IMG/VR virus record: IMGVR_UViG_3300026472_000012
Span: 1 to 40,053 of that record
Source of the DNA: a virus
Reading direction: 5' to 3' (one strand)
DNA length: 40,053 nucleotides
In this document: piece after piece, positions 1-40,053 of the stretch
Position numbering within the stretch: the stretch's first letter is position 1
How the letters are laid out: every line of letters starts with the position of its first letter
The notes under the pieces: generated by a model
The model's input: the letters and a program-made list of their open reading frames with translations, nothing else
Databases searched by the model: none
What the model was told of the DNA's origin: nothing
Translations under genes and position numbers: made by a program

Positions 1-122
1 AGCTAGACCCTTAGCGACAGTGCGACCAAGCTTGATTCCTAAAGTTTCATCACCTATCTTTTTGCCTAAAATAAAGTCTGTGGCTTTTTGTTGTAGATCT
101 TTTAGCGTATTACCAAGTTCTT
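1..122. repeat. Terminal overlap copy 1 (identical to 39932..40053)
   Basis: I aligned the two ends base by base: agctagacccttagcgacag...taccaagttctt occurs at both. Confidence 0.95.
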
Positions 123-1170
123 TAATCTTACTAATTGCAGTTTCAATACCACCTGCCCACTTCTCCCAATCTATGAGAGATTCACCGCCACGTTTCCATG
201 TTTGATAGTCATCCCAAAGCAAAGCAATCGCAGCCGCTAATGCTAAGACAATACCAATAGGAGATGCCAAAAAGACTAAACGCAAGGCTTTGAAAATATT
301 GAGTAGCCCTGTAAGCATCGGTAATAATTTTGCGAACTTTCCAATCGCTGAAAATAGACCACCAAATACCACCGTCAGCATTGCGATTTTAAGTCCCGCT
401 GCTAAGAATGTTTTGATATGTGGATTGAGCTGCCCAAACCAATGAATCGCAAATTGAATCAATTGATTAAGCAATTTAAGAACAGGGATTAAAGCTTTAC
501 CCGCAGTCATTACAATGACTTCCATCAATGCCTTTAACTGCATCGTCATATCACGCCACTGATATGCAAACTCTTGACCTGACTTCGCTAACTCATCATT
601 TAACCCCATGTCTTTACGTAACTTTTGGTATTTCTCCATTTCAGAAGTAAATTTACCGTCACGCATCGCCATCAAAGTAGATTCATCAATTCCAAGTGCA
701 TTGGCATAGTTATTCGCTTTGTAATACTCCATGCCTTGCAAAGTTTTAGACAAATCTTTCATGACTTCGACACGGTCACGCATCTGACCGTTTTGATCGC
801 GAGTCGTTACACCCAAGCCCTTAAGCATTCCCTCATAGCCGGGTGATTCACGAAGTTTACGTGCAACACTTTCAAGTGATGAAATCGCACCTTCAGCACT
901 ACCACCCATCTGACTAATAGCATCGCCATACGCTCTGATATTGTTTGCAGACGCACCAATTCGTTGACTTGAGTAATACAACTTTTCAAGCTCGTTAGCA
1001 GTCTTTGCAACAGCCAATACCGCTGTACTCGCTAATGCAATCAAAGCACGACTAAGTAAATTTGCCGATTTTTCATTACTGTCTAAAGCTTCTTTTGACT
1101 TTTTAGCACCTGTATCATCTGTTTTAAATGTCAGTGCAACTAAGAAATCACGAATTACTGTACTACTCAT
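1..1170 (-). CDS. Tail tape measure protein, 5' part (continues across the circular junction into 38942..40053)
   Basis: ATG at 1170..1168 follows AAGGA. My hand translation (MSSTVIRDFLVALTFKTDD...LGRTVAKGLA) has no stop down to position 1, exactly 390 codons. It is missing from the ORF track because it runs off the edge. It lies after the sheath, tube and chaperone genes. Confidence 0.85.
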   Translation of the reverse strand, partial: MSSTVIRDFLVALTFKTDDTGAKKSKEALDSNEKSANLLSRALIALASTAVLAVAKTANELEKLYYSSQRIGASANNIRAYGDAISQMGGSAEGAISSLESVARKLRESPGYEGMLKGLGVTTRDQNGQMRDRVEVMKDLSKTLQGMEYYKANNYANALGIDESTLMAMRDGKFTSEMEKYQKLRKDMGLNDELAKSGQEFAYQWRDMTMQLKALMEVIVMTAGKALIPVLKLLNQLIQFAIHWFGQLNPHIKTFLAAGLKIAMLTVVFGGLFSAIGKFAKLLPMLTGLLNIFKALRLVFLASPIGIVLALAAAIALLWDDYQTWKRGGESLIDWEKWAGGIETAISKIKELGNTLKDLQQKATDFILGKKIGDETLGIKLGRTVAKGLA

Positions 1171-1213
1171 TTCTCAATCCTTCGGCAGTAAAAAAGCCAC
1201 TCAATGAGCGGCT

Positions 1214-1444
1214 TTATTTTTGTTCACTTGCCAGCGATTCATTATCAACCAGCACATTTAATGCATCATTCATTAAAGCGATATCCGCTAAATCAACTGT
1301 GCCATCTTTAAGGGATTCATACTTACACATCCCTTTGATGACTGGTCTTAATAACCAGTCTTCACCCTCAGGTAAACTTCGCCAATTTATTGAGGATTCA
1401 TCGCTTCGGTCTGACTCGTACGCAGACCGGCTATAAAATTTCCC
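1214..1444 (-). CDS. -1 frameshift extension of the tail assembly chaperone (gpG/gpGT-type fusion product)
   Basis: The -1 frame is open from the slippery heptamer GGGAAAT to TAA at 1216..1214 (GKFYSRSAYESDRSDESSINWRSLPEGEDWLLRPVIKGMCKYESLKDGTVDLADIALMNDALNVLVDNESLASEQK). It sits in the canonical position between chaperone and tape measure. Confidence 0.7.
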   Translation of the reverse strand, partial: GKFYSRSAYESDRSDESSINWRSLPEGEDWLLRPVIKGMCKYESLKDGTVDLADIALMNDALNVLVDNESLASEQK

Positions 1445-1854
1445 AAACTGCTCCGTAGTACAGCAATAACAAGCGGAAGAATTTCTGACATTTCCATATC
1501 ATCAAATGCAGGCGCTTTATTGCGCCATACAGCTGCATATCCATCATTCGTTTTACGACGAACCACAGACATACATTTACTAATGACATAGTCTGTATGC
1601 TCATCCGACATTTCTGCTAAAGCTTCTGCAAATGGCTGGAAAGATGGGGCTAAGGTTTTAAGGATATCAATATCAAAAGATTCACTATCTTTAATATCCG
1701 TTAAACCCGCTTCCACAATATTGACAAGAAGCGGTGCAATGGTTGGAATTACAGGTGCAATACGGCGCGATACATGCAATTGATCCAATGCATTAAGTTT
1801 GCCAACTTGGTACTGGTATTCACCTACATTAATAAGATCATTCACTATAAGCAC
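1387..1854 (-). CDS. Tail assembly chaperone (gpG-like, zero-frame product)
   Basis: 155-aa ORF between the tube and tape-measure genes, with a frameshift site near its 3' end. Confidence 0.7.
   Translation of the reverse strand: MLIVNDLINVGEYQYQVGKLNALDQLHVSRRIAPVIPTIAPLLVNIVEAGLTDIKDSESFDIDILKTLAPSFQPFAEALAEMSDEHTDYVISKCMSVVRRKTNDGYAAVWRNKAPAFDDMEMSEILPLVIAVLRSSLGNFIAGLRTSQTEAMNPQ
1438..1444 (-). promoter_or_regulatory. Slippery heptamer G_GGA_AAT for programmed -1 ribosomal frameshifting
   Basis: The plus-strand atttccc reverse-complements to GGGAAAT, in X_XXY_YYZ phase with the 1387..1854 ORF (TTG GGA AAT). Confidence 0.65.
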
Positions 1855-2284
1855 CTTGTTTAATTTCTAGTTTAATTGCATCAAATACCCATTCCACAAT
1901 ATCTGCATCTTTTGCATAACGTAAATCAGGGCGTTTCTTAAAAGCACATTTTGAAGCTGTGCCATTATCACCACCACCTGTGTGGTTAAAAGTAATGGTA
2001 CTTTTACCCCATTTTTTTGTATTGCCTTTCTGTAGATCGTACAAGTCAGATAATTTGGCATTCGTTGGTGAAGTTTTTAACAAACGGATTGTCACCTGCC
2101 CTGAATTATCACAATGTAGGGAATGCATACCTTCGCCATCAGCACCAATGGTCATGGTGTTTTTGTCATTGGCCATTGCAAAGCTAATCCCTTCTTCAGC
2201 AATTGCTGCGCCATAACCAACATCAATGGTTGCATCTGCACTTGTCAAAGTGGCTTGAACATCTAAAAAACTATATGTAGACAT
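1838..2284 (-). CDS. Tail tube protein (DUF3277-like, by recollection)
   Basis: 148-aa ORF directly downstream of the sheath gene. Size and position are typical of a tube protein. Confidence 0.7.
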   Translation of the reverse strand: MSTYSFLDVQATLTSADATIDVGYGAAIAEEGISFAMANDKNTMTIGADGEGMHSLHCDNSGQVTIRLLKTSPTNAKLSDLYDLQKGNTKKWGKSTITFNHTGGGDNGTASKCAFKKRPDLRYAKDADIVEWVFDAIKLEIKQGAYSE

Positions 2285-2299
2285 TAATTATTTTCCTTA

Positions 2300-3451
2300 T
2301 TAGCGGTTCACATTCACTAAAACATCAACAGAATGAATAGCACCTGCAAGCTTAACTGCGACTTGAATTGGTGTTGCTTTACGTGCTTCACGATCCGCTT
2401 GAGATTGCCCATCAATCGGATTTGAATATACGTAATAGCCTTTTGTTAATGTATCGCCAGTTTTAAGTACACCAAATGGTTCGCCATTCCAAACACCAGG
2501 CGCGACCATACCATTCGTCACGGCTTGCTCTAAAGCATGTTCAAGAACAGAACAATGACGATTCATACCACCTTCTGTTTGCGGTATCTTGGTTGGGCTG
2601 GTGTAGTGCAGATTCCAAAGGGCTGTTTGTAGATAGTTTTGCAACCAATCCAAACCATGACGTTCATCAATAAACGTGCCACTACACATCACGCCCTCTT
2701 GAATAATGGCAGTGTCATTATTGTATTCAGCAAATACGTTGCAGCTCTTTTCCTTGAGAGTAAATGCTTCACTGGTACGCAGATATTCAGCGGCAATGGT
2801 TGGTTCTTGTTTAAATTTAAGCGTAATAGCTGTGTTATTTGCTAAGAAGTTTACGGCAAATGTTCTAGATAACAGTGAAACAACAGCATAAGGCGAATCA
2901 GATGAGTACTGAATCAATGTACGTTCAAACTTACGTTGATTTAGTTTATAAGCAATATCCGAAGGTAAAGCATCACCGTATTTGGGCGTTTTTACCTCTG
3001 GATCTTGTGTTGTAAAACCAACGATTCGATAGGGTACAGACGCTTCAATAAATTCAGAAACGGAGATAATGTCATTATCTGTAGCGATAGGTGCAGCTAC
3101 AGCCAAACCATACCAAGCATTTGAAGCATCAGCACAAGCTTGAACAGCTTCTAAAAGAGTTTCAGGTTGCTCTAGTTCACTTCCTGCCTGTACCCAACGA
3201 CCGATATATACAATTGTTGGACGAGGGTTTTGGGCAAAGAATTTAAGTGCAGCGTTATATTCAGGATCCATAGTCCCAAAGTCTTCAGCAACTTCAGTGA
3301 TGGATGAATAAGGTCGTACTCGTTCAAGATTTGAAATAACAGGTGTCGAGCCTAAAATTAATAATGAGCCAAAACTTCGAGTTTGGGCTGCTAATGGTGT
3401 TAAGGACATTTGAACGTTAACAACCATATCCACAGGTAATGCTGCGGCCAT
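2300..3451 (-). CDS. Tail sheath protein (DUF3383-like, by recollection)
   Basis: 383-aa ORF upstream of the tube gene in the tail module. Confidence 0.7.
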   Translation of the reverse strand: MAAALPVDMVVNVQMSLTPLAAQTRSFGSLLILGSTPVISNLERVRPYSSITEVAEDFGTMDPEYNAALKFFAQNPRPTIVYIGRWVQAGSELEQPETLLEAVQACADASNAWYGLAVAAPIATDNDIISVSEFIEASVPYRIVGFTTQDPEVKTPKYGDALPSDIAYKLNQRKFERTLIQYSSDSPYAVVSLLSRTFAVNFLANNTAITLKFKQEPTIAAEYLRTSEAFTLKEKSCNVFAEYNNDTAIIQEGVMCSGTFIDERHGLDWLQNYLQTALWNLHYTSPTKIPQTEGGMNRHCSVLEHALEQAVTNGMVAPGVWNGEPFGVLKTGDTLTKGYYVYSNPIDGQSQADREARKATPIQVAVKLAGAIHSVDVLVNVNR

Positions 3452-3459
3452 AAGATCTC

Positions 3460-3990
3460 CTAGCCCATATTAATATTAGGCGGTGTATTAAAGGTTAAAA
3501 TTGAATATTGGTTAACTTTTTTACGGCGCATCGTAAATTCAAAATCACAGCGACGTAACCACTGTTGATTTAAAAGCTCGGGCACATTGCGCAAAGGTTG
3601 AGAGCGAACAAAGGTGATTCCAAACTGTTTTAACTGATTGTTATTTTGAGGAATGCTCAAACTTGCTTTAAAAAGTTTTGCTTTGGATTCAGCATAAGGT
3701 CCGTAAAAAGAAACCAGAACCTCAAAGGATTCATGATTAACTGAATTACCATCACTATCGATATACGGGGAATCAGGATCATCGCTTCCAGTAATACCGA
3801 TTGAAGCCCAAGTCACTTTAGGTTCAGGAAGTTTTGGGGCGGTTGGTTGCCATCGTGGACGGACTAAAGGAGGATCTAAACCAGTCAAATTAGCGACATG
3901 GCTTTGTAATATATCCTCTAATGCGCTATCACTTGGCAAAGCTTCGCTATCAGATGACAGATAGCCACCTGTTGCACTGGTATTTGACAT
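3460..3990 (-). CDS. Neck/tail-terminator region protein (function not resolved)
   Basis: 176-aa ORF tightly packed between the connector genes and the sheath. Confidence 0.4.
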   Translation of the reverse strand: MSNTSATGGYLSSDSEALPSDSALEDILQSHVANLTGLDPPLVRPRWQPTAPKLPEPKVTWASIGITGSDDPDSPYIDSDGNSVNHESFEVLVSFYGPYAESKAKLFKASLSIPQNNNQLKQFGITFVRSQPLRNVPELLNQQWLRRCDFEFTMRRKKVNQYSILTFNTPPNINMG

Positions 3991-4365
3991 TTAAGAGCCT
4001 GCGAAAGGTTTTAAGATACAAACTGCTTGAATAAAGCCACGTCCAAAATGGGAATAATCATCAACTTTACTGACAAAGTAATGTTTGTTTTTCCAACAAA
4101 TCTCATCTGAATCACGATGATCAAGACCTGCCACTAAATTGAATTTAGTCACGATATTGATTGCACCTGACACAATAGAACCATCAGGTCGCCGATCAAT
4201 ATTGATACCATCATTGGAAGTCACCACACCTGAAAAACGAGTGCTGCATTGTTTATTTTCAGCACGACCTTTTTCATTTACGCTCTGTGTGTTTCGAATA
4301 CAGACAATATTCTTATCCATAAATCGTGGATCACGAAGTACACTTGTCACATCAAGCCTAGCCAT
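3991..4365 (-). CDS. Head-tail connector/tail completion protein (putative)
   Basis: ATG at 4365 lies 5 nt after GAGG and overlaps the upstream stop. The track start at 4371 is GTG. Confidence 0.45.
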   Translation of the reverse strand: MARLDVTSVLRDPRFMDKNIVCIRNTQSVNEKGRAENKQCSTRFSGVVTSNDGINIDRRPDGSIVSGAINIVTKFNLVAGLDHRDSDEICWKNKHYFVSKVDDYSHFGRGFIQAVCILKPFAGS

Positions 4366-4897
4366 CTTCACCTCGCTTACGAATTACATAAGTAATGCTT
4401 TTACGCATTTCCGCTGTATCAATTAAAGGTCTAACTAAGCCTGCTTGAGGTTGTCCTTGATCAAGTTGCTTTAAATATTCCTTTGCCCCTTTTCTACCTC
4501 GATTTGCGCGATTTTGAATCGTCAGTATGGATAAAGGAGCAAAACTACCTTCGACAAAATAAAGACGTACCGCATTTTGAGCAATTAAACCCGCAGCGTT
4601 ATAGTGCTTCATTACAACCTCAGACTTACCATCTAATGCAGCATCAACCGCTTTACAAAGTCGATCAGCAATTTTATTTTGGACAGTTGCAATACCTGGT
4701 ACTAAAAAAGGACGAGCAGGAATGTTCTTTGCAGGTGAGCCCTTTTCATGTAGATATCCTAACTGCGCATTGGTCATTCCATCTGCATCAGTTCGTGCCT
4801 CTCCGTGAGGAATCCCCACTAAAACTTCTTTTTCCATCAATTCTTGTATAGATTCCAAAATACCAATAAGCCCTGCACCTTTCATGGAAACGGTCAT
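4358..4897 (-). CDS. Head-tail joining / virion morphogenesis protein (HK97 gp10 or Mu G-like)
   Basis: Contains the IPARPFLVPGI motif. The likely start is ATG 4897 (MTVSMKGAG), in an ATGA overlap with the upstream stop. The track N-terminal extension overlaps the preceding gene. Confidence 0.55.
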   Translation of the reverse strand: MTVSMKGAGLIGILESIQELMEKEVLVGIPHGEARTDADGMTNAQLGYLHEKGSPAKNIPARPFLVPGIATVQNKIADRLCKAVDAALDGKSEVVMKHYNAAGLIAQNAVRLYFVEGSFAPLSILTIQNRANRGRKGAKEYLKQLDQGQPQAGLVRPLIDTAEMRKSITYVIRKRGEDG

Positions 4898-5286
4898 AAT
4901 TGAACCCCTCCCATTCCAATCATACGAAGCAATTGATAAAACTGAATACCATAAGTGGTTAAGTTCCAATGTCCTGCATCATCTAATGTAATTTTTGATA
5001 CATCCAATGAAACCGAAACCTTATCCACGGACTTAGATGTTTCTATGCCTTGGACCTGACCTGCATACTCAGCACCGCTATTATTAATAGCTTCATTCTC
5101 TCGTGCATACAGGACTAGATAATGAGCAACAAAAAGCATTTGCCCTTCATCATACAAATCAGCCCAACGACACTCATTCATCATTTTGTTTGAGAATTTC
5201 AGCCAAAAATTAAACTGTGCTGTTGGGTAAACATCCAAATCTGCAAACACAGGAAAGGCTTGTCTAAAATCTGATTCGTTGATCAT
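4894..5286 (-). CDS. Head-tail connector protein (DUF4054-like)
   Basis: Start trimmed to ATG 5286 (MINESDFRQAFPVF...), just after the upstream stop at 5291. It lies in the capsid-proximal connector position. Confidence 0.5.
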   Translation of the reverse strand: MINESDFRQAFPVFADLDVYPTAQFNFWLKFSNKMMNECRWADLYDEGQMLFVAHYLVLYARENEAINNSGAEYAGQVQGIETSKSVDKVSVSLDVSKITLDDAGHWNLTTYGIQFYQLLRMIGMGGVQL

Positions 5287-5290
5287 GGGA

Positions 5291-5686
5291 TTATTTTGCC
5301 TTAGGTTGATCTTTTGATTTATCACTTACAGCTGATTGCGTTTGCGCCTGTTTAACAAGCTGAGCTTCTAGATCAGAAATTTTAATATCACGATCTTTTA
5401 ATTCTTTTTGAAGCTTTGCAATTTCTTCAGATGCTGCATTTGATTGAATTTGAAGTGCATCATACTTTTCTTTTAAATCATCAAATGCTTCTTGGAGCTC
5501 TTTGTTTGCAGTGGCGCTTGCCGTAATTTCTTGAGCATGTGCTTTTACAAACCAATGTTCAGCAATCTCAGCATCCACCTCCTGCAAACCTGCAGGAAGG
5601 GTTACTGATTTTTGCTGACCATCTTTGTCTTTACCAAGATTCACAGTGAGTTCTTTAGTCAAAAGAATCTGTACAGATTTAGTCAT
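5291..5686 (-). CDS. Coiled-coil head-module protein, function unknown
   Basis: 131-aa ORF immediately after the major capsid gene. Its C-terminal half is rich in heptad-like E/K/L/Q residues. Confidence 0.35.
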   Translation of the reverse strand: MTKSVQILLTKELTVNLGKDKDGQQKSVTLPAGLQEVDAEIAEHWFVKAHAQEITASATANKELQEAFDDLKEKYDALQIQSNAASEEIAKLQKELKDRDIKISDLEAQLVKQAQTQSAVSDKSKDQPKAK

Positions 5687-5698
5687 GGTCAGCGCCCC

Positions 5699-6724
5699 TT
5701 ATAAACCATCAGCGTAGTACGCAGTTTCTGGGTAAACCCACTCAACTGCACCAAGACGACCGAAATATGTCGTCAATTGACGTAAATCACGATATTCAAG
5801 TGGAGTACGTTGTAAAGGCACTAATGGGAAGCGAACACGGTTTTCAGATTGCGTATAAGTCATCATACGATCTGTATTACCAACACCACGCTTAACACAC
5901 CATTTTGATGGTTGAATATCTAATGGTTTACCATTGACTGACATGCAGAGGTTATTGATTTTTAAATATTCTAAAACAGAGATATTGCCTGCTTCACTCA
6001 CAACACGTGTTGTTAACCAACCAAATTGAACAGGAGGTAACAGCAATTTATCTGGACATACAGCGAAGCCAGAAGCTACCCATGCATTATTCAAAATCAG
6101 ATTGACATCATCGACGATCTGTTGCGGAGTTGCTGTTGACCAAGACGTATTGACATTGGTAGCACCAACTTTACTTGAGTTCAATAAACCTTCTAAACCA
6201 AGCTGCTCATCACCAATATAGACTTGCTCATCAACATCCATATTGTATTTAAGCATTAAGCCGCTATGTTTTTGTGCATCAACTGGACGACCCACCTTCA
6301 ACGCGGATTCTAACTCAGGCAAAGTAAAGCCAATTTGCATCGCCCATAATGTTAATGGAGACGCTGTTTTACCGATATCCAAAGCAATGCCTTGAATCGC
6401 ATCAGTGTTTTTACCGACCCAAGACTTACCATTGCCTGATTGTCCACCTGCAGCTGCAAATGTGCTGTTGGTAAATGATGATGTCTCATCAGCAATCGAT
6501 ACATCAGAACGTAAATCGATATCACGTGTCCAAGTCACCGATGCTAATGGTTCATGCATGGTTTGGTCTAAACGTTCAAGTTCACCGACTAAGAAAGCGC
6601 CTGAACTGTCTACTGTTCGCTGATCAAATGTCATCATATGATCGCGAGTGTGTGCACGTACAGAAGTTGATGTACCCATAGATACAGCTTGAGCCATTGT
6701 GCTGGCCAAGAGTAATTTCTTCAT
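5699..6724 (-). CDS. Major capsid protein (DUF2184-type)
   Basis: 341-aa ORF following the protease/scaffold and cement-protein genes. This is the gene order typical of the DUF2213/DUF2184 head module. Confidence 0.75.
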   Translation of the reverse strand: MKKLLLASTMAQAVSMGTSTSVRAHTRDHMMTFDQRTVDSSGAFLVGELERLDQTMHEPLASVTWTRDIDLRSDVSIADETSSFTNSTFAAAGGQSGNGKSWVGKNTDAIQGIALDIGKTASPLTLWAMQIGFTLPELESALKVGRPVDAQKHSGLMLKYNMDVDEQVYIGDEQLGLEGLLNSSKVGATNVNTSWSTATPQQIVDDVNLILNNAWVASGFAVCPDKLLLPPVQFGWLTTRVVSEAGNISVLEYLKINNLCMSVNGKPLDIQPSKWCVKRGVGNTDRMMTYTQSENRVRFPLVPLQRTPLEYRDLRQLTTYFGRLGAVEWVYPETAYYADGL

Positions 6725-6787
6725 ATTTTATTTTCCTTAGACATAAAAAAAGACGCTATTTGCGCCCCAGTTTTATGTGATTTAAGA

Positions 6788-7267
6788 TTAAATGTTGTAA
6801 GAGATTTCTACATTGCCGCTTGCATCAGCCGCATGCATAAAGATTGCATTTACTTCAATTGTATTCGCTGCATCTGCAACAGCTTCGATACCACCAATCG
6901 GTTTTAATTCCGTGCCAGCATCTACACGAACAAATACTTTCCCACCAGTTTTTGCAGTACCAGCATTACATTTCACAGTCATATAGCCACGACGTAATAC
7001 ATCATTAAAGCCAATAACTGGAACAGCAGCACCTAAACCATTACTTGCCGATTGAGTTGGGTATGAACGCACCACCAATCCATAAACATTAGCTGCAGTA
7101 TCAGCAGCAACAAGTGGCGCAAATTTACCATTGGCATCTAACTTACCGAATAAGCCAAAACCTGTGAAACCTGAAACCGTATCATGTGCCTCAATCGTTG
7201 AATGAGATTTACGTGATACATCACCTGCAATACCAGATGGCATGCGGTATAAAAATGCGTTACTCAT
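6788..7267 (-). CDS. Capsid cement/decoration protein (Gp24-like)
   Basis: 159-aa G/A/V-rich, beta-rich ORF between the scaffold/protease and the capsid gene. Confidence 0.5.
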   Translation of the reverse strand: MSNAFLYRMPSGIAGDVSRKSHSTIEAHDTVSGFTGFGLFGKLDANGKFAPLVAADTAANVYGLVVRSYPTQSASNGLGAAVPVIGFNDVLRRGYMTVKCNAGTAKTGGKVFVRVDAGTELKPIGGIEAVADAANTIEVNAIFMHAADASGNVEISYNI

Positions 7268-7269
7268 AA

Positions 7270-8568
7270 TTATTTTCCTTTATTCCAATATGCACGATTT
7301 TTGGCGTTGATATCCGCAATAGAAGGAGCTGAACGGCCAAAGTCTTTAGTCGTAATACCGTGACGAACACCAGCATTATTATTTTGTTGTTTGATTAACT
7401 CAGAAGCACCGATAAAGGCAGCATCTACAGTATGCGCAGGCAGCACATCAAAATTTGTTTGATTTCCAATAAACGGTGCAATAACCTTTTGCCCCTCAGT
7501 GGTTGCATAGGCCTGTTTTAATGCTGTACGTTTGGCACTTAATACAGATTGACCGTTATTCACACTATCGAAAGTTGGTAGTTTAATACCAGGTACCAAT
7601 ACTTCAGCGCGAGAAATCACCTCTTTGAGTGAATCACCTGTATGATTTTGGACACCTTCTTCAGCTAATTTTGCAGCTGCTTCAGCTTTCAAAATATCGT
7701 CTGTGGTTTCATCTTCTTCAGAATCTTCACTTTCGCTCTCTTCAAGTTCATCTGAATCTTTGGTTTTCTTCTTTTCCAAAGCACCAAGACGAGAATCCAT
7801 TGTTTTAAGCATTTTAAGAATTTGACGATTTACTGAATCAGAGGTTTTACTCTTTTCATTTTCTTCGTCATCATCTTCGGTAAATTCATCATCTTCTTGA
7901 GAGGCTTTGGTTTCTTCTAAAGCTTCATCAATAGTACGTTTCGCCCCAAGCAAAGCTTGATACCACGGCGTTTTTTGTTTATTCGTCTGTTTAGACATAA
8001 AACTATCTCCAATAGAGCACCGCGAACCGCAACGCCCTTTATCCACTAATGCAATATGATTAATTACGATATTGCTCTGCACCCCTTTGCCTTTACTGAT
8101 CTCTGTATAATCAGCGTCATAACCAAGAGAAATCTCAACCTTTCCATCTTCTACAGCCTTGATTGTTTCTCGGTCTGTAATCAATAGATCAGCCATCAAA
8201 TAGTCTGAATCAACACCATCACCACGATGTACGTTTTGCCCTGTGCCTTTAGAGAGCTCCTTCCAATTATCGGGAGTTACCCAATCATTAGGATGATCAT
8301 CTGTAACTGGCTTACTCTCAGCACTTGCTATGGTTTTAGGATCAAACAAAATCTCTTCGCCACGCTCAATGATGATCAATCCAGTTTCATCAGCGGTTAC
8401 AGGAACTTCGCCATCGCAATACATCAGTTTACCAATACGTGCGATAGGAACATCACGACAAAGCAAGTATCCTTCTGGTGTTATTTCGCGTGTACGACCG
8501 ATTTGTCCTGTGGTGTAGATATTTGAACGATCAATGGTTTTACTTTCTTTAGGTTTGTTCTTAAACAT
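7270..8568 (-). CDS. Prohead protease/scaffolding protein (DUF2213-type)
   Basis: 432 aa with a long acidic low-complexity segment (EDDEFTEDDDEENEKS...ELEESESEDSEEDETTDD). It lies upstream of the capsid genes. Confidence 0.65.
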   Translation of the reverse strand: MFKNKPKESKTIDRSNIYTTGQIGRTREITPEGYLLCRDVPIARIGKLMYCDGEVPVTADETGLIIIERGEEILFDPKTIASAESKPVTDDHPNDWVTPDNWKELSKGTGQNVHRGDGVDSDYLMADLLITDRETIKAVEDGKVEISLGYDADYTEISKGKGVQSNIVINHIALVDKGRCGSRCSIGDSFMSKQTNKQKTPWYQALLGAKRTIDEALEETKASQEDDEFTEDDDEENEKSKTSDSVNRQILKMLKTMDSRLGALEKKKTKDSDELEESESEDSEEDETTDDILKAEAAAKLAEEGVQNHTGDSLKEVISRAEVLVPGIKLPTFDSVNNGQSVLSAKRTALKQAYATTEGQKVIAPFIGNQTNFDVLPAHTVDAAFIGASELIKQQNNNAGVRHGITTKDFGRSAPSIADINAKNRAYWNKGK

Positions 8569-8590
8569 AAATCACCATTGTTTAGATATT

Positions 8591-8610
8591 AAAAAACCAC
8601 CCGAAGGTGG
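8591..8610 (-). terminator. Rho-independent terminator after the 620-aa paralog
   Basis: On the minus strand: CCACC-TTCG-GGTGG followed by TTTTTT. Confidence 0.75.
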
Positions 8611-8618
8611 TAGTCGTT

Positions 8619-10481
8619 TTAACTTGGCACAGGTATTAAGTAATAACATGAATCAATCACAATCGTTTGTCCGTTATTATTTCTCGTAATCCAATCAATA
8701 CCATTAGGAGGCAAAGTTTTTCCTGCATTTGCATAGGTCATCAATTCTATTCTTGTAGATCTTTTCTGCAACCCATCCATACCTCCAGGTTCATAATCTG
8801 ATCCATCAAACGGCTTGAGAGTTAAATAAAATTCATCTTTAAATTGCTCTTCAGTTTTCATTGGACCTATACAGTCTGTTTCAATAAAATATGCATAATT
8901 AGAATCCCAATCCGTCCATCCCCCATCCCAACGAACATTTACACTATCTGAAGCTGTACTGTCTATTGAAAGAGCTATAGTATTTGATGTGGTTTTTTCT
9001 AGTTGAAATCCTCTGTTGGCTATAAAGTAAGAATCAACATTGTAATATGTGACTTTATAACCTGCTGCCTCAAGTATTGGTTTGTAGTGTCCATAAATTT
9101 GATTTAAAGCATCATTATAATCAGATGGAGTAAAACTAAAGACACCGCCTAAGTTACTTAAAACTTCTCCAGTTACTAAATCAATTTCTTTAAGCAATGT
9201 TGTATTTACAGTTCCATAAGCTAAACCACTAGTGCCTTTATTAACTCCTAAAAAAGTTTGCTTAACTGTTAAATCTTGCTTGATTTCGACTTCGGAAAAC
9301 TCCACGTCTATATCATTACCAATAGAACGAATTAAATCATTTAAATAACGTGATAATGAATAATATTTAGATGAGATATTATTTGGTACTTTTAAAGCAA
9401 GAACATTTGGAACATATCTATACTCATTATCTTTAAGCTCTCGTAATTCACGTTCTAATTCAAACGACCATACTTCGCTATTTGTATCTAAATTAGTAAT
9501 TTTACAAGCAATACATAAAACGTCTGAGTCTTTATAATTGTAGTCAATATTTTTTAAAACTACGGGAGTAACATGTTCTGCTAAGCAAGTATCATCAGCT
9601 TGTGGAGCTAAACAGAATATAAATGAACCATCTTCATCTAGCATAAAAGATTGATTATTAGACCATGTAGCTTGAAGTGGATCAAATTGTGGTTTTGGAG
9701 TTGGTATTAATTTAAAACGATGAGGGACTGAATCTTTATTTTCTAATAACCAAAAACCATCCCAATCAGTATTAATTTTTCTTGATATATCAATTGGAAT
9801 TGCTTGAATAATATCATTGCCATTCACTCTACCCAACTCATAACTGTCCCCATCAAATTCCATAGTCCAATTTATTACTCCATCAAATAAAGGTGCTGGT
9901 TCAAATATAATTTTTGAAGTTGCCCCTTCACATGAAATAATAGAACTAGACTGAGCAGACAAGCACACACCATTTCGATTTGCATCAAATGAAATTACAG
10001 TAGGATTTTCACTAAAAAAAACTTTTTCTAGATTTTGATTATCAGGAATCACTCTATGTTCCAAGCGTACATCTTGATTCGAGTTATTCTTTATAAAAAT
10101 TGAATCCTTCCACTCATATCCACTTGGAGGTGGAAATGGAGGCAAAATTGTGGGACTTGCTTCAATATAATCTGGTGGATTTTTAAATTCGACATCATTA
10201 ATAATAAACTTTTCACTTTCTGGAAATATTGTACTTTCATTTACTTTAATGAGCACTGCACGATGCATTAATACTGTACCTGTTGCTCCAGCACAACTGA
10301 TACTAGGAAGGTTTACACCACAAATACCGACTTCAGTAATCGTATGATGATTTTCACCAATACGCACCCCAATTGAGATTGGTTGAGCACAAGCAAACTG
10401 TGGTTTAATCACCCCGTTTACAGTTTCTAAAAATTTCCAAACACCAAATTGGATAGTGTCTCCAAATTTTAAATCTTTCAC
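8619..10481 (-). CDS. Accessory protein, long paralog (620 aa), unknown function
   Basis: GTG start 5 nt after GAGGAT. The N-terminal ~70 aa closely match the N-terminus of the 10713..11639 product. The gene is AT-rich relative to its neighbours by eye. Confidence 0.85.
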   Translation of the reverse strand: MKDLKFGDTIQFGVWKFLETVNGVIKPQFACAQPISIGVRIGENHHTITEVGICGVNLPSISCAGATGTVLMHRAVLIKVNESTIFPESEKFIINDVEFKNPPDYIEASPTILPPFPPPSGYEWKDSIFIKNNSNQDVRLEHRVIPDNQNLEKVFFSENPTVISFDANRNGVCLSAQSSSIISCEGATSKIIFEPAPLFDGVINWTMEFDGDSYELGRVNGNDIIQAIPIDISRKINTDWDGFWLLENKDSVPHRFKLIPTPKPQFDPLQATWSNNQSFMLDEDGSFIFCLAPQADDTCLAEHVTPVVLKNIDYNYKDSDVLCIACKITNLDTNSEVWSFELERELRELKDNEYRYVPNVLALKVPNNISSKYYSLSRYLNDLIRSIGNDIDVEFSEVEIKQDLTVKQTFLGVNKGTSGLAYGTVNTTLLKEIDLVTGEVLSNLGGVFSFTPSDYNDALNQIYGHYKPILEAAGYKVTYYNVDSYFIANRGFQLEKTTSNTIALSIDSTASDSVNVRWDGGWTDWDSNYAYFIETDCIGPMKTEEQFKDEFYLTLKPFDGSDYEPGGMDGLQKRSTRIELMTYANAGKTLPPNGIDWITRNNNGQTIVIDSCYYLIPVPS

Positions 10482-10633
10482 TTTTGATCCTCAGGTATTG
10501 CTTATCCTAGTTAACTTTGACAGTTATAAATACGCCCAATTGGTAATTTGATTTCATGATTTTCAACTACAATTGCTATGAAATCTTAATAGCAAGCAAC
10601 AATTAAAAAGCTTTAACTCATTTTCTTGAGCTA

Positions 10634-10661
10634 TAAAAAAACCACCTTTAGAGGTGGTTTT
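10634..10661 (-). terminator. Rho-independent (bidirectional-looking) terminator after the 308-aa paralog
   Basis: A7-ACCACC-TTTAGA-GGTGGT-T4. On the minus strand the stem is followed by T7. Confidence 0.75.
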
Positions 10662-10712
10662 ATCAACTTAAATGTGAGTGCTCAAAATTGCATTATTCAA
10701 ATGTGCGTTAAT

Positions 10713-11639
10713 TTAAATGCCTATCAAGGTTGCAGTACCGCATGAATGAGCAACCATTTCGTTAACCACTGCGTTAGGGAATAACTGGTTGTAAATATCA
10801 CCCTCTAACATAGTACGAATAAAAGTAATCGTTATTGGATCGCTAGATAATTCAGCATTTACACCGCTAAGTCTGAATTTACCTGTTTGACCACTATCGT
10901 AACTCCATAAATCAAAGTTTATACCGTTACCACCGCCAGTAGTTGTACTGATATTGATGAAAGGATATAAAGCAATTAGATCATTAATCATCATGCGGAC
11001 TAAAACAGATAACTCAGTCCCTACTGGATAGTCAACTACTTGGAATGTAGCAACTTCATTTACACCATGATTAGGTGCATCAACTTTATACTGAATCGTA
11101 ACTGTTCCAGCGACAGCTAAACCGCCTTCATGCATTTCTAGAGTGTTCGGATCACATTTCTTAGCTAAGCAAAATGTTAAACTACCATCCTCATTTTCCA
11201 TGAATGTGTCATTACCATAGGCATTTGAATAACGAGCACCTATAGTTGGTATTAAGCGTATGCGATGATTATTTGGCGAAAGATTACCAAAGTACATAAA
11301 ACCATCATAATCCGCATAAATTTTATCGCTAAAGTGATTTGTAATGTAGTTTTGCAGTAAGTCTGTTGAGGACGGATAAAAGACTCCGTTTAGCTCCATA
11401 TTCCAATAACCGCCAAAACTTCCAAAATTCATTTTTTCAGATGCTCCAACACAGCTAATATCTGGTGGATTTACACTACAAACACCAACTTCTGTAATTG
11501 TCTGGTGGTCTTCACCGATTCGTACGCCAATTGGTATTGGTTGAGCGCATGCAAAGTGTGGCTTTATAACATCGTCAACATTCACTAAAAATTTCCAAAC
11601 ACCGAATTGAATGGTGTCTTTAAACTTTAACTCTTTCAC
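10713..11639 (-). CDS. Accessory protein, short paralog (308 aa), unknown function
   Basis: Start reassigned to GTG 11639 (VKELKFKDTIQFGVWKF...), behind GAGGAT with the same spacing as its paralog. The track start overlaps the Mu-F gene. Confidence 0.8.
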   Translation of the reverse strand: MKELKFKDTIQFGVWKFLVNVDDVIKPHFACAQPIPIGVRIGEDHQTITEVGVCSVNPPDISCVGASEKMNFGSFGGYWNMELNGVFYPSSTDLLQNYITNHFSDKIYADYDGFMYFGNLSPNNHRIRLIPTIGARYSNAYGNDTFMENEDGSLTFCLAKKCDPNTLEMHEGGLAVAGTVTIQYKVDAPNHGVNEVATFQVVDYPVGTELSVLVRMMINDLIALYPFINISTTTGGGNGINFDLWSYDSGQTGKFRLSGVNAELSSDPITITFIRTMLEGDIYNQLFPNAVVNEMVAHSCGTATLIGI

Positions 11640-11641
11640 TT

Positions 11642-12382
11642 TTAATCCTCTGGTATTACTGGTTCTGGGTAACAACGGCAGTTATAAATGCATCCAGCAT
11701 GAGCGCGTATGCCACGCTTACTATTGACAATTGGTGGTGAATCCCAGTGGATAAATATGCCATTTAATAAATGATGATCATGTCTAACATCACCATCGCC
11801 AGAATCTCTCCAGATATAACCTTGACTACCGATAGATTTAGCTCTGGCTTGAGTGAACACAGTGCTTGCTTTAGATGTTTCTGTTCTTGCAATCGTATTC
11901 GCTCTGGATTTCGTCACATGCCCAGTGGCCATAATTAATCCTGCAATCTCTTCGGAACGAATGCCTTCGCTAATTGCACGACTTGCCAAATCCTGTACAC
12001 GATTTGCAGCATTGAGTGGCAGCGACTTAATTAGCGAAACTTGTTCTGATAATAGTTGCTGATAAACGACACCAATATCCGTATTACGAATTTGATCCCG
12101 TAAACCTTTCGACATGTCTTTTGCATAAATCATCCATGTCTTTTCATCACGAAGTGCTACATCTGTTAATACTCGACCTGCAGCACTGAATGCCCATTCA
12201 TCTAATGTTTCTGCATAACGACGTAAGGCAGTAATTATTGATGGATAAACATCTTGGTCATAAACATCGAAGCCTTTTATTATTGAATCAATGTAAGTTG
12301 CAATCTGACGTAACTGCCGACCATATTTGATTTCAACTTTACGTGCCCGCATTGGTGTATGGCGGTTTTGCATACTATCCAC
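11642..12382 (-). CDS. Head morphogenesis protein (Mu F / SPP1 gp7 family)
   Basis: C-terminal motif GYIWRDSGDGDVRHDHHLLNG...CIYNCRCYPEPV is typical of the family. It lies downstream of the portal. Confidence 0.8.
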   Translation of the reverse strand: MDSMQNRHTPMRARKVEIKYGRQLRQIATYIDSIIKGFDVYDQDVYPSIITALRRYAETLDEWAFSAAGRVLTDVALRDEKTWMIYAKDMSKGLRDQIRNTDIGVVYQQLLSEQVSLIKSLPLNAANRVQDLASRAISEGIRSEEIAGLIMATGHVTKSRANTIARTETSKASTVFTQARAKSIGSQGYIWRDSGDGDVRHDHHLLNGIFIHWDSPPIVNSKRGIRAHAGCIYNCRCYPEPVIPED

Positions 12383-12469
12383 CGATTAAAAAACCTAATG
12401 AAATGAATACTTAAAGAGTTTTGGACTTGAATCCTTCTTTTGTAGATGGATCTGTACAGCCAAAGCTCT

Positions 12470-12497
12470 TTGTTATTTTTAAAGTTTGAGCTAAAAT
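12470..12497 (+). promoter_or_regulatory. Candidate sigma70 promoter, antisense to the late operon
   Basis: TTGTTA (12470..12475), 16-nt spacer, TAAAAT (12492..12497). Confidence 0.4.
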
Positions 12498-12503
12498 AGT
12501 CAG

Positions 12504-12725
12504 TGCATGGGCGAGGACTTCCCGATGGCTTGATTATTCAATGCACAGGGTCCGTGCCGTTGGGTCAGTTTCAAACTGGTCTGCTTCCGCAAAGGTAACG
12601 CCTTGGGAAGCCTAAAGAATGAAGGACGCCGCCCCTAACAGGTCATATGATACTGAGTAGGATAAAAGAATCATGGTAACAGTGAAGTCTTTATTAGAAG
12701 CCCAATTTATGGGCTTTTATTTTTT
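12504..12725 (+). ncRNA. Candidate ~220-nt structured small RNA in the portal/Mu-F intergenic gap
   Basis: No ORF of 60 aa or more on either strand across 12383..12716. The segment is GC-rich with nested and alternative helices. It has a promoter-like element upstream and a + strand intrinsic terminator at its end. Confidence 0.35.
12698..12725 (+). terminator. Plus-strand intrinsic terminator abutting the portal stop codon
   Basis: AAGCCCA-ATTTA-TGGGCTT followed by TTTATTTTTT on the + strand. On the - strand the stem is followed by CTAATAAAG, with no U-tract. Confidence 0.6.
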
Positions 12726-14702
12726 CTGCAATCCACCTTTATTTTTGTTCATTTTTTCATTTTTCTGATTTAAACGAATACCCTCAAGTTGATGCTCTGA
12801 TTTAAAATGTGCTGATTCAAAATCATAAACTCTTCTCACATCACTCCATCTCAAACAAACTGTAAAATACTGTTTATTAATCATTTCTTTTGCAATCAAT
12901 AAATCATTTCCCTTACTAAGAAGATGTGTACGAGGATGCTGAATCGTTGGAATAATCCTATCTAACATTTTTGCACGCTCTTGGCTTAATACTCGTTCTT
13001 CATTCCAATGACTTGCACCTGGTGGTTTTTCAGAATAGGCATGATTCGTTTCACCAAAATTGACTTCAATTGGTGTAGGCTCAGTTTTTTTATTTGAATA
13101 CACACCTAACGCATAAGTCTTGCCTTTGTAGTGAGTATCCCAATAATTTTGGGCTTCAGCCATTGTTGAAATAGTTTCAGATGAAGGAAGACTTTCAGGT
13201 GCCGGTAAGACATTACGTCCACTTTTACCACCATTTGCACTGGACATTGGGTGGATTGGAGCAAACCCAAGATTTAAAGCATTCTTACCAGATCGCCCAG
13301 TTTCGCTAAATTGTCCATTTTCATCACGTGGATGATCTTCCTCTATCCAAGTTCCAGCATCCACTGTGTTTTCAGAATTAGGCGCAGGTGGTTTGTCATC
13401 TGCCTGTTCAATCTCGATATTTGTAATACTGGACCAAATACCAGTAATCTCACTTGATTGACGTAACTCTTTAAGCGCAGTTTGTTCAGTCACAATACCA
13501 TTTTCAAAAGCACTCATGACTGTTGAAGTCACAGCGCTGGCAATAGATGCTTTTTTCTCATCATCCAACTGCCATAGCGATGCGAAATCAAACTTAAATG
13601 ATTTAGGCAATTCACAGCCCAACTCAGATAAGCAGACAACTTGTAATAACGTTTGCAAAGGTGTTCTTAAACGGCGTTCTTGTTGCTGATTGATATTGTC
13701 GTAATAGTTACTTAAATCACTTTCACCTGTTGAGTTCATACCTGCAGGTGATTGACCAAATAAACGCACTAATGGGATTTGCACAGCACCAGAAATCTGC
13801 TGACCAAATTGCAAAAGCACATTATCCAAACCTGTGAAGCTATATTGATGTGTTTCAAATGAATCACTCGAATCCATTAAAGTTAAACCTTCATTGGATT
13901 GGAATTGACGAATTTGATTGATTTGCTTTAATAACGCTTCATAAACTGCACCACCTTTGGCGATGATTTCACGCAATTTATCAACTTTATAAGTACGTAA
14001 ATGTGCCTTATAAACCAATTGACCTGCACCCAATGTCGCACTATCAAAAATAGTCAAACGATCAATGAGCCGCTCAATAACTGACTGTCCCCAAAGGTTC
14101 TCTGATATTGACTGCCAATATGGTAAATCAACCCCATCAATACGAATGATGCGTGAGTGATGAATACGTTGATTGCAGAAACCCACAGCATCAGAAATCA
14201 CATCATAGTATTTTGGCTTGCCATAATGCGGACCATACTCTGTCACTAAATCTTGTAAGCTTGGCACAACCATCCAACGGTCCAAGACCATCACACCTTT
14301 AAATGCACCTTTAGCAATCGTTTTTGTATTAAGTGGTGTTTCAGATCTTTGACCGTCAATCAACATAACTGCAAGACAACCACCATATAAACGTCCCCAT
14401 TTAATGGTGTTACACAGTTTGTCCCAAATTTCTAAACGATCCATGGCTTGGTTGATGACTTCAACATCTTCAGGGTTATCAAAGCCACGAATATTTAACC
14501 CTTCACGGGTCATATCTTCAGCAACAACATCTACAACTTGACCAACAACCCAACTTGAACGATACATTGCTTCAAGTTTCAGACGATCACGACTTACAAA
14601 GTCAAACCCATACTGTGATTGATCATGCTGATTACCAGAACCAAGCCCAACACGAGCAGCAAAATTTTGAAAACTGTCAATTGTAGATTTTAGAATGCTC
14701 AT
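12717..14702 (-). CDS. Portal protein (DUF1073-type) with a long C-terminal extension
   Basis: 661 aa directly downstream of TerL. The last ~230 aa begin with a low-complexity linker and the motif EEDHPRDENGQF. Confidence 0.8.
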   Translation of the reverse strand: MSILKSTIDSFQNFAARVGLGSGNQHDQSQYGFDFVSRDRLKLEAMYRSSWVVGQVVDVVAEDMTREGLNIRGFDNPEDVEVINQAMDRLEIWDKLCNTIKWGRLYGGCLAVMLIDGQRSETPLNTKTIAKGAFKGVMVLDRWMVVPSLQDLVTEYGPHYGKPKYYDVISDAVGFCNQRIHHSRIIRIDGVDLPYWQSISENLWGQSVIERLIDRLTIFDSATLGAGQLVYKAHLRTYKVDKLREIIAKGGAVYEALLKQINQIRQFQSNEGLTLMDSSDSFETHQYSFTGLDNVLLQFGQQISGAVQIPLVRLFGQSPAGMNSTGESDLSNYYDNINQQQERRLRTPLQTLLQVVCLSELGCELPKSFKFDFASLWQLDDEKKASIASAVTSTVMSAFENGIVTEQTALKELRQSSEITGIWSSITNIEIEQADDKPPAPNSENTVDAGTWIEEDHPRDENGQFSETGRSGKNALNLGFAPIHPMSSANGGKSGRNVLPAPESLPSSETISTMAEAQNYWDTHYKGKTYALGVYSNKKTEPTPIEVNFGETNHAYSEKPPGASHWNEERVLSQERAKMLDRIIPTIQHPRTHLLSKGNDLLIAKEMINKQYFTVCLRWSDVRRVYDFESAHFKSEHQLEGIRLNQKNEKMNKNKGGLQKK

Positions 14703-14714
14703 TTCGTTCTCGTA

Positions 14715-16373
14715 TTAAAGCTTGCTCCAAATATCGAGAGCAGAAACTAAAGGGCAATAACAAATCATCACAGCGTCTGCTCGGTTAGGAGAAATTGCGC
14801 CATCAGGTTGTTTATTGACTAAGATTTTTCCAACACCATTTTTCATGTATGTTGGCTGTGATAATTCCATGACAAGCTGTGTCATTTCGTTTGGATCAAT
14901 ATCCTGACTGGATAGAGAAATGAGCATGTCTGAGTCATACTCCTGACCATTCAATGCTCTATAGGTGTTTTGAAATCTAAGACGTAAGTACCACCAAGAC
15001 TGTGCTTTAAGGTTGGCAAAGAAATCTTTATTCAAGCGTTTCTCAACAATCTCACCTTCAGGATCATGTACAGAGGCAGAACCTCGGAATGGTTCAACAT
15101 TGACCTCATCCCAGCCTTTCTCACGTTGATTTTCATTAATCACACGCGCATCGCCTCGAACACCCGCACCAAGACCATCTGCATCGTAATAAAGTGTTAA
15201 GTATTTATTTTCTAGGCAAATATCCATTGCCTTTTGTGTGGTGAAGAAAATATCATCGCCACGCCCCGACCAAGTGCTTAAATGATCTAAAACAATGCCA
15301 TGACGACCTGCCATCGAGTTTTTATCACGACCTTCATCGGCAACATCTAATCCAGAAATTCTGTCGCCTGTAGGTTCTATGTTTAATTTTAAATGAGCAT
15401 CAATTGCTGCTTGCACCCAAACACTTGGAATCAATACACCTTCAATCGAAGCGGCATAGTTAATATCTATTTCCTGCGCAAGTATTACAGGGTCAAGTGT
15501 GGCAAGCTGTTTCTCATACCATGGATGAATCTCTTTACCACGTAACTCAACCATCCAATTCTTATCGGGGTTCAGTCGCCATGGCATAGTGAATACAGAA
15601 AATCGCCCACTAAATCGGTCTTGATAAAATCGATTACCAATCCCATTTGGTGTAGAACCTTTGATCACAACATTGGTATTCTGAGAGATTGCTGCATCCG
15701 CTGCTTCAGGGTTTGCAACAAATCCCCATTCATCAAGTAAGTAAATTGTTGTACGACCACCGCGTCCAATATTGTCGCCTGCTTCACCCGTAAGCGTTGC
15801 ACCATTATCAGGATTAATAATTCTTAAGTAGTTGTCATGTTCACGGCGATTATAATTTTTAGGTTTCATCCATTCAGGTAGCTTATTGAGCATATCTCTG
15901 AATTTATGAAACAAAGTTTTAGGATCACCTTTCTTATCAACTAAATCTTCTTTACGACTTCCAACACCAGCAGCGAAACCTTCAACGAATAACCAATGAT
16001 GCAGAAAATACCCAAGAACAACATAGGACATCCCCTCATCACGAGATTTTTCAATCACACCACCTGTTTGTGTGTCTTCTCTCTCTTGTAACCACGTCAC
16101 CAACTCTGCTTGTTTAGGACGTAGAACAAATGGAAGATTTGCAGGTAATCCAAAAGCCATTCCTCGAGGATCGTAAGTCCATACCCAATGATTAAACCAA
16201 TGCACAGGATCATGACGACATTTTTCAAGTTCAGCTTGTTGTGCTACTTCAGATTGCTCTATTACAGCCTTGTAGTAATAGCGTCGAGTCATTTCAGAAA
16301 TGGTTGCAGGTAAACGGACATCTATCGTCCATGCTTTAATCAGTGGTGTAATTTCATCAATGGCATAACTCAT
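14715..16373 (-). CDS. terL: Terminase large subunit
   Basis: 552 aa, in an ATGA overlap with the TerS stop and upstream of the portal. Size and position are typical. Confidence 0.85.
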   Translation of the reverse strand: MSYAIDEITPLIKAWTIDVRLPATISEMTRRYYYKAVIEQSEVAQQAELEKCRHDPVHWFNHWVWTYDPRGMAFGLPANLPFVLRPKQAELVTWLQEREDTQTGGVIEKSRDEGMSYVVLGYFLHHWLFVEGFAAGVGSRKEDLVDKKGDPKTLFHKFRDMLNKLPEWMKPKNYNRREHDNYLRIINPDNGATLTGEAGDNIGRGGRTTIYLLDEWGFVANPEAADAAISQNTNVVIKGSTPNGIGNRFYQDRFSGRFSVFTMPWRLNPDKNWMVELRGKEIHPWYEKQLATLDPVILAQEIDINYAASIEGVLIPSVWVQAAIDAHLKLNIEPTGDRISGLDVADEGRDKNSMAGRHGIVLDHLSTWSGRGDDIFFTTQKAMDICLENKYLTLYYDADGLGAGVRGDARVINENQREKGWDEVNVEPFRGSASVHDPEGEIVEKRLNKDFFANLKAQSWWYLRLRFQNTYRALNGQEYDSDMLISLSSQDIDPNEMTQLVMELSQPTYMKNGVGKILVNKQPDGAISPNRADAVMICYCPLVSALDIWSKL

Positions 16374-16888
16374 AGCTTACCGTTAATTGCTAATCGTGAT
16401 AGCTGTTCTGGTGTGAGATTTTCTAATTCTGTTAGTGAAAGTGGCGTATTCACATGTTGTATCGGACCACCTTCAGCCCCCGTATGTTCATGTTTCACTT
16501 TTTCACTAAATAATCCGAGATGCTTTCCAATCAATTCATTCGCTTTAATCGCACTGCTAGAATCAAATTTATATTCACCTGTTGAGTTTCCTTCACGGTC
16601 TTTGACTTCCTCCGCCTGCATACATCTTTCAGCAATTGTTTTTAAATTGTTTAAAACATAATAAGCATCGATTCCGAGTTCTTTGGCTCGTTCTTCTTGT
16701 AGAAACTTAATCCTTGCTTGAACTAATGGTTGTTTAAAAGCTCGCCAACCTGCAACTCGATCTGAATATCCCGCTTCTTTAGAAGCTTTATTTACAACAT
16801 TAGAAATGAGATATGCTTGGGCTAAATGTTCCCAACGATCATTTTCTAAAGGTTCACTCCCCGCTGGAAGTTCGATTTGTTCTTCCAT
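16370..16888 (-). CDS. terS: Terminase small subunit (Terminase_2/P27-like)
   Basis: 172 aa with the segment SKEAGYS...AGWRAFKQPLVQARI...AIKANELIGKHLGLF, typical of this TerS family. Confidence 0.75.
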   Translation of the reverse strand: MEEQIELPAGSEPLENDRWEHLAQAYLISNVVNKASKEAGYSDRVAGWRAFKQPLVQARIKFLQEERAKELGIDAYYVLNNLKTIAERCMQAEEVKDREGNSTGEYKFDSSSAIKANELIGKHLGLFSEKVKHEHTGAEGGPIQHVNTPLSLTELENLTPEQLSRLAINGKL

Positions 16889-17054
16889 CTTTTAAACCTG
16901 TTTCAATATTATTTATAAATTCGCTAATCTGTTTAACTCGCATTTCACACTGATTCTTAAATGCCCACGTTGAATTAAGATGATTAAGTGAGAGTAAGCG
17001 TGCTTTATCTTGTTCGAGTAGTTTTAGATTCTTTTGCGCTTCAACCCTATTCAT
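16854..17054 (-). CDS. Small coiled-coil protein, first ORF of the late operon
   Basis: 66 aa. The ATG is preceded by GAGGAAAG, and the 3' end overlaps terS by 35 nt. Confidence 0.5.
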   Translation of the reverse strand: MNRVEAQKNLKLLEQDKARLLSLNHLNSTWAFKNQCEMRVKQISEFINNIETGLKDGRTNRTSSGE

Positions 17055-17084
17055 CCCACTTTCCTCTAGGCATTAAAAAAACCC

Positions 17085-17168
17085 TGTCAAATTAATGTCA
17101 GAGTTTTTGTCAAAACATTTTTATTTAAAATCATCTCTTTAAAAGATAACTTTGAATAAAAATGTCAA
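17085..17168. repeat. Phased TGTCA(A/G) repeats upstream of the late genes
   Basis: TGTCAA at 17085, TGTCAG at 17096 and TGTCAA at 17108 (spacings of 11 and 12 nt), plus TGTCAA at 17163. Confidence 0.6.
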
Positions 17169-17182
17169 AGATTTTGGCAAAT

Positions 17183-17209
17183 AAAAAAAGCCCATCTTTT
17201 TGATGAGCT
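17183..17209 (-). terminator. Strong intrinsic terminator between the late promoter and the late genes (tR'-like)
   Basis: Minus strand: AGCTCATC-AAAAA-GATGGGCT (one mismatch) followed by TTTTTTT. Confidence 0.75.
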
Positions 17210-17252
17210 TTAATCTGTAGTGGATTACCATAACTTCGTCCACTATAGCTGA

Positions 17253-17281
17253 AATATGCCATATTGCGTTTAAACGGTCAA
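17253..17281 (-). promoter_or_regulatory. Candidate late promoter (PR'-like) downstream of the Q gene
   Basis: Minus strand: TTGACC (17281..17276), 17-nt spacer, CATATT (17258..17253). It lies ~45 nt upstream of the terminator. Confidence 0.45.
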
Positions 17282-17285
17282 TACC

Positions 17286-17483
17286 CTAATTGGAGTACAA
17301 AACAAGAACTTCAAAAGGATAATCTGTTTGTTTTTTTTCATTTGCAAATTCAGACGCAATATTCACAATCTTTTCAATTTTTACATTGATATTATGACGA
17401 TCAGAGTATTCTAACCATTTGTTAATTTGTTCTGATAATCCTTCAGAGTTATAGGCACTAAATGTTCTTGTACGTTGAGTCAT
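17286..17483 (-). CDS. Hypothetical small protein
   Basis: 65-aa ORF packed directly after the Q gene. Confidence 0.5.
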   Translation of the reverse strand: MTQRTRTFSAYNSEGLSEQINKWLEYSDRHNINVKIEKIVNIASEFANEKKQTDYPFEVLVLYSN

Positions 17484-17485
17484 AT

Positions 17486-17920
17486 TTACACCATTTTCAA
17501 AAAGTTATATTTACCAAGTAGATAAAATCTAGCACATCCAATTAAAATATTCACCTGCCCTTTAGACTGTTTTGTGATCTCAGCCACTGCACTAAGACTA
17601 CGATTTTCAACCTTATGCTTAACTAAACACATCACTGCGTACTTTGCTTGATAATCAATTGAATTGGAGTTGAACACGCTTCTCAGCAATGCCTGTACCT
17701 GCTCTGCCTCAAAGTCACTAATCTCACAACGGATATAACACTTCGAGTTACGTGGCGTTTTATCTGCTTCACGAATCAACCAATAAATCTGATTAACATG
17801 TAGACCATCAGGCAATTCACCGCCTTTCAAACGAGCGGTTTCACACCAAGCACCAAATTGCTCAAGCCATCCATCAATTGTGTATTTAGACCAATCCATC
17901 ACTCTCACCGCTACGTTCAT
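17486..17920 (-). CDS. Late-gene antiterminator (Q-type)
   Basis: 144 aa. The N-terminal DGWLEQFGAWC resembles the LERWGAW signature of Q proteins. It is the last regulatory gene before the promoter/terminator/late operon. Confidence 0.6.
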   Translation of the reverse strand: MNVAVRVMDWSKYTIDGWLEQFGAWCETARLKGGELPDGLHVNQIYWLIREADKTPRNSKCYIRCEISDFEAEQVQALLRSVFNSNSIDYQAKYAVMCLVKHKVENRSLSAVAEITKQSKGQVNILIGCARFYLLGKYNFLKMV

Positions 17921-17930
17921 TCCAAGCCCC

Positions 17931-18608
17931 TTAAACTTTACTCAAATCTAAAATTGTCATAGTTCCCCAATGCACTGCACCTGTATCAATGTAATAGCAG
18001 TTGTCACGCTTGAGTGGCTTTGGAGTGACTGTATGCCCCATGATGACCGCATCTACACCTGAAACATTGGTATATTGTTCACTGTCTGTATTTGCACGGG
18101 CACGTCCCCATATTGCCAATTCTACTGGTCCTCGAAATGGTGAAATTTCATATTCAAATGAGCTTTTAAATTCATTCCAGTCATTTTGTTCTATGTGTCC
18201 ATGAACAAAACCGTATTTACGCCCCTTGTGATTGATCTCTAGCACAACAGGCAATTTAGAAAAGGCTTTTGCAATGTTGTACATCGCTTGTCCATCTAGC
18301 TGATAAAACCACTCTCCACCATTTGAGATATGACGGCGCTTATATGATTCTTCTTGAATCCCACCTATACATAAATCCTCATGATTGCCAAGAACAGAGG
18401 TAAACCAAGGCTTTGACAGCAACTCGACACACTCAATGTTTTGAATGCCTCGATCCACCAAATCACCTACTGCAACCAACAAATCATTTTCAAAATCAAA
18501 ACCAATTTCATTTAAACGATTCATCAGCAAGTTGTAGCATCCGTGAATATCACCGACTGCATAGAGCTTGCCTTTGATCTCTTTGTCCCAAACTTTGACT
18601 AAGCTCAT
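17931..18608 (-). CDS. Ser/Thr protein phosphatase (lambda PPase/NinI-like metallophosphoesterase)
   Basis: Motifs GDIHGC, GDLVDRG and GNHE are present. Confidence 0.9.
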   Translation of the reverse strand: MSLVKVWDKEIKGKLYAVGDIHGCYNLLMNRLNEIGFDFENDLLVAVGDLVDRGIQNIECVELLSKPWFTSVLGNHEDLCIGGIQEESYKRRHISNGGEWFYQLDGQAMYNIAKAFSKLPVVLEINHKGRKYGFVHGHIEQNDWNEFKSSFEYEISPFRGPVELAIWGRARANTDSEQYTNVSGVDAVIMGHTVTPKPLKRDNCYYIDTGAVHWGTMTILDLSKV

Positions 18609-18949
18609 ACTTCCACCACTTTAATTTTTACCAATCCACCCTTAACCACATTTCCACGTTTTACTAGCAACTCGTCAAACTGTTCATCATCTTCACATAA
18701 ACCACACTTCACCAAACTATCTAAAACCGCTTTTAAGTGATTGTCGATATCTCTAGTACGTCGATCAGGAAAATGAAAAGTAATCTCTGCTTTGAGCCTA
18801 GCTGTGCTTTTGAGAGGCTTAACAAATAAACTCACAATCTTCTGAAAATTTTTTGCTCGCTGACTTAGGTAACGCCTTTTCCCTGCTGCCACCCAGTAAT
18901 GGTTCACACTAGGCGGAATCATGGCAATTTCACAATTGAGTAAACTCAT
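18605..18949 (-). CDS. rusA: RusA-family Holliday junction resolvase
   Basis: 114 aa with PPSVNHYW and RDIDNHLKAVLDSL...EDDEQ, characteristic of RusA. Confidence 0.8.
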   Translation of the reverse strand: MSLLNCEIAMIPPSVNHYWVAAGKRRYLSQRAKNFQKIVSLFVKPLKSTARLKAEITFHFPDRRTRDIDNHLKAVLDSLVKCGLCEDDEQFDELLVKRGNVVKGGLVKIKVVEV

Positions 18950-19218
18950 AAATCCACCACCATTGTGCTTGGGCTAACGTGATTACGAATGTCTGTAACA
19001 TGATCAGTGACATCATCTAAACTATACCCTGCTTTGGTTTCAGCATGACGAAGCTGTGACTTGTCGTACCAATCCCAATGTGTTGTACCAAGAACATCAA
19101 ATTTATCAATGTCACTTCGATAATCTATGATCTTCCCAACAAAAAACCCGTCAAGAATTGGAGCAATAACGAGATCACCTTTCTTAAATTCCTTTGCATC
19201 GTTGTCTTTAGTTGTCAT
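18946..19218 (-). CDS. Hypothetical protein
   Basis: 90-aa ORF translationally coupled to its neighbours. Confidence 0.5.
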   Translation of the reverse strand: MTTKDNDAKEFKKGDLVIAPILDGFFVGKIIDYRSDIDKFDVLGTTHWDWYDKSQLRHAETKAGYSLDDVTDHVTDIRNHVSPSTMVVDL

Positions 19219-19457
19219 AGTGCCACCTTAAATAATTCTTTTGCCTTGTCTGACGGTACATAGCCTTTCGGGGAGCAGTTGTCCTTAATTAACCAGCCTG
19301 CATCAGCCAATTCGCTCAAGTGGCGCTGAGATGATCTAGGACTCAATCCAACCAATTGGATTAAATCATTTGTACCAATCCGTCTTTTATTGTTGACTGC
19401 AAAACTTATGATTTGTGCATAAGTATTGAAGTGTTCAACATGTGATTTATTTCTCAC
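19215..19457 (-). CDS. Small winged-helix/HTH DNA-binding protein
   Basis: 80 aa with LIQLVGLSPRSSQRHLSELADAGWL. Confidence 0.55.
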   Translation of the reverse strand: MRNKSHVEHFNTYAQIISFAVNNKRRIGTNDLIQLVGLSPRSSQRHLSELADAGWLIKDNCSPKGYVPSDKAKELFKVAL

Positions 19458-20206
19458 ACCCCACCCCCTTGTCCCATTCGTTGATCACCCCAGTTACACT
19501 CAACCAAAGTCAGTCCATCGTGTTGAAAGCGTGACCACAACCGATCACCCAAATCTTTTTTGAGTTCTTCAAGCGTGAAATTTGAAATCAACATGGTTGC
19601 CTTGCCCTCGTCATAACGTGAGTACAAAACCTTGTGAACCAGTTGCAATCTATTCTCATGGCGATCATGCAAACCATATTCATCAAGAATCAGTAAGTCA
19701 TATTCAGTAAAGCGGTAAATCGCATTAGCTTCGCTGTCATCCGTTCTTTTCCAAGCATTCGCAATCTCATTAGCCATGTCCTCAGAAGTGATGTAGCGCG
19801 CTGATTTGCGCTTATCCAACACGTTTAAAGCCACGGCACTAGAAAGATGTGTTTTGCCTGTACCAGTACGACCAACCATGATCAGATTACGAATCACACC
19901 ACCCAAGAAATCTTTAGCAAACGACATGCATTGAGCTTTTGCATTGCGTTGACCTTCGTTTGAAACCTGATAATTACCAAACCCACTTTCAGCATGGCGT
20001 AGCGGTAATTGCGCCCCAGCAAAGTGTTTTTCACGAACCATGGTATTTACTGCGTGATGATGATCTTTTTGACCACGATCAAGTGATTCAAGTGAACACT
20101 GTTTGCAAAACGATTTACCACGGTAAGAAACCATTTGAACTTGATGTTTCGTGCAGAACTCCGTTGAACTCGTAATTTCTAAATCTAGTAAAGTCATCGC
20201 GTTCAT
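19454..20206 (-). CDS. DnaC/IstB-like AAA+ replication (helicase loader) protein
   Basis: Walker A GRTGTGKTH, Walker B LLILDEYG, and an N-terminal Cys/His cluster. Confidence 0.8.
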   Translation of the reverse strand: MNAMTLLDLEITSSTEFCTKHQVQMVSYRGKSFCKQCSLESLDRGQKDHHHAVNTMVREKHFAGAQLPLRHAESGFGNYQVSNEGQRNAKAQCMSFAKDFLGGVIRNLIMVGRTGTGKTHLSSAVALNVLDKRKSARYITSEDMANEIANAWKRTDDSEANAIYRFTEYDLLILDEYGLHDRHENRLQLVHKVLYSRYDEGKATMLISNFTLEELKKDLGDRLWSRFQHDGLTLVECNWGDQRMGQGGGV

Positions 20207-21096
20207 AGCATCCCCTCACAATCCAGATCATCCGTTGCAGGTTTGTACTGCTGAACATCACCCCAAGCATCGTTTACGTTTCGAGTTGGCGCTTTGCTCG
20301 TTTGTTTTTCAGTACGATCAATCTTGTCCAAGTGCTTTTCAAATTCTTGAATCAACCATGCAGCAAATTTTCTTGTACGTTGGTTTTCAGTCAGATCAAT
20401 TTTGTTTTCCCAATGCGCATTGAAATTACCCAAGTGAAAATTGAAATCAGCAAGGGATAAAATTTCCTCACAGCGTTGGCTAAATTTTGTTTGCGATAAA
20501 ATGGTTTTTAGAAAATTAATATTCGGTTTCCAAGAATTTTCAGACACGCTCTCTTGTGTGTGTATTTCTTTAATATTTTCTTTTAAATATATTTCTTTTA
20601 CAGAGTGACATTTGATGTCACTAGTACCAGTGACATTTGATGTACCCACACCAGTATCATTTAATGTAACTACATTTAATGCACCAGTATCATTTGATGT
20701 TACTAGTTCAGGTTTAATTCGATCCTCAAATGTGACCGTATAAATTGTCGCTTTACCCAAATTTTTAGTGATACGAACTAACTGAAATTTTGCTAAATCA
20801 GCCATACTTTTACGTACAGTTCTTTTGTCTTTGAAGCCCGTCAATTTCATAACTAAAGCTTCGCCAATAGATTTATTATCTCCGTGAAAGCCCTTAATGT
20901 GACGATTTAAAAGGACAAGGCATTTGATTGCCTCACCACTTAAAGCACTTAAATAACCCTCATCACAGATAAAATTAGGCATTGGAGTATAGCCCTCTTC
21001 TTTCTTCGACATAGCTTGTCGCTCTTTTTTTGGAAATTGAACCAGCTCTCCTTGTGGGATCGGTGGTTCATGTGCTAAATTTGTTTTCATATTCAT
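20203..21096 (-). CDS. Replication initiator (lambda O-like, winged-helix N-terminus) containing the origin
   Basis: 297-aa ORF upstream of the loader, with an iteron array inside the coding sequence. Confidence 0.65.
   Translation of the reverse strand: MNMKTNLAHEPPIPQGELVQFPKKERQAMSKKEEGYTPMPNFICDEGYLSALSGEAIKCLVLLNRHIKGFHGDNKSIGEALVMKLTGFKDKRTVRKSMADLAKFQLVRITKNLGKATIYTVTFEDRIKPELVTSNDTGALNVVTLNDTGVGTSNVTGTSDIKCHSVKEIYLKENIKEIHTQESVSENSWKPNINFLKTILSQTKFSQRCEEILSLADFNFHLGNFNAHWENKIDLTENQRTRKFAAWLIQEFEKHLDKIDRTEKQTSKAPTRNVNDAWGDVQQYKPATDDLDCEGML
20601..20705. repeat. Iteron array (putative ori) inside the initiator gene
   Basis: GTGACATTTGATGT at 20605 and 20630; CCAGTATCATTTAATGT at 20651; a degenerate copy near 20668; CCAGTATCATTTGATGT at 20684. 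An AT-rich stretch at 20560..20600 lies next to the array. Confidence 0.7.
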
Positions 21097-21119
21097 TGGT
21101 TCCTAATTGATGAATTGAG

Positions 21120-21155
21120 ACCGTTTCTATTGCCGTAGAAACGGTTTTTATTTAC
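21120..21155 (+). terminator. Plus-strand terminator-like hairpin between the RHH gene and the initiator gene
   Basis: ACCGTTTCTA-TTGCCG-TAGAAACGGT followed by TTTTATTT on the + strand only. Confidence 0.45.
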
Positions 21156-21402
21156 TTAATACTTTTAGTCCCGTAACTTCCCTGTCACTTGTAGCGGTAT
21201 CCCCATAGTTCCCCGTTAATCCCAAGCGCGTCATTTTCTTAGCTGTTACATTCACGACATGCCATTTAGCCATGATCATCATTTCTAAGAAGATCGCAGC
21301 TTGAGCGGCTATTTCGTTTTCATCTAAATCAGCTAATACAGAGAGACGCCCATGCATGTCATGATCAATTCGAACATGTATCGATTTTTTTTCGAGACTC
21401 AT
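21148..21402 (-). CDS. Ribbon-helix-helix-like small regulator (CII position)
   Basis: 84 aa. The N-terminal KKSIHVRIDHDMHGRLSVLA resembles an RHH strand-helix. It follows cro. Confidence 0.4.
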   Translation of the reverse strand: MSLEKKSIHVRIDHDMHGRLSVLADLDENEIAAQAAIFLEMMIMAKWHVVNVTAKKMTRLGLTGNYGDTATSDREVTGLKVLSK

Positions 21403-21410
21403 AATTTTTC

Positions 21411-21602
21411 CTATGCTGATAAGGCTTGAAGATCAGCTTTTAATTTGCCTTTAGTTAGAACTTGAATTCGTGCTTGAGTGTCTACTGGAATGCCTCTATG
21501 TCGCCATTTGCTAATAGTTCCTCTCGTGACCCCAAGAATTGTTTTTGTGAGCTGGATATCGTTCTCAACTCTAAAATGCATTTTTAAATCATCAACTGTC
21601 AT
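21411..21602 (-). CDS. cro: Cro-like HTH repressor
   Basis: 63 aa with TKTILGVTRGTISKWRHRG. It is divergent from the CI gene across the operator region. Confidence 0.75.
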   Translation of the reverse strand: MTVDDLKMHFRVENDIQLTKTILGVTRGTISKWRHRGIPVDTQARIQVLTKGKLKADLQALSA

Positions 21603-21603
21603 G

Positions 21604-21685
21604 GTTTACCTTTATAAACTTTTAGTTTCCATTAGTAAACCATAAGTTTATTTCTAAATCAATATGAATGTTTACTATAGGAAAC
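21604..21685. promoter_or_regulatory. OR-type divergent promoter/operator region
   Basis: 16-bp sites GTTTACCTTTATAAAC (21604..21619) and GTTTACTATAGGAAAC (21670..21685), plus the palindrome TAAACCATAAGTTTA (21636..21650). Confidence 0.65.
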
Positions 21686-21703
21686 ATTAAAGAGGATGTT
21701 TTT

Positions 21704-22447
21704 ATGAGCACTATCAGTGATCGAATAATTCAAAGAATGACTGAGCTAAAAATTCGACAAGTTGATTTAGTTGAAGCTACAGGTGCAACTAAAGGCGCAG
21801 TCTCAAAATGGGTGGCTGGGACTAATATCCCTAAAGCTGAATTTTTATCACCTTTAGCAAATGTGCTTAAAACTTCTCAAAATTGGTTATTAACTGGCGA
21901 AAATGATCAAAGAAAAAATAACTTCAATATGCAGGAGTTTATGGATAAACACGGATTGACTCGAAAAGAAGAATCTTCTTTTGATGTCAATGAGATTCAT
22001 GAGCCTACTGTTGTTGACTATGAAATTGAAAATGGATTTATTTGGATAGATGTAGTGGAAGCGAACTTTTCATGTGGTACAGGTGAGTCGATAGAGTTTC
22101 ATTTTGATGTCATTAATGGAAAGTTCCCCTTTCCTCCATCATTTTTTCAAAAAAAATATGTTGACCCTAAATGCATGAGAATCATTAAAGCTAAGGGTGA
22201 CAGCATGTCTGACTTTATTCATGACGGCGACTTAGTAGGAATTGATATTTCTCAAACCGAAATAATAGATGGTGAAATTTATGCTGTTTATTTTGAAGGT
22301 GAAGGCATGATTAAGCAGATATTTAAAGAAGAAGGTGGAAAGTTAAGTCTTCACAGCCTTAATCCTAAATACCGTGATCGTGAAGTGAGTGAAATCAACG
22401 GGTTGAACTTTAAAGTAATGGGGCGTCAATTTTGGCGAGCTGGATAA
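21704..22447 (+). CDS. cI: CI-type repressor (XRE HTH N-terminus + S24 LexA-like peptidase C-terminus)
   Basis: Start ATG 21704 follows AGAGGA. Contains the HTH VDLVEATGATKGAVSKWVAG and the S24 motifs GDSMSDF...GEIYAV...GMIKQI. Confidence 0.9.
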   Translation: MSTISDRIIQRMTELKIRQVDLVEATGATKGAVSKWVAGTNIPKAEFLSPLANVLKTSQNWLLTGENDQRKNNFNMQEFMDKHGLTRKEESSFDVNEIHEPTVVDYEIENGFIWIDVVEANFSCGTGESIEFHFDVINGKFPFPPSFFQKKYVDPKCMRIIKAKGDSMSDFIHDGDLVGIDISQTEIIDGEIYAVYFEGEGMIKQIFKEEGGKLSLHSLNPKYRDREVSEINGLNFKVMGRQFWRAG

Positions 22448-22476
22448 TTAAAATTTCTTAAATAAAAGAGAATGTT

Positions 22477-22782
22477 ATGATCGCAACACTTAATAAATAC
22501 AAAACTGCGCTAACAATTAATCGTCAAGAATTCAAATTGGCCTTAGCTAAAATTGGTGCAGGAATTGATAAAAAAATAGCCTCGCTTAAAAAAGCCAAGC
22601 AAAGCTATGACGCTGCGGAAATTGCACGTGAGGTCATTACCGAAGCAAACATCTTTGAGGCCATTATTGAGGGCTTTAACGAAGCAGAAGAAACCAATCT
22701 AAAACTAACTGACATAACCAATCTTGATGTGGCACAAGGATGGATAGATGAGTTTTTGGAAACGTATTCAGAAATAGAATAA
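22477..22782 (+). CDS. Hypothetical helical protein co-oriented with cI
   Basis: 101 aa, starting 30 nt after the cI stop. The N-terminal half is basic and the C-terminal half acidic. Confidence 0.6.
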   Translation: MIATLNKYKTALTINRQEFKLALAKIGAGIDKKIASLKKAKQSYDAAEIAREVITEANIFEAIIEGFNEAEETNLKLTDITNLDVAQGWIDEFLETYSEIE

Positions 22783-22856
22783 TTTACTTTATGTATTAAA
22801 AAACTGCGAACCCGACGCAGTCCTTATAATGATCGGGTAAACTTTTGGAGTACTTC

Positions 22857-23348
22857 ATGGGTGGTAATAGGATATTCATTGATTCAGATGATGGAAAAAA
22901 AATATTGGAAATGCCAAAGTACTTTGATTCACCAGTTACTATGGCAAGAGATATAAATAAATATTCATTCCATCATTTTTCTGGTGCTCCAGTTTATGAG
23001 TTATCAACTGATCTAAATATTGTTGGATTAAGTATATTTTTGCGAACTAATATTGCTCCAGACTCAATGAAGCACAGTTTTGGGTTGATGCAAAAAGTAG
23101 GAAATAATAAAAAATGGATATATGATTTATGTATTTATCCTGAACACCAAAAATCACATGTAGATAAAATGAAACGTGAGGTTTTCTATGGTCCACATGT
23201 GCATTGCCTTGATAATGCTTATGAAATAAAGTTAAGTTATGGAATTGATGAGTGGGATAAATGGTTTCATTTTTTTGCGAAAAACATTAATTTGCAGGTT
23301 AGGTCAAGTGATATAATGGGACCTCTTGCAGGGGAGTTGCCACTATGA
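22857..23348 (+). CDS. ORFan protein A of the immunity-region cassette (possibly DUF6978-like, weak recollection)
   Basis: ATG 22857 lies 6 nt after GGAG; the track start at 22845 is TTG. It has a His-rich C-terminal motif, IYPEHQKSHVDK...FYGPHVH, and overlaps the next gene by ATGA. Confidence 0.6.
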   Translation: MGGNRIFIDSDDGKKILEMPKYFDSPVTMARDINKYSFHHFSGAPVYELSTDLNIVGLSIFLRTNIAPDSMKHSFGLMQKVGNNKKWIYDLCIYPEHQKSHVDKMKREVFYGPHVHCLDNAYEIKLSYGIDEWDKWFHFFAKNINLQVRSSDIMGPLAGELPL

Positions 23349-24055
23349 CTATGCATCTTTCAGATACAGTCTTGAATGCTTTTATCCAAAAATTTTCTGA
23401 TCAGGAGAATTCTTGTGGCTTCACTCTACCTTTAATATTTCCAAATGGATCACCAGCAGTCGTCTATGCTCGTAAGGACACGAAAGATAACATAATTCTA
23501 AGTGATTATGGATTAAATGTCCGTCACTTCGATGAGTCTGTTGGTGTTATGGATTTTGATGCTATTGATAAGATTAAGTATTTTTGTAAATCTTATGAAT
23601 CTATATCAATGCAAAGTGGTTGCTTGATTGCTGTATCATCAATGAAGCAATTAGACTTTACTGTAATTGAATATACAGAACTGTTAAGTAAGTTAATTAA
23701 CTATCAATATAAATCTAGATCACATCAAGCAATTGATGAAATTTTAGATTCAATCAGAGTTGTTTTGGAAAAAAAGTTTTCATCGATAGAGGTTAGCCCA
23801 AAGTTGGTTGGAAGATCAGGCGAGAAATACCCATTCAACTTCTCACATAACAACACGTTTATTGATTATATTCAAGCAGATAAGAATAAAACAAATAATC
23901 AGTTGAGAAAAATGATAGATACTCAAAACTTAAATACAAATGTGTCATTCAATATTATTATTGATGATCTTGAGAATGATAAATATAAATCTGAACAAAC
24001 TATTCTCTCTGATTATGCTGTAGTCCAACCTTTGTCAAAATTTTTAGCTATTTAA
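23345..24055 (+). CDS. ORFan protein B of the immunity-region cassette (DUF1828/DUF1829-like architecture, by recollection)
   Basis: 236 aa, translationally coupled to protein A. N-terminal FTLPLIFPNGSPAVVYARKDTKDNIILSDYG and C-terminal VGRSGEKYPFNFS recall the DUF1828 + DUF1829 arrangement. Confidence 0.6.
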   Translation: MTMHLSDTVLNAFIQKFSDQENSCGFTLPLIFPNGSPAVVYARKDTKDNIILSDYGLNVRHFDESVGVMDFDAIDKIKYFCKSYESISMQSGCLIAVSSMKQLDFTVIEYTELLSKLINYQYKSRSHQAIDEILDSIRVVLEKKFSSIEVSPKLVGRSGEKYPFNFSHNNTFIDYIQADKNKTNNQLRKMIDTQNLNTNVSFNIIIDDLENDKYKSEQTILSDYAVVQPLSKFLAI

Positions 24056-24075
24056 TAATTTAGTTGAACAAGAAA

Positions 24076-24100
24076 AACCCAACCCTGTGTGGGTTTTCTT
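24076..24100 (+). terminator. Intrinsic terminator after the cassette
   Basis: AACCCA-ACCCTGTG-TGGGTT followed by TTCTTTC. Confidence 0.65.
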
Positions 24101-24139
24101 TCAACTCACATCAACAAAAACCCAAGAAGAATCTATCTT

Positions 24140-24466
24140 ATGGAAACCGTATCATTTTTATGTCTATTAACCCTTTCTATATTCGGTTGCGATAAACCAG
24201 AGCAAATTTCACCTGAGCGTGAAAAACTTATTGAAAAATATCAAGAAGTTGATTTAAAAATGACAATGTATCTTGGAACTCTAGCAGGACCTTCTACGCC
24301 CTTAGAAGAACGCAAAAAAGTTATTTGTGAGGAATTCCCTGTTACCTATGAACAAGAATACCTTCCAATTTATCTAAAGCTGTCTGATCCAACAGATGTT
24401 GATACAAGTTCGGATCTTCTAAAAACAATTGAATCTTATAAAGCTAGATACAATATTCAGTGCTAA
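24140..24466 (+). CDS. Small lipoprotein (moron; candidate superinfection exclusion factor)
   Basis: Start ATG 24140 gives METVSFLCLLTLSIFGC, a signal peptide with a lipobox-like IFGC. The gene is bounded by two near-identical terminators. Confidence 0.6.
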   Translation: METVSFLCLLTLSIFGCDKPEQISPEREKLIEKYQEVDLKMTMYLGTLAGPSTPLEERKKVICEEFPVTYEQEYLPIYLKLSDPTDVDTSSDLLKTIESYKARYNIQC

Positions 24467-24486
24467 CACCAAATTATCAAAAATTT

Positions 24487-24512
24487 AACCCACCCAGTGT
24501 GGGTTTTCTTTT
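24487..24512 (+). terminator. Intrinsic terminator after the lipoprotein gene
   Basis: AACCCAC-CCAGT-GTGGGTT followed by TTCTTTTG. The sequence closely resembles the terminator at 24076. Confidence 0.7.
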
Positions 24513-24529
24513 GCCTAGAATTTTTAATA

Positions 24530-24600
24530 GTTTCCAAAAATAAAAATAAAGTTTCTTAAAATAAACTTTTTATTGACAATAAAGTTTCCTTTGGTAAACT
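24530..24600 (+). promoter_or_regulatory. OL-type operators and early-left promoter
   Basis: TTGACA (24573..24578), 16-nt spacer, TAAACT (24595..24600). Operator-like GTTTCTTAAAATAAAC (24551..24566) and GTTTCCTTTGGTAAAC (24584..24599) share the GTTT-N8-AAAC pattern of the OR sites. Confidence 0.6.
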
Positions 24601-24643
24601 AAATGCATCAGATAACAAAAAAGCACACCGACCGTCAAATCAA

Positions 24644-24862
24644 ATGTGCTTTTACTCAATGAGTGAGAACATTATGCAAAAGATACAAAGCAAAAGTCAA
24701 ACAGGACGGCTATATCAGCACCCAACTCCTGAAAATACAATCAAAAATAAGAAATCAGGTTTACTTATCCCTGCCCTTATCGTTATCGCAATGTGTCTTG
24801 CAGGTGTAGTGAATTGCGCAGGCTATCAAAATGCAGTCGCTAAAATGGGGGTTAAACAATGA
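24644..24862 (+). CDS. Small single-pass membrane protein (start uncertain)
   Basis: 72-aa ORF with the hydrophobic segment LLIPALIVIAMCLAGVV. Alternative ATG starts are at 24659 and 24674. Confidence 0.5.
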   Translation: MCFYSMSENIMQKIQSKSQTGRLYQHPTPENTIKNKKSGLLIPALIVIAMCLAGVVNCAGYQNAVAKMGVKQ

Positions 24863-25170
24863 ATATGCCCCTACTCACCCTACCAGTAGTCATCAAGCCA
24901 CCTTTCAGACTTGACGAAATCAGTTTAGATCAAGGTCAAGCAGACTTCTTTACTGAGAATGATGAGTTTTGTTTAGAAGTGAAATTTAATGCTCGTTACT
25001 TCAAGAATGGGGATGGTGTTCAAACTTGGAAAGATGCAGATATTGAAGAACTTTGCGATATCAAAGCATACAACGAAAATGGCTTACTCGATCATTTTTA
25101 TATCAATCCACAAAACTGGGATGTTCTAAAAGAAACTATCGAGCAAGAAGTTCAGGAGAGATTGTTATGA
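24859..25170 (+). CDS. Acidic early protein, unknown function
   Basis: 103 aa, with about 21 D/E against 9 K/R by my count. It is the second gene of the early-left operon. Confidence 0.6.
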   Translation: MNMPLLTLPVVIKPPFRLDEISLDQGQADFFTENDEFCLEVKFNARYFKNGDGVQTWKDADIEELCDIKAYNENGLLDHFYINPQNWDVLKETIEQEVQERLL

Positions 25171-25454
25171 AACTCTATGAAATTGAAGTTTCGCGCTTAA
25201 AAGCAAAAATTAGGAAAGCTATCAAGCAATTAAAAATAACCTGCATTTCGTATGGCTTTGAAACTTTAGATTTATCTGAATCAGTTTGGATTCACAAGAT
25301 AGAAAACAATGAATTGGTTTTTAGTAAATCAGTTCTATTAGATGCCAGTAAGCATCAAGATAGTTTACAAATTTATGTTTTAAACCAACAGCTTGAGAAA
25401 ATTAATGAAATTAAAACTTTCGTTAAGTCAAGTGCTTATGAATTAGTGGCTTAG
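25167..25454 (+). CDS. Hypothetical early protein
   Basis: Start trimmed to ATG 25167 (MKLYEIEV), an ATGA overlap preceded by CAGGAGAG. Confidence 0.55.
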   Translation: MKLYEIEVSRLKAKIRKAIKQLKITCISYGFETLDLSESVWIHKIENNELVFSKSVLLDASKHQDSLQIYVLNQQLEKINEIKTFVKSSAYELVA

Positions 25455-25463
25455 GAGAAAGAG

Positions 25464-25970
25464 ATGAATTCTCAAGTTCAAAATAGAACGCACTGGAAGC
25501 AATTAATTAATCCTAAATATTTAGGTGTTTATTGCCTTCCAAATGGGCAGGATCTGACTATCACAATCCGTTCAGTAGGTCGTGAAATTGTTATTGGTGA
25601 TGGCGGTAAAAAAGAAGAATGTACTGTGGCACAGCTCGTAAATTCAAAACCTATGATTCTTAACCGAACCAACTGTAAAACCATTGAACGCATGTATGGT
25701 CCATATTTAGAAGATTGGGCTGGAAAATCAATCACAGTGTTTGAATCATCTGTAAAAGTTGCTGGTGAAATCGTTGCTTGCTTACGAGTCAGAAAAGAAG
25801 TACCCCACGTTCAGAAAGTATTGCATCCAATTACCCCGCAGCAGTTCGATAAAGCGCTAAAAGCAGTTGAGACAGGTCATTACTCCATTGATCAAATCGT
25901 TGCTGGATATGCTTTAACTCAAGATCAACTCAACCAATTAAATGGAGTCAAAAATAATGAAACTAATTAG
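25464..25970 (+). CDS. Hypothetical early protein (recombination-module neighbour)
   Basis: 168-aa ORF preceded by AGGAGAAAGAG, directly upstream of the nuclease gene. Confidence 0.55.
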   Translation: MNSQVQNRTHWKQLINPKYLGVYCLPNGQDLTITIRSVGREIVIGDGGKKEECTVAQLVNSKPMILNRTNCKTIERMYGPYLEDWAGKSITVFESSVKVAGEIVACLRVRKEVPHVQKVLHPITPQQFDKALKAVETGHYSIDQIVAGYALTQDQLNQLNGVKNNETN

Positions 25971-26580
25971 AGCTTCATCAATTGGAAAGATTATGGCTTA
26001 CCCTGAAAAAGATACTTTAAGCAGTGGCGCATATACATATCTTGAGTGCTTAGCGTCTCAAGTGGCTTTGGATTGGGATGAGGATTTAAGTTTTAACATG
26101 GTCGAAAAAGGACGCATCGTTGAGCAAGATTCTATCGATCTCTACAACAGTTATAACTTCACAAGCTATGTGAAAAATACTGAACGTAAAAACTCAGAAC
26201 TAATCACCGGCGAATGTGACATCGATGATGTGGAAAACAGCCTAATCATTGATATCAAATCTTCTTGGTCTAAAGCAACTCACCCCTACCAATTGAAGCT
26301 AGGCGGTAAAACAGCGTATGAATGGCAACTCTTAGCCTACATGCACCTATGGGATAGAAACCAAGCTGAACTAGCACATTGCTTAGTTGATACACCATAC
26401 GAATTGATTGGCTATGAAGATGACAATCTGCATGAAGTAAATCATATCGACAAAGCATTACGTGTGACTACGCTTCGTTTTGAACGTGATGCAATCAAAG
26501 AAAAACAAATGTTGGCCAAAGCAAAAACAGCACAATATGTTTTGGCTGAATTACTTGATAAGAAAGGAATTGCGGCATGA
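25957..26580 (+). CDS. PD-(D/E)XK nuclease (YqaJ/lambda-exonuclease-like)
   Basis: Start ATG 25957 follows GGAG. Motifs GECDID and IIDIKSS fit D...(D/E)xK. Confidence 0.6.
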   Translation: MKLIRASSIGKIMAYPEKDTLSSGAYTYLECLASQVALDWDEDLSFNMVEKGRIVEQDSIDLYNSYNFTSYVKNTERKNSELITGECDIDDVENSLIIDIKSSWSKATHPYQLKLGGKTAYEWQLLAYMHLWDRNQAELAHCLVDTPYELIGYEDDNLHEVNHIDKALRVTTLRFERDAIKEKQMLAKAKTAQYVLAELLDKKGIAA

Positions 26581-26993
26581 TGACAATTAATAATGAAAAA
26601 GTTTCGGTTCAAGAAGCTTTTGAGATTGAGGCTGATGAGATTGGTTTTTGCTTGGATCAGAAATGGGGAGATTATGAAAACCCATATGAAAATAACGATA
26701 CCGCCCTTGCATTTGATTTGTTTAAAAAGGGATGGCAAGCCAAAGCCACCCCTGAAGGGTTTGTTTTGATGCCAAGTGGGGTTTTGGATTTAACTCGATT
26801 CATGTGTGAAACATGGACTGAAATTGACAAATTTGTTTATAAGAATTGTCAGAATTTAGAACTATACCCCCTTATTCAAGGATCAAAAACCCAATCTGCA
26901 ATTAGAAAAATAGGCAAACAGAAATTTAATCCGTTTGCGGTTGGTGCTGGTATTCAAGCAATGATTGAAGCACAGGAGCAAAGTCATGAGTAA
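26577..26993 (+). CDS. Hypothetical early protein
   Basis: 138-aa ORF, ATGA-coupled to the nuclease gene. Confidence 0.55.
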   Translation: MMTINNEKVSVQEAFEIEADEIGFCLDQKWGDYENPYENNDTALAFDLFKKGWQAKATPEGFVLMPSGVLDLTRFMCETWTEIDKFVYKNCQNLELYPLIQGSKTQSAIRKIGKQKFNPFAVGAGIQAMIEAQEQSHE

Positions 26994-27201
26994 ACCAATT
27001 TCAAATGATGACATTGATTACATATCAGATTTAGCTGAACAGTTAGCTCCACGTGTAATCGGTGGGAATGGCTTTTCTCTTGAATTAAACGCAGATCAAA
27101 CCACTTTGTTCTATCACATTCTTACTGATTTTATTGTGAATAATGAAATGAGTGATGATTTGCCAAAAGATATTCGGAAAGCATTGGGGGAAGTTGCGTG
27201 A
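26986..27201 (+). CDS. Hypothetical small acidic protein
   Basis: Start trimmed to ATG 26986 (MSKPISNDD), overlapping the upstream stop. Confidence 0.5.
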   Translation: MSKPISNDDIDYISDLAEQLAPRVIGGNGFSLELNADQTTLFYHILTDFIVNNEMSDDLPKDIRKALGEVA

Positions 27202-27395
27202 AAAACCACATAGGTATTCGATCTAAACTCAAAGAGCTCAATGTAGAAATGATGTCTACGGTAATGCGTCGAGATCAATATCAAAAAGAAGGCAATGAGT
27301 TTGCATTTGATTTAATGCTTGGAAAGCTGGGAGAAATTTTGGCTCAAATTAAAATATTGAAATGGGTTTTAGAAGAAAAGGAGCAAGGTCTATGA
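27198..27395 (+). CDS. Hypothetical small protein
   Basis: GTG start in a GTGA overlap with the upstream stop; 65 aa. Confidence 0.45.
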   Translation: MKNHIGIRSKLKELNVEMMSTVMRRDQYQKEGNEFAFDLMLGKLGEILAQIKILKWVLEEKEQGL

Positions 27396-27565
27396 AATGG
27401 TACTCTATGACGCAAGTAGCGAGTGAATTAGGTGTGTGTCTAAATACTTTCAAAAAATACTATTTAGAGAAGTATCCACCTGATCAGGAATTTGGAGTTC
27501 AAAAGAAATATACAGCTTCTACTTTGCTAAGGATGAAAAAAGAAATATTAAAGGAAGGCGCTTAA
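27392..27565 (+). CDS. xis: Excisionase / AlpA-like HTH protein
   Basis: ATG 27392 follows AGGAG (MKWYSMTQVASELGVCLNTFKKY). It is convergent with and adjacent to the integrase. Confidence 0.6.
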   Translation: MKWYSMTQVASELGVCLNTFKKYYLEKYPPDQEFGVQKKYTASTLLRMKKEILKEGA

Positions 27566-28707
27566 TTAGCGCCTTTCATCCAACGATCAACTTGTTCTGA
27601 ATACCACTTCATCAACTCTACTCTTTCATCCCAATATTCAGCTCTGTTGTAAATACCGCGAATACGATCTTTGGGAACGTGCGCAATTTGGTATTCAATT
27701 ACATCAGGTCTGAATAGTTTTGAGTTATTTGTGTGGGTAGAGAATAAAGATCGAAAACCATGTGTAACCATCTGCCCTGCATAACCATTTCGCTTAATGA
27801 TTGCTAAAATGCTTTCAGATCGGACATGCTCACCAGGATTGCGAGTGTGCTTAAAAATATATCCATTATCCGTCTTATGATCATACAGCTCTTTAAATAG
27901 CGTGTAAGTTTGATCAGTCAAAGGTACAACATGATCTCTACGCATTTTCATACGAGATGCTGGAATCACCCACTGTCTATTTTCTAAATCTATTTCCCCA
28001 CTATCCCAACGTGATTGAAGTAACTCAGAAATACGAACTGCTGTGTAACATGCGAGTTTAAGTGCGTGTAACAATTCTGGTGTAACATTGCTATGTGTTA
28101 CCCGGTTCCAAAACTCAGGCATCTGCTCTGCATCAAGACTCGGCATATTACGAACAGTTTGCTGCGGAATAACGTCAGAAATCAAAGTACATGGATTTTT
28201 TTGCGTATAGTCTGAAGCAATAGCAAAGTTAAAGATTTCATTTAGTAATCGTAGTGAACGTTTTGCGGTTTCTAGTGTTCCCTTATTCACGATTTCTTTT
28301 ACTTTCTTAACGATTATTTTTCTATCAACTTCATCAATCGGCTGATTTTTAAAATCTTCAGTAATATAATTCAGCCTATAAATAACTGTATCTATGTACT
28401 TTTTACTGGACCAACGCGGCGTCATCAGTTTAAGCCATTCTTCAATCACAGCATTTACAGATGGTGAATTTAGCATTTTGCCTTGTGCTTCAGCTTTACA
28501 CTGACGAGCTAACTGGCGGGCATCTTTGCACCCTAGCTCAGGGTATTCACCTAAATTCTTTCTAGTCTGTTTTCCATTTACCCGGTATGAAACGATCCAT
28601 TTCTTTTTACCTGTAGGAAATACATCAACTGACAAGCCCTCGCCATCTGCAAGTGAATATCTTTTTTCTTTTGGTTTTAAAGCTTTTACTTGTGAGTCTG
28701 AAAGCAT
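27562..28707 (-). CDS. int: Tyrosine integrase (P4-like, DUF4102-type N-terminus)
   Basis: N-terminal LSDSQVKALKPKEKRYSLADGEGLSVDV; C-terminal RISELL...HGFRSLFSTH...Y catalytic region. Confidence 0.9.
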   Translation of the reverse strand: MLSDSQVKALKPKEKRYSLADGEGLSVDVFPTGKKKWIVSYRVNGKQTRKNLGEYPELGCKDARQLARQCKAEAQGKMLNSPSVNAVIEEWLKLMTPRWSSKKYIDTVIYRLNYITEDFKNQPIDEVDRKIIVKKVKEIVNKGTLETAKRSLRLLNEIFNFAIASDYTQKNPCTLISDVIPQQTVRNMPSLDAEQMPEFWNRVTHSNVTPELLHALKLACYTAVRISELLQSRWDSGEIDLENRQWVIPASRMKMRRDHVVPLTDQTYTLFKELYDHKTDNGYIFKHTRNPGEHVRSESILAIIKRNGYAGQMVTHGFRSLFSTHTNNSKLFRPDVIEYQIAHVPKDRIRGIYNRAEYWDERVELMKWYSEQVDRWMKGAN

Positions 28708-29083
28708 AGTTTACCTGTTACACGCGTGTCACACCTGTGTAACATCATATAGTGATAGTGCGTGATTTTCAAATAATGCCTGTCTATGTCCATGATAGAT
28801 ATTTAGGCATTAAAAAAGCCCTGAAACTGTTAAATTTCAAGGCTTTATTAAGTTTCATGATACATCGTATAACTAAGTGACAGATCATGATTTACAAATT
28901 TGGTGGAGATGGCGGGAGTTGAAATAAAACTTTAAATAATTGTTTTTATTTAAAATTTTAATTACAGAATATGCATTGTGTAACTTATGTGTAACACACC
29001 ACTTTGATAGATCATGATTTTTTATGATAGTAATTTATTTATCTGAGTTCGCTTTCTCTTTTAGAAATTGAACTCATGCATTA
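28708..29083. promoter_or_regulatory. attP region with core and arm-type repeats
   Basis: Non-coding and AT-rich. TGTGTAAC occurs at 28736, 28977 and 28988. GA(C/T)AGATCATGATTT occurs at 28879 and 29006. The core lies at 28901..28923. Confidence 0.7.
28901..28923 (-). other. att core identical in form to the 3' end of a tRNA/tmRNA gene (T-loop, acceptor, CCA)
   Basis: The minus strand reads TTCAACT-CCCGC-CATCTCC-A-CCA. The acceptor would pair with a GGGGATG 5' end carrying a G3:U pair, as in tmRNA or tRNA-Ala. The rest of the RNA gene is absent. Confidence 0.65.
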
Positions 29084-29527
29084 TCAAAGAGCTTTCTCAA
29101 ACAATTTACGCTCTTTAGCCCGACGATTAACCAAGCCTTGCATAACTTTACCGCCTGCTCTATTCCAACGATCAAACTGAGCTGCTGCACCTTTAAAATC
29201 TTTTGCATTTAACTTTTTAAGTAAAGTTGAACTTTTAAATGCACCAGTACCAATATTATAAGCAAGAGATACAAGCGCATCAAACTGATTCTGAGTAATT
29301 GTGACTTTTACAGAAGTATCTACAGCTGATTCAAATTTCTTTAAATCTTGAGCCATATAGCTTTTAGCTTGTTCAATCGTACAAGTATCGCCTTTCTTAA
29401 CCTTAATACCATTTACGATTGTAGTACCATAACCGATGGTCCATACCCCCACACCATCATCGTATGCTTTGAGCTCTAGCCCCTCAAAACCACAAATCAG
29501 ATTAATTCCATTAGCACTTGTTTTCAT
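29084..29527 (-). CDS. Endolysin (GH24 T4-lysozyme-like)
   Basis: FEGLELKAYDDGVGVWTIGYGTT motif. The ATG at 29527 overlaps the holin stop (TAATG). Confidence 0.85.
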   Translation of the reverse strand: MKTSANGINLICGFEGLELKAYDDGVGVWTIGYGTTIVNGIKVKKGDTCTIEQAKSYMAQDLKKFESAVDTSVKVTITQNQFDALVSLAYNIGTGAFKSSTLLKKLNAKDFKGAAAQFDRWNRAGGKVMQGLVNRRAKERKLFEKAL

Positions 29528-29805
29528 TAAGCACCCCACTTCTTAGCATTCTTCTTTAAGTATTCTTCGATAAAAGTAGAACCTAAAATACCCAAAGCGC
29601 TACCAATTCCAAGTAATGCCAATGGTGAAATACTAGGTATCTGAAGCAAAACTAATCCCGCGACTAATGATGATGCAGAACCAAGTATTGTTCTTCCGAT
29701 AATAACGCGGAACGTGAGTTTTTCTGTTGAAACTAGAAGCTTACTCATACCGATCAGCCCTCCAATTGCAATTAAAGTCAGTAATGTTTTTTCATGCTCT
29801 TGCAT
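29527..29805 (-). CDS. Holin
   Basis: ATG 29805 lies 5 nt after AGGAGG; the track start at 29826 is TTG. It has multiple TM segments and a charged C-terminus, KKNAKKWGA, and lies upstream of the endolysin. Confidence 0.7.
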   Translation of the reverse strand: MQEHEKTLLTLIAIGGLIGMSKLLVSTEKLTFRVIIGRTILGSASSLVAGLVLLQIPSISPLALLGIGSALGILGSTFIEEYLKKNAKKWGA

Positions 29806-29826
29806 GTAACCTCCTATTTTTGGCAA

Positions 29827-29848
29827 TAAAAAAGCACCTTTCGGTGCT
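29827..29848 (-). terminator. Intrinsic terminator after the long tail fibre gene
   Basis: Minus strand: AGCACC-GAAA-GGTGCT followed by TTTTTTATT. Confidence 0.7.
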
Positions 29849-29868
29849 TCAAATAATGATTCTACTAT

Positions 29869-31170
29869 TTATGGCAACACTAATTTACCTAGACATTGCG
29901 CGGGAATATGAAAAGTTATTGCGTTTGAGTTATTCGGAAAACTTAACCACTGGCTATTTGCTTCAGCTGTAACTTCATTATATGTTGCTGTTGGCGACAC
30001 AAGTGTTAGCCCATATGCGTTTCCCGATATCCATCCAAAAGCAGTTGAAATCCCCGCATAATCCACACCTAGAGCAAAAACCTTATAAGTCTTATCTGTG
30101 ATAGTAAAAACCACTCCACTGCCTGAAACTTTATGCCTTAAGAATCCTCGGACCCACAAATTACCGTCAATTTTCGCAAACTCTAGTTTTGCAGGATTAC
30201 CCGCAATTGTTCCATGGCCAAACGTTGCTTCATTAAAAAATCCGATTCCATCCGCACTTACCCATTCAGTCTCACTAGCCCCCTTACTACTAATTTGCTT
30301 TTGTAACTTACTCAGCATCGTTCCTAATGAATCACTAGCCGTAATTACAGAACTTACACCCTCTGTATAGGCTGAATATACAACATCAAATATTTTATTC
30401 TGACCATTTAAACTACTAAATTGTCCAGACAAAGCCACGGGGGCTACATCTGCACTTTGTAGCGCAGTATCGGCTTTAACGCCTTGCGCTGTTGTTGCTG
30501 CACCCAAAGATTGTGCGGTAATTTGACTGACCAACTGTTGAGCTGTACCAAGCTTTTCAGCACCAATATTTGTACGTGCATTTTGCTTCTGAATTTCAGT
30601 TAAAACTTGAGTCGCAACATCAAAGCGAACACGATTAGCGACAGATTGATTTAAACCATCAATCAAACTTTGATTGTTCTGTAAAGCTGTTGCCAGCTCA
30701 TAGATTGTGTCTAATGCTTCTGGTGCAGAACCTACCAATTTTGCTATTTGCTGCTGAACATAAGCTTGATCTGCTTTTGTTTCTACAAGTAATGCAAGTT
30801 GAGCTAGTGCTTGGATATCTGCTTTGCTAAGTATTGCTAAGCGATTTAACTCAACTTGTTCTTGAGCAAGTTCAAAGTCTTGTATATCAACTTTTTGCGA
30901 TAATTTAAGCTGATTGGTTTCTGCCAGTGATTTCACTTGATTTATATCTAATGAAAGTAATTCTTTGACTGTATTCGCTGAACCTTTCTGATCCGCTCCA
31001 ACATCTTCAGCTTTTAAAATGATATGACCTGTTTTAGCGTTGACGGATTGAACGGCACTAACTGCTCCATCACCAGCAATAACAATAGTATTGGTGAACA
31101 GTTTTAATGTATCACCCTCATTAAGTTTAATTGTTAAAGAGTCACCATTTTTAATTTGTAGTACATCCAT
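29869..31170 (-). CDS. Tail fibre protein (coiled-coil shaft, C-terminal receptor-binding region)
   Basis: 433 aa with a long Q/A/L-rich heptad region, at the end of the tail module. Confidence 0.7.
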   Translation of the reverse strand: MDVLQIKNGDSLTIKLNEGDTLKLFTNTIVIAGDGAVSAVQSVNAKTGHIILKAEDVGADQKGSANTVKELLSLDINQVKSLAETNQLKLSQKVDIQDFELAQEQVELNRLAILSKADIQALAQLALLVETKADQAYVQQQIAKLVGSAPEALDTIYELATALQNNQSLIDGLNQSVANRVRFDVATQVLTEIQKQNARTNIGAEKLGTAQQLVSQITAQSLGAATTAQGVKADTALQSADVAPVALSGQFSSLNGQNKIFDVVYSAYTEGVSSVITASDSLGTMLSKLQKQISSKGASETEWVSADGIGFFNEATFGHGTIAGNPAKLEFAKIDGNLWVRGFLRHKVSGSGVVFTITDKTYKVFALGVDYAGISTAFGWISGNAYGLTLVSPTATYNEVTAEANSQWLSFPNNSNAITFHIPAQCLGKLVLP

Positions 31171-31171
31171 T

Positions 31172-31486
31172 CTAGCCTCGTATAACTATGACAGGTATCA
31201 ATACAGTTGAACGAATACCGCTTACGACTCTCACAAGGCGAATCTGCAATTCACCGACTGGCCAATCATTGGTACTCGTTGCAGTAATTAAAAAGTCACC
31301 CTTATTGGTGACTTGATCAAGTTTCAAAACTGTTAATGGACCTGTCCACGACTGACTTAAGGTTTCAATTAGGGCCTCAAATTCTGTAATTGATAAATCA
31401 ATAGGTTTATCTTGAGGATCATCATAATGACACGCATAACTAAACGTATCACCCCGAATGATATTTAGAGATTGCTCACAACTCAT
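31172..31486 (-). CDS. Small fibre-associated protein, unknown function
   Basis: 104-aa ORF immediately upstream of the long fibre gene. Confidence 0.4.
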   Translation of the reverse strand: MSCEQSLNIIRGDTFSYACHYDDPQDKPIDLSITEFEALIETLSQSWTGPLTVLKLDQVTNKGDFLITATSTNDWPVGELQIRLVRVVSGIRSTVLIPVIVIRG

Positions 31487-31511
31487 TTTATAACCATCAC
31501 TTTTATAAGAT

Positions 31512-31916
31512 TTAAAGCTTCATTGCTTTTTCCCACAAGGTATTTATCTGTTCTTCATCCAAATTAATTAATTGCAATAATTGTGCAACCGCATCACTTG
31601 TACGCTCGAACTGTGTGCTTTCGTTAAATTCAATGCTCATTAACTTTTTCTTTTTTAAATTTTTAATTTCAGCAATTGCAGTTTCGATTTGATCATCAAG
31701 ATCATTTGTTGCAAGTGCTAATAAAAACTGTCGACGAGTCAAAGGTTTTAATGATGCTAAATAATTTTGGTGCTTTTGTTCATCAGATAAAAATTTATCT
31801 GGATTTAAATGTCGATCAATTTCATCTTTAGTCATCTGGATAAAGCCTTCAGTGACTAAATCTAGTTGCCCATCTTCAAATGCATAAACATCATTATTTT
31901 TTTTAAAATATTTCAT
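31512..31916 (-). CDS. Putative tail fibre assembly/chaperone protein
   Basis: Start trimmed to ATG 31916 (MKYFKKNNDVYAFEDG), in a TAATG overlap with the upstream fibre gene. Confidence 0.45.
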   Translation of the reverse strand: MKYFKKNNDVYAFEDGQLDLVTEGFIQMTKDEIDRHLNPDKFLSDEQKHQNYLASLKPLTRRQFLLALATNDLDDQIETAIAEIKNLKKKKLMSIEFNESTQFERTSDAVAQLLQLINLDEEQINTLWEKAMKL

Positions 31917-32401
31917 TAACGCAACTCCGTCCAAGCCCAAATTCCACTGCCAGTTGTCAATTTATACATACCATTATTAGGTACAATTGCAGAGATTGTT
32001 ACCGTGCCTCGTGTACCATATCCACAGTGAAAAACACCAACTTTAATACCATTAATAAATAGCTCAGCATCGGAATCACCATCATTTCCAGAAACAAGGA
32101 TATTGATAAAAATTGGAAAACCTGTGCTGTTTGTATAAGTTGTATCTTTGACTCTAATGCTTGAAACATCTTGCCATTTTTGATTAGTGTTACTGGTTTC
32201 AATGAAATTATCGAGAGCCTTAGCTTGATTATCTAAACCATCAATTAATTCATTTATTTTTACTGTCAATGAGTTAAATAACCAGTTAAACCATTGTCGA
32301 GCTGGTTTAAGTGCAGCTGGGAAACCATTGGTTTGGTTTAACTCGTTTGTATTCTTTTCACCGTTTACAGCAAATTCAATTAATTTTTCAATATTAGCCA
32401 T
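31916..32401 (-). CDS. Short tail fibre/receptor-binding protein
   Basis: 161 aa. The N-terminal LKPARQWFNWLFNSL is typical of fibre N-termini that dock on the baseplate. It directly follows the baseplate genes. Confidence 0.55.
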   Translation of the reverse strand: MANIEKLIEFAVNGEKNTNELNQTNGFPAALKPARQWFNWLFNSLTVKINELIDGLDNQAKALDNFIETSNTNQKWQDVSSIRVKDTTYTNSTGFPIFINILVSGNDGDSDAELFINGIKVGVFHCGYGTRGTVTISAIVPNNGMYKLTTGSGIWAWTELR

Positions 32402-33085
32402 TTAATATGACTCCTCTATCCAATAACCACCCTTATTGGTGTCACCTGTTTCACCAAAACCTAAACTATCCGGCTGATCTACCCAGCCGAAACTCTCAAA
32501 CCAGTTTGTAAAAAATTTAATCCCTACACCTGCTGGCTTGGGAATCATCACGCGTACTAATTGCCTTGTTGTGACTGCCATTGATGACTGAACACCAATT
32601 CCAATCCACATCAAACCACTATCAAAAACCGTGTATCGCTCATTAAGAATAAAATCCAAAACTTTATAAGCATCAAACAAGGAACATCCGCAGCTATTTC
32701 TATAAATTTGTGCCTTGATCACTTTTTTAAGTAGCTCTGTTTCAATGGTCCCTGTTGTATTTCCTGTTTGACCAGATTCACGCCAAAAACCACCAGCACT
32801 AGGATTATTGGTTTCACCAAATGGCAGTGCTGCTGGTTGACCATCAAAACCAAAGAGAGGCAATGCTACGGCGTTCGGTGTTGTTGTTGGTGCACCGACC
32901 CATTTTGCTAACGTTACTAATTGATCACCTGTAGCTGTTTCGATATCGAAATGACTTGGTAAAGTTTGTATAGCGTTACGAACATCAATGATTGGCTGTA
33001 ATGTGGTTCGTATCATCGCTTCAAATTTTGGTTTACCCCGATGTTGACTGGTAATCAACTTTAGATAGTCATCAATTTTCATCAT
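32402..33085 (-). CDS. Baseplate wedge protein (DUF2612-like)
   Basis: 227-aa ORF after the J-like gene; N-terminal YLKLITSQHRGKPKF. Confidence 0.55.
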   Translation of the reverse strand: MMKIDDYLKLITSQHRGKPKFEAMIRTTLQPIIDVRNAIQTLPSHFDIETATGDQLVTLAKWVGAPTTTPNAVALPLFGFDGQPAALPFGETNNPSAGGFWRESGQTGNTTGTIETELLKKVIKAQIYRNSCGCSLFDAYKVLDFILNERYTVFDSGLMWIGIGVQSSMAVTTRQLVRVMIPKPAGVGIKFFTNWFESFGWVDQPDSLGFGETGDTNKGGYWIEESY

Positions 33086-34227
33086 GAGACCCCAATAGTT
33101 ACATCATTAACCGTACAAACTGCTAATTCAGTAAAATGCAAATCTAAGCTGCTTTGTCCATTAATTCTTATTTCGATGATCTCGAAACTATGTGACTCAA
33201 CACTGCCACTTAACGCTGCCGAAATATCAAGACGTTTAGAAGTAATCTGTCCGCCAATCATCACGTTATTAATGTAGTCAGCCACAGCCTGTTTGATCTT
33301 TTCACCTGTTACGTCGTTGTAATTGCTATGTGCCTTAATCGCGACATTTACTAGGGTAGGAACAATTGTCGGTCTGTAAAAACGAATGGTTGAAGGATTA
33401 TTTTTTTGATCAAATACAGTTCTGGTGATATTTCCAACTGTGCTACAACCCATCGTTTTTTTAAGTTTGATTACCTCAGCAATAGTTTGCTCATCTCCAC
33501 CTGCTACAACAAAGGCCATGCTGTGTGGAGGCATTCCATATGCATTGACAACATCGGTTTCATTTTCATAATTTTGATAATGTGTTACACCCGATATATC
33601 TGCGATTGCACCCATAGTGCCATCCAATAACCCGATCGATGGAATAGCCACAGATATCACTTGTCGACGACGCAATGTTGCATCATTTTCAACAGGATTA
33701 CCCAGTACCGCGGCATTGGGATTATTTACAGAAACCCATCCACGAGTTGGAGTGATGATCTTATTAATACTATGTGGTGTGGCGGCTATACTGCCAATAT
33801 CTTCACATGTCGCATTGACTGTAATAGTTCCTGAATTATCAATGACGGCCACAGGAGGTAAAAACCATCGGTGTGTACCATCACTTACAATGCCGTTGTT
33901 GATTGTCGTACCAATCGCACCAGTCAGTATCACTGGTGTTGTTGAGTTGGTCGCAACCGCTCGAGCAATACCATTAATGGCCACATTTCGAGAAAGTGCA
34001 TCACTTAAAGCATCAACCGGACTAAAGGAGTTATAAACTCCGACTGTGATAGCGGCTGTATCACTAATTGCTCGTGCAATGAATGCTAAAAACTGCCCAT
34101 CTTGACTATCATTTTCCAAATAAACATCATTGCCATAAATCGTTTTATATTGTCTTTTTATGTCTTCAAGAATTTCATCAAATGTACTCGCTGATACACC
34201 ATTTTCATTGATCGTTACATAGCTCAT
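33082..34227 (-). CDS. Baseplate J-like protein
   Basis: 381-aa ORF whose size and position match baseplate J/gp47-type proteins. Confidence 0.65.
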   Translation of the reverse strand: MSYVTINENGVSASTFDEILEDIKRQYKTIYGNDVYLENDSQDGQFLAFIARAISDTAAITVGVYNSFSPVDALSDALSRNVAINGIARAVATNSTTPVILTGAIGTTINNGIVSDGTHRWFLPPVAVIDNSGTITVNATCEDIGSIAATPHSINKIITPTRGWVSVNNPNAAVLGNPVENDATLRRRQVISVAIPSIGLLDGTMGAIADISGVTHYQNYENETDVVNAYGMPPHSMAFVVAGGDEQTIAEVIKLKKTMGCSTVGNITRTVFDQKNNPSTIRFYRPTIVPTLVNVAIKAHSNYNDVTGEKIKQAVADYINNVMIGGQITSKRLDISAALSGSVESHSFEIIEIRINGQSSLDLHFTELAVCTVNDVTIGVS

Positions 34228-34577
34228 AAAGACTCCTGTAGCGTTGTTTCGCCATAAACCGTATTGATTGTGGTTTGAATATTTAGCTTTCGAGTGTTTG
34301 GATCAAATTGCGTGTAAAAGTCAGTTATTTCGGTTACGCCAAACGTACCTAAAATTCGCTGTTTAATGACCTGTTCATACAATAGGCTTGTGCCGCGACC
34401 AAGTACTTGATCTAGCCAATCCGTACCATCTTCAACATTCAAAAACCATTCATTCACCCAAAGCTTTAAGCGTGTTAATACAGCCTGACCAACACCTGCA
34501 GGTGTGTTCTGGTGAAAATTTGCTTGGCTATTCCCAAATGAGTAGTCGCCTATTTCGTCTAGTTTTCTATAGCGCAT
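34224..34577 (-). CDS. Baseplate wedge initiator (W/gp25-position protein)
   Basis: 117-aa ORF coupled to the J-like gene. Confidence 0.45.
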   Translation of the reverse strand: MRYRKLDEIGDYSFGNSQANFHQNTPAGVGQAVLTRLKLWVNEWFLNVEDGTDWLDQVLGRGTSLLYEQVIKQRILGTFGVTEITDFYTQFDPNTRKLNIQTTINTVYGETTLQESL

Positions 34578-34601
34578 AAAAAAACCACGCTTTCACGTGG
34601 T
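34578..34601 (-). terminator. Intra-operon terminator-like hairpin between the spike and wedge genes
   Basis: Minus strand: ACCACG-TGAAAG-CGTGGT followed by TTTTTTT. Confidence 0.6.
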
Positions 34602-34617
34602 CTCCTGTATCTGAGGG

Positions 34618-35298
34618 CTAGGGTTTAGGTGTTCCTGAATTATCTGTTCCAGTTCGTACACCAATATGGATATGACCAAATAAACTAACCGTATTAGCAA
34701 TCACATCTTTTAAAGATCTAATAAGTCCTGTCACGGTCAGACTCTTTGTGATTTCCAGTTCCGCATCGATGGTGACTTTTGAAGCTTTAATTTTGATCTC
34801 TTTGGTAGACGGATTTAACTCAATAAAAGAATCACCATCATCTGTGCGAATCTGTAAAGCGTCAGTTGAAATATTTTGAACCCGGTTAGGTTGTGATTGA
34901 GGCGCAAAAAATGCAAAGGCATCAGATAAGTCATGTTTACGGTTATCAAATGGTGGTTGCACACCTCCATTCTGCCACCACACATCAATACAGCGATCAG
35001 CAAATACTACAAAACATTCATCCCCTTTTTTAATTGGGTGTGTAATTGTACAACCGCCACCTCTAGTGAACATTACAGGTACATCTTGAAGGATTGGTAT
35101 TTCTTCCATCGAAATTGTACCGTCTTGTTTACGCATGGGTATTTTGATTGCAGGATAAGCGGTGATAGTGACTTTATCAGAGTCATAGCTTTCAACAATA
35201 CAAGGTGTTGCTACCCAAAAACCTGCTTTGAGTGCACTTAACATGTCTTGAAATGTTTTAGTTGGATTGTTTACCAACTGATTAACATCATACGGCAT
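34618..35298 (-). CDS. Baseplate central spike (gp138-N / Mu gp45 / P2 V-like)
   Basis: ATG 35298 lies 6 nt after GGAG. The OB-fold-like segment VTITAYPAIK...VPVMFTRGGGCTITHPIKKGDECFVVFADRCID is present. Confidence 0.65.
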   Translation of the reverse strand: MPYDVNQLVNNPTKTFQDMLSALKAGFWVATPCIVESYDSDKVTITAYPAIKIPMRKQDGTISMEEIPILQDVPVMFTRGGGCTITHPIKKGDECFVVFADRCIDVWWQNGGVQPPFDNRKHDLSDAFAFFAPQSQPNRVQNISTDALQIRTDDGDSFIELNPSTKEIKIKASKVTIDAELEITKSLTVTGLIRSLKDVIANTVSLFGHIHIGVRTGTDNSGTPKP

Positions 35299-36238
35299 TC
35301 TGTACTCCATGAATTGCAACGCCTGTTACGGCTTGAGTTGCACCAACACCTAAAGCAACAATGCTTGTTTGCCATATATCACCACGTGTGTCGCCTGCAT
35401 GAGATACCCCAACTACCTTGTAGTATCCATCAGCACCAAATGCTTGTTTAAAGTCCTTATCAACTTCTTGCTGACCGTAACCAGTATCATAGTTTTGAGT
35501 TTGAACTAAACTTTCCTTTATTTGGATTTGATCTCCAACTTTTATCTTTGGATTCAAAAGACATTCAGCGGATAACCCACTTGCAGTAAGTTGAGGCATA
35601 CCTGTTAATCCATTCGCTGTACTGAGTACATAAGCTTTTGCAGCGGGTGGTTGCTTTCGGTTAATAAGCGTAATCGCTCCATTGCTGTCATATGCTAAGT
35701 CTTGATTATTATTGTCGGCATACTCTTTCATATAATCTACAGTAGCACCACAGTAGGTTTTTCCACGAGGTGCTTTTGCTTCATTGACAGCAGGTGCTAA
35801 GTAACCACACTGAGCTCCATTGGCTTTAAATGATTCAAAAATTGCCTGTTTTTCATGTTCAAGATCTCTTCCAGCAGCAAGTGTTCCCTTAAGAACAGCA
35901 AAGTTATGGTGAACATCTGCATTTTGAGCAACAATACATAAATAAGTATCTGTTGGTGATTCACGGCCACGGCGAAACTGGAAAACCTGCCCTTGGAAAA
36001 TTAAACCCAAATTTCCTTCATAGCCTGCATATAATGCAATATCTTGGCCTTCACCCTTGAACTTATTCATTGTCTCGGTAGAGAGGTTATAAATTAGAAC
36101 TTCTGTGATTGCAGGCTGAGCATCTAAAGCCTGCCTTACTTCAAAAGCTATACGCATATTAGAAAAATCTAATGCTTCCGAACTACCTTTTTCCAAACCA
36201 ACAATAAGTTGACTAGCACGATTCCAATTCTCACTCAT
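35288..36238 (-). CDS. Baseplate hub protein (gpD/gp27/Mu gp44-like)
   Basis: ATG 36238 in an ATGA overlap. Contains RIAFEVRQ...AITEVLIYNLS...IALYAGYEGNLGLIFQGQVF, typical of hub proteins. Confidence 0.6.
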   Translation of the reverse strand: MSENWNRASQLIVGLEKGSSEALDFSNMRIAFEVRQALDAQPAITEVLIYNLSTETMNKFKGEGQDIALYAGYEGNLGLIFQGQVFQFRRGRESPTDTYLCIVAQNADVHHNFAVLKGTLAAGRDLEHEKQAIFESFKANGAQCGYLAPAVNEAKAPRGKTYCGATVDYMKEYADNNNQDLAYDSNGAITLINRKQPPAAKAYVLSTANGLTGMPQLTASGLSAECLLNPKIKVGDQIQIKESLVQTQNYDTGYGQQEVDKDFKQAFGADGYYKVVGVSHAGDTRGDIWQTSIVALGVGATQAVTGVAIHGVQNAV

Positions 36239-36531
36239 AACTCCACCCAATAAAGTTTAAGCGTATCTCCTACACTTTTATAATCAGGATTCTCTAAACC
36301 GTCGTTATAAACCCAAAGCTCTCCCTTGATTATGTGTTGATATTGCTTGAGAAGATTTACACCTGTCACAAAAGCAATCCCACTTATCAAGGGATTTAAA
36401 TCAACATCAGAGATATCTAAAAACCAACCTACAGGATCTCGCCAAATCAATCGAAACTGATAATTTGTACTATTCAATACCGTATAAAATTTTTGAGAGC
36501 CGTTCTTTAAATCAATTTCGAATGTTGTCAT
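36235..36531 (-). CDS. Small tail/baseplate protein
   Basis: 98-aa ORF coupled on both sides within the baseplate module. Confidence 0.45.
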   Translation of the reverse strand: MTTFEIDLKNGSQKFYTVLNSTNYQFRLIWRDPVGWFLDISDVDLNPLISGIAFVTGVNLLKQYQHIIKGELWVYNDGLENPDYKSVGDTLKLYWVEL

Positions 36532-37161
36532 TTATGCCACCCATACATCCCTTATTTTATTTAAAAATGATTCATCTTTCTTAAGCTCTGGTTGCACAGT
36601 CCCTGCATCATGCAAAGGTGCTGTTTTTTCCGGTTCTTTCTGCTGCTCAATCATTAGATTAGTTTCTAAGGTATTTGTGATGATGACCTTTTTTAAAGTC
36701 ATCGTAACTAACAAGGCATTTTCAGATTCTAAGTCTGTAGTTACTTTTAGCGACTTGATTAGCATGTCTGTGTAAAGTCGCTTACCTGTCATGATGACTA
36801 ATCGAATTGCTTTTCTTTGCAATGCTTGTAAAGCTTCGTAAACTCCAATAAGTGACGGAGTACCAGCAATAAAACTATTCCCAAGCAAACCATTTAAACG
36901 CCCCGCACTTTCAGACCAACCTAATTTAATAGTCACTTCTGGTGGATTCATATAAGCGTGATCTGAAATTGGTGAGCCTATTTCTACTGGATGCTCAGTA
37001 ATATTGAGTTCATCACTATGTTGTTCTTCAATCGTTACATCAGCAAATAAGCCCATGATCGTGCGTTTCTTTGCAAACAAAAGCGAACCTGTTGTTTGAA
37101 TTTCACTGTTATATTGGCTTGCTTGAGTGAGTGCAGATTGGACAATTGATGGTAGTGCCAT
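36532..37161 (-). CDS. Tail/baseplate protein in the Mu gp43 (DNA-circulation-N-like) position
   Basis: Start trimmed to ATG 37161 (MALPSIVQSAL). The track N-terminal extension would run through a terminator hairpin. Contains the ITEHPVEIGSPISDHAY motif. Confidence 0.5.
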   Translation of the reverse strand: MALPSIVQSALTQASQYNSEIQTTGSLLFAKKRTIMGLFADVTIEEQHSDELNITEHPVEIGSPISDHAYMNPPEVTIKLGWSESAGRLNGLLGNSFIAGTPSLIGVYEALQALQRKAIRLVIMTGKRLYTDMLIKSLKVTTDLESENALLVTMTLKKVIITNTLETNLMIEQQKEPEKTAPLHDAGTVQPELKKDESFLNKIRDVWVA

Positions 37162-37177
37162 ACTTTTCTCCAGGTAA

Positions 37178-37199
37178 TAAAAAACCCACCGAAGTGGGC
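37178..37199 (-). terminator. Intrinsic terminator after the DUF4282-like membrane gene
   Basis: Minus strand: CCCAC-TTCG-GTGGG followed by TTTTTTATT. Confidence 0.7.
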
Positions 37200-37249
37200 T
37201 TGTGGGCTGTATGAGTGATATGAAAATCAAGGCTACTAGGGTGCTTTTC

Positions 37250-37555
37250 TCATAATGGACTGTTGTTATTTCTAGCCTTATCTAAAAGTTCAGCAGTACG
37301 TCGTGTATTTTGTTGAATTTTAAAAATTACTACCCAAAATTCAGCCCACATACGCACAATCAATGTTCCTACAAAAATTACTAAAACAGCAACAAGACAT
37401 CTACCTAAATCATTTATTTCATGTAGAAACGGAATATTTACAGCATTAATCGCGATTGATAGTCCCAAAAAAACAACAATAGCTAGCATTATCCAATAAA
37501 TAAAAGTAATGATTTTTGTTGATAACACAGCATCTAAAAAGAATAAATTTTTCAT
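37250..37555 (-). CDS. Small multi-pass membrane protein (DUF4282-like, tentative)
   Basis: 101 aa with two long hydrophobic segments and RMWAEFWVVIFKI. Confidence 0.55.
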   Translation of the reverse strand: MKNLFFLDAVLSTKIITFIYWIMLAIVVFLGLSIAINAVNIPFLHEINDLGRCLVAVLVIFVGTLIVRMWAEFWVVIFKIQQNTRRTAELLDKARNNNSPL

Positions 37556-37621
37556 ACGTCTTCCACGAGTATTGATTTATTATGTATACAAAATATACGC
37601 TTCAATATTATGGAAATCTAA

Positions 37622-37975
37622 ATGAAAAAACTACTTCTAATTGCTTGCTGTACGTTTAGTGTTGGGGCGTGGGCTGATTGCGCTAATTTACAAGGTGAAA
37701 AATATTCAAAATGCCTTAATACCGAATTAGATAACAGTCAAAAACTTCTCAAAAACACTCTTAATAGTATTTTTGATTCACTCCCTGAACGATCTAAAAA
37801 TGATTTTAAAGACTCTCAACAAACTTGGTTAAAATATCGAGAGTCAGAATGTCGATATCAATTAGGCTTAAATTCTACTGGTTCTGACTTTGCTACAGAT
37901 GCTACAATTTATGACACTCAATGTAAACTTGAGTTGAATAAACAAAGAATAAAAACACTAAGTGATAACAATTAA
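37622..37975 (+). CDS. Secreted DUF1311/LprI-like (lysozyme-inhibitor family) protein
   Basis: Signal peptide MKKLLLIACCTFSVGAWA. The mature part has C...C, QQTWLKYRESEC and a C...R spacing typical of DUF1311. Confidence 0.6.
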   Translation: MKKLLLIACCTFSVGAWADCANLQGEKYSKCLNTELDNSQKLLKNTLNSIFDSLPERSKNDFKDSQQTWLKYRESECRYQLGLNSTGSDFATDATIYDTQCKLELNKQRIKTLSDNN

Positions 37976-38022
37976 CCATATATTCCTTTTGAATTTCTAG
38001 TCATTTGCAGATTAACCACGTC
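37972..38022 (-). repeat. Diverged remnant copy 3 of the tape-measure 3' end
   Basis: The minus strand reads ...AATCTGCAAATGACTAGAAATTCAAAAGGAATATATGGTTAA (NLQMTRNSKGIYG*). The real end reads NLQMTRNSKGLWG*. Confidence 0.8.
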
Positions 38023-38403
38023 TTATTTTAATATTGTATAAGTAATATCTTCATTCGGTTGATTTCCCCATCCTGTCCAAATTTCTGTAAGTACAACTTT
38101 ATTTCCTTTCAAAGATTTAACTTTTGAAATAAAAACTCTAGGTGGACTAGTCTCATTTGGTTGATTACTTTCAACTAACATAAAAGTATCATCACTTATC
38201 CATTTAACTCTTGCAGGAAGATCAAGTGAACATTTTGATAGTGGTTGTTCACCCATTAATCCTGAACTCTTAGACAAAGAAATACCAGCGCATGTAGCTC
38301 CATCTATACGCAAAGTTTTTCCTGTAAGTAAGTTTTTATAATCAACTGCATTAGCCACACAACTTAAAAACATTCCCAAGCTAATTAAAATTAGTTTTTT
38401 CAT
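38023..38403 (-). CDS. Secreted protein, unknown function
   Basis: Start ATG 38403 gives MKKLILISLGMFLSCVANA, a signal peptide. The track N-terminal extension is the out-of-frame remnant of the tape-measure 3' end. Confidence 0.6.
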   Translation of the reverse strand: MKKLILISLGMFLSCVANAVDYKNLLTGKTLRIDGATCAGISLSKSSGLMGEQPLSKCSLDLPARVKWISDDTFMLVESNQPNETSPPRVFISKVKSLKGNKVVLTEIWTGWGNQPNEDITYTILK

Positions 38404-38465
38404 GTAAAAATTCCCACTGAATTTCGAGTCATTTGTAAATTCACAGCATCTTGCTCTTTTCGTAC
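38400..38465 (-). repeat. Diverged remnant copy 2 of the tape-measure 3' end
   Basis: The minus strand reads GTACGAAAAGAGCAAGATGCTGTGAATTTACAAATGACTCGAAATTCA... (VRKEQDAVNLQMTRNS), matching the real tape-measure tail at 38942..39007. Confidence 0.85.
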
Positions 38466-38504
38466 AAAAACATATCATAGAGTCATTCTAAAAAGGATTC
38501 CAAA

Positions 38505-38945
38505 ATGAAAAAACTTCTTCTAATTGCTTGCTGTACTTTAAGTATTGGGGCTTGGGCAGAGACAGTAAATAATCAATTTAAAATTACTCCCCCTTTTGGT
38601 AAAACATCATTGGGTAGATGTCATATGGACACATGTTCATGGGGTAAAGTTCTTAATAAAAAAATAATTACTTCTTCTAAAACATCTCTGAATGTTGAAG
38701 CCACCATCTTAGGAGGAGAATCACCAATGTCTAAATCAAGTAAAGTGAAATGGAATAAAACGCCACATAAAGTAATCGCCGTTTGTTCTAAAGAGAATCC
38801 AAGTGTCATCATTGATGATCAGGTAACACAACTAGATGTTAAAGACTTTCCTGCTGTTGAGGAAAGTGATGTAAATGTCTATTTTCTAATCTGTCATGAT
38901 TATATAAATGGGGCATATGATGGGGCAAAAAAATTCAAATATTAA
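38505..38945 (+). CDS. Secreted protein, unknown function
   Basis: Signal peptide MKKLLLIACCTLSIGAWA is nearly identical, at the DNA level too, to that of 37622..37975. The mature part is unrelated. Its stop overlaps the tape-measure stop at TTAA. Confidence 0.65.
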   Translation: MKKLLLIACCTLSIGAWAETVNNQFKITPPFGKTSLGRCHMDTCSWGKVLNKKIITSSKTSLNVEATILGGESPMSKSSKVKWNKTPHKVIAVCSKENPSVIIDDQVTQLDVKDFPAVEESDVNVYFLICHDYINGAYDGAKKFKY

Positions 38946-40053
38946 CCCCATAATCCCTTAGAATTTCTAGTCATTTGTAGGTTTACTGCATCTTGCTCTT
39001 TTCGTACTGCTTTTGCGGTCATCATAGCATCACCACCAGTGACATGAATATCAGTTTTTTGATTGATATTCACGTTTCTGTTTGACGACTGTGTATTAGA
39101 AATATTTGGAATAACTGGATTTATATTGTTCGGCACTTCGGCATTTTGGGCAAATTTTGCAATAGAACCTCTATTAATTTCAACATTAGAAATTGCTTTT
39201 TTGCTTAAATCATTTTCAAGAGCATTCAGATTATTTCGTCTACGTTGATCATGTGGTTGCCAATCAAATTTAATTCGAGTGCCATTAGGTCCTTTAATTG
39301 TTTCTTGGCCATAGGCCCATCCGACGTATATTTTACCCAACTCAGCAGCGAATGTTTCGGGATCAAAATTTGGATTGTTCCAAAATTTAGGTAATTTTGA
39401 AGCATATTTATCATCTTTCATTTCTGATACAGCAAACTCAGCCATAGCATTTAGTGCTGCTTGCCCTTGAACAATTTTACCTTTTTCATCAAGTAATCCT
39501 TTTTGCTGTAAATAATTCTTTAATTTTGTAGCTCTTTCTCTATTCCATGATAAAAAACCCATATTGGAGATAGAATTACCTTTCCCATCTTTGGCTGCAT
39601 CTGTATGGAATCCAAACATAGTCTTTGCATTGTATTCATTTTCACGTCCTACTTCTGCTGTAATTGCTAATGCTTGATTTTTTGAAAGTCCTGCATTTAA
39701 GAACGCTTCATAGACCATCATTCGATTATCAGACTTGTTACCTAGTTTTAAACTGCTGTTTGCCTGAACCTTTTCTTGCACATCCCCCGCTACAGCATTT
39801 GCCATTCCAACAATTCTATTCACTCCAGCTAAAGCCGTTTGTTGAAGAGTTTGGGTTGATTGTTGCTTAGTATTACCTGTACTGGCTTTTTCAGCATCAA
39901 GTGCTGCTTGAGCTTCTTTATTACCAATAAAAGCTAGACCCTTAGCGACAGTGCGACCAAGCTTGATTCCTAAAGTTTCATCACCTATCTTTTTGCCTAA
40001 AATAAAGTCTGTGGCTTTTTGTTGTAGATCTTTTAGCGTATTACCAAGTTCTT
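38942..40053 (-). CDS. Tail tape measure protein, 3' part (with a lysozyme-like C-terminal domain, tentative)
   Basis: Same frame as 1..1170 across the junction (...LGRTVAKGLA|FIGNKEAQAALDAEK...). Track ORF 38942..39823 is only its internal tail. The joined gene is 2160 nt (719 aa). AITAEVGRENEYN...GFLSWNRERA resembles phage-tail-lysozyme-type domains. Confidence 0.8.
   Translation of the reverse strand, partial: ELGNTLKDLQQKATDFILGKKIGDETLGIKLGRTVAKGLAFIGNKEAQAALDAEKASTGNTKQQSTQTLQQTALAGVNRIVGMANAVAGDVQEKVQANSSLKLGNKSDNRMMVYEAFLNAGLSKNQALAITAEVGRENEYNAKTMFGFHTDAAKDGKGNSISNMGFLSWNRERATKLKNYLQQKGLLDEKGKIVQGQAALNAMAEFAVSEMKDDKYASKLPKFWNNPNFDPETFAAELGKIYVGWAYGQETIKGPNGTRIKFDWQPHDQRRRNNLNALENDLSKKAISNVEINRGSIAKFAQNAEVPNNINPVIPNISNTQSSNRNVNINQKTDIHVTGGDAMMTAKAVRKEQDAVNLQMTRNSKGLWG
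39932..40053. repeat. Terminal overlap copy 2 (identical to 1..122)
   Basis: Same 122-nt string as the window start. This indicates a circular molecule or circular assembly. Confidence 0.95.

What the first reader, a model, noticed from the sequence alone, without database searches (positions are those of the whole stretch)
8619..11660. Two AT-rich paralogous genes with a shared ~70-aa N-terminal domain inserted in the head-morphogenesis module
Two genes, of 620 and 308 aa, sit between the Mu-F-like gene and the protease/scaffold gene. Their N-termini are near-identical: KDLKFGDTIQFGVWKFLETVNGVIKPQFACAQPISIGVRIGENHHTITEVGICGVNLPSISCAGATG against KELKFKDTIQFGVWKFLVNVDDVIKPHFACAQPIPIGVRIGEDHQTITEVGVCSVNPPDISCVGAS. 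A second conserved block is HRFKLIPT...FMLDEDGSFIFCLA against HRIRLIPT...FMENEDGSLTFCLA. Their C-termini are unrelated. The duplication includes the RBS and GTG start (GAGGAT-N5-GTG; about 200 bp of DNA similarity, 10285..10500 against 11445..11660). Each gene ends in its own strong terminator (8591, 10634). These are not standard head genes. One hypothesis is that the shared N-domain is a capsid-targeting or prohead-protease-processed module that loads variable cargo into the virion, as with T4 internal proteins. Alternatives are capsid decoration proteins or lysogen-expressed morons.
Basis: partly seen in the sequence, partly recalled or inferred. Interest (0 to 1): 0.7.

Follow-up and report, generated by a model that had tools for sequence, protein, structure and literature searches.

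The report
Swappable adhesin-like cassettes behind phage Mu-F gene
Two accessory genes in the head-gene cluster of an Acinetobacter-type temperate phage share a rare 60-residue N-terminal domain followed by interchangeable cysteine-bracketed modules also found on tail proteins of other phages, so they most likely display variable binding domains on the virus particle rather than being standard head parts.

Summary
Two minus-strand genes, A (8619-10481, 620 aa) and B (10713-11639, 308 aa), lie between a short Mu-F gene and the DUF2213 scaffold/protease gene. They share a 60-aa N-domain (76% identity; dN/dS 0.09) and a second homologous block. That block is one copy of an undescribed ~100-127-aa beta domain with two invariant cysteines; A has two copies and B one. 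The duplication includes a decayed Mu-F 3' end, the RBS and the terminator. The N-domain has 9 cluster representatives among 1.84 billion proteins. It is always at residue 1, and in every locus examined it lies in the slot after Mu-F, the first copy immediately after it. Against a 92-99% identical A. guillouiae prophage, identity collapses at codon ~65 of both genes and returns at each terminator, so the payload is exchanged as a cassette. The same payload modules occur on a P22-type tail hub, a baseplate wedge protein, sheath proteins and a tail-fibre-slot protein. Close isolated relatives lack N-domain genes in this slot. Best reading (about 0.5): accessory, late-expressed, virion-displayed modular adhesins with a lineage-specific anchor. 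Internal cargo (about 0.2) is not excluded. Virion presence is untested. This is a new variant of a known kind.

The parts
11642..12382 (-). Short Mu-F-like minor head protein gene (246 aa). Its last codons (CCA GAG GAT TAA) supply the RBS of gene B.
   Evidence: PF04233 E 2.4e-14 and phrog_324 E 5e-69. The junction was read.
11460..11639 (-). Gene B N-domain (aa 1-60). The GTG start lies 2 nt after the Mu-F stop.
   Evidence: The N-domain HMM hits only A and B in the window.
11163..11459 (-). Gene B Cys-bracketed unit (aa 61-159, ISCVGA...TFCLA).
   Evidence: Unit HMM domain E 6.5e-36. AF2 pLDDT 80-91. Alignment A2.
10713..11162 (-). Gene B C-terminal tip domain (aa 160-308) plus stop. It is shared with the C-termini of P0003, P0006, P0022 and P0035.
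   Evidence: BLASTP E 1e-30 to 2e-25. Two invariant Cys, CxPT...HSCG.
10630..10661 (-). Terminator 1: hairpin AAACCACCUC/GGUGGUUU plus a T-run, after gene B.
   Evidence: -12.5 kcal/mol, z -4.3. It lies in a block 92% identical to L003 and is similar to the single slot terminator of A785.1.
10482..10629 (-). Leader of gene A. The proximal ~55-60 nt are a decayed copy of the Mu-F 3' end plus the RBS (ATACCTGAGGATCAAAAGTG).
   Evidence: 42/60 identical. No minus-strand promoter-like site in this interval.
10302..10481 (-). Gene A N-domain (aa 1-60).
   Evidence: dN/dS against B is 0.09.
9957..10301 (-). Gene A unit 1 (aa 61-175, the 115-aa 'PPxGYxW...NNSN' subtype).
   Evidence: Unit HMM domain E 3.6e-27. 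AF2 pLDDT 85-96.
9606..9938 (-). Gene A unit 2 (aa 182-292).
   Evidence: Unit HMM domain E 9.5e-34. It is 68% identical in DNA to the unit of gene 1 in L003.
8619..9605 (-). Gene A C-terminal region (aa 293-620) plus stop. It is shared with P0013 and with the C-terminus of the gp10-like fusion P0014. Fold not predicted.
   Evidence: BLASTP 56-59% identity, E about 1e-130. pLDDT below 50. Four conserved Cys.
8590..8611 (-). Terminator 2 (ACCACC-UUCG-GGUGGU plus a T-run), immediately upstream of the DUF2213 gene. It is ancestral to the slot.
   Evidence: -9.4 kcal/mol. The homologous terminator is present in A785.1, which lacks N-domain genes.
7270..8568 (-). DUF2213/Pa193_gp24-type scaffold/protease gene, the downstream border of the slot.
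   Evidence: PF09979 E 2.8e-49 and phrog_1961/phrog_530. 98.8% identical to L003 from 8612 onward.

Best explanation
A and B are accessory, late-expressed, modular proteins that are most likely displayed on the outside of the virion.

The proposed division of labour is as follows. The 57-60-aa N-domain is a lineage-specific docking module for a partner encoded in the E217/Pa193-like head module. Capsid, cement protein, or the portal/neck region are favoured by gene position, but the site is unknown. The middle holds one or two Cys-bracketed beta-sandwich-like units that act as spacer or binding beads. The C-terminal tip is a variable binding domain.

Shown: the anatomy, the strict placement in the Mu-F/protease slot, dispensability of the genes in relatives, strong purifying selection on both N-domain copies, and cassette exchange of everything between the ISCxGA junction and the terminator.

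Inferred: attachment to the virion, external exposure, and adhesion to host or environmental surface glycans or proteins as the function.

Inferred evolutionary origin: an ancestral arrangement of Mu-F, N-domain gene, terminator and protease was duplicated from the Mu-F 3' end through the terminator, giving two tandem display slots.
For: (1) Architecture. There are three module classes, each also found elsewhere.

(2) The units and tips recur on structural proteins that are exposed on tails:
- a P22-type gp10 hub, residues 1-409 plus 3 units;
- Phage_Wedge1/DUF2612 plus 2 units, next to a Gp10_C gene;
- tail-sheath N-termini plus a unit, in the sheath position of a Mu-like prophage;
- a 672-aa protein in the tail-fibre slot after Mu gp47/gp48 and a tail-fibre N-terminal gene, which ends in B's tip domain.

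(3) Other payloads behind the N-domain are binding-type modules, such as BspA LRR_5 at E 8e-27. A collagen-repeat, tail-fibre-like gene shares the slot in L003.

(4) All modules carry paired, conserved Cys at their start and end. Cys content is 1.8-1.95% against 0.83% in the other structural ORFs. This is expected for disulfide-stapled extracellular domains.

(5) The N-domain has 9 cluster representatives in 1.84e9 proteins. In the eight strong matches it begins at residue 1 or 2. In all six loci examined (the window, L001, L003, L010, L011 and L012) it lies in the slot after Mu-F, and the first copy is immediately after Mu-F. It diverges in step with the head genes, while the payloads do not.

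(6) Recombination breakpoints fall at codon ~65 in both genes against a 92-99% identical prophage. This matches conserved-anchor receptor-binding proteins.

(7) B is translationally coupled to the late gene Mu-F.

(8) Architectural precedent: T5 pb10 has a small N-terminal capsid-binding domain plus an exposed Ig-like domain (PMC5292684).
Against: There are no virion proteomics or structures for any family member, so presence on particles is unproven.

The N-domain and A's tip were not foldable (pLDDT below 50). The units have no significant fold match, so a binding function is inferred only from context.

The gene position beside Mu-F, an internal portal-associated protein in SPP1 (PMC5576092), would equally suit an internal protein.

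No trimerisation motifs typical of fibres were seen.

Two of the fusion homologs (the gp10 split with a 67-aa remnant, and the sheath fragments) could be disrupted genes in defective prophages rather than functional display proteins.
Confidence: 0.5

Rival explanations
1. Internal cargo or ejection proteins. The N-domain binds Mu-F, portal or scaffold inside the prohead, so that variable payloads are packaged and injected with the DNA. This would be a non-covalent, 'split' version of Mu-F C-terminal extensions or of T4 internal proteins.
For: The first N-domain gene is strictly adjacent to, and translationally coupled with, Mu-F. The Mu-F here is a 'short' form, whereas phrog_324 profiles extend about 300 aa further, and Mu-F proteins elsewhere carry polymorphic C-terminal extensions (PMC5576092). 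A conserved N-module with hypervariable remainder mirrors the T4 IP locus (PMC3012670). The N-domain is unstructured in isolation in AF2, as expected if it folds onto a partner.
Against: The payload modules are shared with external tail proteins. No toxin, enzyme, anti-defence or defence family matches. There is no small immunity-like ORF in the window slot. The N-domain is 57-60 aa with conserved Cys, unlike a short cleaved CTS. Cys-bracketed domains of 100-330 aa, if disulfide-closed, would be hard to thread through a tail channel (inference). There is no slippery heptamer for a Mu-F-B fusion (sequence read).
Confidence: 0.2
2. Moron-type or lysis-released accessory proteins that are not part of the particle. 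They would be expressed from the prophage or late in infection and act on the cell or on the environment, for example as released lectin-like factors or decoys.
For: They are inserted between two genes that are closer together in relatives. A has lower GC (0.33 against 0.40 in the flanks). Each gene is followed by a terminator. The slot also hosts unrelated small genes in A785.1 and L003, so it is an accessory-gene hot spot.
Against: No sigma-70-like promoter was found on the coding strand upstream of A. B has no intergenic space at all and uses the Mu-F 3' end as its RBS. The slot terminator is ancestral rather than brought by the insert, and a further terminator lies between the cement and capsid genes, so terminators are a general feature of this late operon. 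There is no signal peptide or membrane segment at the N-terminus (sequence). The strong co-inheritance of the N-domain with this head module is unexplained by a moron model.
Confidence: 0.15
3. Auxiliary tail or baseplate fibres. The N-domain docks on the tail rather than the head, and the gene position in the head module is incidental.
For: All other carriers of the units and tips are tail proteins. The phage has only one recognisable tail-fibre gene, 29869-31170, so extra receptor-binding proteins would be plausible.
Against: The N-domain shows no similarity to any other protein of the window, including the tail-fibre and baseplate proteins. Its linkage is to Mu-F, not to tail genes, in 6 of 6 loci.
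Confidence: 0.12

Closest known systems
Capsid decoration proteins with a small anchor plus exposed Ig-like domain(s): T5 pb10 and T4 Hoc (PMC5292684, PMC7602432)
   Same: Non-essential accessory proteins. A small dedicated particle-binding domain (pb10 NTD, residues 1-77) is followed by solvent-exposed beta-sandwich domain(s) arranged as beads on a string. The anchor is conserved within the lineage.
   Different: No sequence or significant fold similarity. The pb10 anchor is alpha-helical, whereas the N-domain is predicted (at low confidence) to be beta or unstructured. Here the exposed part is exchanged as cassettes and there are two tandem paralogs. Capsid binding is untested.
Receptor-binding proteins with a conserved N-terminal particle-binding domain and a swapped distal part, e.g. 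P22/Sf6/HK620-type tailspikes (own knowledge)
   Same: A sharp recombination breakpoint at the anchor/payload boundary between otherwise near-identical phages. Distal modules are shared with tail-fibre-slot and baseplate proteins.
   Different: The genes are encoded in the head module directly after Mu-F. There is no beta-helix, depolymerase or trimerisation signature. The payload consists of Cys-bracketed globular units.
Promiscuous Ig-like domains appended to phage structural proteins (Fraser et al. 2006, own knowledge; see also PMC13370021 for modular Ig-like phage adhesins)
   Same: One small beta domain family is appended or inserted into many different virion proteins (hub, wedge, sheath, fibre-slot proteins) across unrelated phage types infecting one host genus.
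   Different: The unit is not a recognised Ig, FN3 or BIG family: no Pfam hit, and the only PHROG matches are to families of unknown function (phrog_5283 and phrog_14345). It has two invariant terminal Cys. So far it has been seen only in Acinetobacter-associated sequences.
T4 internal proteins with a capsid-targeting sequence (PMC3012670)
   Same: A conserved N-terminal module with a hypervariable remainder, encoded in a plastic locus.
   Different: The T4 CTS is a short, protease-removed peptide that targets the scaffolding core. Here the module is a 57-60-aa domain, and the payloads resemble external adhesin modules rather than anti-restriction proteins.
MuF polymorphic toxins (PMC5576092)
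   Same: A polymorphic C-terminal region associated with the Mu-F position in temperate phages.
   Different: There is no covalent fusion (stop codon, separate GTG), no toxin domain, and no immunity-like ORF in the window.

Membership tests
T4-type internal proteins (CTS cargo) | A short (about 10-20 aa) N-terminal capsid-targeting sequence removed by the prohead protease | tested here: not met
   The shared module is 57-60 aa with 29 invariant positions, including 2 Cys. Cleavage itself is not testable here.
T4-type internal proteins (CTS cargo) | Protein located inside the filled capsid and injected with the DNA | not testable with these tools
   Requires virion fractionation and mass spectrometry.
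MuF polymorphic toxins | MuF domain covalently fused to a variable C-terminal extension | tested here: not met
   Mu-F is 246 aa and ends at a TAA. B starts at its own GTG 2 nt later in another frame, and there is no slippery heptamer in the 34-nt overlap of open frames.
MuF polymorphic toxins | A recognisable toxin domain, usually followed by a small immunity ORF | tested here: not met
   No Pfam, NCBIfam or PADLOC hit. No ORF of at least 50 aa lies between B and A or between A and the protease gene.
Hoc/pb10-like decoration proteins | Ig-like (or other recognised) exposed domain | tested here: inconclusive
   The units are confidently predicted and beta-rich (pLDDT 80-96). Foldseek gives only weak matches (E at least 0.05) to tandem Ig-like adhesins and flagellin outer domains.
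Hoc/pb10-like decoration proteins | Dispensable for head assembly | tested here: met
   Close relatives with the same head module lack N-domain genes in the slot: A785.1, Bordetella IFTN9, E. coli 611R5 and L008.
Hoc/pb10-like decoration proteins | Binds the outside of the mature capsid through a dedicated domain | not testable with these tools
   The N-domain is a candidate anchor only by position and conservation. AF2 confidence is about 40.
Conserved-anchor receptor-binding proteins (tailspike/tail-fibre type) | A conserved N-terminal anchor with a recombination breakpoint at its end | tested here: met
   Identity is 92-96% up to codon ~65 of both genes, then about 40-50%, against L003.
Conserved-anchor receptor-binding proteins (tailspike/tail-fibre type) | Distal modules shared with bona fide tail-fibre or baseplate proteins | tested here: met
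   B's tip matches the C-terminus of P0022 in a Mu-like tail-fibre slot. The units occur on Phage_Wedge1, gp10 hub and sheath proteins.
Conserved-anchor receptor-binding proteins (tailspike/tail-fibre type) | Encoded in the tail module and attached to the tail | tested here: not met
   The genes lie between Mu-F and the scaffold/protease gene in 6 of 6 loci. Attachment site is unknown.
Morons | An autonomous unit (own promoter and terminator) inserted between conserved genes, with deviant composition | tested here: inconclusive
   Insertion and the low GC of A are met. No promoter-like site was found on the coding strand. B is coupled to Mu-F. The terminator is ancestral to the slot.

The most novel reading that the evidence does not exclude
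The N-domain is a non-covalent loading handle for the Mu-F/portal complex or the scaffold. The twin cassettes would then form a 'split' polymorphic effector system, in which interchangeable Cys-bracketed payloads are packaged in the head and delivered with the DNA. This would make Mu-F a general cargo adaptor, which would give a function to the long-enigmatic Mu-F family.
Probability: 0.15. Interest if true: 0.8.

Novelty: new variant of a known kind. Interest (0 to 1): 0.55.

Why it matters
If A and B are displayed on the particle, this locus is a compact, naturally modular display system. It combines a 60-aa anchor with a defined junction (ISCxGA) and a terminator-bounded cassette that nature swaps between nearly identical phages. 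That would point to a second host-range or adhesion determinant outside the tail module in Acinetobacter phages, which is relevant to phage therapy and to capsid-display engineering.

The analysis also defines two undescribed domain families. One is the N-domain. The other is the Cys-bracketed unit, which spreads across tail hub, wedge, sheath and fibre-slot proteins.

If the proteins turn out to be internal, the locus would give a direct handle on what Mu-F-type proteins do.

Tried and rejected
- **Mu-F-B fusion by frameshift:** B's frame is open 34 nt into Mu-F, but no X XXY YYZ slippery site is present and relatives use a 4-nt stop/start overlap. Rejected.
- **Known families:** Pfam, PHROGs, NCBIfam and PADLOC give nothing for A or B except phrog_5283 and phrog_14345, both of unknown function.
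- **Isolated phages:** megablast and tblastn against 50,697 phage genomes gave no match for A or B.
- **Unit profile through the word-indexed protein search:** this returned only one 99-aa fragment and was unproductive.
- **N-domain in other collections:** no confirmed locus in GTDB species representatives or IMG/VR. The metagenome scan gave one short contig.
- **Fold searches:** PDB twice and BFVD once gave no significant interpretable match. PDB sequence searches for all four module types gave nothing.
- **WG-repeat similarity:** the N-domain's weak match to a WG-repeat protein (P0036, E 2.9e-4) was judged motif-level only.
- **Portal C-terminal extension:** a PBECR3 nuclease domain, present in the L008 homolog, was not detected in the window portal.
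- **RNA elements:** none found by Rfam or tRNA scans.
- **P0024 context:** the protein is not on record for a context look-up.
- **N-domain remnant in A785.1:** none found in the slot.
- **Disulfide geometry:** it could not be measured because model coordinates are not exposed.

Full report
**Setting**

The window is a complete 40,053-bp contig of a temperate myovirus. It encodes:
- an integrase (27562-28707);
- a tail sheath (2300-3451);
- baseplate proteins (33082-36250);
- one tail-fibre gene (29869-31170);
- a large terminase (14715-16373).

The head module is of the E217/Pa193/XM1 type. Its gene order is portal (PF06381), Mu-F (PF04233, only 246 aa), then the two genes in question, then DUF2213/Pa193_gp24 scaffold/protease, cement protein (PF23982/PF22758) and major capsid protein (PF09950). 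Homologs come from Acinetobacter guillouiae and A. bereziniae and from metagenomes. The closest isolated phage is Acinetobacter phage A785.1, whose Mu-F is 65% identical.

**Check of the observation**

- Genes A (8619-10481, 620 aa) and B (10713-11639, 308 aa) share 76% identity over their first 67 residues (E 2e-31).
- A second block, A 182-303 against B 61-170, is 38% identical (E 2e-15).
- The C-termini are unrelated.
- The RBS and GTG start are duplicated, and both terminators fold well (-9.4 and -12.5 kcal/mol).

Three refinements matter.
1. The DNA similarity continues about 55 nt upstream of A's GTG. That stretch is a decayed copy of the Mu-F 3' end (42/60 identical).
2. The N-domain pair is old and constrained: dS is about 1.4, dN is 0.13 and dN/dS is 0.09.
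3. The terminator just before the protease gene also exists in A785.1, which has no N-domain gene. The terminator after B resembles it.

The duplicated unit therefore ran from the Mu-F 3' end through the N-domain gene to the terminator.

**Anatomy**

The "second conserved block" is one copy of a repeat domain. From 28 homologs I extracted 47 units of 97-127 aa. Each begins with I-S-C-x-G-A and ends with F-C-L-[AS]. All subtypes align with invariant C3, C97 and L98, and near-invariant I1, G5, A6, N59, R66 and N83.
- Protein A is N-domain (1-60), unit 1 (61-175), unit 2 (182-292) and a 328-aa tip.
- Protein B is N-domain (1-60), one unit (61-159) and a 149-aa tip.

AlphaFold2 folds the units confidently as beta-rich domains. 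pLDDT is 80-91 in B, and 85-96 and 70-88 for the two units of A. It does not fold the N-domain or A's tip. Foldseek finds no significant PDB match. The weak hits are to tandem Ig-like adhesins, lambda gpV and flagellin outer domains. BFVD gives one hit to an uncharacterised protein. No module matches Pfam, NCBIfam, PADLOC or any PDB sequence. The only PHROG hits are to families of unknown function.

Every module is bracketed by conserved cysteines:
- N-domain: C31 and C54;
- unit: C63 and C157;
- B tip: C162 and C300, invariant in 5 of 5 relatives;
- A tip: four Cys conserved in 3 of 3 relatives.

Cys content is 1.8-1.95% in A and B, against 0.83% in the other structural ORFs.

**The N-domain is rare and positionally fixed**

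An exhaustive HMMER search of 1.84 billion cluster representatives found nine proteins. In the eight strong matches the domain begins at residue 1 or 2. The domain is absent from GTDB species representatives and from IMG/VR.

I examined six loci with upstream DNA: the window, L001, L003, L010, L011 and L012. In each, the first N-domain gene immediately follows the Mu-F gene of an E217-like head module. The stop and start codons overlap or lie within a few nucleotides of each other.

Some phages carry one N-domain gene (L011, L012). The window and the A. guillouiae prophage each carry two, and the two N-domain subtypes appear in the same order in both.

Relatives with the same head module lack N-domain genes in the slot. 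These are L008, A785.1, Bordetella IFTN9 and E. coli 611R5. The genes are therefore accessory.

**Cassette exchange**

Against the A. guillouiae prophage (L001/L003), DNA identity by block is:
- 93% in the portal gene;
- 96% through Mu-F and N-domain 1 up to window position 11442 (codon 66);
- at background level through cassette 1;
- 92% from terminator 1 through the leader and N-domain 2 to position 10285 (codon 65);
- at background level again through cassette 2;
- 98.8% from terminator 2 (position 8612) through the protease, cement and capsid genes.

A's unit 2 is 68% identical in DNA to the unit of the first gene of the other phage. Units therefore move between the two slots.

Behind the N-domain, other phages carry BspA-type LRRs (P0007), two different units (P0032) or other beta-rich regions.

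**What the payload says about location**

The same units and tips are attached to proteins that sit on the outside of tails:
- a P22-type gp10 tail hub, residues 1-409 followed by three units, with a 67-aa gp10 remnant encoded separately downstream;
- a Phage_Wedge1/DUF2612 baseplate protein plus two units, next to a Gp10_C gene;
- tail-sheath N-termini plus a unit, in the sheath position of a Mu-like prophage;
- a 672-aa protein in the tail-fibre slot of a Mu-like prophage, which ends in B's tip domain.

A's tip ends a gp10-like fusion protein. In the sister prophage the slot also holds a collagen-repeat protein that hits tail-fibre PHROGs.

Together with the paired cysteines, this points to surface-exposed binding modules. 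It does not point to enzymes, toxins or anti-defence proteins destined for the cytoplasm.

**Mechanism proposed**

B is translated by coupling to the late gene Mu-F. A is probably expressed by read-through of terminator 1, since no promoter-like site precedes it. The N-domain would dock the protein onto a partner from the co-inherited head module, and the units and tip would project outward and bind host or environmental ligands.

The closest architectural precedents are T5 pb10, which has an N-terminal capsid-binding domain plus an exposed Ig-like domain (PMC5292684), and T4 Hoc. The evolutionary behaviour resembles tailspikes that have a conserved particle-binding N-domain. In the related phage Pa193, several virion proteins encoded near the head genes remain unplaced in the cryo-EM maps (PMC11456595). 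Unassigned head-proximal components are therefore plausible in this lineage.

I put this reading at about 0.5. The steps "is in the virion", "is external" and "binds something" are all inferred.

**Rivals**

- Internal cargo loaded through Mu-F, portal or scaffold remains possible (about 0.2). Mu-F adjacency, and the precedents of MuF polymorphic toxins (PMC5576092) and the T4 CTS proteins (PMC3012670), favour it. The tail-type payloads, the absence of toxin and immunity features, the size of the N-domain and the Cys-stapled design count against it.
- A moron or released-factor reading (about 0.15) fits the low GC of A and the hot-spot nature of the slot. It does not fit the coupling to Mu-F, the missing promoter, or the ancestral terminator.
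- Docking on the tail rather than the head (about 0.12) is a variant of the main reading.

**Novelty**

The general principle is known: accessory, modular, anchor-plus-binding-domain virion proteins with recombinational swapping. What is new is:
- the anchor family;
- the Cys-bracketed unit family and its spread over four kinds of tail proteins;
- the location immediately after Mu-F;
- the tandem, terminator-bounded twin-cassette organisation.

I rate it a new variant of a known kind, with interest 0.55.

Noticed in passing
L009 7001-9906 (A. bereziniae P22-like prophage): The gp10 'packaged DNA stabilization' gene carries three Cys-bracketed units after residue 409. The last ~67 aa of gp10 (also PF11134) are encoded as a separate downstream ORF, so the unit cassette appears to have been inserted into and split a tail-hub gene.
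   Followed up: partly
window 12383-12716: A 334-nt gap between the portal and Mu-F genes has no ORF longer than 31 aa and no Rfam hit. The Mu-F-proximal part (up to 12564) is 96% conserved in the A. guillouiae prophage, while 12565-12735 does not align. It may hold a regulatory or RNA element.
   Followed up: partly
window 12717-13400 (portal aa ~435-661): The portal protein has a ~200-aa C-terminal extension beyond the PF06381 domain with no Pfam match. The portal of the related phage in L008 carries a PBECR3 nuclease domain, so portal-fused internal effectors exist in this lineage.
   Followed up: partly
L013 4244-4531 (Acinetobacter phage A785.1, OR192057.1): The unannotated 289-nt Mu-F/DUF2213 gap contains a small ORF resembling YodC/DUF2158 (MSIKAGDVVQLNSGGYAMTV...), judged by eye only. 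It appears frameshifted. The gap also holds the same terminator as the window, so the slot is a general accessory-gene hot spot.
   Followed up: partly
window 6750-6768 (minus strand): Another terminator-like hairpin with a T-run lies between the cement-protein and major-capsid genes. Intrinsic terminators inside this late operon seem to be a general feature, perhaps for attenuation or antitermination control.
   Followed up: no
window 16500-17500, 23000-24500, 37000-38500: Further low-GC islands (0.31-0.33 against about 0.40) resemble the one over gene A. They are possibly other horizontally acquired accessory genes.
   Followed up: no
P0002, P0009, P0010 C-termini; P0002, P0008, P0022 N-termini: Two more short conserved terminal modules travel with the units. 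One is a C-terminal tail, 'ETHYLSSEIN..D.ILAEDLSFISFE'. The other is a 37-aa N-terminus, 'MIPFxKIPRGLRVPLFFGE', which is used in the Mu-like tail-fibre slot and is probably an alternative anchor.
   Followed up: no
L006 (78.9-kb contig with Rep3 replication gene and PAAR gene): A unit-plus-B-type-tip protein (P0003) with a different 98-aa N-terminus is encoded after a GH19 lysozyme-like gene, on a contig that looks plasmid-like or like a phage-plasmid.
   Followed up: no

Follow-up and report, generated by a model that had tools for sequence, protein, structure and literature searches.

In type III toxin-antitoxin systems, such as ToxIN, CptIN and TenpIN, a noncoding RNA gene adjoins the gene of an endoribonuclease, and the precursor is processed to a stable and abundant RNA which neutralises the protein RNase, in a context tied to phage-host conflict. 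In these systems the RNA gene lies upstream on the same strand, in the same operon and separated from the toxin gene by a terminator, and consists of tandem direct repeats of 34-36 nt; the endoribonuclease that the RNA binds and inhibits also processes it. The convergent type I toxin-antitoxin pairs of prophages, for example txpA/RatA and bsrG/SR4, encode small membrane peptide toxins, and an overlap of at least 75 nt is their working part. Phage antisense RNAs include sar, oop and C4, while 3'-overlapping type I systems are found in Bacillus subtilis prophages. On the protein side, the MuF-type polymorphic toxins of temperate phages and the PBECR (PF18810/PF18812) polyvalent proteins of phages and conjugative elements carry C-terminal nuclease-like payloads. 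Known payloads of the PBECR and MuF kinds have been described with protein immunity partners or with none, and we know of no dedicated convergent sRNA partner described for them. Finally, Acinetobacter baumannii possesses several families of very abundant multi-copy sRNAs, among them the "C4-similar" Group 1/I sRNAs (PMC5320573, PMC6182133).

The window considered here, that is, the whole stretch of viral DNA that was analysed (40,053 nt), belongs to an Acinetobacter prophage, in whose late operon a gap separates a MuF-like ORF starting at 12382 from the portal ORF ending at 12717, both on the minus strand. An earlier note on this DNA had described the gap as devoid of ORFs and richer in GC than its surroundings, and both statements hold: no ORF of at least 60 aa is present in 12383-12716 on either strand, the longest being only 30-31 aa, and the GC content of 12500-12699 reaches 0.475, against 0.30-0.40 in the flanks. 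The gap at the portal/MuF junction is thus real, but the sRNA gene that it contains is not specific to this junction, being half of a mobile cassette that is completed by an RNase-like C-terminal extension of the portal protein. Specifically, comparison with relatives reveals that the gap and the last ~219 portal codons are missing from related phages, with respect to which the sRNA gene and these codons were inserted together. A blastn search of the gap against 50,697 phage records returned no match.

The sRNA gene is a real and independently transcribed unit on the + strand, antisense to the late operon and extending from a sigma-70 promoter to an intrinsic terminator. The promoter (12470..12497, +; TTGTTA-16-TAAAAT) was found by consensus scan, with the -35 element TTGTTA at 12470-12475, the -10 element TAAAAT at 12492-12497 and a predicted start at about 12504-12505. 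As the number of promoters scanned in the region equals the shuffle expectation (5 found, 5.2 expected), this match gains credibility solely from its conservation: a -35 TTG... and a -10 TAnAAT or TATACT stand in the same register in all 16 distinct homologous copies, amid surrounding sequence that differs. Moreover, the RNA contig of a homolog begins at the equivalent of the predicted start (position 2865/2866 of locus L019). The terminator (12695..12729, +), likewise a scan match, is made of a stem of 10 pairs at 12695-12719 followed by TTTTTTCTGC, and extends over the final codons and the stop codon of the portal gene, which is on the opposite strand. A hairpin and a T-run are found on the + strand in 15 of the 16 distinct copies, with stems that differ from one another, and distant modules also possess a terminator. 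The primary transcript, from the predicted start to the terminator U-run, would measure ~220 nt (12505..12725, +), and an nhmmer match to the family covers 12501-12724 on the + strand (E 1.8e-58). In addition, positions 12550-12718 are represented in a metatranscriptome by a contig of 99% identity that stops within the U-run, and short, isolated RNA-seq contigs, among them contigs of homologs, extend between the predicted start and the U-run of the terminator. The promoter, the terminator and the independent + strand transcript that the earlier note had inferred here are all supported, the last by the conservation of both signals, by RNA contigs bounded by them and by the G-U pairs described below; the ~220-nt species exists, but it is not the dominant one, which is a processed core of ~120 nt.

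In homologs, in fact, the transcript loses both its ends and a stable core of ~120 nt remains, sequenced at a depth far above that of the rest. Transferred to the window, this core would lie at approximately 12515..12635 (+), from GGACUUCCCGAUGG to GAAGGACGCCGCCCC, with a sharp 5' end at 12514/12515, about 10 nt downstream of the predicted start, and a ragged 3' end at 12624-12635; the processed form was established on homologous copies (organism J) and not on the window's own copy. At L019, adapter junctions place the 5' end at 2875-2877 and the 3' end at 2991-3002, and in four RNA runs the summed contig depth is 1e5-7e5 for the core against 4e2-3e3 for the 3' tail; in window coordinates, adapter junctions fall at 12514 and 12518. 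This optional tail (12636..12694, +), present in long-form copies and missing from short-form ones, is 100-1000 times rarer than the core. In public RNA-seq data, relatives of the sRNA rank with the most abundant RNAs, and the family is abundant enough to turn up in runs labelled with many unrelated organisms.

The sRNA constitutes an unannotated multi-copy family of Acinetobacter prophages. A pattern of the two most conserved blocks recovered 19 further copies, 16 of them distinct, from Acinetobacter prophages and from metagenomes, a stricter pattern having matched no viral or metagenome contigs. The family is absent from Rfam, in agreement with the inability of the earlier note to assign it: Rfam 15 at gathering threshold gave no match over the whole window, nor at the element in 14 loci, and the evalue mode, applied to 12300-12800 and to positions 1900-3500 of L019, returned only chance terminator-like matches (E 0.01-8), while ARAGORN predicted no tRNA or tmRNA gene in the window. 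Identity with the A. baumannii "Group 3/III" sRNAs is not excluded, as the papers give no sequences, and full-text and supplement searches for the sRNA sequence blocks yielded nothing relevant. Among described RNAs, one of the closest likenesses is with C4 (P1/P7, RF01695; 5' end matured by RNase P from a longer precursor) and the "C4-similar" Group 1/I sRNAs (PMC5320573, PMC6182133), which are also phage-derived and trimmed to an abundant stable RNA, start at a GG(A/U) motif, combine a conserved scaffold with variable loops and occur in many Acinetobacter copies. However, the RF01695 covariance model, built on a 12-bp terminal stem, a UUCG hairpin and a'/b' loops, does not match the window or three other copies on either strand at E<=10, nor any of 14 loci at gathering score. 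Compared with the 77 nt of P1 C4, the sRNA core is ~120 nt long, its helices differ with no alignable scaffold, and its gene has its own terminator.

Very high abundance and trimming of the ends are also what could be expected of a protein sponge, titrating CsrA through AGGAG/AAGGAC, or of a housekeeping-like stable RNA, tRNA-like or 4.5S-like and matured by RNase P, whose target would be a host factor and not a phage RNase. Three conserved GGA motifs and a possible 7-bp terminal stem (GGACUUC/GAAGGAC, then GCCACCC), whose first pair coincides with the mature 5' end, point in the same direction. Nevertheless, the GGA motifs are just three and none lies in a hairpin loop; the terminal stem is invariant in Acinetobacter, with no covariation, and broken in the distant locus L026 (GGACGGU/GAAGGUC); and neither ARAGORN nor Rfam detects a tRNA-like or known stable RNA. 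An explanation of this type is consequently held to be very improbable, and the tRNA-acceptor-like interpretation of the terminal stem was rejected for its invariance in Acinetobacter and its disruption in L026. Mimicry of the 16S rRNA 3' end, a further candidate, was also discarded, being at chance level against E. coli rrsH (the score is equalled or surpassed by 207/300 and 290/300 shuffles).

The architecture of the RNA consists of three invariant blocks, with three variable, covarying hairpins between them, plus a 5' helix, P1. The blocks, all defined on alignments and on the + strand, are block C (GCAnnnGCrAGGACUUCCCGAUGG, 12505..12528), block B (CACAGGGUnnnUGCCGUUGGG, 12544..12564) and block A (AAAGAAyGAAGGACGCCrCCC, 12614..12635), the latter bearing the ragged mature 3' end. 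P1 pairs GCAUGGG (12505..12511, +), located in the ~10-nt leader that is missing from the abundant mature species, with UCCGUGC (12551..12557, +), inside block B. In this helix 99% of the cells of the alignment are paired and three of the seven pairs show compensatory changes (GGA/UCC, GAG/CUC, GAA/UUC, UGG/CCG); its U-G pair in the window is valid on the + strand only, and distant members maintain it as GCAGUU/AACUGC and GCAGUU/GGCUGC. P1 is the conserved 5' helix in place of the GGGCG/CGCCC helix (12509-12513/12630-12634) drawn in the earlier note, which fails: just 51% of the cells pair, and three positions are unpaired in 12-13 of the 16 copies. The switch-like alternative pairing CUUCCC/GGGAAG, suggested in the same note, fares no better, with 65% of the cells pairing and no covariation, and is not conserved. 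A second helix, H1, may pair the 3' part of block B with CCGAUGG of block C; it is present in the centroid fold of the mature core and includes two G-U pairs valid on the + strand only, yet, being 97% paired but invariant, it is uninformative as to covariation.

Among the variable elements (all on the + strand), HP-A (12529..12543) is a hairpin formed at the same place by differing sequences: copies of the CUUGA... and CAUUAC... types fold, the UUGUAUUUAUACUU form (7 of the 16 copies) does so only marginally, and distant members display GAUG-UUUAA-CAUC and ACCU-GAAA-AGGU. HP-B (UCAGUU-UCA-AACUGG, 12565..12579) is the core of a longer hairpin proposed at 12563-12581, of which a differently sequenced version is kept in 13 of 16 copies, but not the outer G-U pairs. 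HP-B and HP-C are the two helices of the earlier note that prove real. HP-C (12583..12611), its extended hairpin, is upheld by compensatory changes, with a conserved apical GUAAC motif and a covarying outer stem that appears as GCUUCC/GGAAGC, GUUGCC/GGCAAC, GUUACC/GGUAAC, AUUGAC/GUCAAU and GUCUGU/GCAGAC. In the MAFFT register, which is offset for alpha-type copies, 92.6% of its cells pair and four pairs are compensatory; moreover, five independent G-U pairs are valid on the + strand only and none favours the opposite strand. Aligning the homologs uncovers compensatory changes in P1 and HP-C. The covariation score is 0.197, whereas shuffles give 0.087 and none of 500 attains the observed value, and it collapses when the partners are slid. 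Folding stability is unremarkable by itself, the z-scores being -0.11 (mature core), -1.7 (full + transcript) and -1.9 (opposite strand).

The same data allow one to consider whether the functional RNA could reside on the minus strand, as a piece of late mRNA distantly resembling C4, or whether there is no functional RNA at all, the gap being a decayed gene or a spacer. A G-rich 5' GGGGYGG can pair with YGCYY through G-U pairs valid on the minus strand only, the comparison of minimum free energies between the two strands is undecided, and the adapter orientation (in four stranded libraries read 1 is antisense to the + strand, strandedness being inferred from the adapters and undocumented), which we take as evidence for the + strand, would fit a minus-strand RNA if the libraries were of the ligation type, with read 1 sense. 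On the other hand, the GGGGYGG/YGCYY helix owes its apparent support solely to the ability of G to pair with both pyrimidines, and the abundant species does not include its 3' strand; the minus strand has no promoter, and several loci have a sense terminator just upstream; the RNA contigs end at the + strand terminator; and no C4 match is found at E<=10. G-U pairs valid on the + strand only occur in P1, H1, HP-B and HP-C, and all the informative ones in P1, HP-B and HP-C favour that strand. The C4-like minus-strand reading was rejected, since its helix rests on G/pyrimidine pairing and has no covariance-model match. As for the decayed protein gene, which the earlier note had left as an alternative, it is refuted: the element exists in many copies and is transcribed, and its strong conservation and expression exclude decay. 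Taken together, these options are scarcely credible.

The second half of the cassette is the C-terminal extension of the portal protein (residues 443-661; 12720..13376, -), which is missing from 86%-identical portals ending at 455-470 aa. The added domain is a PBECR-like predicted endoribonuclease, presumably of the Barnase-EndoU-ColicinE5/D-RelE (BECR) fold, by an assignment that is transitive. Specifically, residues 20-155 of the window query match residues 561-689 of the homolog P0008 (phmmer, E 2.1e-28), and residues 606-691 of P0008 exceed the Pfam thresholds for PBECR2 (40.2 bits, cut-off 27.1) and PBECR3 (36.1, cut-off 30). The window's own domain remains below Pfam thresholds, with no family at E<=10, only one of 34 short homologs matches PBECR2 (E 0.0014), and there are no data on RNase activity. 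A profile search for the domain in a 5.8-billion-protein index gave fewer matches than the single-sequence search. The AF2 model of the domain is of low confidence (mean pLDDT 56, about 70 in an alpha+beta core), and on this model the best Foldseek match has an E of 0.05, with RelE, HigB2 and BrnT at non-significant probabilities of 0.14-0.47. In other contexts the domain is joined to Hdf/DarA_N-like proteins or to different portals, and its homologs are also found in giant proteins with LPD1, LPD3, InPase and SNF2 domains. Such domains are attached to capsid-internal or ejected proteins, and in this respect the extension resembles the C-terminal nuclease-like payloads that PBECR polyvalent proteins carry on capsid-internal proteins (portal, Hdf/DarA_N).

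In 7/7 close relatives the sRNA gene is convergent with the domain gene and downstream of it, in three different N-terminal contexts. Homologous sRNAs with their own promoter and terminator also follow domain homologs of ~38-41% identity at L026 (GC 37%) and L033 (GC 51%), and probably a homologous sRNA follows the domain homolog of L028 (GC 65%); L031 and L034 possess antisense terminators overlapping the ORF end. In other words, a domain gene and a convergent sRNA gene, with the terminator of the latter over the ORF end, recur in distantly related bacteria. Some domain homologs nonetheless lack a downstream sRNA, namely P0009, P0015 and domains lying within giant polyvalent proteins. Within Acinetobacter, an appearance of linkage could also arise from repeated recombination at a conserved sequence present in many copies, an explanation that would be harder to apply to distant taxa.

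These observations have to be weighed against another possibility, namely that the element is an ordinary prophage "moron" sRNA, expressed in lysogens and acting in trans by base pairing of its invariant single-stranded blocks or variable loops with host or phage mRNAs, and that its adjacency to the domain is incidental, due for example to a recombination hotspot at module borders. The gene is strongly expressed from a promoter of its own and ends at its own terminator, abundant multi-copy sRNA families are known in A. baumannii (PMC5320573, PMC6182133), and most copies are away from the domain: 12 of 19 Acinetobacter copies do not lie beside it, and these occupy typical moron sites, such as upstream of terS, the nin region or after lipoprotein genes. 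This proposal, however, leaves unexplained the domain-sRNA arrangement at ~38-41% protein identity and GC contents of 37-65%. Moreover, the abundant species has no terminator and U-tail, unlike typical Hfq-type sRNAs, its three invariant blocks exceed 20 nt, far beyond the length of a seed, and the search for targets within the rest of the prophage returned only chance-level 9-12-mers (best 12-mers, E 0.4). An ordinary trans-acting sRNA remains possible, but in our judgement is not very likely.

The orientation of the gene raises a further option, that of a cis-antisense regulator, type I-like or immunity-like, which would pair either with late mRNA reading through the locus or with the 3'-terminal part of the portal/RNase message, leading to cleavage or head-on interference and so restricting the expression of late genes or effector both in lysogens and in superinfecting relatives. 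Indeed, both neighbouring genes are on the strand opposite to the sRNA in 19 of 19 copies, the terminator covers the ORF end in close as well as distant modules, and the arrangement resembles the convergent type I systems of B. subtilis prophages in being prophage-borne, with an antisense RNA that reaches into the 3' end of its partner's ORF, and recalls phage antisense RNAs such as sar, oop and C4. Yet the overlap is limited to the terminator tail, i.e., the U-run and the stop codon (~10-30 nt), and the large structured core lies outside it; perfect pairing in cis would need no conserved structured core. The partner is a ~220-aa RNase-like domain within a 661-aa portal fusion and the gap has no ORF of at least 60 aa, and no small hydrophobic toxin peptide, whose mRNA the antisense RNA of a type I system would bind, is present. 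In addition, the insertion sites are too varied for a single cis target, orphan copies have no partner mRNA, and the orientation bias is equally explained by selection against strong terminators oriented so as to stop the transcription of an operon. Regulation in cis is for these reasons considered improbable.

The reading that we prefer, tentatively and with a probability of roughly 0.4, is that the sRNA serves the RNase domain as its RNA antidote or provides immunity to it; this function is inferred and has not been demonstrated. According to this hypothesis, the processed sRNA would be made constitutively and in large excess in the lysogen and would neutralise the enzyme, most likely by binding to it directly, either as a structured inhibitor or as a decoy of its substrate, as type III antitoxins do, thereby protecting the cell in which virions are assembled. 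It might also shield lysogens from the same kind of effector brought by related phages. Orphan and tandem copies, with shuffled hairpin modules, do exist, and lone copies without the domain, as well as tandem arrays differing in their hairpin modules, would represent orphan immunity genes, the variable hairpins setting specificity; the constant antisense orientation with respect to the neighbours may in addition avoid termination of phage operons. Against the antidote stands the lack of experimental or dataset support for RNase activity, toxicity and RNA-protein contact, and a portal-fused domain, being inside the capsid, may never meet a cytoplasmic RNA.

With type III systems the locus would share an RNA gene adjoining an endoribonuclease gene (here only predicted), a precursor processed to a stable and abundant RNA, a tie to phage-host conflict and the neutralisation of a protein RNase by RNA (here only proposed). 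By contrast, the sRNA has no tandem repeats, TRF detecting no array within 12383-12727, and is a single structured unit of ~120 nt; its gene is convergent, downstream and provided with its own promoter; and the protein is PBECR/BECR-like, not ToxN-like, its domain being fused to virion proteins. The sole TRF array, TTTTTTCA x2.6, is located at 12744-12764, inside the portal ORF. Whether domain and sRNA form an unrecognised and taxonomically widespread RNase/RNA-antidote module, in which a virion-carried BECR-fold payload is matched by a convergent, non-repetitive structured sRNA and the orphan and tandem copies provide an RNA immunity repertoire against the RNases of competing phages, is a broader conjecture that we regard as doubtful.

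Acinetobacter is a priority pathogen genus whose prophages are poorly annotated at the RNA level, and the lack of an Rfam entry for so abundant a family is an annotation gap of practical importance. Should the link with the PBECR-like domain prove functional, the sRNA would represent the first RNA partner for a large and uncharacterised class of virion-protein nuclease payloads of phages and conjugative elements, it would extend RNA antitoxins beyond the repeat-based type III systems, and phage-against-phage immunity could explain the tandem, hypervariable arrays of prophage sRNAs. Recognition of the sRNA would also correct existing protein annotations, as gene callers translate its antisense strand as false C-terminal tails on homologous proteins.

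The sRNA gene in the 12383-12716 gap, between the portal and MuF-like genes, was inserted jointly with the PBECR-like domain of the portal. The window is a prophage of lambdoid type with a GC of about 38%, nearest to Acinetobacter phages, and it carries a CI-like repressor (21668-22447, +), a Cro-like gene, O/P-like replication genes, RusA, a NinI-like phosphatase, a Q-like antiterminator (17486-17920) and an integrase (27562-28707). The minus strand carries the late operon, which comprises TerS (16370-16888), TerL (14715-16373), the portal (12717-14702), the MuF-like gene (11642-12382) and, beyond it, a DUF2213 protease followed by the major capsid protein. In related phages MuF is 84% identical and the portal 86% identical over residues 1-442, and these portals lack the 219-residue C-terminal extension (12720-13376, minus): they stop at 455-470 aa, abutting or overlapping the MuF start (three IMG/VR loci, L001-L003, and Ab105-1phi). 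The window therefore has about 990 additional bases, that is, 219 in-frame portal codons plus the 334-bp gap. The same architecture is found in an A. bereziniae MAG, and alignment of the two gaps gives long blocks of identity; the stretches between them are dissimilar, and each is self-complementary.

As an earlier note on this DNA had stated, the gap holds no ORF of at least 60 aa on either strand and is GC-rich (up to 0.475, against 0.30-0.40 nearby). Scanning also recovered the antisense promoter (TTGTTA-16-TAAAAT, 12470-12497, +) and the + strand terminator (stem 12695-12719, then a T-run) proposed there. Promoter-like sites in the gap region are no more frequent than in shuffles, and thus the promoter required independent support. 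No known RNA family had been assigned, and Rfam 15 likewise gave no match over the whole window at the gathering score and only chance matches over 12300-12800 in evalue mode; blastn of the gap against GenBank phage records returned nothing. ARAGORN found neither tRNA nor tmRNA in the window, and a tRNA-like stable RNA, or a sponge for a host factor, seems very improbable as an account of this abundant transcript.

The gene is a member of a multi-copy prophage family without an Rfam entry. The noncoding element also follows genes of ~380-aa proteins bearing the domain (two loci), and a pattern made from two conserved blocks retrieved 11 additional loci in IMG/VR and JGI metagenomes, with up to three tandem copies per locus. 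In total, pattern loci and earlier loci provide 19 copies, 16 of them distinct, of which the window has one only (nhmmer 12501-12724 +, E 1.8e-58). Read on the window + strand, every copy presents the same order: a -35 and a -10 (TATAAT, TAAAAT or TATACT) in a fixed register; block C (GCAnnnGCrAGGACUUCCCGAUGG); the variable hairpin HP-A; block B (CACAGGGUnnnUGCCGUUrGG); the variable hairpins HP-B and HP-C, the latter with a conserved GUAAC at its apex; block A (AAAGAAyGAAGGACGCCrCCC); an optional 3′ tail of 55-60 nt; and a hairpin with U-run, replaced in one truncated copy. The hairpin modules are variously combined among copies, which implies recombination between them. In one locus (L019, 1985-3449), and also in organism J (runs X30-X33), three tandem sRNA genes stand inside 1.5 kb; their hairpin modules differ, RNA contigs bridge one copy to the next, and the triplet looks like an array of variants. 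The truncated copy (L016, 8692-8846) lacks the terminator region and borders directly on an ORF for an IS3-like transposase (8885-9739), which suggests truncation by IS insertion. On an Acinetobacter prophage contig (L011), a Pseudomonadales-1 RNA (RF03046, 124 bits) and a tRNA, at 5882-6038 and 6091-6163, lie about 1 kb from an sRNA copy.

The + strand gene is genuine and conserved; its RNA is structured, made at a high level and processed. Its sequence occurs in many public runs, RNA runs among them. One metatranscriptome contig, with 99% identity to the window, spans 12550-12718 and ends inside the terminator U-run, while other runs contain short, isolated homolog contigs (L019 2866-3015, 2870-3091 and 2872-3098) that extend from the predicted start, 7 nt past the -10, to the terminator. 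For one organism, four libraries give summed contig depths of 1e5-7e5 from L019 2875/2877 to 2991-3002, against 4e2-3e3 in the 3′ tail. The abundant species corresponds to about 12515-12635 in window coordinates, with adapter junctions directly seen at 12514 and 12518; the primary transcript accordingly loses a ~10-nt leader, which contains the 5′ strand of helix P1, and all sequence downstream of block A, including the terminator. Adapters are joined directly to the core ends in a single orientation, with that of read 2 preceding the 5′ side and that of read 1 following the 3′ side, from which the + strand is inferred to be transcribed if a common dUTP-type kit was used; the kit is not on record. 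A sharp 5′ end and a ragged 3′ end are consistent with a + strand RNA. Near-identical contigs also appear in RNA-seq runs that bear a wide range of organism labels (X39-X49); one is a single-cell library and another a 'whole organism metagenome'. The simplest explanation is that traces of Acinetobacter were present and that these libraries caught its most abundant RNA.

Covariation, which the earlier note had proposed as a check, is present in the MAFFT alignment (A4). Pairing in P1 (columns 1-7/48-54; 12505-12511 and 12551-12557 of the window) reaches 99%, and three of its pairs show compensatory changes; in the outer HP-C stem pairing is 92.6% and four pairs are compensatory, the stem variants including GCUUCC/GGAAGC, GUUGCC/GGCAAC, GUUACC/GGUAAC, AUUGAC/GUCAAU and GUCUGU/GCAGAC. 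The alignment scores 0.197 for covariation and shuffles 0.087; none of 500 shuffles attains the former value, which collapses on sliding the partners by 1-3 columns. Two other suggestions of that note fared worse: the GGGCG/CGCCC helix pairs in just 51% of cells, and the CUUCCC/GGGAAG switch in 65%, without covariation. Five independent G-U pairs of HP-C would be A-C mismatches on the opposite strand, with no converse case, and the P1 U-G pair of the window and two G-U pairs of H1, a possible and throughout invariant helix between blocks C and B (CCGAUGG/CCGUUGG), likewise fit the + strand only. Since folding z-scores are ordinary and the MFE comparison does not separate the strands, the structural case rests on covariation and not on stability. 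A minus-strand RNA or a non-functional region can scarcely be entertained beside these G-U pairs and RNA contigs bounded by the predicted start and terminator, which bear out an independent + strand sRNA. A 7-bp terminal stem (GGACUUC/GAAGGAC, then GCCACCC), seen in some MFE folds, would have the mature 5′ end as its exact starting point; it is invariant within Acinetobacter and is lost in a distant member, and RNase P-like maturation is only a possibility. The HP-C apex (12593-12604, AGGUAACGCCUU) is a 12-nt perfect complement to the RusA-like gene mRNA (18867-18878), at an E of 0.4, chance level for a 40-kb window.

The portal domain itself has no Pfam or PHROG match. It also forms the C-terminus of the ~380-aa proteins (P0002-P0005), whose N-terminus is Hdf/DarA_N-like (phrog_1620, E 9e-30; Pfam DarA_N, 7.5e-5; PDB 'Hdf' chain, E 0.018), a capsid-associated, anti-restriction module. 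Exhaustive phmmer found 54 relatives. One of them, P0008, matches at E 2e-28 in a region exceeding the Pfam thresholds for PBECR2 and PBECR3; others bear LPD1, LPD3, InPase or SNF2-helicase domains or another portal family, together the 'polyvalent protein' repertoire known from phages and from conjugative elements, and the domain is also embedded in giant polyvalent proteins. Of 34 short homologs, only one reaches PBECR2 unaided. The AF2 model has low confidence (pLDDT 56), and no Foldseek match was significant, RelE, HigB2 and BrnT appearing only at low probability. Because of the P0008 homology and the partner domains, the domain is most likely a BECR-fold RNase payload on capsid-resident proteins, its RNase activity being predicted by homology.

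The arrangement of domain and sRNA is conserved over distant taxa. In all seven close domain genes examined, the sRNA is downstream and convergent, its terminator overlapping the last ORF codons. Other homologs are distant (~38-41% identity). In L026 (GC 37%), the 276-bp gap behind the domain gene contains an antisense unit (nhmmer E 1e-4) consisting of TTGACT-17-TACAAT, GCAGUUGCGAGGACGGUUCGAUGG, a new HP-A, ACAGAUUAACUGCCGUAG, AAAAACGAAGGUCGUACC and a terminator. A homolog is plain to see in L033 (GC 51%): GCAGUUGCGAUUGGGGCCGAUGA ... ACAGGUUGGCUGCCGGUGGGGU ... CCGAAAGACCGAAGGGCCACGA, then terminator. L028 (GC 65%) has TTGAAT-16-TATACT, the block CUGCCGUAG and a terminator overlapping the KGPL-stop codons, and in L031 and L034 an antisense terminator lies at the end of the domain ORF; in three other contexts the unit is absent or ambiguous. 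P1 pairing is kept in distant members (GCAGUU/AACUGC; GCAGUU/GGCUGC, whose U-G pairs fit the sRNA strand only). In L033 the called domain ORF continues across the sRNA antisense. Many database homologs have odd, mutually similar C-terminal tails ~50-60 residues past the conserved GPL motif, as in P0022 (L033 859-1653) and P0028 (L031 1501-2256), e.g. ...LLFFFR...; since the L033 tail is antisense translation of the sRNA, such tails are probably gene-calling artefacts, and their similarity suggests, on sequence grounds, that read-through recurs elsewhere.

Copies follow the added domain of three different proteins, namely two kinds of portal fusion and the Hdf-like fusions; five loci have one directly upstream of terS, and other copies precede a NinB-like gene, follow lipoprotein genes or make up the tandem triplet. 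In all 19, the nearest ORFs of at least 90 aa on either side are both on the opposite strand. This bias fits a cis-antisense regulator and fits equally well selection against a strong terminator in the operon sense direction; such a regulator is judged unlikely. In several loci the upstream gene's own sense terminator sits just before the element, a further argument for an independent + strand gene. The variety of sites could also belong to a generic moron sRNA acting in trans, which is possible if doubtful.

The reading that we prefer, at a probability of about 0.4, is that the sRNA is an antidote or immunity partner of the predicted RNase, a function that is inferred and untested. The sRNA would neutralise the RNase-like domain, the variable hairpins would determine specificity, and orphan and tandem copies would be orphan immunity genes. 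This proposal accounts jointly for how deep the linkage runs, for a promoter that is constitutive and for the excess of RNA, and the large conserved scaffold would be explained as a protein-binding surface, inferred without binding data, rather than a short seed. In its proposed working it is closest to type III antitoxins, from which it differs in lacking the defining repeats and gene order; its placement is like that of convergent type I antitoxins, but the peptide toxin is absent. Transcriptomes of A. baumannii contain very abundant multi-copy sRNA families, of which Group 1/I is C4-like and processed at a GGW motif (PMC5320573, PMC6182133). The present family behaves similarly to Group 1/I; however, it fails the C4 covariance model, and P1 C4 has a different scaffold. 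It may be one of the unnamed groups of those studies, a correspondence that is not established.

Two further observations concern the late region. The ~600 bp between the Q-like gene and terS (16889-17485) has no ORF of at least 80 aa and is where the late promoter and its terminator are expected; nhmmer found no sRNA copy there, though five related prophages carry one just upstream of terS. The MuF-like ORF (246 aa) covers only positions 67-320 of the 624 of phrog_324 (head morphogenesis), and the two minus-strand ORFs after it, 10713-11675 (320 aa) and 8619-10481 (620 aa), both match phrog_5283, an unknown family; these two ORFs may be further payload proteins delivered with the virion, or a MuF fusion now split.

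What the first reader, a model, noticed from the sequence alone, without database searches (positions are those of the whole stretch)
22477..24055. ORFan cassette in the rexAB-equivalent slot between cI and the OL-type operators: candidate prophage-encoded defence/exclusion system
Three co-oriented genes follow cI: 22477..22782, 22857..23348 and 23345..24055. They lie before an intrinsic terminator at 24076 and the second operator/promoter region at 24530..24600. This is the position and orientation of lambda rexA-rexB (PRM-cI-rexA-rexB-terminator-OL/PL). A gene here would be expressed in the lysogen. The last two genes are ATGA-coupled, which suggests a two-component unit. Protein A has a His-rich motif (IYPEHQKSHVDK...FYGPHVH). 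Protein B looks like a two-domain DUF1828/DUF1829-type protein. I do not recognise either as part of a described defence system. The cassette looks more AT-rich than the flanking regulatory genes.
Basis: partly seen in the sequence, partly recalled or inferred. Interest (0 to 1): 0.8.

Follow-up and report, generated by a model that had tools for sequence, protein, structure and literature searches.

The report
Prophage repressor-linked two-gene defence candidate
Two coupled genes of unknown function sit just after the repressor gene of an Acinetobacter prophage, in a slot where related prophages carry known anti-phage systems, so the pair is most likely an untested lysogen-expressed defence system.

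Summary
The window carries cro(-), three operators, cI, a 101-aa gene (g1), a 163-aa gene (B, 22857..23348), a 236-aa gene (C, 23345..24055, ATGA overlap), a terminator, a small lipoprotein ORF, a second terminator and a second three-operator cluster on a promoter. This is the lambda OR-cI-rexAB-OL layout.

The unit has two genes, not three. B and C were adjacent and co-oriented in every locus examined (about 36), from Acinetobacter, Pseudomonas, Burkholderia and Helicobacter phages and metagenomes (GC 36-65%). Nearly all lie directly downstream of an HTH-S24 repressor. g1 is an independent, widespread gene.

In 88 related Acinetobacter prophage loci the same slot is hypervariable. It holds IetAS, PD-Lambda-5, RosmerTA, NsnA/PD-T4-2-like, Lamassu-like and restriction/methylase cassettes.

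C is a DUF1828/DUF1829 protein and matches PADLOC's untested candidate PDC-M24B. B belongs to a tiny family (22 representatives among 1.84 billion) with a conserved SH...YGxHxH motif and matches PDC-M24A only marginally.

Neither protein resembles RexA or RexB, and neither has a membrane segment. Structure models were low confidence, so the mechanism is inferred only. The best reading is a prophage-borne, PDC-M24-like defence or exclusion pair. It is a good candidate for experiment but is not proven.

The parts
21411..21602 (-). cro-type regulator, divergent from cI
   Evidence: PF14549 P22_Cro, E=3.4e-9.
21604..21685 (.). OR-like region with three operator-like 16-mers (GTTTMC-N4-RKAAAC) at 21604, 21625 and 21670
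   Evidence: Pattern search. The sites occur only here and at 24530..24599 in the 40-kb window.
21668..22447 (+). cI-type repressor (HTH + S24 autopeptidase). The likely true start is ATG 21704, 8 nt after AAGAGG. It is the first gene of the lysogenic operon.
   Evidence: PF00717, E=2e-22; phrog_4, E=7e-49. Sequence read.
22477..22782 (+). g1: a 101-aa acidic helical protein (phrog_15679), co-transcribed but not part of the B-C unit
   Evidence: phrog_15679, E=3.9e-57. About 200 IMG/VR loci carry it. Only 11 of 88 g1 loci have B-C.
22857..23348 (+). B: a 163-aa soluble, mostly beta protein. Conserved features are K21, HSF73-75, an acidic residue at 90, S100-H101, G112-x-H114-x-H116 and a C-terminal P-x-x-GEL tail. 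It is the small partner of the pair.
   Evidence: phrog_2017, E=1e-13. The family has 22 representatives in 1.84e9 proteins. Alignment A4. No membrane segment.
23345..24055 (+). C: a 236-aa DUF1828/DUF1829-type two-domain protein, translationally coupled to B by an ATGA overlap
   Evidence: phrog_1960, E=1.4e-18; PADLOC PDC-M24B, E=1.9e-6. DUF1828 in 8 of 9 and DUF1829 in 3 of 9 family members. BFVD DUF1828 phage protein, E=5e-10.
24079..24101 (+). Intrinsic terminator ending the cI-g1-B-C transcription unit
   Evidence: Hairpin 24081..24095 plus T-run. It is 91% identical to the repeat at 24489..24511.
24140..24466 (+). Lipoprotein-like ORF (lipobox LSIFGC). It is the conserved right border of the variable slot and is not part of the pair.
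   Evidence: Translation. Cluster c1 is present in 29 related loci downstream of different cassettes.
24487..24511 (+). Second intrinsic terminator, a direct repeat of the first
24530..24600 (+). OL/PL-like region: three operator-like sites (24530, 24551, 24584) overlapping a TTGACA-16-TAAACT promoter that points rightward into the early genes

Best explanation
B (22857..23348) and C (23345..24055) are a two-protein anti-phage defence or superinfection-exclusion module carried in the immunity region of an Acinetobacter prophage.

Inferred steps:
1. They are read through from the repressor's maintenance promoter as cI-g1-B-C, so they are made in the lysogen together with the repressor.
2. They are translated in a coupled fashion and act as a complex.
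3. C (an N-terminal DUF1828 domain and a C-terminal DUF1829 domain with a possible restriction-endonuclease-like fold) binds nucleic acid or a phage product.
4. B supplies or controls a metal- or histidine-dependent activity through its conserved acidic residue and SH...YGxHxH site.
5. Infection by a heteroimmune phage is then aborted or its DNA is attacked.

Shown here: gene structure, operon layout, strict pairing, linkage to repressors, the hotspot nature of the slot and the homology to PDC-M24B. Inferred only: expression, complex formation, nuclease chemistry and the defence phenotype.
For: 1. Layout. The order is OR operators, cI, g1, B, C, terminator, then OL/PL, with no + strand terminator before 24081.

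2. Pairing. B is immediately followed by C on the same strand in all 23 loci fetched through C and next to every remote B homologue examined:
- L103, L106, L109, L111, L115, L116 and L118;
- Pseudomonas phage P7869, Burkholderia phage phi644-2 gp48/gp47 and a Helicobacter pametensis prophage;
- Acinetobacter phage Acba_11.
Identities fall to about 20-25% and GC ranges from 36% to 65%.

3. Mobility. The pair travels independently of the repressor type. cI identity to the window ranges from 84% to 20% while C stays at 74-90%. A cI-type HTH-S24 gene still lies upstream on the same strand in 24 of 28 loci by HMM, and in two more (L002, L022) by inspection.

4. Hotspot. In 88 related loci anchored on g1 the slot shows about 60 different architectures. 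These include IetA/IetS (E=4e-72 and 7e-49), PD-Lambda-5 A/B (E=5e-219 and 4e-121), RmrA (E=4e-123), NsnA/PD-T4-2_A, Hp1/Hp2, PDC-M68B/LmuB-like, an ABC-ATPase plus methyltransferase, and type II REases. HipA-like kinase and YejK/NA37 cassettes are also present.

5. Candidate family. C and its relatives match PADLOC PDC-M24B (E=1.9e-6 down to 6e-10). PDC-M24 is a two-gene candidate, with A at about 151 aa followed by B at about 255 aa. It was found embedded in BREX/DISARM/type I RM loci, with 153 occurrences. Sizes and gene order agree with B followed by C.

6. Composition. B-C is AT-rich relative to the prophage, as expected for an acquired moron.
Against: - No experiment exists for this pair or for PDC-M24, which is listed as untested.
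- The window's B protein has no PADLOC, Pfam or NCBIfam hit. B-family members match PDC-M24A only marginally (E=4.7e-4, 0.018 and 0.023).
- The AF2 models are low confidence (pLDDT 60.6 and 62.8). Foldseek found nothing for B. For C it found only weak local similarities to nuclease-like folds (FAAP24 ERCC4, MspJI, VC1899, Rpb5-N, DUF2726) and to KilA-N/BRO-N.
- The canonical PD-(D/E)xK residues are not conserved in the C alignment, so a catalytic nuclease in C is doubtful.
- The near-obligate linkage to cI could instead point to a lysogeny-related role.
Confidence: 0.6

Rival explanations
1. B-C serves the prophage's own lysogeny circuit rather than defence. It might modulate repressor cleavage, induction or establishment, or act as an addiction (toxin-antitoxin) module that stabilises the prophage. 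That would explain why it is nearly always attached to a cI-type repressor gene.
For: - Nearly every context found places the pair directly downstream of an HTH-S24 repressor, in phages whose other genes are unrelated.
- Coupled two-gene architecture with the small gene first is also typical of type II TA modules.
- One relative lies beside a TacA1 antitoxin gene (L116).
Against: - Most related prophages with the same cI/g1 lack B-C and carry defence systems in its place (11 of 88 have it). It is therefore dispensable for the lysogeny circuit.
- The pair moves between very different repressor types.
- Relatives of C define a candidate found embedded in BREX/DISARM/RM loci outside prophages.
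- TA-type addiction and abortive-infection defence are not mutually exclusive.
Confidence: 0.2
2. B and C are two unrelated lysogenic-conversion morons with no joint function and no anti-phage role, for example host physiology or virulence modifiers.
For: - Neither protein has an assigned function.
- The lipoprotein ORF next door shows that other kinds of moron live in this region.
Against: - Adjacency, order and frequent start/stop overlap are kept across Gamma-, Beta- and Epsilonproteobacterial phages at 20-30% identity.
- Every B homologue found has a C homologue next to it.
- Both proteins are soluble and cytoplasmic with no signal peptide.
Confidence: 0.08
3. The three genes g1-B-C form one three-component system.
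For: They are co-oriented, closely spaced and lie in one predicted transcription unit in the window.
Against: - g1 is absent from roughly half of the B-C loci and from all remote ones.
- g1 precedes dozens of other cassettes.
- g1 stays 92% identical where B and C drop to 39% and 45% (L002, L023).
Confidence: 0.05

Closest known systems
PADLOC candidate PDC-M24 (CAS_00098, FAM_00129>>FAM_00065; Payne et al., bioRxiv 10.1101/2024.01.29.577857)
   Same: - It is a two-gene cassette with a small first gene (model about 151 positions) and a second gene of about 255 positions.
- C and its relatives match PDC-M24B significantly (E=1.9e-6 to 6e-10).
- It was predicted as defence from genomic context only.
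   Different: - The window's B does not match PDC-M24A, and B-family members do so only marginally.
- PDC-M24 was defined from cassettes embedded in BREX/DISARM/type I RM loci. This branch is prophage-borne and tied to the cI repressor.
- Neither has been tested experimentally.
Lambda RexA/RexB
   Same: - Same slot and orientation: between cI and OL/PL, and apparently co-transcribed with the repressor in the lysogen.
- Two genes.
- The expected role is exclusion of other phages.
   Different: - No sequence relationship was found, and no RexA or RexB model was listed in the PADLOC hits at E<=0.1.
- From general knowledge, RexB is a polytopic membrane protein. B and C have no hydrophobic segment.
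- The gene sizes differ.
HipAD / DS-6 (DefensePredictor, PMC13092281)
   Same: The second protein (DS-6B) carries DUF1829, the domain weakly detected in the C family. That system is a validated two-gene defence system.
   Different: - The partner there is a HipA-like kinase, and DS-6B also has DUF3037.
- B is not a kinase.
- C shows no profile similarity to the partner gene of the HipA_2-like cassette that sits in the same slot in L045.
Prophage defence hotspots (for example P2/P4 hotspots, and repressor-adjacent BstA and sieB; recalled from general knowledge)
   Same: A variable slot is bounded by conserved phage genes, and alternative defence cassettes are exchanged there.
   Different: The hotspot here is the cI-downstream slot of Acinetobacter lambdoid prophages. 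The B-C occupant has no assigned mechanism.

Membership tests
PADLOC PDC-M24 (candidate, untested) | Second gene matches a PDC-M24B model | tested here: met
   Window C hits PDLC04540 at E=1.9e-6, covering 25-190 of 236 aa against 26-195 of 256 profile positions. Remote C relatives score E=6e-10 to 4e-6. Acba_11 C gives no hit.
PADLOC PDC-M24 (candidate, untested) | First gene matches a PDC-M24A model | tested here: inconclusive
   Window B gives no hit at E<=0.1. Among family members the best values are 4.7e-4, 0.018 and 0.023. Size (151-position model) and gene order agree.
PADLOC PDC-M24 (candidate, untested) | Cassette found embedded in or next to BREX/DISARM/type I RM systems | tested here: not met
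   All contexts found here are prophage immunity regions, plus one beside a TacA1 gene.
Pfam DUF1828/DUF1829 two-domain proteins | N-terminal DUF1828 (PF08861) above threshold | tested here: inconclusive
   The window protein scores E=0.043, 14.6 bits against a cut-off of 22. Eight of nine family members match, best E=2.2e-10. Precomputed PF08861 annotation is present on P0015 and on the neighbours in L109, L111 and L116.
Pfam DUF1828/DUF1829 two-domain proteins | C-terminal DUF1829 (PF08862) | tested here: inconclusive
   Three of nine members match, best E=6.7e-4. There is a weak precomputed hit in L115. The window protein itself gives no hit.
Lambda RexAB | Sequence homology to RexA and RexB | tested here: not met
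   No Rex model appeared among the PADLOC hits at E<=0.1, and there are no Pfam hits.
Lambda RexAB | One component is a polytopic membrane protein (RexB) | tested here: not met
   The maximum 19-residue Kyte-Doolittle mean is 1.1 for both B and C.
Lambda RexAB | Located between cI and OL/PL and co-oriented with cI | tested here: met
Lambda RexAB | Expressed in the lysogen and excludes other phages | not testable with these tools
   This needs RNA-seq and plaque assays.
PD-(D/E)xK nucleases (for the C-terminal domain of C) | Conserved D ... (D/E)xK catalytic residues on the beta2/beta3 hairpin | tested here: not met
   In alignment A5 the beta2 position is N/D/S/Q/H, and the beta3 motif is ID-x-x-K/Q/E/S. 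The invariant residues are instead D174, R188, K189, D208 and E217. Fold similarity is only weak and local, on a low-confidence model.
Type II toxin-antitoxin modules | One protein is toxic and the other neutralises it | not testable with these tools
   Only the coupled two-gene architecture is seen.

The most novel reading that the evidence does not exclude
B-C is a widespread, repressor-linked exclusion system of temperate phages of Proteobacteria. It would be a soluble, non-membrane functional counterpart of RexAB. Two protein families with no known chemistry (a His-motif beta protein and a DUF1828/DUF1829 protein) would sense superinfection and stop it by a mechanism not yet seen in any characterised defence system.
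Probability: 0.35. Interest if true: 0.75.

Novelty: new variant of a known kind. Interest (0 to 1): 0.55.

Why it matters
- If B-C is active, it gives a first function to DUF1828/DUF1829 proteins paired with a tiny, unannotated His-motif family.
- It would validate the untested PADLOC candidate PDC-M24.
- It would show that a rexAB-like lysogen-expressed exclusion slot recurs in Acinetobacter, Pseudomonas, Burkholderia and Helicobacter phages.
- Prophage-borne defences in Acinetobacter bear on phage-therapy host range.
- The cI-downstream slot mapped here, bounded by cI/g1 on one side and the lipoprotein gene on the other, also holds several other unassigned cassettes and is a compact place to look for new systems.

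Tried and rejected
- **Direct annotation.** Pfam, PADLOC, PHROGs and NCBIfam scans of the window proteins gave only unknown-function PHROGs, a sub-threshold DUF1828 match and PDC-M24B.
- **PDB by sequence.** Profiles of both families found nothing meaningful.
- **Structure.** AF2 models built on the shallow alignments allowed were poor (pLDDT about 60-63). Foldseek against PDB gave no hit for B. For C it gave only weak local nuclease-like hits. BFVD confirmed DUF1828 phage relatives and gave weak KilA-N/BRO-N, Rpb5-N and DUF2726 hints. I do not treat any of these as established.
- **Motif reading of B.** I compared it from memory with HNH/His-Me, HIT, 2H-phosphoesterase and cupin signatures. 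None fits the conserved positions, so B is left unassigned.
- **PD-(D/E)xK reading of C.** The canonical residues are not conserved.
- **Three-gene system.** Rejected.
- **Kinship of C with the HipA-partner genes in the same slot.** Rejected.
- **Wider presence.** E. coli genomes have no DNA match to a relative. Plasmid hits are Acinetobacter only.
- **Literature.** Searches found no paper on DUF1828 function or on PDC-M24 beyond its listing as a candidate.
- **Genome-contig scan.** The back-translated patterns returned only one locus. Taxonomic breadth therefore rests on the representative search and on the phage records.
Full report
**1. What is in the window**

The region is the immunity region of a lambdoid Acinetobacter prophage. 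The exact C protein is on record from Acinetobacter guillouiae.

Order of features:
- A P22_Cro-type gene at 21411..21602 on the minus strand (PF14549, E=3.4e-9).
- An HTH + Peptidase_S24 repressor on the plus strand. The ORF is 21668..22447, and the likely start is ATG 21704, behind AAGAGG (PF00717 E=2e-22, phrog_4 E=7e-49).
- g1 at 22477..22782 (101 aa).
- B at 22857..23348 (163 aa).
- C at 23345..24055 (236 aa), overlapping B as ATGA.

No plus-strand intrinsic terminator is predicted from cI to the hairpin at 24081..24095. After that come a lipoprotein-like ORF (24140..24466, lipobox LSIFGC) and a second terminator. That terminator is a 91%-identical copy of the first.

A 16-mer, GTTTMC-N4-RKAAAC, occurs three times between cro and cI (21604, 21625, 21670). 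It occurs three times again at 24530, 24551 and 24584, and nowhere else in 40 kb. I derived the pattern from these regions, so the count is partly circular. The last copy overlaps a TTGACA-16-TAAACT promoter-like site that points into the rightward early genes.

The layout is therefore OR-cI-(g1-B-C)-terminator-(lipoprotein)-terminator-OL/PL. This is the same arrangement as lambda OR-cI-rexA-rexB-OL/PL.

B-C is 31.2% GC against 37.6% for the window, in the lowest 1.4% of equal-sized windows.

**2. The unit is two genes**

Loci fetched through C (23 loci: IMG/VR contigs, one GTDB genome and phage Acba_11) all have B directly upstream of C on the same strand. g1 is present in only about half of them. 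The repressor in these loci ranges from 84% to 20% identity to the window's, or is not detected by tblastn.

A local HMM finds an HTH-S24 ORF upstream on the same strand in 24 of 28 B-C loci. In two more (L002, L022) a divergent S24-type repressor is visible by eye.

g1 is a separate gene:
- About 200 IMG/VR loci carry it at 86-96% identity.
- Only 11 of 88 g1 loci have B-C.
- g1 stays 92% identical where B and C fall to 39% and 45% (L002, L023).

**3. The pair is old and widespread**

An exhaustive profile search with the B family found only 22 representatives at E<=0.001 among 1.84 billion. Every remote B homologue whose context could be read has a 234-257-aa gene immediately downstream. That gene aligns with C (A5) and often carries a precomputed DUF1828 or DUF1829 hit.

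| Locus or phage | Context |
|---|---|
| L103 (NCBI assembly) | Cro, S24 cI, then B, C |
| L106 | cII-like, cI, two small genes, then B, C |
| L109 | cI, then B, C |
| L111 (65% GC) | B, then DUF1828 gene |
| L115 | B, then a gene with a weak DUF1829 hit |
| L116 | beside a TacA1 antitoxin gene |
| L118 | Cro, cI, then B, C |
| Pseudomonas phage P7869 | Cro, CI, hypothetical protein, DUF1828 protein |
| Burkholderia phage phi644-2 | gp48/gp47 |
| Helicobacter pametensis prophage | HTH regulator, 160-aa protein, DUF1828 protein |

The B and C HMMs confirm the three phage pairs (E=1e-22 to 1e-30 for B, E=1e-35 to 1e-67 for C).

**4. What the proteins are**

C:
- DUF1828 is found in 8 of 9 diverse members (best E=2.2e-10) and DUF1829 in 3 of 9 (E=6.7e-4). 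The window protein itself is sub-threshold.
- It matches phrog_1960.
- It matches PADLOC PDC-M24B (E=1.9e-6 for the window protein, down to 6e-10 for relatives).
- Invariant residues across the family are P29, G35, P37 and D54 in the N-terminal domain, and F164, D174, L187-R188-K189, D208, E217 and L221 in the C-terminal domain.

B:
- It has no Pfam, PADLOC or NCBIfam hit and matches phrog_2017.
- Conserved positions across the family are K21, HSF73-75, L77, an acidic residue at 90, S100-H101, G112-x-H114(-x-H116), F140 and a C-terminal P-x-x-GEL tail.
- A few family members touch PDC-M24A marginally (E=4.7e-4, 0.018, 0.023).

Both proteins are soluble.

The AF2 models were poor (pLDDT 60.6 and 62.8). 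Foldseek gave nothing for B. For C it gave a DUF1828 phage protein (E=5e-10). It also gave weak hints of a KilA-N/BRO-N-like part and a restriction-endonuclease-like part (FAAP24 ERCC4, MspJI, VC1899, Rpb5-N, DUF2726). The canonical PD-(D/E)xK residues are not conserved, so I treat the nuclease idea as a lead only.

**5. Context evidence for defence**

*The slot is a hotspot.* Between g1 and the conserved lipoprotein or early genes, 88 related loci show about 60 different architectures. Representatives match known systems:
- IetA/IetS.
- PD-Lambda-5 A and B.
- RmrA (RosmerTA).
- NsnA/PD-T4-2_A.
- Hp1/Hp2.
- PDC-M68B/LmuB-like.
- AriA/PtuA/GajA-like ATPases with a methyltransferase.
- Type II restriction enzymes.
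- A PD-Lambda-2_C-like protein.

Others carry HipA_2-like kinases, a YejK/NA37 protein or DUF6731. Domains of the first two kinds were recently validated in defence (PMC13092281).

*PDC-M24 has an independent origin.* PDC systems are cassettes found embedded inside BREX, DISARM or type I RM loci and are listed as untested candidates. PDC-M24 is a two-family cassette with 153 occurrences (bioRxiv 10.1101/2024.01.29.577857).

**6. Interpretation**

The best explanation (about 0.6) is a lysogen-expressed two-protein defence or exclusion module. It is a prophage-borne and divergent branch of PDC-M24, sitting where lambda keeps rexAB. It is not a Rex homologue, because there is no sequence match and no membrane component.

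The mechanistic sketch is that the two proteins form a complex, that C acts as the nucleic-acid- or phage-factor-binding part, and that B's His/acidic site acts as effector or switch. This is inference.

Two further observations fit the idea that B is the part facing phage variation, but do not prove it. B evolves faster than C in every comparison. B also keeps a conserved C-terminal tail.

The main rival (about 0.2) is a role in the lysogeny circuit or prophage addiction, suggested by the near-obligate linkage to S24 repressors. Against it, most sister prophages replace B-C with defence systems, and the pair moves between repressor types.

**7. Novelty and score**

The kind of thing, a defence cassette co-transcribed with a prophage repressor in a variable slot, is known. 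The C family is already flagged as an untested candidate.

What this analysis adds:
- The partner family B.
- The strict pairing.
- The repressor linkage across three classes of Proteobacteria.
- The map of the hotspot.

The mechanism is unknown and could be new. Interest is 0.55.

Noticed in passing
window 24140..24466, with 24079..24101 and 24489..24511: A lipoprotein-like ORF (METVSFLCLLTLSIFGC...) sits between two 91%-identical 23-nt terminator repeats, inside the immunity region. Homologues (cluster c1) lie downstream of many different cassettes in 29 related loci. It may be a separate moron, for example a surface exclusion protein.
   Followed up: partly
window 22477..22782: g1 (phrog_15679; 101 aa, acidic, helical) follows cI in about 200 IMG/VR Acinetobacter prophage loci at 86-96% identity, whatever cassette comes next. 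It is more conserved than cI itself, and its function is unknown.
   Followed up: partly
L077:7995-8936, L045:3316-4224, L025:6382-8039, L066:6410-8717, L030:6467-7348: The same cI-downstream slot holds cassettes with no PADLOC v2 match (the L077, L045 and L066 genes; L025 and L030 were not scanned). These are a HipA_2-like kinase plus an unknown partner, a YejK/NA37-like protein plus a 432-aa protein, and DUF6731. They resemble systems validated only recently (HipAD and YejK domains, PMC13092281).
   Followed up: partly
protein P0027: This is a 246-aa protein with an HATPase_c_3 N-terminal part whose last ~30 residues are nearly identical to the C-terminus of the C family. It looks like a cassette-replacement junction inside the 3' end of gene C, or an assembly chimera.
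   Followed up: no
L006:5519-5869: B is truncated to 117 aa while the adjacent C is intact at 88% identity. This could be a decaying copy or a sequencing error.
   Followed up: no
L017:457-936: A repeat protein with an N-terminal hydrophobic (signal/anchor-like) segment, which to my eye resembles the Ltp superinfection-exclusion family, lies directly upstream of B-C where other loci have cI/g1. The contig ends there. NCBIfam gave no hit.
   Followed up: partly
L116:105-383: One remote B-C pair lies next to a TacA1-type antitoxin gene on the opposite strand rather than next to a repressor. It is the only non-repressor context seen, on a short contig.
   Followed up: no
window 19454..21096 (- strand): The replication module lies leftward of cro. 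It comprises a 297-aa protein and a 250-aa protein with a Walker A motif (GRTGTGKTHL) that looks like an IstB/DnaC-type helicase loader. It was read from the translation only.
   Followed up: no

What the first reader, a model, noticed from the sequence alone, without database searches (positions are those of the whole stretch)
37250..39010. Moron stack built on three copies of the tape-measure 3' end
Four small accessory genes in alternating orientation lie between the tape-measure stop (38942) and the next tail gene (start 37161). The last ~50-65 nt of the tape-measure gene occur three times on the minus strand. The real end is at 38942..39007 (VRKEQDAVNLQMTRNSKGLWG*). A remnant at 38400..38465 (VRKEQDAVNLQMTRNSVGIFT*) runs straight into the ATG of the 38403 gene. 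A third, more diverged copy is at 37972..38022 (NLQMTRNSKGIYG*). Both + strand genes (37622, 38505) end on the same TTAA that overlaps a tape-measure-type stop. They also share a near-identical signal-peptide-coding 5' end (MKKLLLIACCT(F/L)S(V/I)GAWA) with unrelated mature parts. This pattern implies repeated cassette capture or exchange by recombination at the conserved tape-measure tail and at the signal-peptide sequence. A candidate promoter for the 38505 gene (TTGCTC-16-TATCAT, about 38451..38478) is built from remnant copy 2.
Basis: seen in the sequence. Interest (0 to 1): 0.7.

Follow-up and report, generated by a model that had tools for sequence, protein, structure and literature searches.

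The report
Accessory-gene stack behind phage tape measure
A temperate Acinetobacter phage carries four small envelope-protein genes between two tail genes, and leftover copies of the tape-measure gene's last 45-66 bases show that they were stacked up by recombination with related phages; it is a very clean example of a known way in which phages trade accessory genes.

Summary
The last 45-66 nt of the tape-measure (TMP) gene occur three times on the minus strand. A 23-nt core gives 3 hits where 0 are expected by chance. The two + strand genes share a 54-nt signal-peptide-coding 5' end (89% identical) joined to unrelated mature parts. Both end on a TTAA that overlaps a TMP-type stop.

One carries TMP/LprI-DUF4282-Dit, and its real TMP end is 45/45 nt identical to remnant 3. 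Others carry TMP-geneC-Dit, and their real TMP end is 66/66 nt identical to remnant 2. The same signal peptide heads four unrelated mature domains. The TMP-Dit gap ranges from 404 to 3291 nt across relatives.

The best model is serial 3'-end displacement. Incoming TMP ends with their downstream genes were recombined in and pushed older ends downstream. The conserved tail and the signal-peptide sequence then served as short homology anchors for further swaps.

A convergent LprI-family gene overlapping the TMP stop is ancestral and widespread. The proposed promoter is weak and unverified. Cassette function is inferred only: periplasmic or membrane proteins, possibly antagonists of peptidoglycan hydrolases. 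This is ordinary phage mosaicism with an unusually legible footprint, so interest is moderate.

The parts
38942..40053 (-). 3' 1112 nt of the tape-measure gene (719 aa in all). The gene continues at 123-1170 (-) because the window is a circular assembly. It carries a Phage_lysozyme2 domain.
   Evidence: The first 122 nt equal the last 122 nt.
38942..39007 (-). Real TMP tail (tail 1), VRKEQDAVNLQMTRNSKGLWG*. Its stop shares the TTAA at 38942-38945 with gene D.
38505..38945 (+). Gene D, 146 aa: a Sec signal peptide (MKKLLLIACCTLSIGAWA) followed by a Cys-containing mature part with no Pfam or PHROG family. It is convergent with the TMP.
   Evidence: Homologues lie next to unrelated Phage_lysozyme2 proteins.
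38466..38504 (.). 39-nt spacer between gene D's start and remnant 2.
   Evidence: The junction is homologous to L015.
38400..38465 (-). Remnant 2: a displaced 66-nt TMP tail (VRKEQDAVNLQMTRNSVGIFT*). Its TGA overlaps gene C's ATG, and its left breakpoint is sharp.
   Evidence: 66/66 nt identical to the real TMP end of L013, L014 and L015.
38023..38403 (-). Gene C, 126 aa: a signal peptide followed by a predicted 8-stranded beta-barrel that is weakly lipocalin-like.
   Evidence: AF2 pLDDT 82. Foldseek E 0.03, TM about 0.5.
37972..38022 (-). Remnant 3: a displaced partial TMP tail (..VVNLQMTRNSKGIYG*). Its stop shares the TTAA at 37972-37975 with the LprI gene.
   Evidence: The last 45 nt are 45/45 identical to the real TMP end of L009.
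37622..37975 (+). LprI/DUF1311-family gene, 117 aa, with signal peptide MKKLLLIACCTFSVGAWA.
   Evidence: Pfam PF07007, E 8e-12. The same arrangement recurs in relatives.
37620..37677 (+). Signal-peptide-coding repeat, copy 1. Copy 2 is at 38503-38560.
   Evidence: D2, 90%. (89-100% among four gene types).
38503..38560 (+). Signal-peptide-coding repeat, copy 2.
37556..37621 (.). Divergent intergenic region between the DUF4282 and LprI genes. It contains the palindrome TGTATACA (37583-37590) and is 100% conserved next to different mature domains.
37250..37555 (-). DUF4282 membrane-protein gene, 101 aa.
   Evidence: Pfam PF14110, E 1e-10. Contexts.
37182..37201 (-). Intrinsic-terminator hairpin just upstream of the Dit ribosome-binding site. 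It is the right-hand boundary of the variable region.
   Evidence: Relatives diverge at 37198-37202.
36532..37161 (-). Dit-like baseplate gene, the conserved right flank.
   Evidence: Pfam PF21821, E 7e-32..

Best explanation
The window is a complete, circularly assembled genome of a temperate Acinetobacter myophage with an E217-like tail.

The gap between the tape-measure gene and the Dit-like baseplate gene is a hot spot for accessory genes (morons). The ancestral state is a tape-measure gene whose stop codon overlaps, by 4 nt, the stop of a convergent periplasmic LprI-family gene.

In this lineage, new tape-measure 3' ends came in from related phages together with whatever gene lay downstream of them. 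One crossover was homologous, within the conserved tape-measure body or tail. The other was illegitimate or in a very short homology. Each event kept a working tape-measure end and pushed the previous end, with its gene, downstream.

The result is the stack: tail 1/gene D, remnant 2-gene C, remnant 3/LprI.

Once present, the 45-66-nt tails and the 54-nt signal-peptide-coding segment act as portable homology. Cassettes, or only the mature-domain part of a secreted protein, can then be exchanged by ordinary (probably phage-assisted) homologous recombination.

Shown:
- the repeats;
- their identity to live tape-measure ends in relatives;
- the modular variation;
- the breakpoints.

Inferred:
- the order and mechanism of the events;
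- that the four products (three with signal peptides, one membrane protein) are made in lysogens and act in the envelope, most plausibly to blunt peptidoglycan-degrading attack from incoming phage tails or T6SS effectors.
For: - Repeats are far above chance.
- Remnant 2 is 66/66 nt identical to the real TMP end of L013, L014 and L015, where gene C follows with the same ATGA overlap. Remnant 3 is 45/45 nt identical to the real TMP end of L009, where the LprI gene follows with the same TTAA overlap.
- Phages with an identical or 96%-identical Dit carry different contents: TMP/LprI-DUF4282 (L009), TMP-geneC (L013), TMP/122aa-DUF4282 (L089), TMP-geneC-122aa-DUF4282-SocA_Panacea-134aa (L014), and pRha or PIN cargo next to Dit (L003, L006, L007, L010). 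The gap length ranges from 404 to 3291 nt.
- The junction after gene C (TAAGACGTGGTTAATCTGCAAATGACT) is identical in five contexts. The sequence after CAAATGACT differs (KGIYG, KGLWG, KGVFG, or decayed), so crossovers lie inside the tail core.
- The signal-peptide DNA is 89-100% identical on four mature domains with no detectable similarity. Identity drops to 24-44% immediately after the cleavage codon.
- The TMP is mosaic. Its first ~1 kb is 95-100% identical among the window, L013, L014 and L089. The central hydrolase module is unrelated. The last ~180 nt are again 97-98% identical to L013 and L014.
- Each cassette has 29-33% GC (31.4% for the block), against 38.0 +/- 2.8% for the other genes.
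- A convergent LprI-family gene overlaps the TMP stop in relatives down to 46% Dit identity.
- The same evolutionary logic, homology-facilitated illegitimate recombination that leaves displaced 3' ends and orphan genes, is described for T6SS effector-immunity arrays and for Rhs (PMC5361080).
Against: - No relative was found with gene D as the only cassette, so the donor of tail 1 and gene D is inferred and not observed.
- No relative has an empty TMP-Dit junction, so insertion and deletion cannot be polarised. L013 looks like a deletion of LprI-DUF4282 at an AAAAG microhomology.
- No single-strand annealing protein was recognised in the genome. Only an exonuclease (phrog_5715) was found.
- Expression in lysogens is untested, and promoter-like sites are not enriched.
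- The protective function rests on family names and gene neighbourhood only. Homologues of gene C and of the 122-aa gene also occur in chromosomal or plasmid contexts without any phage tail gene.
Confidence: 0.8

Rival explanations
1. In-situ tandem duplication. The TMP 3' end was duplicated twice inside this genome, the copies then diverged, and unrelated genes were inserted between them.
For: The three copies are direct repeats on one strand within 1.1 kb.
Against: Each remnant is identical to the live TMP end of a different extant phage (66/66 nt with L013, 45/45 nt with L009). Each is only 76-78% identical to this phage's own tail. That pattern fits import, not local divergence.
Confidence: 0.04
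2. Site-specific cassette system (integron-like or att-like). The tail sequence is a recombination site recognised by a recombinase that inserts cassettes.
For: Repeated ~50-nt elements lie at cassette boundaries. The array-like growth pushes older units back, as in integrons (analogy noted in PMC5361080).
Against: No recombinase gene lies in or next to the block. The only integrase is the prophage integrase about 9 kb away. Left breakpoints differ (66 nt versus 45-51 nt) and crossovers fall at several positions within the tail. Cassettes lie in both orientations. The other cassette boundary is a signal-peptide sequence or a terminator, not a second copy of the site. The tails have no significant inverted-repeat or RNA structure.
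Confidence: 0.04
3. The repeated tail is kept because it is a functional cis element for the neighbouring genes, such as a terminator, an RNA motif, an operator or a translational-coupling signal. On this view it is not a scar.
For: Remnant 2 supplies the ATGA junction and the upstream sequence (a possible weak Shine-Dalgarno, GGGA) of gene C. Remnants that overlap a convergent gene's stop are intact.
Against: Neither strand has a fold better than shuffles (z from -1.2 to +1.1). There is no Rfam match in the tails and no terminator-like site there. Where no gene overlaps it, the remnant after gene C decays (L013 and L018, 6 of 23 core mismatches and the frame lost).
Confidence: 0.08
4. Chance similarity in AT-rich DNA, or an assembly artefact.
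For: The region is AT-rich (31% GC). The window is a metagenome-style circular contig.
Against: 100 shuffles gave no match, against 3 observed. The identical block is present in assemblies from NCBI, ENA, JGI and several Logan runs.
Confidence: 0.01

Closest known systems
Morons of lambdoid phages (HK97/HK022; reviewed in 'The moron comes of age', PMC3594210), including the HK97 gp15 moron in the tail-gene region
   Same: Extra small genes sit between conserved late genes. They are variably present among relatives and have lower GC than their surroundings. They often encode envelope proteins that act in the lysogen, for example in superinfection exclusion.
   Different: Here several morons are stacked. 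Their boundaries are marked by displaced copies of the upstream structural gene's 3' end and by a shared signal-peptide sequence. Independent promoters and terminators were not demonstrated.
C-terminal displacement and orphan arrays of Rhs, CDI and T6SS effector-immunity loci (Kirchberger 2017, PMC5361080; Jackson 2009, as cited there)
   Same: A gene with a conserved part receives a new 3' end plus the downstream gene. The old 3' end and its partner gene are pushed downstream and accumulate as an array. The proposed mechanism is homology-facilitated illegitimate recombination, with homologous exchange afterwards.
   Different: The displaced pieces are only 45-66 nt of a conserved tail and do not include the variable domain. 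The gene is a virion structural gene. A toxin-immunity relation between the TMP hydrolase module and the downstream genes is not shown, and for two of the cassette families it is contradicted.
Mosaic exchange at short conserved boundary sequences, and relaxed recombination by phage recombinases (Clark 2001 on HK620; De Paepe 2014; both from my own knowledge, not checked here)
   Same: Short conserved segments at module borders serve as crossover points between diverged phages. The anchors of about 45-60 nt are of the size such recombinases use.
   Different: The anchors here are coding sequence (a protein C-terminus and a signal peptide) and not intergenic linkers. No annealing protein was recognised in this genome.
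T4 Spackle (PMC7677548, PMC7650644) and T5 Llp (PMC9586334)
   Same: Small phage-encoded periplasmic or lipoprotein factors block the entry apparatus of superinfecting phage. Spackle inhibits the tail lysozyme gp5. llp lies next to the gene for the tail protein whose receptor it blocks. Here, periplasmic proteins are encoded next to a tape measure with a lysozyme domain.
   Different: No sequence or fold relation was found or tested. The function here is only a hypothesis.
LprI/DUF1311 family (PF07007): M. tuberculosis LprI, Salmonella ScwA (PMC7933661), and putative T6SS immunity proteins against lysozyme-like effectors (PMC12135965)
   Same: The 117-aa product matches PF07007 above the curated cut-off, has a signal peptide and has the family's cysteines.
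   Different: Lysozyme inhibition by the LprI domain itself is not established. ScwA does not inhibit lysozyme (PMC7933661). Nothing was tested here.

Membership tests
Phage moron / accessory-gene hot spot | Genes present between two genes that are closer together or differently filled in related phages (presence/absence polymorphism) | tested here: met
   Phages with an identical or 96%-identical Dit carry 1, 2, 4 or 5 different genes in the gap. Gap length ranges from 404 to 3291 nt. A completely empty site was not found.
Phage moron / accessory-gene hot spot | Base composition different from the surrounding genome | tested here: met
   The block has 31.4% GC and each gene 29-33%. The other genes have 38.0 +/- 2.8%.
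Phage moron / accessory-gene hot spot | Autonomous transcription unit (own promoter and terminator), expressed from the prophage | tested here: inconclusive
Promoter-like sites are not above shuffles. Only one terminator was found (37182-37201), at the right edge. The two + strand genes must have their own promoters because they oppose the late operon, but none was verified. RNA-seq is needed.
3'-end (C-terminal) displacement array, as in Rhs/CDI/T6SS effector-immunity loci | Orphan 3' fragments of the upstream gene lie downstream of the intact gene, each followed by its own associated gene | tested here: met
   Remnant 2 is followed by gene C and remnant 3 by the LprI gene. Each pair is found as a live TMP end with the same gene in relatives.
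3'-end (C-terminal) displacement array, as in Rhs/CDI/T6SS effector-immunity loci | The displaced fragment contains the variable (toxin) domain, and the partner gene is its cognate immunity gene | tested here: not met
   The remnants hold only the conserved last 45-66 nt, not the hydrolase module. Partner families also occur away from any TMP. A window-like lysozyme module is paired with a different gene in L108. Only gene D shows independent association with Phage_lysozyme2 proteins.
Integron-like cassette array | Adjacent integrase, attC-type imperfect inverted repeats at fixed cassette ends, and cassettes in one orientation | tested here: not met
   No nearby recombinase. No significant hairpin in the tails. 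Orientations alternate. Junction positions vary.
LprI/DUF1311 (PF07007) | Significant match to the family profile | tested here: met
   E 8.1e-12, 45.9 bits against a cut-off of 22. Relatives' convergent genes also match.
LprI/DUF1311 (PF07007) | Inhibition of a lysozyme or other peptidoglycan hydrolase | not testable with these tools
   The literature is divided (PMC7933661, PMC12135965). A biochemical assay is needed.
Tape-measure protein with a muralytic domain | Long protein between the tail-chaperone genes and the baseplate genes, with a PhageMin_Tail-type region and a peptidoglycan-hydrolase domain | tested here: met
   719 aa, lying after the Phage_TAC_15 and DUF6889 genes. Phage_lysozyme2 at residues 459-569: E 5.5e-7 and 30.3 bits (cut-off 28.2) on the C-terminal fragment; 26.8 bits on the full length. 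PhageMin_Tail is only a weak hit. Relatives carry Glucosaminidase, SLT, Hydrolase_2 or VgrG3-like_C at the same position.

The most novel reading that the evidence does not exclude
The stack could be a phage-borne poly-immunity array. On this reading, each small periplasmic protein encoded next to a tape-measure end antagonises a class of peptidoglycan hydrolase: the muralytic module of tape measures of related phages (Spackle-like superinfection exclusion) or T6SS cell-wall effectors. Serial displacement then lets a lysogen accumulate protection against several types, in parallel with T6SS orphan-immunity arrays.

In favour:
- A convergent LprI/DUF1311-family gene is welded to the stop codon of muralytic tape measures across a wide span of relatives.
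- Gene D homologues (70-75% identical) lie beside otherwise unrelated large proteins that share only the Phage_lysozyme2 domain with this tape measure.
- DUF1311 proteins are proposed T6SS immunity proteins (PMC12135965).

Against:
- Strict pairing fails for gene C, for the 122-aa family and in L108.
Probability: 0.15. Interest if true: 0.75.

Novelty: new variant of a known kind. Interest (0 to 1): 0.45.

Why it matters
The locus gives an unusually readable record of how temperate phages build up accessory genes.

- The scars (displaced tape-measure ends) can be matched base for base to live genes in sister phages, so donors, breakpoints and the homology anchors (45-66 nt) can be named.
- A signal-peptide-coding segment can serve as a recombination handle for swapping the mature part of a secreted protein.
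- The tape measure's cell-wall-hydrolase module is exchanged between the same conserved flanks.
- The TMP-Dit gap of Acinetobacter E217-like prophages emerges as a place to look for envelope-acting and defence-type cargo (LprI-family, DUF4282, SocA/Panacea, PIN). These genes are annotated only as hypothetical in isolated phages such as Ab105-1phi.
- If the periplasmic proteins prove to inhibit tail or T6SS muramidases, the locus would matter for phage-therapy host range in Acinetobacter.

Tried and rejected
- Megablast of the region against GenBank phages found nothing. A protein search found only distant isolated relatives at 63% Dit identity.
- The one genome-contig scan gave only 3 relatives. 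It served mainly to name the host genus.
- A tail pattern in IMG/VR found 2 contigs that were already held. The signal-peptide pattern found 1 metagenome contig and no viral contig.
- The AlphaFold model of gene D failed (pLDDT 36), so no fold search was made for it.
- The gene C model was good, but it matched only generic lipocalin-like barrels (E 0.03), which gives no function.
- The idea that each convergent gene is the cognate inhibitor of its tape measure's hydrolase module was tested in two ways. The co-occurrence table is confounded by linkage. Independent contexts supported it for gene D only. They contradicted it for gene C (a chromosomal copy, and a copy next to a VgrG3-like_C tape measure) and for the 122-aa family (Rep3 plasmids and a chromosomal island). 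L108 also contradicted it.
- An RNA-structure or Rfam role for the tails was rejected.
- L003, L006, L007 and L010 (different cargo next to an identical Dit) were checked for misassembly involving other parts of this genome. Their extra DNA has no match elsewhere in the window.
- The 116-aa versus 126-aa gene C calls are a gene-calling difference and not a mutation.
- A search of the early region for a single-strand annealing protein found only an exonuclease.


Full report
**What is in the window**

The window is a circular assembly. Its first 122 nt equal its last 122 nt. It encodes a complete temperate phage:
- an S24-type repressor;
- a tyrosine integrase;
- O-like and DnaC-like replication proteins;
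- RusA;
- terminase and portal;
- a GH24 endolysin;
- an E217-like contractile-tail module.

The host genus is Acinetobacter. The identical gene D protein is annotated in A. guillouiae, and Dit relatives lie in Acinetobacter genomes.

The tape-measure gene (TMP, 719 aa) spans the assembly junction, at 38942-40053 and then 123-1170 on the minus strand. It carries a Phage_lysozyme2 domain.

Four genes lie between its stop and the Dit-like gene (36532-37161):
- gene D (38505-38945, +);
- gene C (38023-38403, -);
- an LprI/DUF1311-family gene (37622-37975, +);
- a DUF4282 membrane-protein gene (37250-37555, -).

- The repeat finder returns the three tail copies and the two signal-peptide copies.
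- A 23-nt tail core gives 3 hits with at most 3 mismatches, against 0 in 100 shuffles.
- Remnant 2 is 50/66 nt identical to the real tail, and remnant 3 is 40/51.
- The ATGA overlap between remnant 2 and gene C can be read directly from the sequence. So can the two TTAA stop-stop overlaps.
- The signal-peptide-coding 54 nt are 89% identical. The next 54 nt are 44% identical, and the mature parts give no BLASTP hit.
- The block recurs with 0-10 SNPs per 3.5 kb in NCBI, ENA, JGI and Logan assemblies.

All of the following have an identical or 96%-identical Dit:
- L009 has TMP/LprI-DUF4282-Dit.
- L013 (GCA_009007315.1) has TMP-geneC-Dit.
- L089 has TMP/122-aa gene-DUF4282-Dit.
- L014 has TMP-geneC-122aa-DUF4282-SocA_Panacea-134aa-Dit.
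- L003, L006, L007 and L010 have PIN or pRha cargo next to Dit.

L009's live TMP end is 45/45 nt identical to remnant 3, and homology to the window starts at about 38027. The live TMP end of L013, L014 and L015 is 66/66 nt identical to remnant 2 and runs into gene C with the same ATGA. The remnants are therefore the ends of two other TMP alleles that still exist as working genes.

Across 39 distinct loci the gap ranges from 404 to 3291 nt. The right boundary of the variation is the terminator hairpin at 37182-37201.

**Breakpoints**

- Gene C is followed in all five of its contexts by the same junction, TAAGACGTGGTTAATCTGCAAATGACT. After CAAATGACT the sequence is KGIYG-, KGLWG- or KGVFG-type, or it is decayed. 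Later crossovers therefore fell inside the tail core.
- Remnant 2 has a sharp left edge at GTACG. The same junction (signal-peptide gene, ~40-nt spacer, tail) is present in decayed form in L015: 78% over 144 nt, reaching 35 nt into the remnant. That junction is therefore older than this phage. In the window lineage the remnant has probably been renewed by exchange with a live L013-type tail.
- The window's own TMP is identical to L013's up to ...GAGCAAGATGC and then differs at 15 of the last 45 nt. This is another crossover inside the tail.
- The TMP body is mosaic as well. The first ~1 kb is shared at 95-100%, the central hydrolase module is unrelated, and the last ~180 nt are shared again with L013 and L014. 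Relatives carry Glucosaminidase, SLT, Hydrolase_2 or VgrG3-like_C modules at that position.

**Signal peptide as an anchor**

MKKLLLIACCTFSVGAWA, encoded by DNA that is 89-100% identical, heads four mature domains:
- the LprI-type domain;
- gene D;
- a 122-aa type;
- a 120-aa type.

Homology ends at the cleavage codon. L009 and L089 differ only in the segment between the tail and the signal peptide, which is a clean swap. Gene D homologues elsewhere have other signal peptides, which fits the locus-type signal peptide having been grafted on.

**What is ancestral**

A convergent LprI-family gene overlapping the TMP stop by 4 nt is found in relatives down to 46% Dit identity. These include isolated phages such as Ab105-1phi, where it is annotated only as hypothetical. 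The LprI unit with remnant 3 is therefore the old core of the locus. Gene C and then gene D were added in front of it.

**Mechanism proposed**

The model is serial 3'-end displacement by homology-facilitated illegitimate recombination, followed by homologous exchange at the tails and at the signal peptide. The same logic was proposed for T6SS effector-immunity arrays and for Rhs (PMC5361080).

Rivals were examined and found weak:
- In-situ duplication. Each remnant is identical to another phage's live tail and not to this phage's own.
- An integron-like system. There is no nearby recombinase, junction positions vary, orientations are mixed and the tails have no hairpin.
- A cis-acting RNA or terminator. 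Folding z-scores run from -1.2 to +1.1, there is no Rfam hit in the tails, and remnants decay where nothing overlaps them.
- Chance or artefact.

**Function**

Three products have Sec signal peptides and one is a membrane protein. Each cassette has 29-33% GC, against 38.0 +/- 2.8% for the other genes of the genome, which is typical of morons.

- The LprI/DUF1311 family has been linked to peptidoglycan-hydrolase control and to T6SS immunity, but lysozyme inhibition by the domain is unproven (PMC7933661, PMC12135965).
- Gene D is rare (5 clusters). Its homologues lie beside unrelated large proteins that share only the Phage_lysozyme2 domain with this TMP (35-36% identity, E about 1e-29).
- This suggests an antagonist of tail lysozyme in the manner of T4 Spackle (PMC7677548).
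- The general lysin-inhibitor pairing idea failed for gene C, for the 122-aa family and in L108.
- Structure prediction did not help.

Function therefore remains an inference with low confidence.

**The promoter claim**

The hexamers are at the stated positions, but the -35 matches only 3/6. The scan did not list the site, and promoter-like sites are not enriched. A minus-strand site in the same spacer (38503..38474) could serve gene C. Neither site is verified.

**Verdict**

The kind of event (morons, mosaic exchange at short conserved sequences, displaced 3' ends) is known. Its occurrence on a tape-measure gene, together with a signal-peptide anchor and donors that can be named, is a new variant and a good teaching case. 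It is not a new mechanism.

Noticed in passing
window 1-122 and 39932-40053: The first and last 122 nt are identical. The window is therefore a circularly assembled complete phage genome of about 39.9 kb, and the tape-measure gene is split across its ends (start at 1170, minus strand).
   Followed up: yes
window 38942-40053 and 123-1170; L013, L014, L089, L072, L075, L098: The tape measure's central peptidoglycan-hydrolase module is itself a swappable cassette between a conserved N-terminal ~1 kb and a conserved last ~180 nt. Relatives carry Phage_lysozyme2, Glucosaminidase, SLT, Hydrolase_2 or VgrG3-like_C there.
   Followed up: partly
L093:2948-5489, L094, L096:2329-5393: Gene D homologues (70-75% identical) lie just downstream of large proteins of other elements that share only the Phage_lysozyme2 domain with this tape measure. 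One of these elements is in the A. colistiniresistens chromosome.
   Followed up: partly
window 37182-37201 (-), with a sub-threshold Rfam isrB hit at 37179-37248: A strong intrinsic terminator lies inside the late operon, directly upstream of the Dit ribosome-binding site. It is conserved in relatives and marks the right edge of the variable region. The Rfam hit (26.6 bits against a gathering score of 35) probably reflects only the hairpin.
   Followed up: partly
L014:6573-7651, L003:95-2110, L006/L007/L010, L031:5743-6939, L033:5732-6931: A second cargo slot next to Dit holds cytoplasmic, defence- or toxin-antitoxin-like genes in relatives: SocA_Panacea with a 134-aa gene, a PIN-domain gene, pRha, and pairs of 260-265 aa with 133-137 aa.
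   Followed up: no
L015:5392-8532 and L108:2859-9304: Two contigs join a tape-measure 3' end and a signal-peptide gene directly to non-tail DNA (an ars operon; a primase-like gene). These are truncated or rearranged elements, or chimeric assemblies.
   Followed up: no
L100/L101 and L103-L107: The 122-aa family also occurs in a chromosomal island of small secreted proteins next to another LprI-family gene (A. calcoaceticus). It also occurs just after repB on small Rep3 plasmids of A. baumannii.
   Followed up: no
window 37583-37590: The perfect palindrome TGTATACA lies in the 66-nt divergent region between the DUF4282 and LprI genes. That region is 100% conserved next to different mature domains, so it is a possible operator.
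   Followed up: no
L013:5382-5505 compared with window 37230-37260 and 37972-38022: L013 looks like a deletion of the LprI-DUF4282 pair between the partial tail and the sequence after DUF4282, at an AAAAG microhomology. Cassettes are therefore lost as well as gained.
   Followed up: partly
window 25464-26580: An exonuclease gene (phrog_5715) lies in the early-left operon beside a 168-aa protein of unknown function. This could be a Red-like recombination pair, but no annealing protein was recognised.
   Followed up: partly

What the first reader, a model, noticed from the sequence alone, without database searches (positions are those of the whole stretch)
37622..37975. Periplasmic LprI/DUF1311-like protein encoded beside a tape measure with a lysozyme-like C-terminal domain
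The 117-aa product has a cleavable signal peptide and the cysteine/QxxWxxYRxxxC pattern I associate with DUF1311, the family that includes the lysozyme inhibitor LprI. The C-terminal ~200 aa of the tape measure, encoded immediately next to this island, look like a phage-tail-lysozyme-type muralytic domain (AITAEVGRENEYN...GFLSWNRERA). A lysogen that secretes an inhibitor of the tail-borne muralytic enzyme could block cell-wall penetration by superinfecting relatives. I am not aware that this mechanism has been described. The neighbouring secreted proteins (38023..38403, 38505..38945) and the membrane protein (37250..37555) could act in the same envelope-level exclusion.
Basis: inference. Interest (0 to 1): 0.65.

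Follow-up and report, generated by a model that had tools for sequence, protein, structure and literature searches.

The report
Leftover immunity-like gene beside phage tape measure
The secreted DUF1311 ("LprI") gene is real, but it looks like a leftover partner of an earlier version of the phage's tape-measure tip rather than an inhibitor of the present lysozyme-like tip, and it belongs to a swappable enzyme-plus-partner cassette system in Acinetobacter prophages that may set which phages can superinfect a lysogen.

Summary
37622-37975(+) encodes a secreted 117-aa PF07007/DUF1311 protein. The 719-aa tape measure protein (TMP) carries a lysozyme-like PF18013 domain. The proposed pairing does not hold. 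None of 54 deduplicated TMPs with this lysozyme2 domain has a DUF1311 neighbour. In Acinetobacter relatives they are abutted by a different secreted family (X111), and here by the 146-aa gene.

The identical LprI protein directly abuts a TMP with a different C-terminus in two other contigs. In the window it is still followed by 52 nt of that older TMP end.

Across related Acinetobacter E217-like prophages, the TMP C-terminal muralytic domain is interchangeable. The convergent secreted gene overlapping the TMP stop always matches the domain type: SLT-like with DUF1311-A 11/11, SleB-like with DUF1311-B 8/10, and no cross pairs. Older modules are stacked behind as orphans, as in Rhs/CDI arrays.

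The genes are under purifying selection. In A. baumannii RNA-seq the DUF1311-A unit is the most abundant transcript of the tail region.

Best reading (inferred, untested): these are prophage-expressed periplasmic immunity-like binders of incoming TMP muralytic domains. The mechanism class is already known (T4 Spackle-gp5; DUF1311-type T6SS immunity). The cassette/orphan organisation on a tape measure appears undescribed.

The parts
37622..37975 (+). Gene for a 117-aa secreted DUF1311/LprI-family protein (subtype C). The signal peptide is codons 1-18 (37622-37675) and the mature protein is about 99 aa with 4 conserved Cys.
   Evidence: The protein is identical in 13 contigs, and all 5 DNA differences are synonymous.
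37976..38027 (-). Remnant A: the last ~16 codons (..VNLQMTRNSKGIYG*) of an older, L007-type TMP 3' end, left attached to the LprI gene.
   Evidence: Window and L007 are 99.1% identical over 36400-38027, then homology stops. Repeat family D1. Decoded.
38023..38403 (-). Gene for a 126-aa secreted protein with no family assignment. It is the orphan partner of a second older TMP end.
   Evidence: It is colinear (74.5% over 491 nt) with the gene that directly follows an slt72-type TMP in L014.
38400..38465 (-). Remnant B: the last ~20 codons of another TMP end (..RKEQDAVNLQMTRNSVGIFT*). Its stop overlaps the ATG of the 126-aa gene.
   Evidence: A natural variant joins 38445 to 38988, so there this copy is the live TMP end.
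38505..38945 (+). Gene for a 146-aa secreted protein. Its signal-peptide DNA is 90% identical to that of LprI. It converges on the present TMP and overlaps its stop by 4 nt, so it is the positional partner of the lysozyme2-type TMP.
   Evidence: No Pfam, PHROG, NCBIfam or PADLOC family. No relative in IMG/VR.
38942..40053 (-). C-terminal 370 codons of the 719-aa tape measure protein (it continues at 123-1170 across the circular junction). The conserved C-terminal tail is about 38942-39180.
39392..39727 (-). Phage_lysozyme2 (PF18013)-type muralytic domain of the TMP. The motif AEVGRENEY has nearly invariant Glu residues.
37250..37555 (-). Gene for a 101-aa DUF4282 membrane protein. It runs in the same direction as the tail genes and diverges from LprI.
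   Evidence: Homologues occupy the same place in L031 and L030-35.
36532..37161 (-). Dit-like distal tail protein (209 aa from the ATG at 37161). It forms the downstream border of the island.
37182..37201 (-). Terminator-like hairpin between the DUF4282 gene and Dit.
   Evidence: This is a pattern match only.

Best explanation
The LprI-like gene is one module of a cassette system at the 3' end of the tape measure gene of Acinetobacter E217-like temperate myophages.

Shown: the TMP C-terminus carries one of several interchangeable peptidoglycan-hydrolase domains (SLT-like, a second transglycosylase-like type, SleB/Hydrolase_2, Phage_lysozyme2, and an unclassified L007 type). The small secreted-protein gene that converges on and overlaps the TMP stop is specific to the domain type. 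When a new domain-plus-partner module replaces the old one, old partners stay behind as orphans.

The window holds three stacked modules. The first is LprI with a stub of its former TMP end. The second is the 126-aa gene with a second stub. The third is the 146-aa gene abutting the live lysozyme2-type TMP.

Inferred: the partners are exported to the periplasm of the lysogen. The only TMP they can meet there is that of an incoming virion. They bind and neutralise its muralytic C-terminus, as Spackle does or as a T6SS immunity protein does. This would protect the wall and/or block superinfection. The LprI protein would then act against phages with the L007-type TMP tip, not against the resident lysozyme2-type tip. 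The stack of orphans would widen the set of excluded relatives.
For: - **Domain identities:**
- **Pairing, deduplicated:** SLT-like with DUF1311-A 11/11. SleB-like with DUF1311-B 8/10. Lysozyme2 with X111 4 times and with the window's 146-aa gene once. Lysozyme2 with DUF1311 0/54. L007 type with DUF1311-C 1/1. There are no cross pairs.
- **Swapping on one backbone:** the domain types occur on near-identical phage backbones, with the same Dit and the same TMP N-terminus. Modules are therefore exchanged, yet they stay matched.
- **Orphan stacking:** window remnants. Natural variants V1 (L007/L008) and V2 (joint 38445>38988). DUF1311-B sits behind DUF1311-A next to SLT-type TMPs in 3 contigs.
- **Purifying selection:** 5/5 synonymous differences in LprI. 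dN/dS is 0.05-0.16 for subtype A.
- **Expression:** in 6 RNA-seq runs from 3 studies, the contig over the DUF1311-A unit of an Ab105-1phi-like prophage has 5-40 times the depth of the flanking tail-gene contigs.
- **Precedents:** T4 Spackle-gp5 (PMC7677548). The DUF1311 immunity protein Etsi4 rescues periplasmic Etse4 toxicity (PMC12981562). The LprI model shows a weak fold match to TsiV3, the immunity protein of the VgrG3 lysozyme-like domain (4nsr/4nso/4noo, TM 0.41-0.61).
Against: - No binding, inhibition or exclusion data exist for any of these proteins.
- The partner gene physically overlaps the TMP stop, so perfect pairing could be linkage alone.
- 2/10 SleB-type and 4/4 slt72-type TMPs have no convergent partner. 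Four contigs carry DUF1311-B away from any TMP.
- The L007-type domain could not be classified, because only its last 168 aa are known.
- The RNA evidence comes from unstranded assembled contigs, and concerns subtype A in A. baumannii, not this gene.
- Tail-borne muralytic domains are often dispensable for infection, so inhibiting one may give only weak exclusion (general knowledge).
- The fold match to TsiV3 is weak, and there is none to Spackle.
Confidence: 0.4

Rival explanations
1. One reading: the LprI-like protein inhibits the resident TMP's Phage_lysozyme2 domain. It would thereby exclude this phage and its closest relatives.
For: Both domains are present in one genome, about 1 kb apart. 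A DUF1311-like fold (TsiV3) does inhibit a lysozyme-like spike domain in V. cholerae T6SS. That link rests on a fold match and on PDB entry titles.
Against: 0/54 lysozyme2-type TMPs have a DUF1311 neighbour. Acinetobacter lysozyme2 TMPs pair with X111 instead. The identical LprI protein abuts other TMP C-termini in V1 and V2. The gene carries the stub of another TMP end.
Confidence: 0.08
2. The LprI-like protein is a lysogenic-conversion gene unrelated to phage tails. It would be an orphan immunity protein against peptidoglycan-degrading T6SS effectors of competing bacteria, or a shield against animal or insect lysozymes.
For: DUF1311 proteins are reported as T6SS immunity proteins (PMC12981562, PMC12135965). 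T6SS is common in Acinetobacter (general knowledge). The phage is found in insect, phyllosphere and soil samples. The ATCC 19606 paper interprets an lprI gene this way, by annotation only (PMC8914354).
Against: This does not explain why the DUF1311 subtype tracks the TMP domain type with no cross pairs. It also does not explain why unrelated secreted families occupy the same overlapping position. No T6SS gene lies nearby. The subfamily is nearly absent from 185,579 species-representative genomes by pattern scan, which returned one distant hit. There is no MliC domain. ScwA, which has DUF1311 but no MliC domain, gives no lysozyme protection (PMC7933661).
Confidence: 0.15
3. The gene is a periplasmic moron with some other role. 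Examples are modulating host peptidoglycan enzymes, as ScwA does, or envelope signalling, as UmoC-like proteins do. It would sit in a recombination hot spot, and the pairing with TMP types would be pure linkage.
For: ScwA controls MltD levels (PMC7933661). There is a weak NCBIfam similarity to UmoC, 30.6 bits against a cut-off of 120. The TMP-Dit gap is a general moron site holding many unrelated genes. The partner overlaps the TMP stop, so linkage is maximal.
Against: Recombination is evidently frequent in this region (three variants of one phage, plus stacked orphans). Yet abutting pairs are never mismatched in 25 deduplicated cases. At least three unrelated secreted families occupy the same convergent overlapping slot, each with its own enzyme type. 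This is easier to explain by a relation to the enzyme than by a host-directed function.
Confidence: 0.25
4. Superinfection exclusion works through the TMP but not by enzyme inhibition. The secreted proteins would bind the TMP C-terminal region and block channel formation or DNA passage.
For: The genetic pattern is the same as for the best explanation. Only the TMP C-terminus reaches the periplasm. TMP-dependent exclusion proteins are known in other phages (HK97 gp15, lactococcal Sie2009; from my own knowledge, not checked here).
Against: The conserved C-terminal tail is shared between TMP types (65-72% identity between window, L007 and L014). The partners follow the variable enzyme domain, which points to the domain as the target.
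Confidence: 0.1

Closest known systems
T4 Spackle (gp61.3) and the gp5 tail-spike lysozyme
   Same: Spackle is a small phage-encoded periplasmic protein that binds and inhibits the lysozyme carried by the tail of superinfecting virions. It spares the endolysin and gives superinfection exclusion (PMC7677548). This is the mechanism proposed here.
   Different: The fold and family are unrelated, and Spackle structures are not among the top Foldseek hits. Spackle is an early gene of a virulent phage, not a prophage moron. Its target is the baseplate spike, not the tape measure. No cassette polymorphism or orphan stacking is described for it.
DUF1311-type T6SS immunity proteins (EHEC Etsi4/Etse4; neighbours of WHIX effectors) and V. 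cholerae TsiV3/VgrG3
   Same: These are periplasmic, Cys-containing helical proteins encoded next to a cell-wall-degrading domain. That domain is delivered by a contractile, phage-tail-like machine, and the immunity protein neutralises it (PMC12981562, PMC12135965). The fold match to TsiV3 has TM 0.41-0.61.
   Different: Here the neighbour is a phage TMP, not a VgrG/PAAR/Hcp-linked effector. No T6SS genes are present. The sequence relation to TsiV3 is not detectable. Activity is untested.
M. tuberculosis LprI (Rv1541c), which gave PF07007 its name
   Same: It shares the DUF1311 domain with conserved cysteines.
   Different: LprI is a lipoprotein with an additional MliC domain, which is the proven c-type lysozyme inhibitor. 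The window protein has no MliC domain and most likely a signal-peptidase-I signal (PMC7933661).
Salmonella ScwA
   Same: It is a soluble periplasmic DUF1311 protein with two disulfides. It is horizontally acquired and linked to peptidoglycan lytic enzymes (PMC7933661).
   Different: ScwA is 275 aa with an extra N-terminal region. It affects the levels of the host enzyme MltD and gives no lysozyme protection. It is not phage-borne.
Orphan toxin-tip/immunity arrays of Rhs and CDI loci (from my own knowledge)
   Same: A conserved long protein carries a swappable C-terminal domain, with the cognate small protein encoded immediately after it. Displaced modules with stubs of the former 3' end are stacked downstream.
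   Different: Here the stubs are only 16-20 codons, not whole toxin tips. The 'toxin' is a virion structural protein. Partner genes mostly converge on the TMP rather than running in the same direction.
Annotated copies in Acinetobacter phages Ab105-1phi, AbTJ and BUCTT20
   Same: They show the same arrangement: a TMP with a convergent 118-aa PF07007 gene overlapping its stop.
   Different: They belong to subtype A (26-31% identical to the window protein) and pair with an SLT-like TMP. They are annotated as hypothetical or, automatically, as 'lysozyme inhibitor LprI family protein'. No function has been studied.

Membership tests
PF07007 / DUF1311 (LprI domain family) | HMM score above Pfam's gathering threshold | tested here: met
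   45.9 bits against a cut-off of 22, E 8e-12, covering profile positions 14-106 of 106.
PF07007 / DUF1311 (LprI domain family) | Four conserved cysteines and the QxxWxxYR...C motif | tested here: met
   C20, C31, C77 and C101 are nearly invariant. W69 is invariant. Y72-R73 and R109 are conserved in a 45-sequence alignment.
PF07007 / DUF1311 (LprI domain family) | Helical-bundle fold as in the solved member 3gi7 | tested here: met
   AF2 pLDDT 87.7, three long helices. Top Foldseek hit is 3gi7, probability 1.0, TM 0.64/0.72. A profile search also finds 3gi7 and 6ar7.
Bona fide lysozyme inhibitor of the LprI/MliC type | MliC (PF09864) inhibitory domain | tested here: not met
   PF07007 was the only Pfam hit at E up to 1.
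Bona fide lysozyme inhibitor of the LprI/MliC type | Lipoprotein anchoring (lipobox at the end of a full-length signal peptide) | tested here: inconclusive
   LIAC at residues 6-9 fits a lipobox pattern but would leave an 8-residue signal. These Cys are not conserved in relatives, whereas AWA|DC is. No signal-peptide predictor was available.
Bona fide lysozyme inhibitor of the LprI/MliC type | Inhibits lysozyme activity | not testable with these tools
   This needs a biochemical assay.
Spackle-like superinfection exclusion (by function, not homology) | Exported to the periplasm | tested here: inconclusive
   A typical n-h-c signal with AWA|D is visible, and residues 1-20 have low confidence in the model. 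This is prediction by eye only.
Spackle-like superinfection exclusion (by function, not homology) | Binds and inhibits the tail-borne muralytic domain of incoming phage | not testable with these tools
   Co-folding of two chains was not available. Only the genetic co-variation bears on this.
Spackle-like superinfection exclusion (by function, not homology) | Expressed in the already infected or lysogenic cell | tested here: inconclusive
   Subtype A unit in A. baumannii: RNA contigs at 5-40 times the depth of flanking regions in 6 runs, but without strand information. For the window gene there are only low-depth metatranscriptome contigs, which also cover tail genes.
T6SS effector-immunity pair | Encoded beside a T6SS effector (VgrG/PAAR/Hcp-linked) | tested here: not met
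   All neighbours are phage tail genes.
Polymorphic-toxin-like cassette with orphan modules | Conserved body, variable C-terminal domain, and a type-specific small gene immediately after it | tested here: met
   Five TMP C-terminal types occur on shared backbones. Abutting partners match the type in 25/25 deduplicated pairs.
Polymorphic-toxin-like cassette with orphan modules | Displaced modules carrying stubs of the former 3' end, stacked downstream | tested here: met
   Remnants A and B in the window. Natural variants lack the later modules. DUF1311-B sits behind DUF1311-A in 3 contigs, there without visible stubs.
Polymorphic-toxin-like cassette with orphan modules | The small protein neutralises the cognate domain | not testable with these tools
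   This needs experiments or multimer modelling.

The most novel reading that the evidence does not exclude
Temperate Acinetobacter myophages run a polymorphic 'effector-immunity' system on their tape measure protein. Interchangeable C-terminal peptidoglycan hydrolase domains each come with a cognate periplasmic neutralising protein expressed from the prophage. Lysogens accumulate orphan neutralisers, as Rhs/CDI/T6SS loci accumulate orphan immunity genes. The TMP tip type and the set of partners would then define superinfection-exclusion groups, and would drive an arms race that explains why tail muralytic domains are so modular.
Probability: 0.3. Interest if true: 0.8.

Novelty: new variant of a known kind. 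Interest (0 to 1): 0.6.

Why it matters
If the inference holds, three things would follow.
- It would extend Spackle-type exclusion from one virulent coliphage to a modular, prophage-borne system.
- It would give DUF1311 and several orphan secreted families a testable function.
- It would explain the domain shuffling at tape-measure C-termini as an escape-and-exclusion arms race that parallels T6SS, Rhs and CDI immunity evolution.

It would also matter for choosing therapeutic Acinetobacter phages. Resident prophages of the Ab105-1phi type are common in A. baumannii and could blunt phages that carry the matching tail enzyme.

If the pairing is only linkage, the result is still a clear case of cassette recombination at a moron hot spot. 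It is also a warning against reading 'lysozyme inhibitor LprI' annotations literally.

Tried and rejected
- **Known phages:** megablast and tblastn of the region and of the LprI protein against 50,697 phage records found nothing. Only Dit and subtype A found Acinetobacter phages.
- **Protein searches with LprI:** the word-indexed search gave 3 hits. The exhaustive representative search gave 63 distant DUF1311 proteins, the best at 41-44% identity.
- **Genome-collection scan:** The 4-sequence alignment returned one distant Bryobacterales locus. Chromosomal contexts, such as T6SS loci, could therefore not be sampled.
- **L007-type TMP domain:** Pfam gave nothing significant. IMG/VR matched only the shared tail. 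The last protein search found only short fragments. Its enzyme class stays unknown. The motif AAHLKGAGNALKW resembles the SLT 'AYNAGxGxV' motif, but that is only my impression.
- **Other island genes:** the 146-aa protein has no relatives in IMG/VR. The 126-aa protein has only two.
- **Promoter scan:** it found fewer matches than in shuffled sequence and none upstream of LprI, so it was uninformative.
- **PADLOC and NCBIfam:** PADLOC found nothing. NCBIfam found only a sub-threshold UmoC similarity.
- **BFVD fold search:** nothing significant.
- **Raw-read RNA run X69:** it does not contain the prophage.
- **X111 versus the 146-aa protein:** I considered them homologous and rejected it, since only the signal peptide aligns.
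- **L014's 161-aa ORF:** I considered it a DUF1311 protein and rejected it. Only the signal peptide is shared, and Pfam gives no hit.

Full report
**What is in the window**

The window is a circularly permuted contig of a ~39.9-kb temperate myophage. Its two ends share an exact 122-nt overlap and its GC content is 37.6%. It encodes an integrase, a holin with a GH24 endolysin, and E217/Pam3-type tail genes.

The nearest described phages are Acinetobacter prophages: Ab105-1phi, AbTJ, BUCTT20, A785.1 and MD-2021a. Their Dit proteins are 57-63% identical to the window's. The same phage turns up in phyllosphere, insect and soil samples.

The tape measure protein (TMP) is intact across the contig junction. 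It has 719 aa and is encoded by 38942-40053 joined to 123-1170 on the minus strand.

**Checking the observation**

The ORF at 37622-37975(+) is a true DUF1311 member.
- It scores 45.9 bits against PF07007, where the cut-off is 22.
- It has the four family cysteines plus W69, Y72-R73 and R109.
- Its confident three-helix model has the DUF1311 crystal structure 3gi7 as best PDB match.
- The N-terminus reads as a cleavable signal (AWA|DC).
- There is no MliC domain.

The TMP region 39392-39727 matches PF18013 Phage_lysozyme2 only marginally, at 29.9 bits against 28.2. Three other lines support the assignment.
- Close homologues carry the same assignment.
- MD-2021a's TMP gives a clear 45-bit hit.
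- The model's best structural matches are the phi29 gp13 tail lysozyme, MltE and hen lysozyme, though at weak E-values.

The gene is not adjacent to the TMP, however. Two genes and 966 nt lie between them.

**Anatomy of the island**

The last ~50 nt of the TMP gene occur three times: at 38954-39007 (the live end), 38412-38465 and 37984-38037.
- The stub next to LprI still encodes ..VNLQMTRNSKGIYG*.
- The stub next to the 126-aa gene encodes ..RKEQDAVNLQMTRNSVGIFT*. Its stop overlaps that gene's ATG.
- LprI and the 146-aa gene share 58 nt of signal-peptide DNA at 90% identity, and they share the same stop/TMP-end junction.

Natural variants show the order of events.
- In L007 and L008 the identical LprI protein directly overlaps the stop of a TMP with a different C-terminal region. 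Window and L007 are 99.1% identical from 36400 to 38027, which is 52 nt past the LprI stop. Homology then ends.
- A metatranscriptome contig joins 38445 to 38988. It lacks the 146-aa gene and diverges from the window's TMP upstream of 39162.
- The 126-aa gene plus its stub is colinear with the arrangement in L014, where the homologous gene directly follows a TMP of yet another type.

The island is therefore a stack of three modules. LprI belongs to the oldest. The 146-aa gene is the one attached to the present lysozyme2-type TMP.

**Comparative test of the pairing**

Scans of IMG/VR with Dit, the lysozyme2 domain and two DUF1311 subtypes, together with exact-protein look-ups, gave about 170 related loci.

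The TMP C-terminal domains fall into five types:
- an SLT-like type, with a weak PF01464 hit in L058;
- a second FETSG..GLIQF type, here called slt72;
- SleB/Hydrolase_2 (PF07486);
- Phage_lysozyme2;
- the unclassified L007 type.

These types occur on near-identical backbones, so they are exchanged by recombination.

I deduplicated the loci at 95% domain identity. I then recorded which gene converges on and overlaps each TMP stop:

| TMP domain type | Abutting convergent gene | Count |
|---|---|---|
| SLT-like | DUF1311 subtype A | 11/11 |
| SleB/Hydrolase_2 | DUF1311 subtype B | 8/10 |
| Phage_lysozyme2 (Acinetobacter-type lineages) | X111, an unrelated ~111-aa secreted family | 4 |
| Phage_lysozyme2 (the window) | the 146-aa gene | 1 |
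| Phage_lysozyme2 (all) | any DUF1311 | 0/54 |
| slt72 | none | 4/4 |
| L007 type | the window's DUF1311 subtype C | 1/1 |

No mismatched abutting pair was seen. X111 from MD-2021a and from an A. bereziniae contig are 60% identical.

Orphan positions also occur elsewhere. DUF1311-B sits behind DUF1311-A next to SLT-type TMPs in three contigs.

**Are the genes functional and expressed?**

All five nucleotide differences in LprI among variants are synonymous. Subtype A genes have dN/dS of 0.05-0.16.

Six RNA-seq runs from three studies contain an Ab105-1phi-like prophage. In each, the assembled contig covering the DUF1311-A moron pair has 5-40 times the k-mer depth of contigs over the neighbouring tail genes. 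That contig extends into the 3' half of the TMP gene. This fits a prophage-expressed transcript running antisense into the TMP gene. The contigs carry no strand information, and the result does not concern the window's own gene.

**Interpretation**

A protein exported to the periplasm cannot meet the TMP of its own phage during assembly. It can only meet the TMP tip of an incoming virion. That point, together with the strict type-matching, the stacking of orphans and the purifying selection, makes an immunity-like neutraliser of tail-borne muralytic domains the best-supported function.

This is inference. The overlap of partner and TMP stop means that linkage alone could produce the pattern. 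Some TMPs lack partners. No biochemical data exist.

Under this model LprI targets the L007-type tip, not the resident lysozyme2 domain. The candidates for the lysozyme2 domain are the 146-aa protein here and X111 in relatives.

**Comparison with what is known**

The mechanism class is established. T4 Spackle inhibits the gp5 tail lysozyme in the periplasm and so causes superinfection exclusion (PMC7677548).

DUF1311 proteins are reported as immunity proteins to periplasmic cell-wall T6SS effectors (PMC12981562, PMC12135965). The LprI model weakly resembles TsiV3, the immunity protein of the VgrG3 lysozyme-like domain.

The family name derives from M. tuberculosis LprI, in which the MliC domain is the proven inhibitor. 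The DUF1311-only protein ScwA does not protect against lysozyme (PMC7933661).

Copies in A. baumannii phages are annotated as hypothetical or, automatically, as 'lysozyme inhibitor LprI family protein'. A genome paper mentions lprI by annotation only (PMC8914354). In the searched literature I found no description of type-matched partner cassettes or orphan stacks at tape-measure 3' ends.

**Verdict**

- The locus is a new variant of a known kind, with a clear set of experiments that would settle it.

Noticed in passing
window 1-122 and 39932-40053: The two ends of the window share an exact 122-nt overlap. The contig is therefore a circular assembly of a ~39.9-kb phage genome, and the TMP gene is split by the window ends but intact.
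   Followed up: yes
window 37620-37677 vs 38503-38560; also L014 4312-4797, L061 4484-4822: Nearly the same signal-peptide DNA (MKKLLL..GAWA) heads unrelated mature proteins: LprI, the 146-aa protein, X111, and an SH3-like 161-aa ORF. It may serve as the second homology arm for cassette exchange, the first being the TMP 3' end.
   Followed up: partly
window 38445/38988 (run X19): A soil metatranscriptome contig joins these two points through 20 shared bases and so skips the 146-aa gene. It then diverges from the window's TMP upstream of 39162. This is a third natural variant of the island.
   Followed up: partly
L060 (Ab105-1phi) ~2200-4420: In six RNA-seq runs, one contig covers the DUF1311-A gene, the short gene before it, and the 3' ~1.3 kb of the TMP gene at 5-40 times the depth of its neighbours. 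This suggests a strong prophage transcript that reads antisense into the tape measure gene.
   Followed up: partly
L022 5402-5851 and homologues (family F1, 20 loci): A 149-153-aa protein with an N-terminal zinc ribbon and predicted membrane segments is almost always encoded just upstream of DUF1311-A, on the same strand. It may be a second component of that module.
   Followed up: no
L018 4866-5252 and homologues (family F2, 9+ loci): A 128-129-aa secreted 'HENPD/HEYPD' protein recurs in the TMP-Dit gap with slt72-type and SleB-type TMPs alike. It runs in the same direction as the tail genes and is not type-specific. No family could be assigned.
   Followed up: no
window 37250-37555: A DUF4282 membrane protein gene lies between LprI and Dit on the tail-gene strand. 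It is followed by a terminator-like hairpin (37182-37201) just before the Dit start. Homologues sit at the same place in other prophages of the group.
   Followed up: no
L009 5986-7272 (GCA_011759595.1, 1.95-Mb contig): An isolated 428-aa TMP fragment has an N-terminal part nearly identical to the window's TMP and an slt72-type domain. It sits among ordinary chromosomal genes (Fic, amino-acid permease). This looks like a decayed prophage remnant.
   Followed up: no
L175-L178 (e.g. L177 3001-3351): Here DUF1311 subtype B is not next to a TMP. It is followed by a terminator, a small membrane protein, a lipoprotein and a toxin-antitoxin-like pair. The gene therefore also travels outside the TMP context.
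   Followed up: partly
L010 (A. bereziniae MAG contig) 99-3943: A 328-aa lysozyme2-type TMP fragment with its X111 partner lies directly beside a DUF3987 primase-like gene and regulatory genes. This suggests a rearranged or satellite-like element.
   Followed up: no
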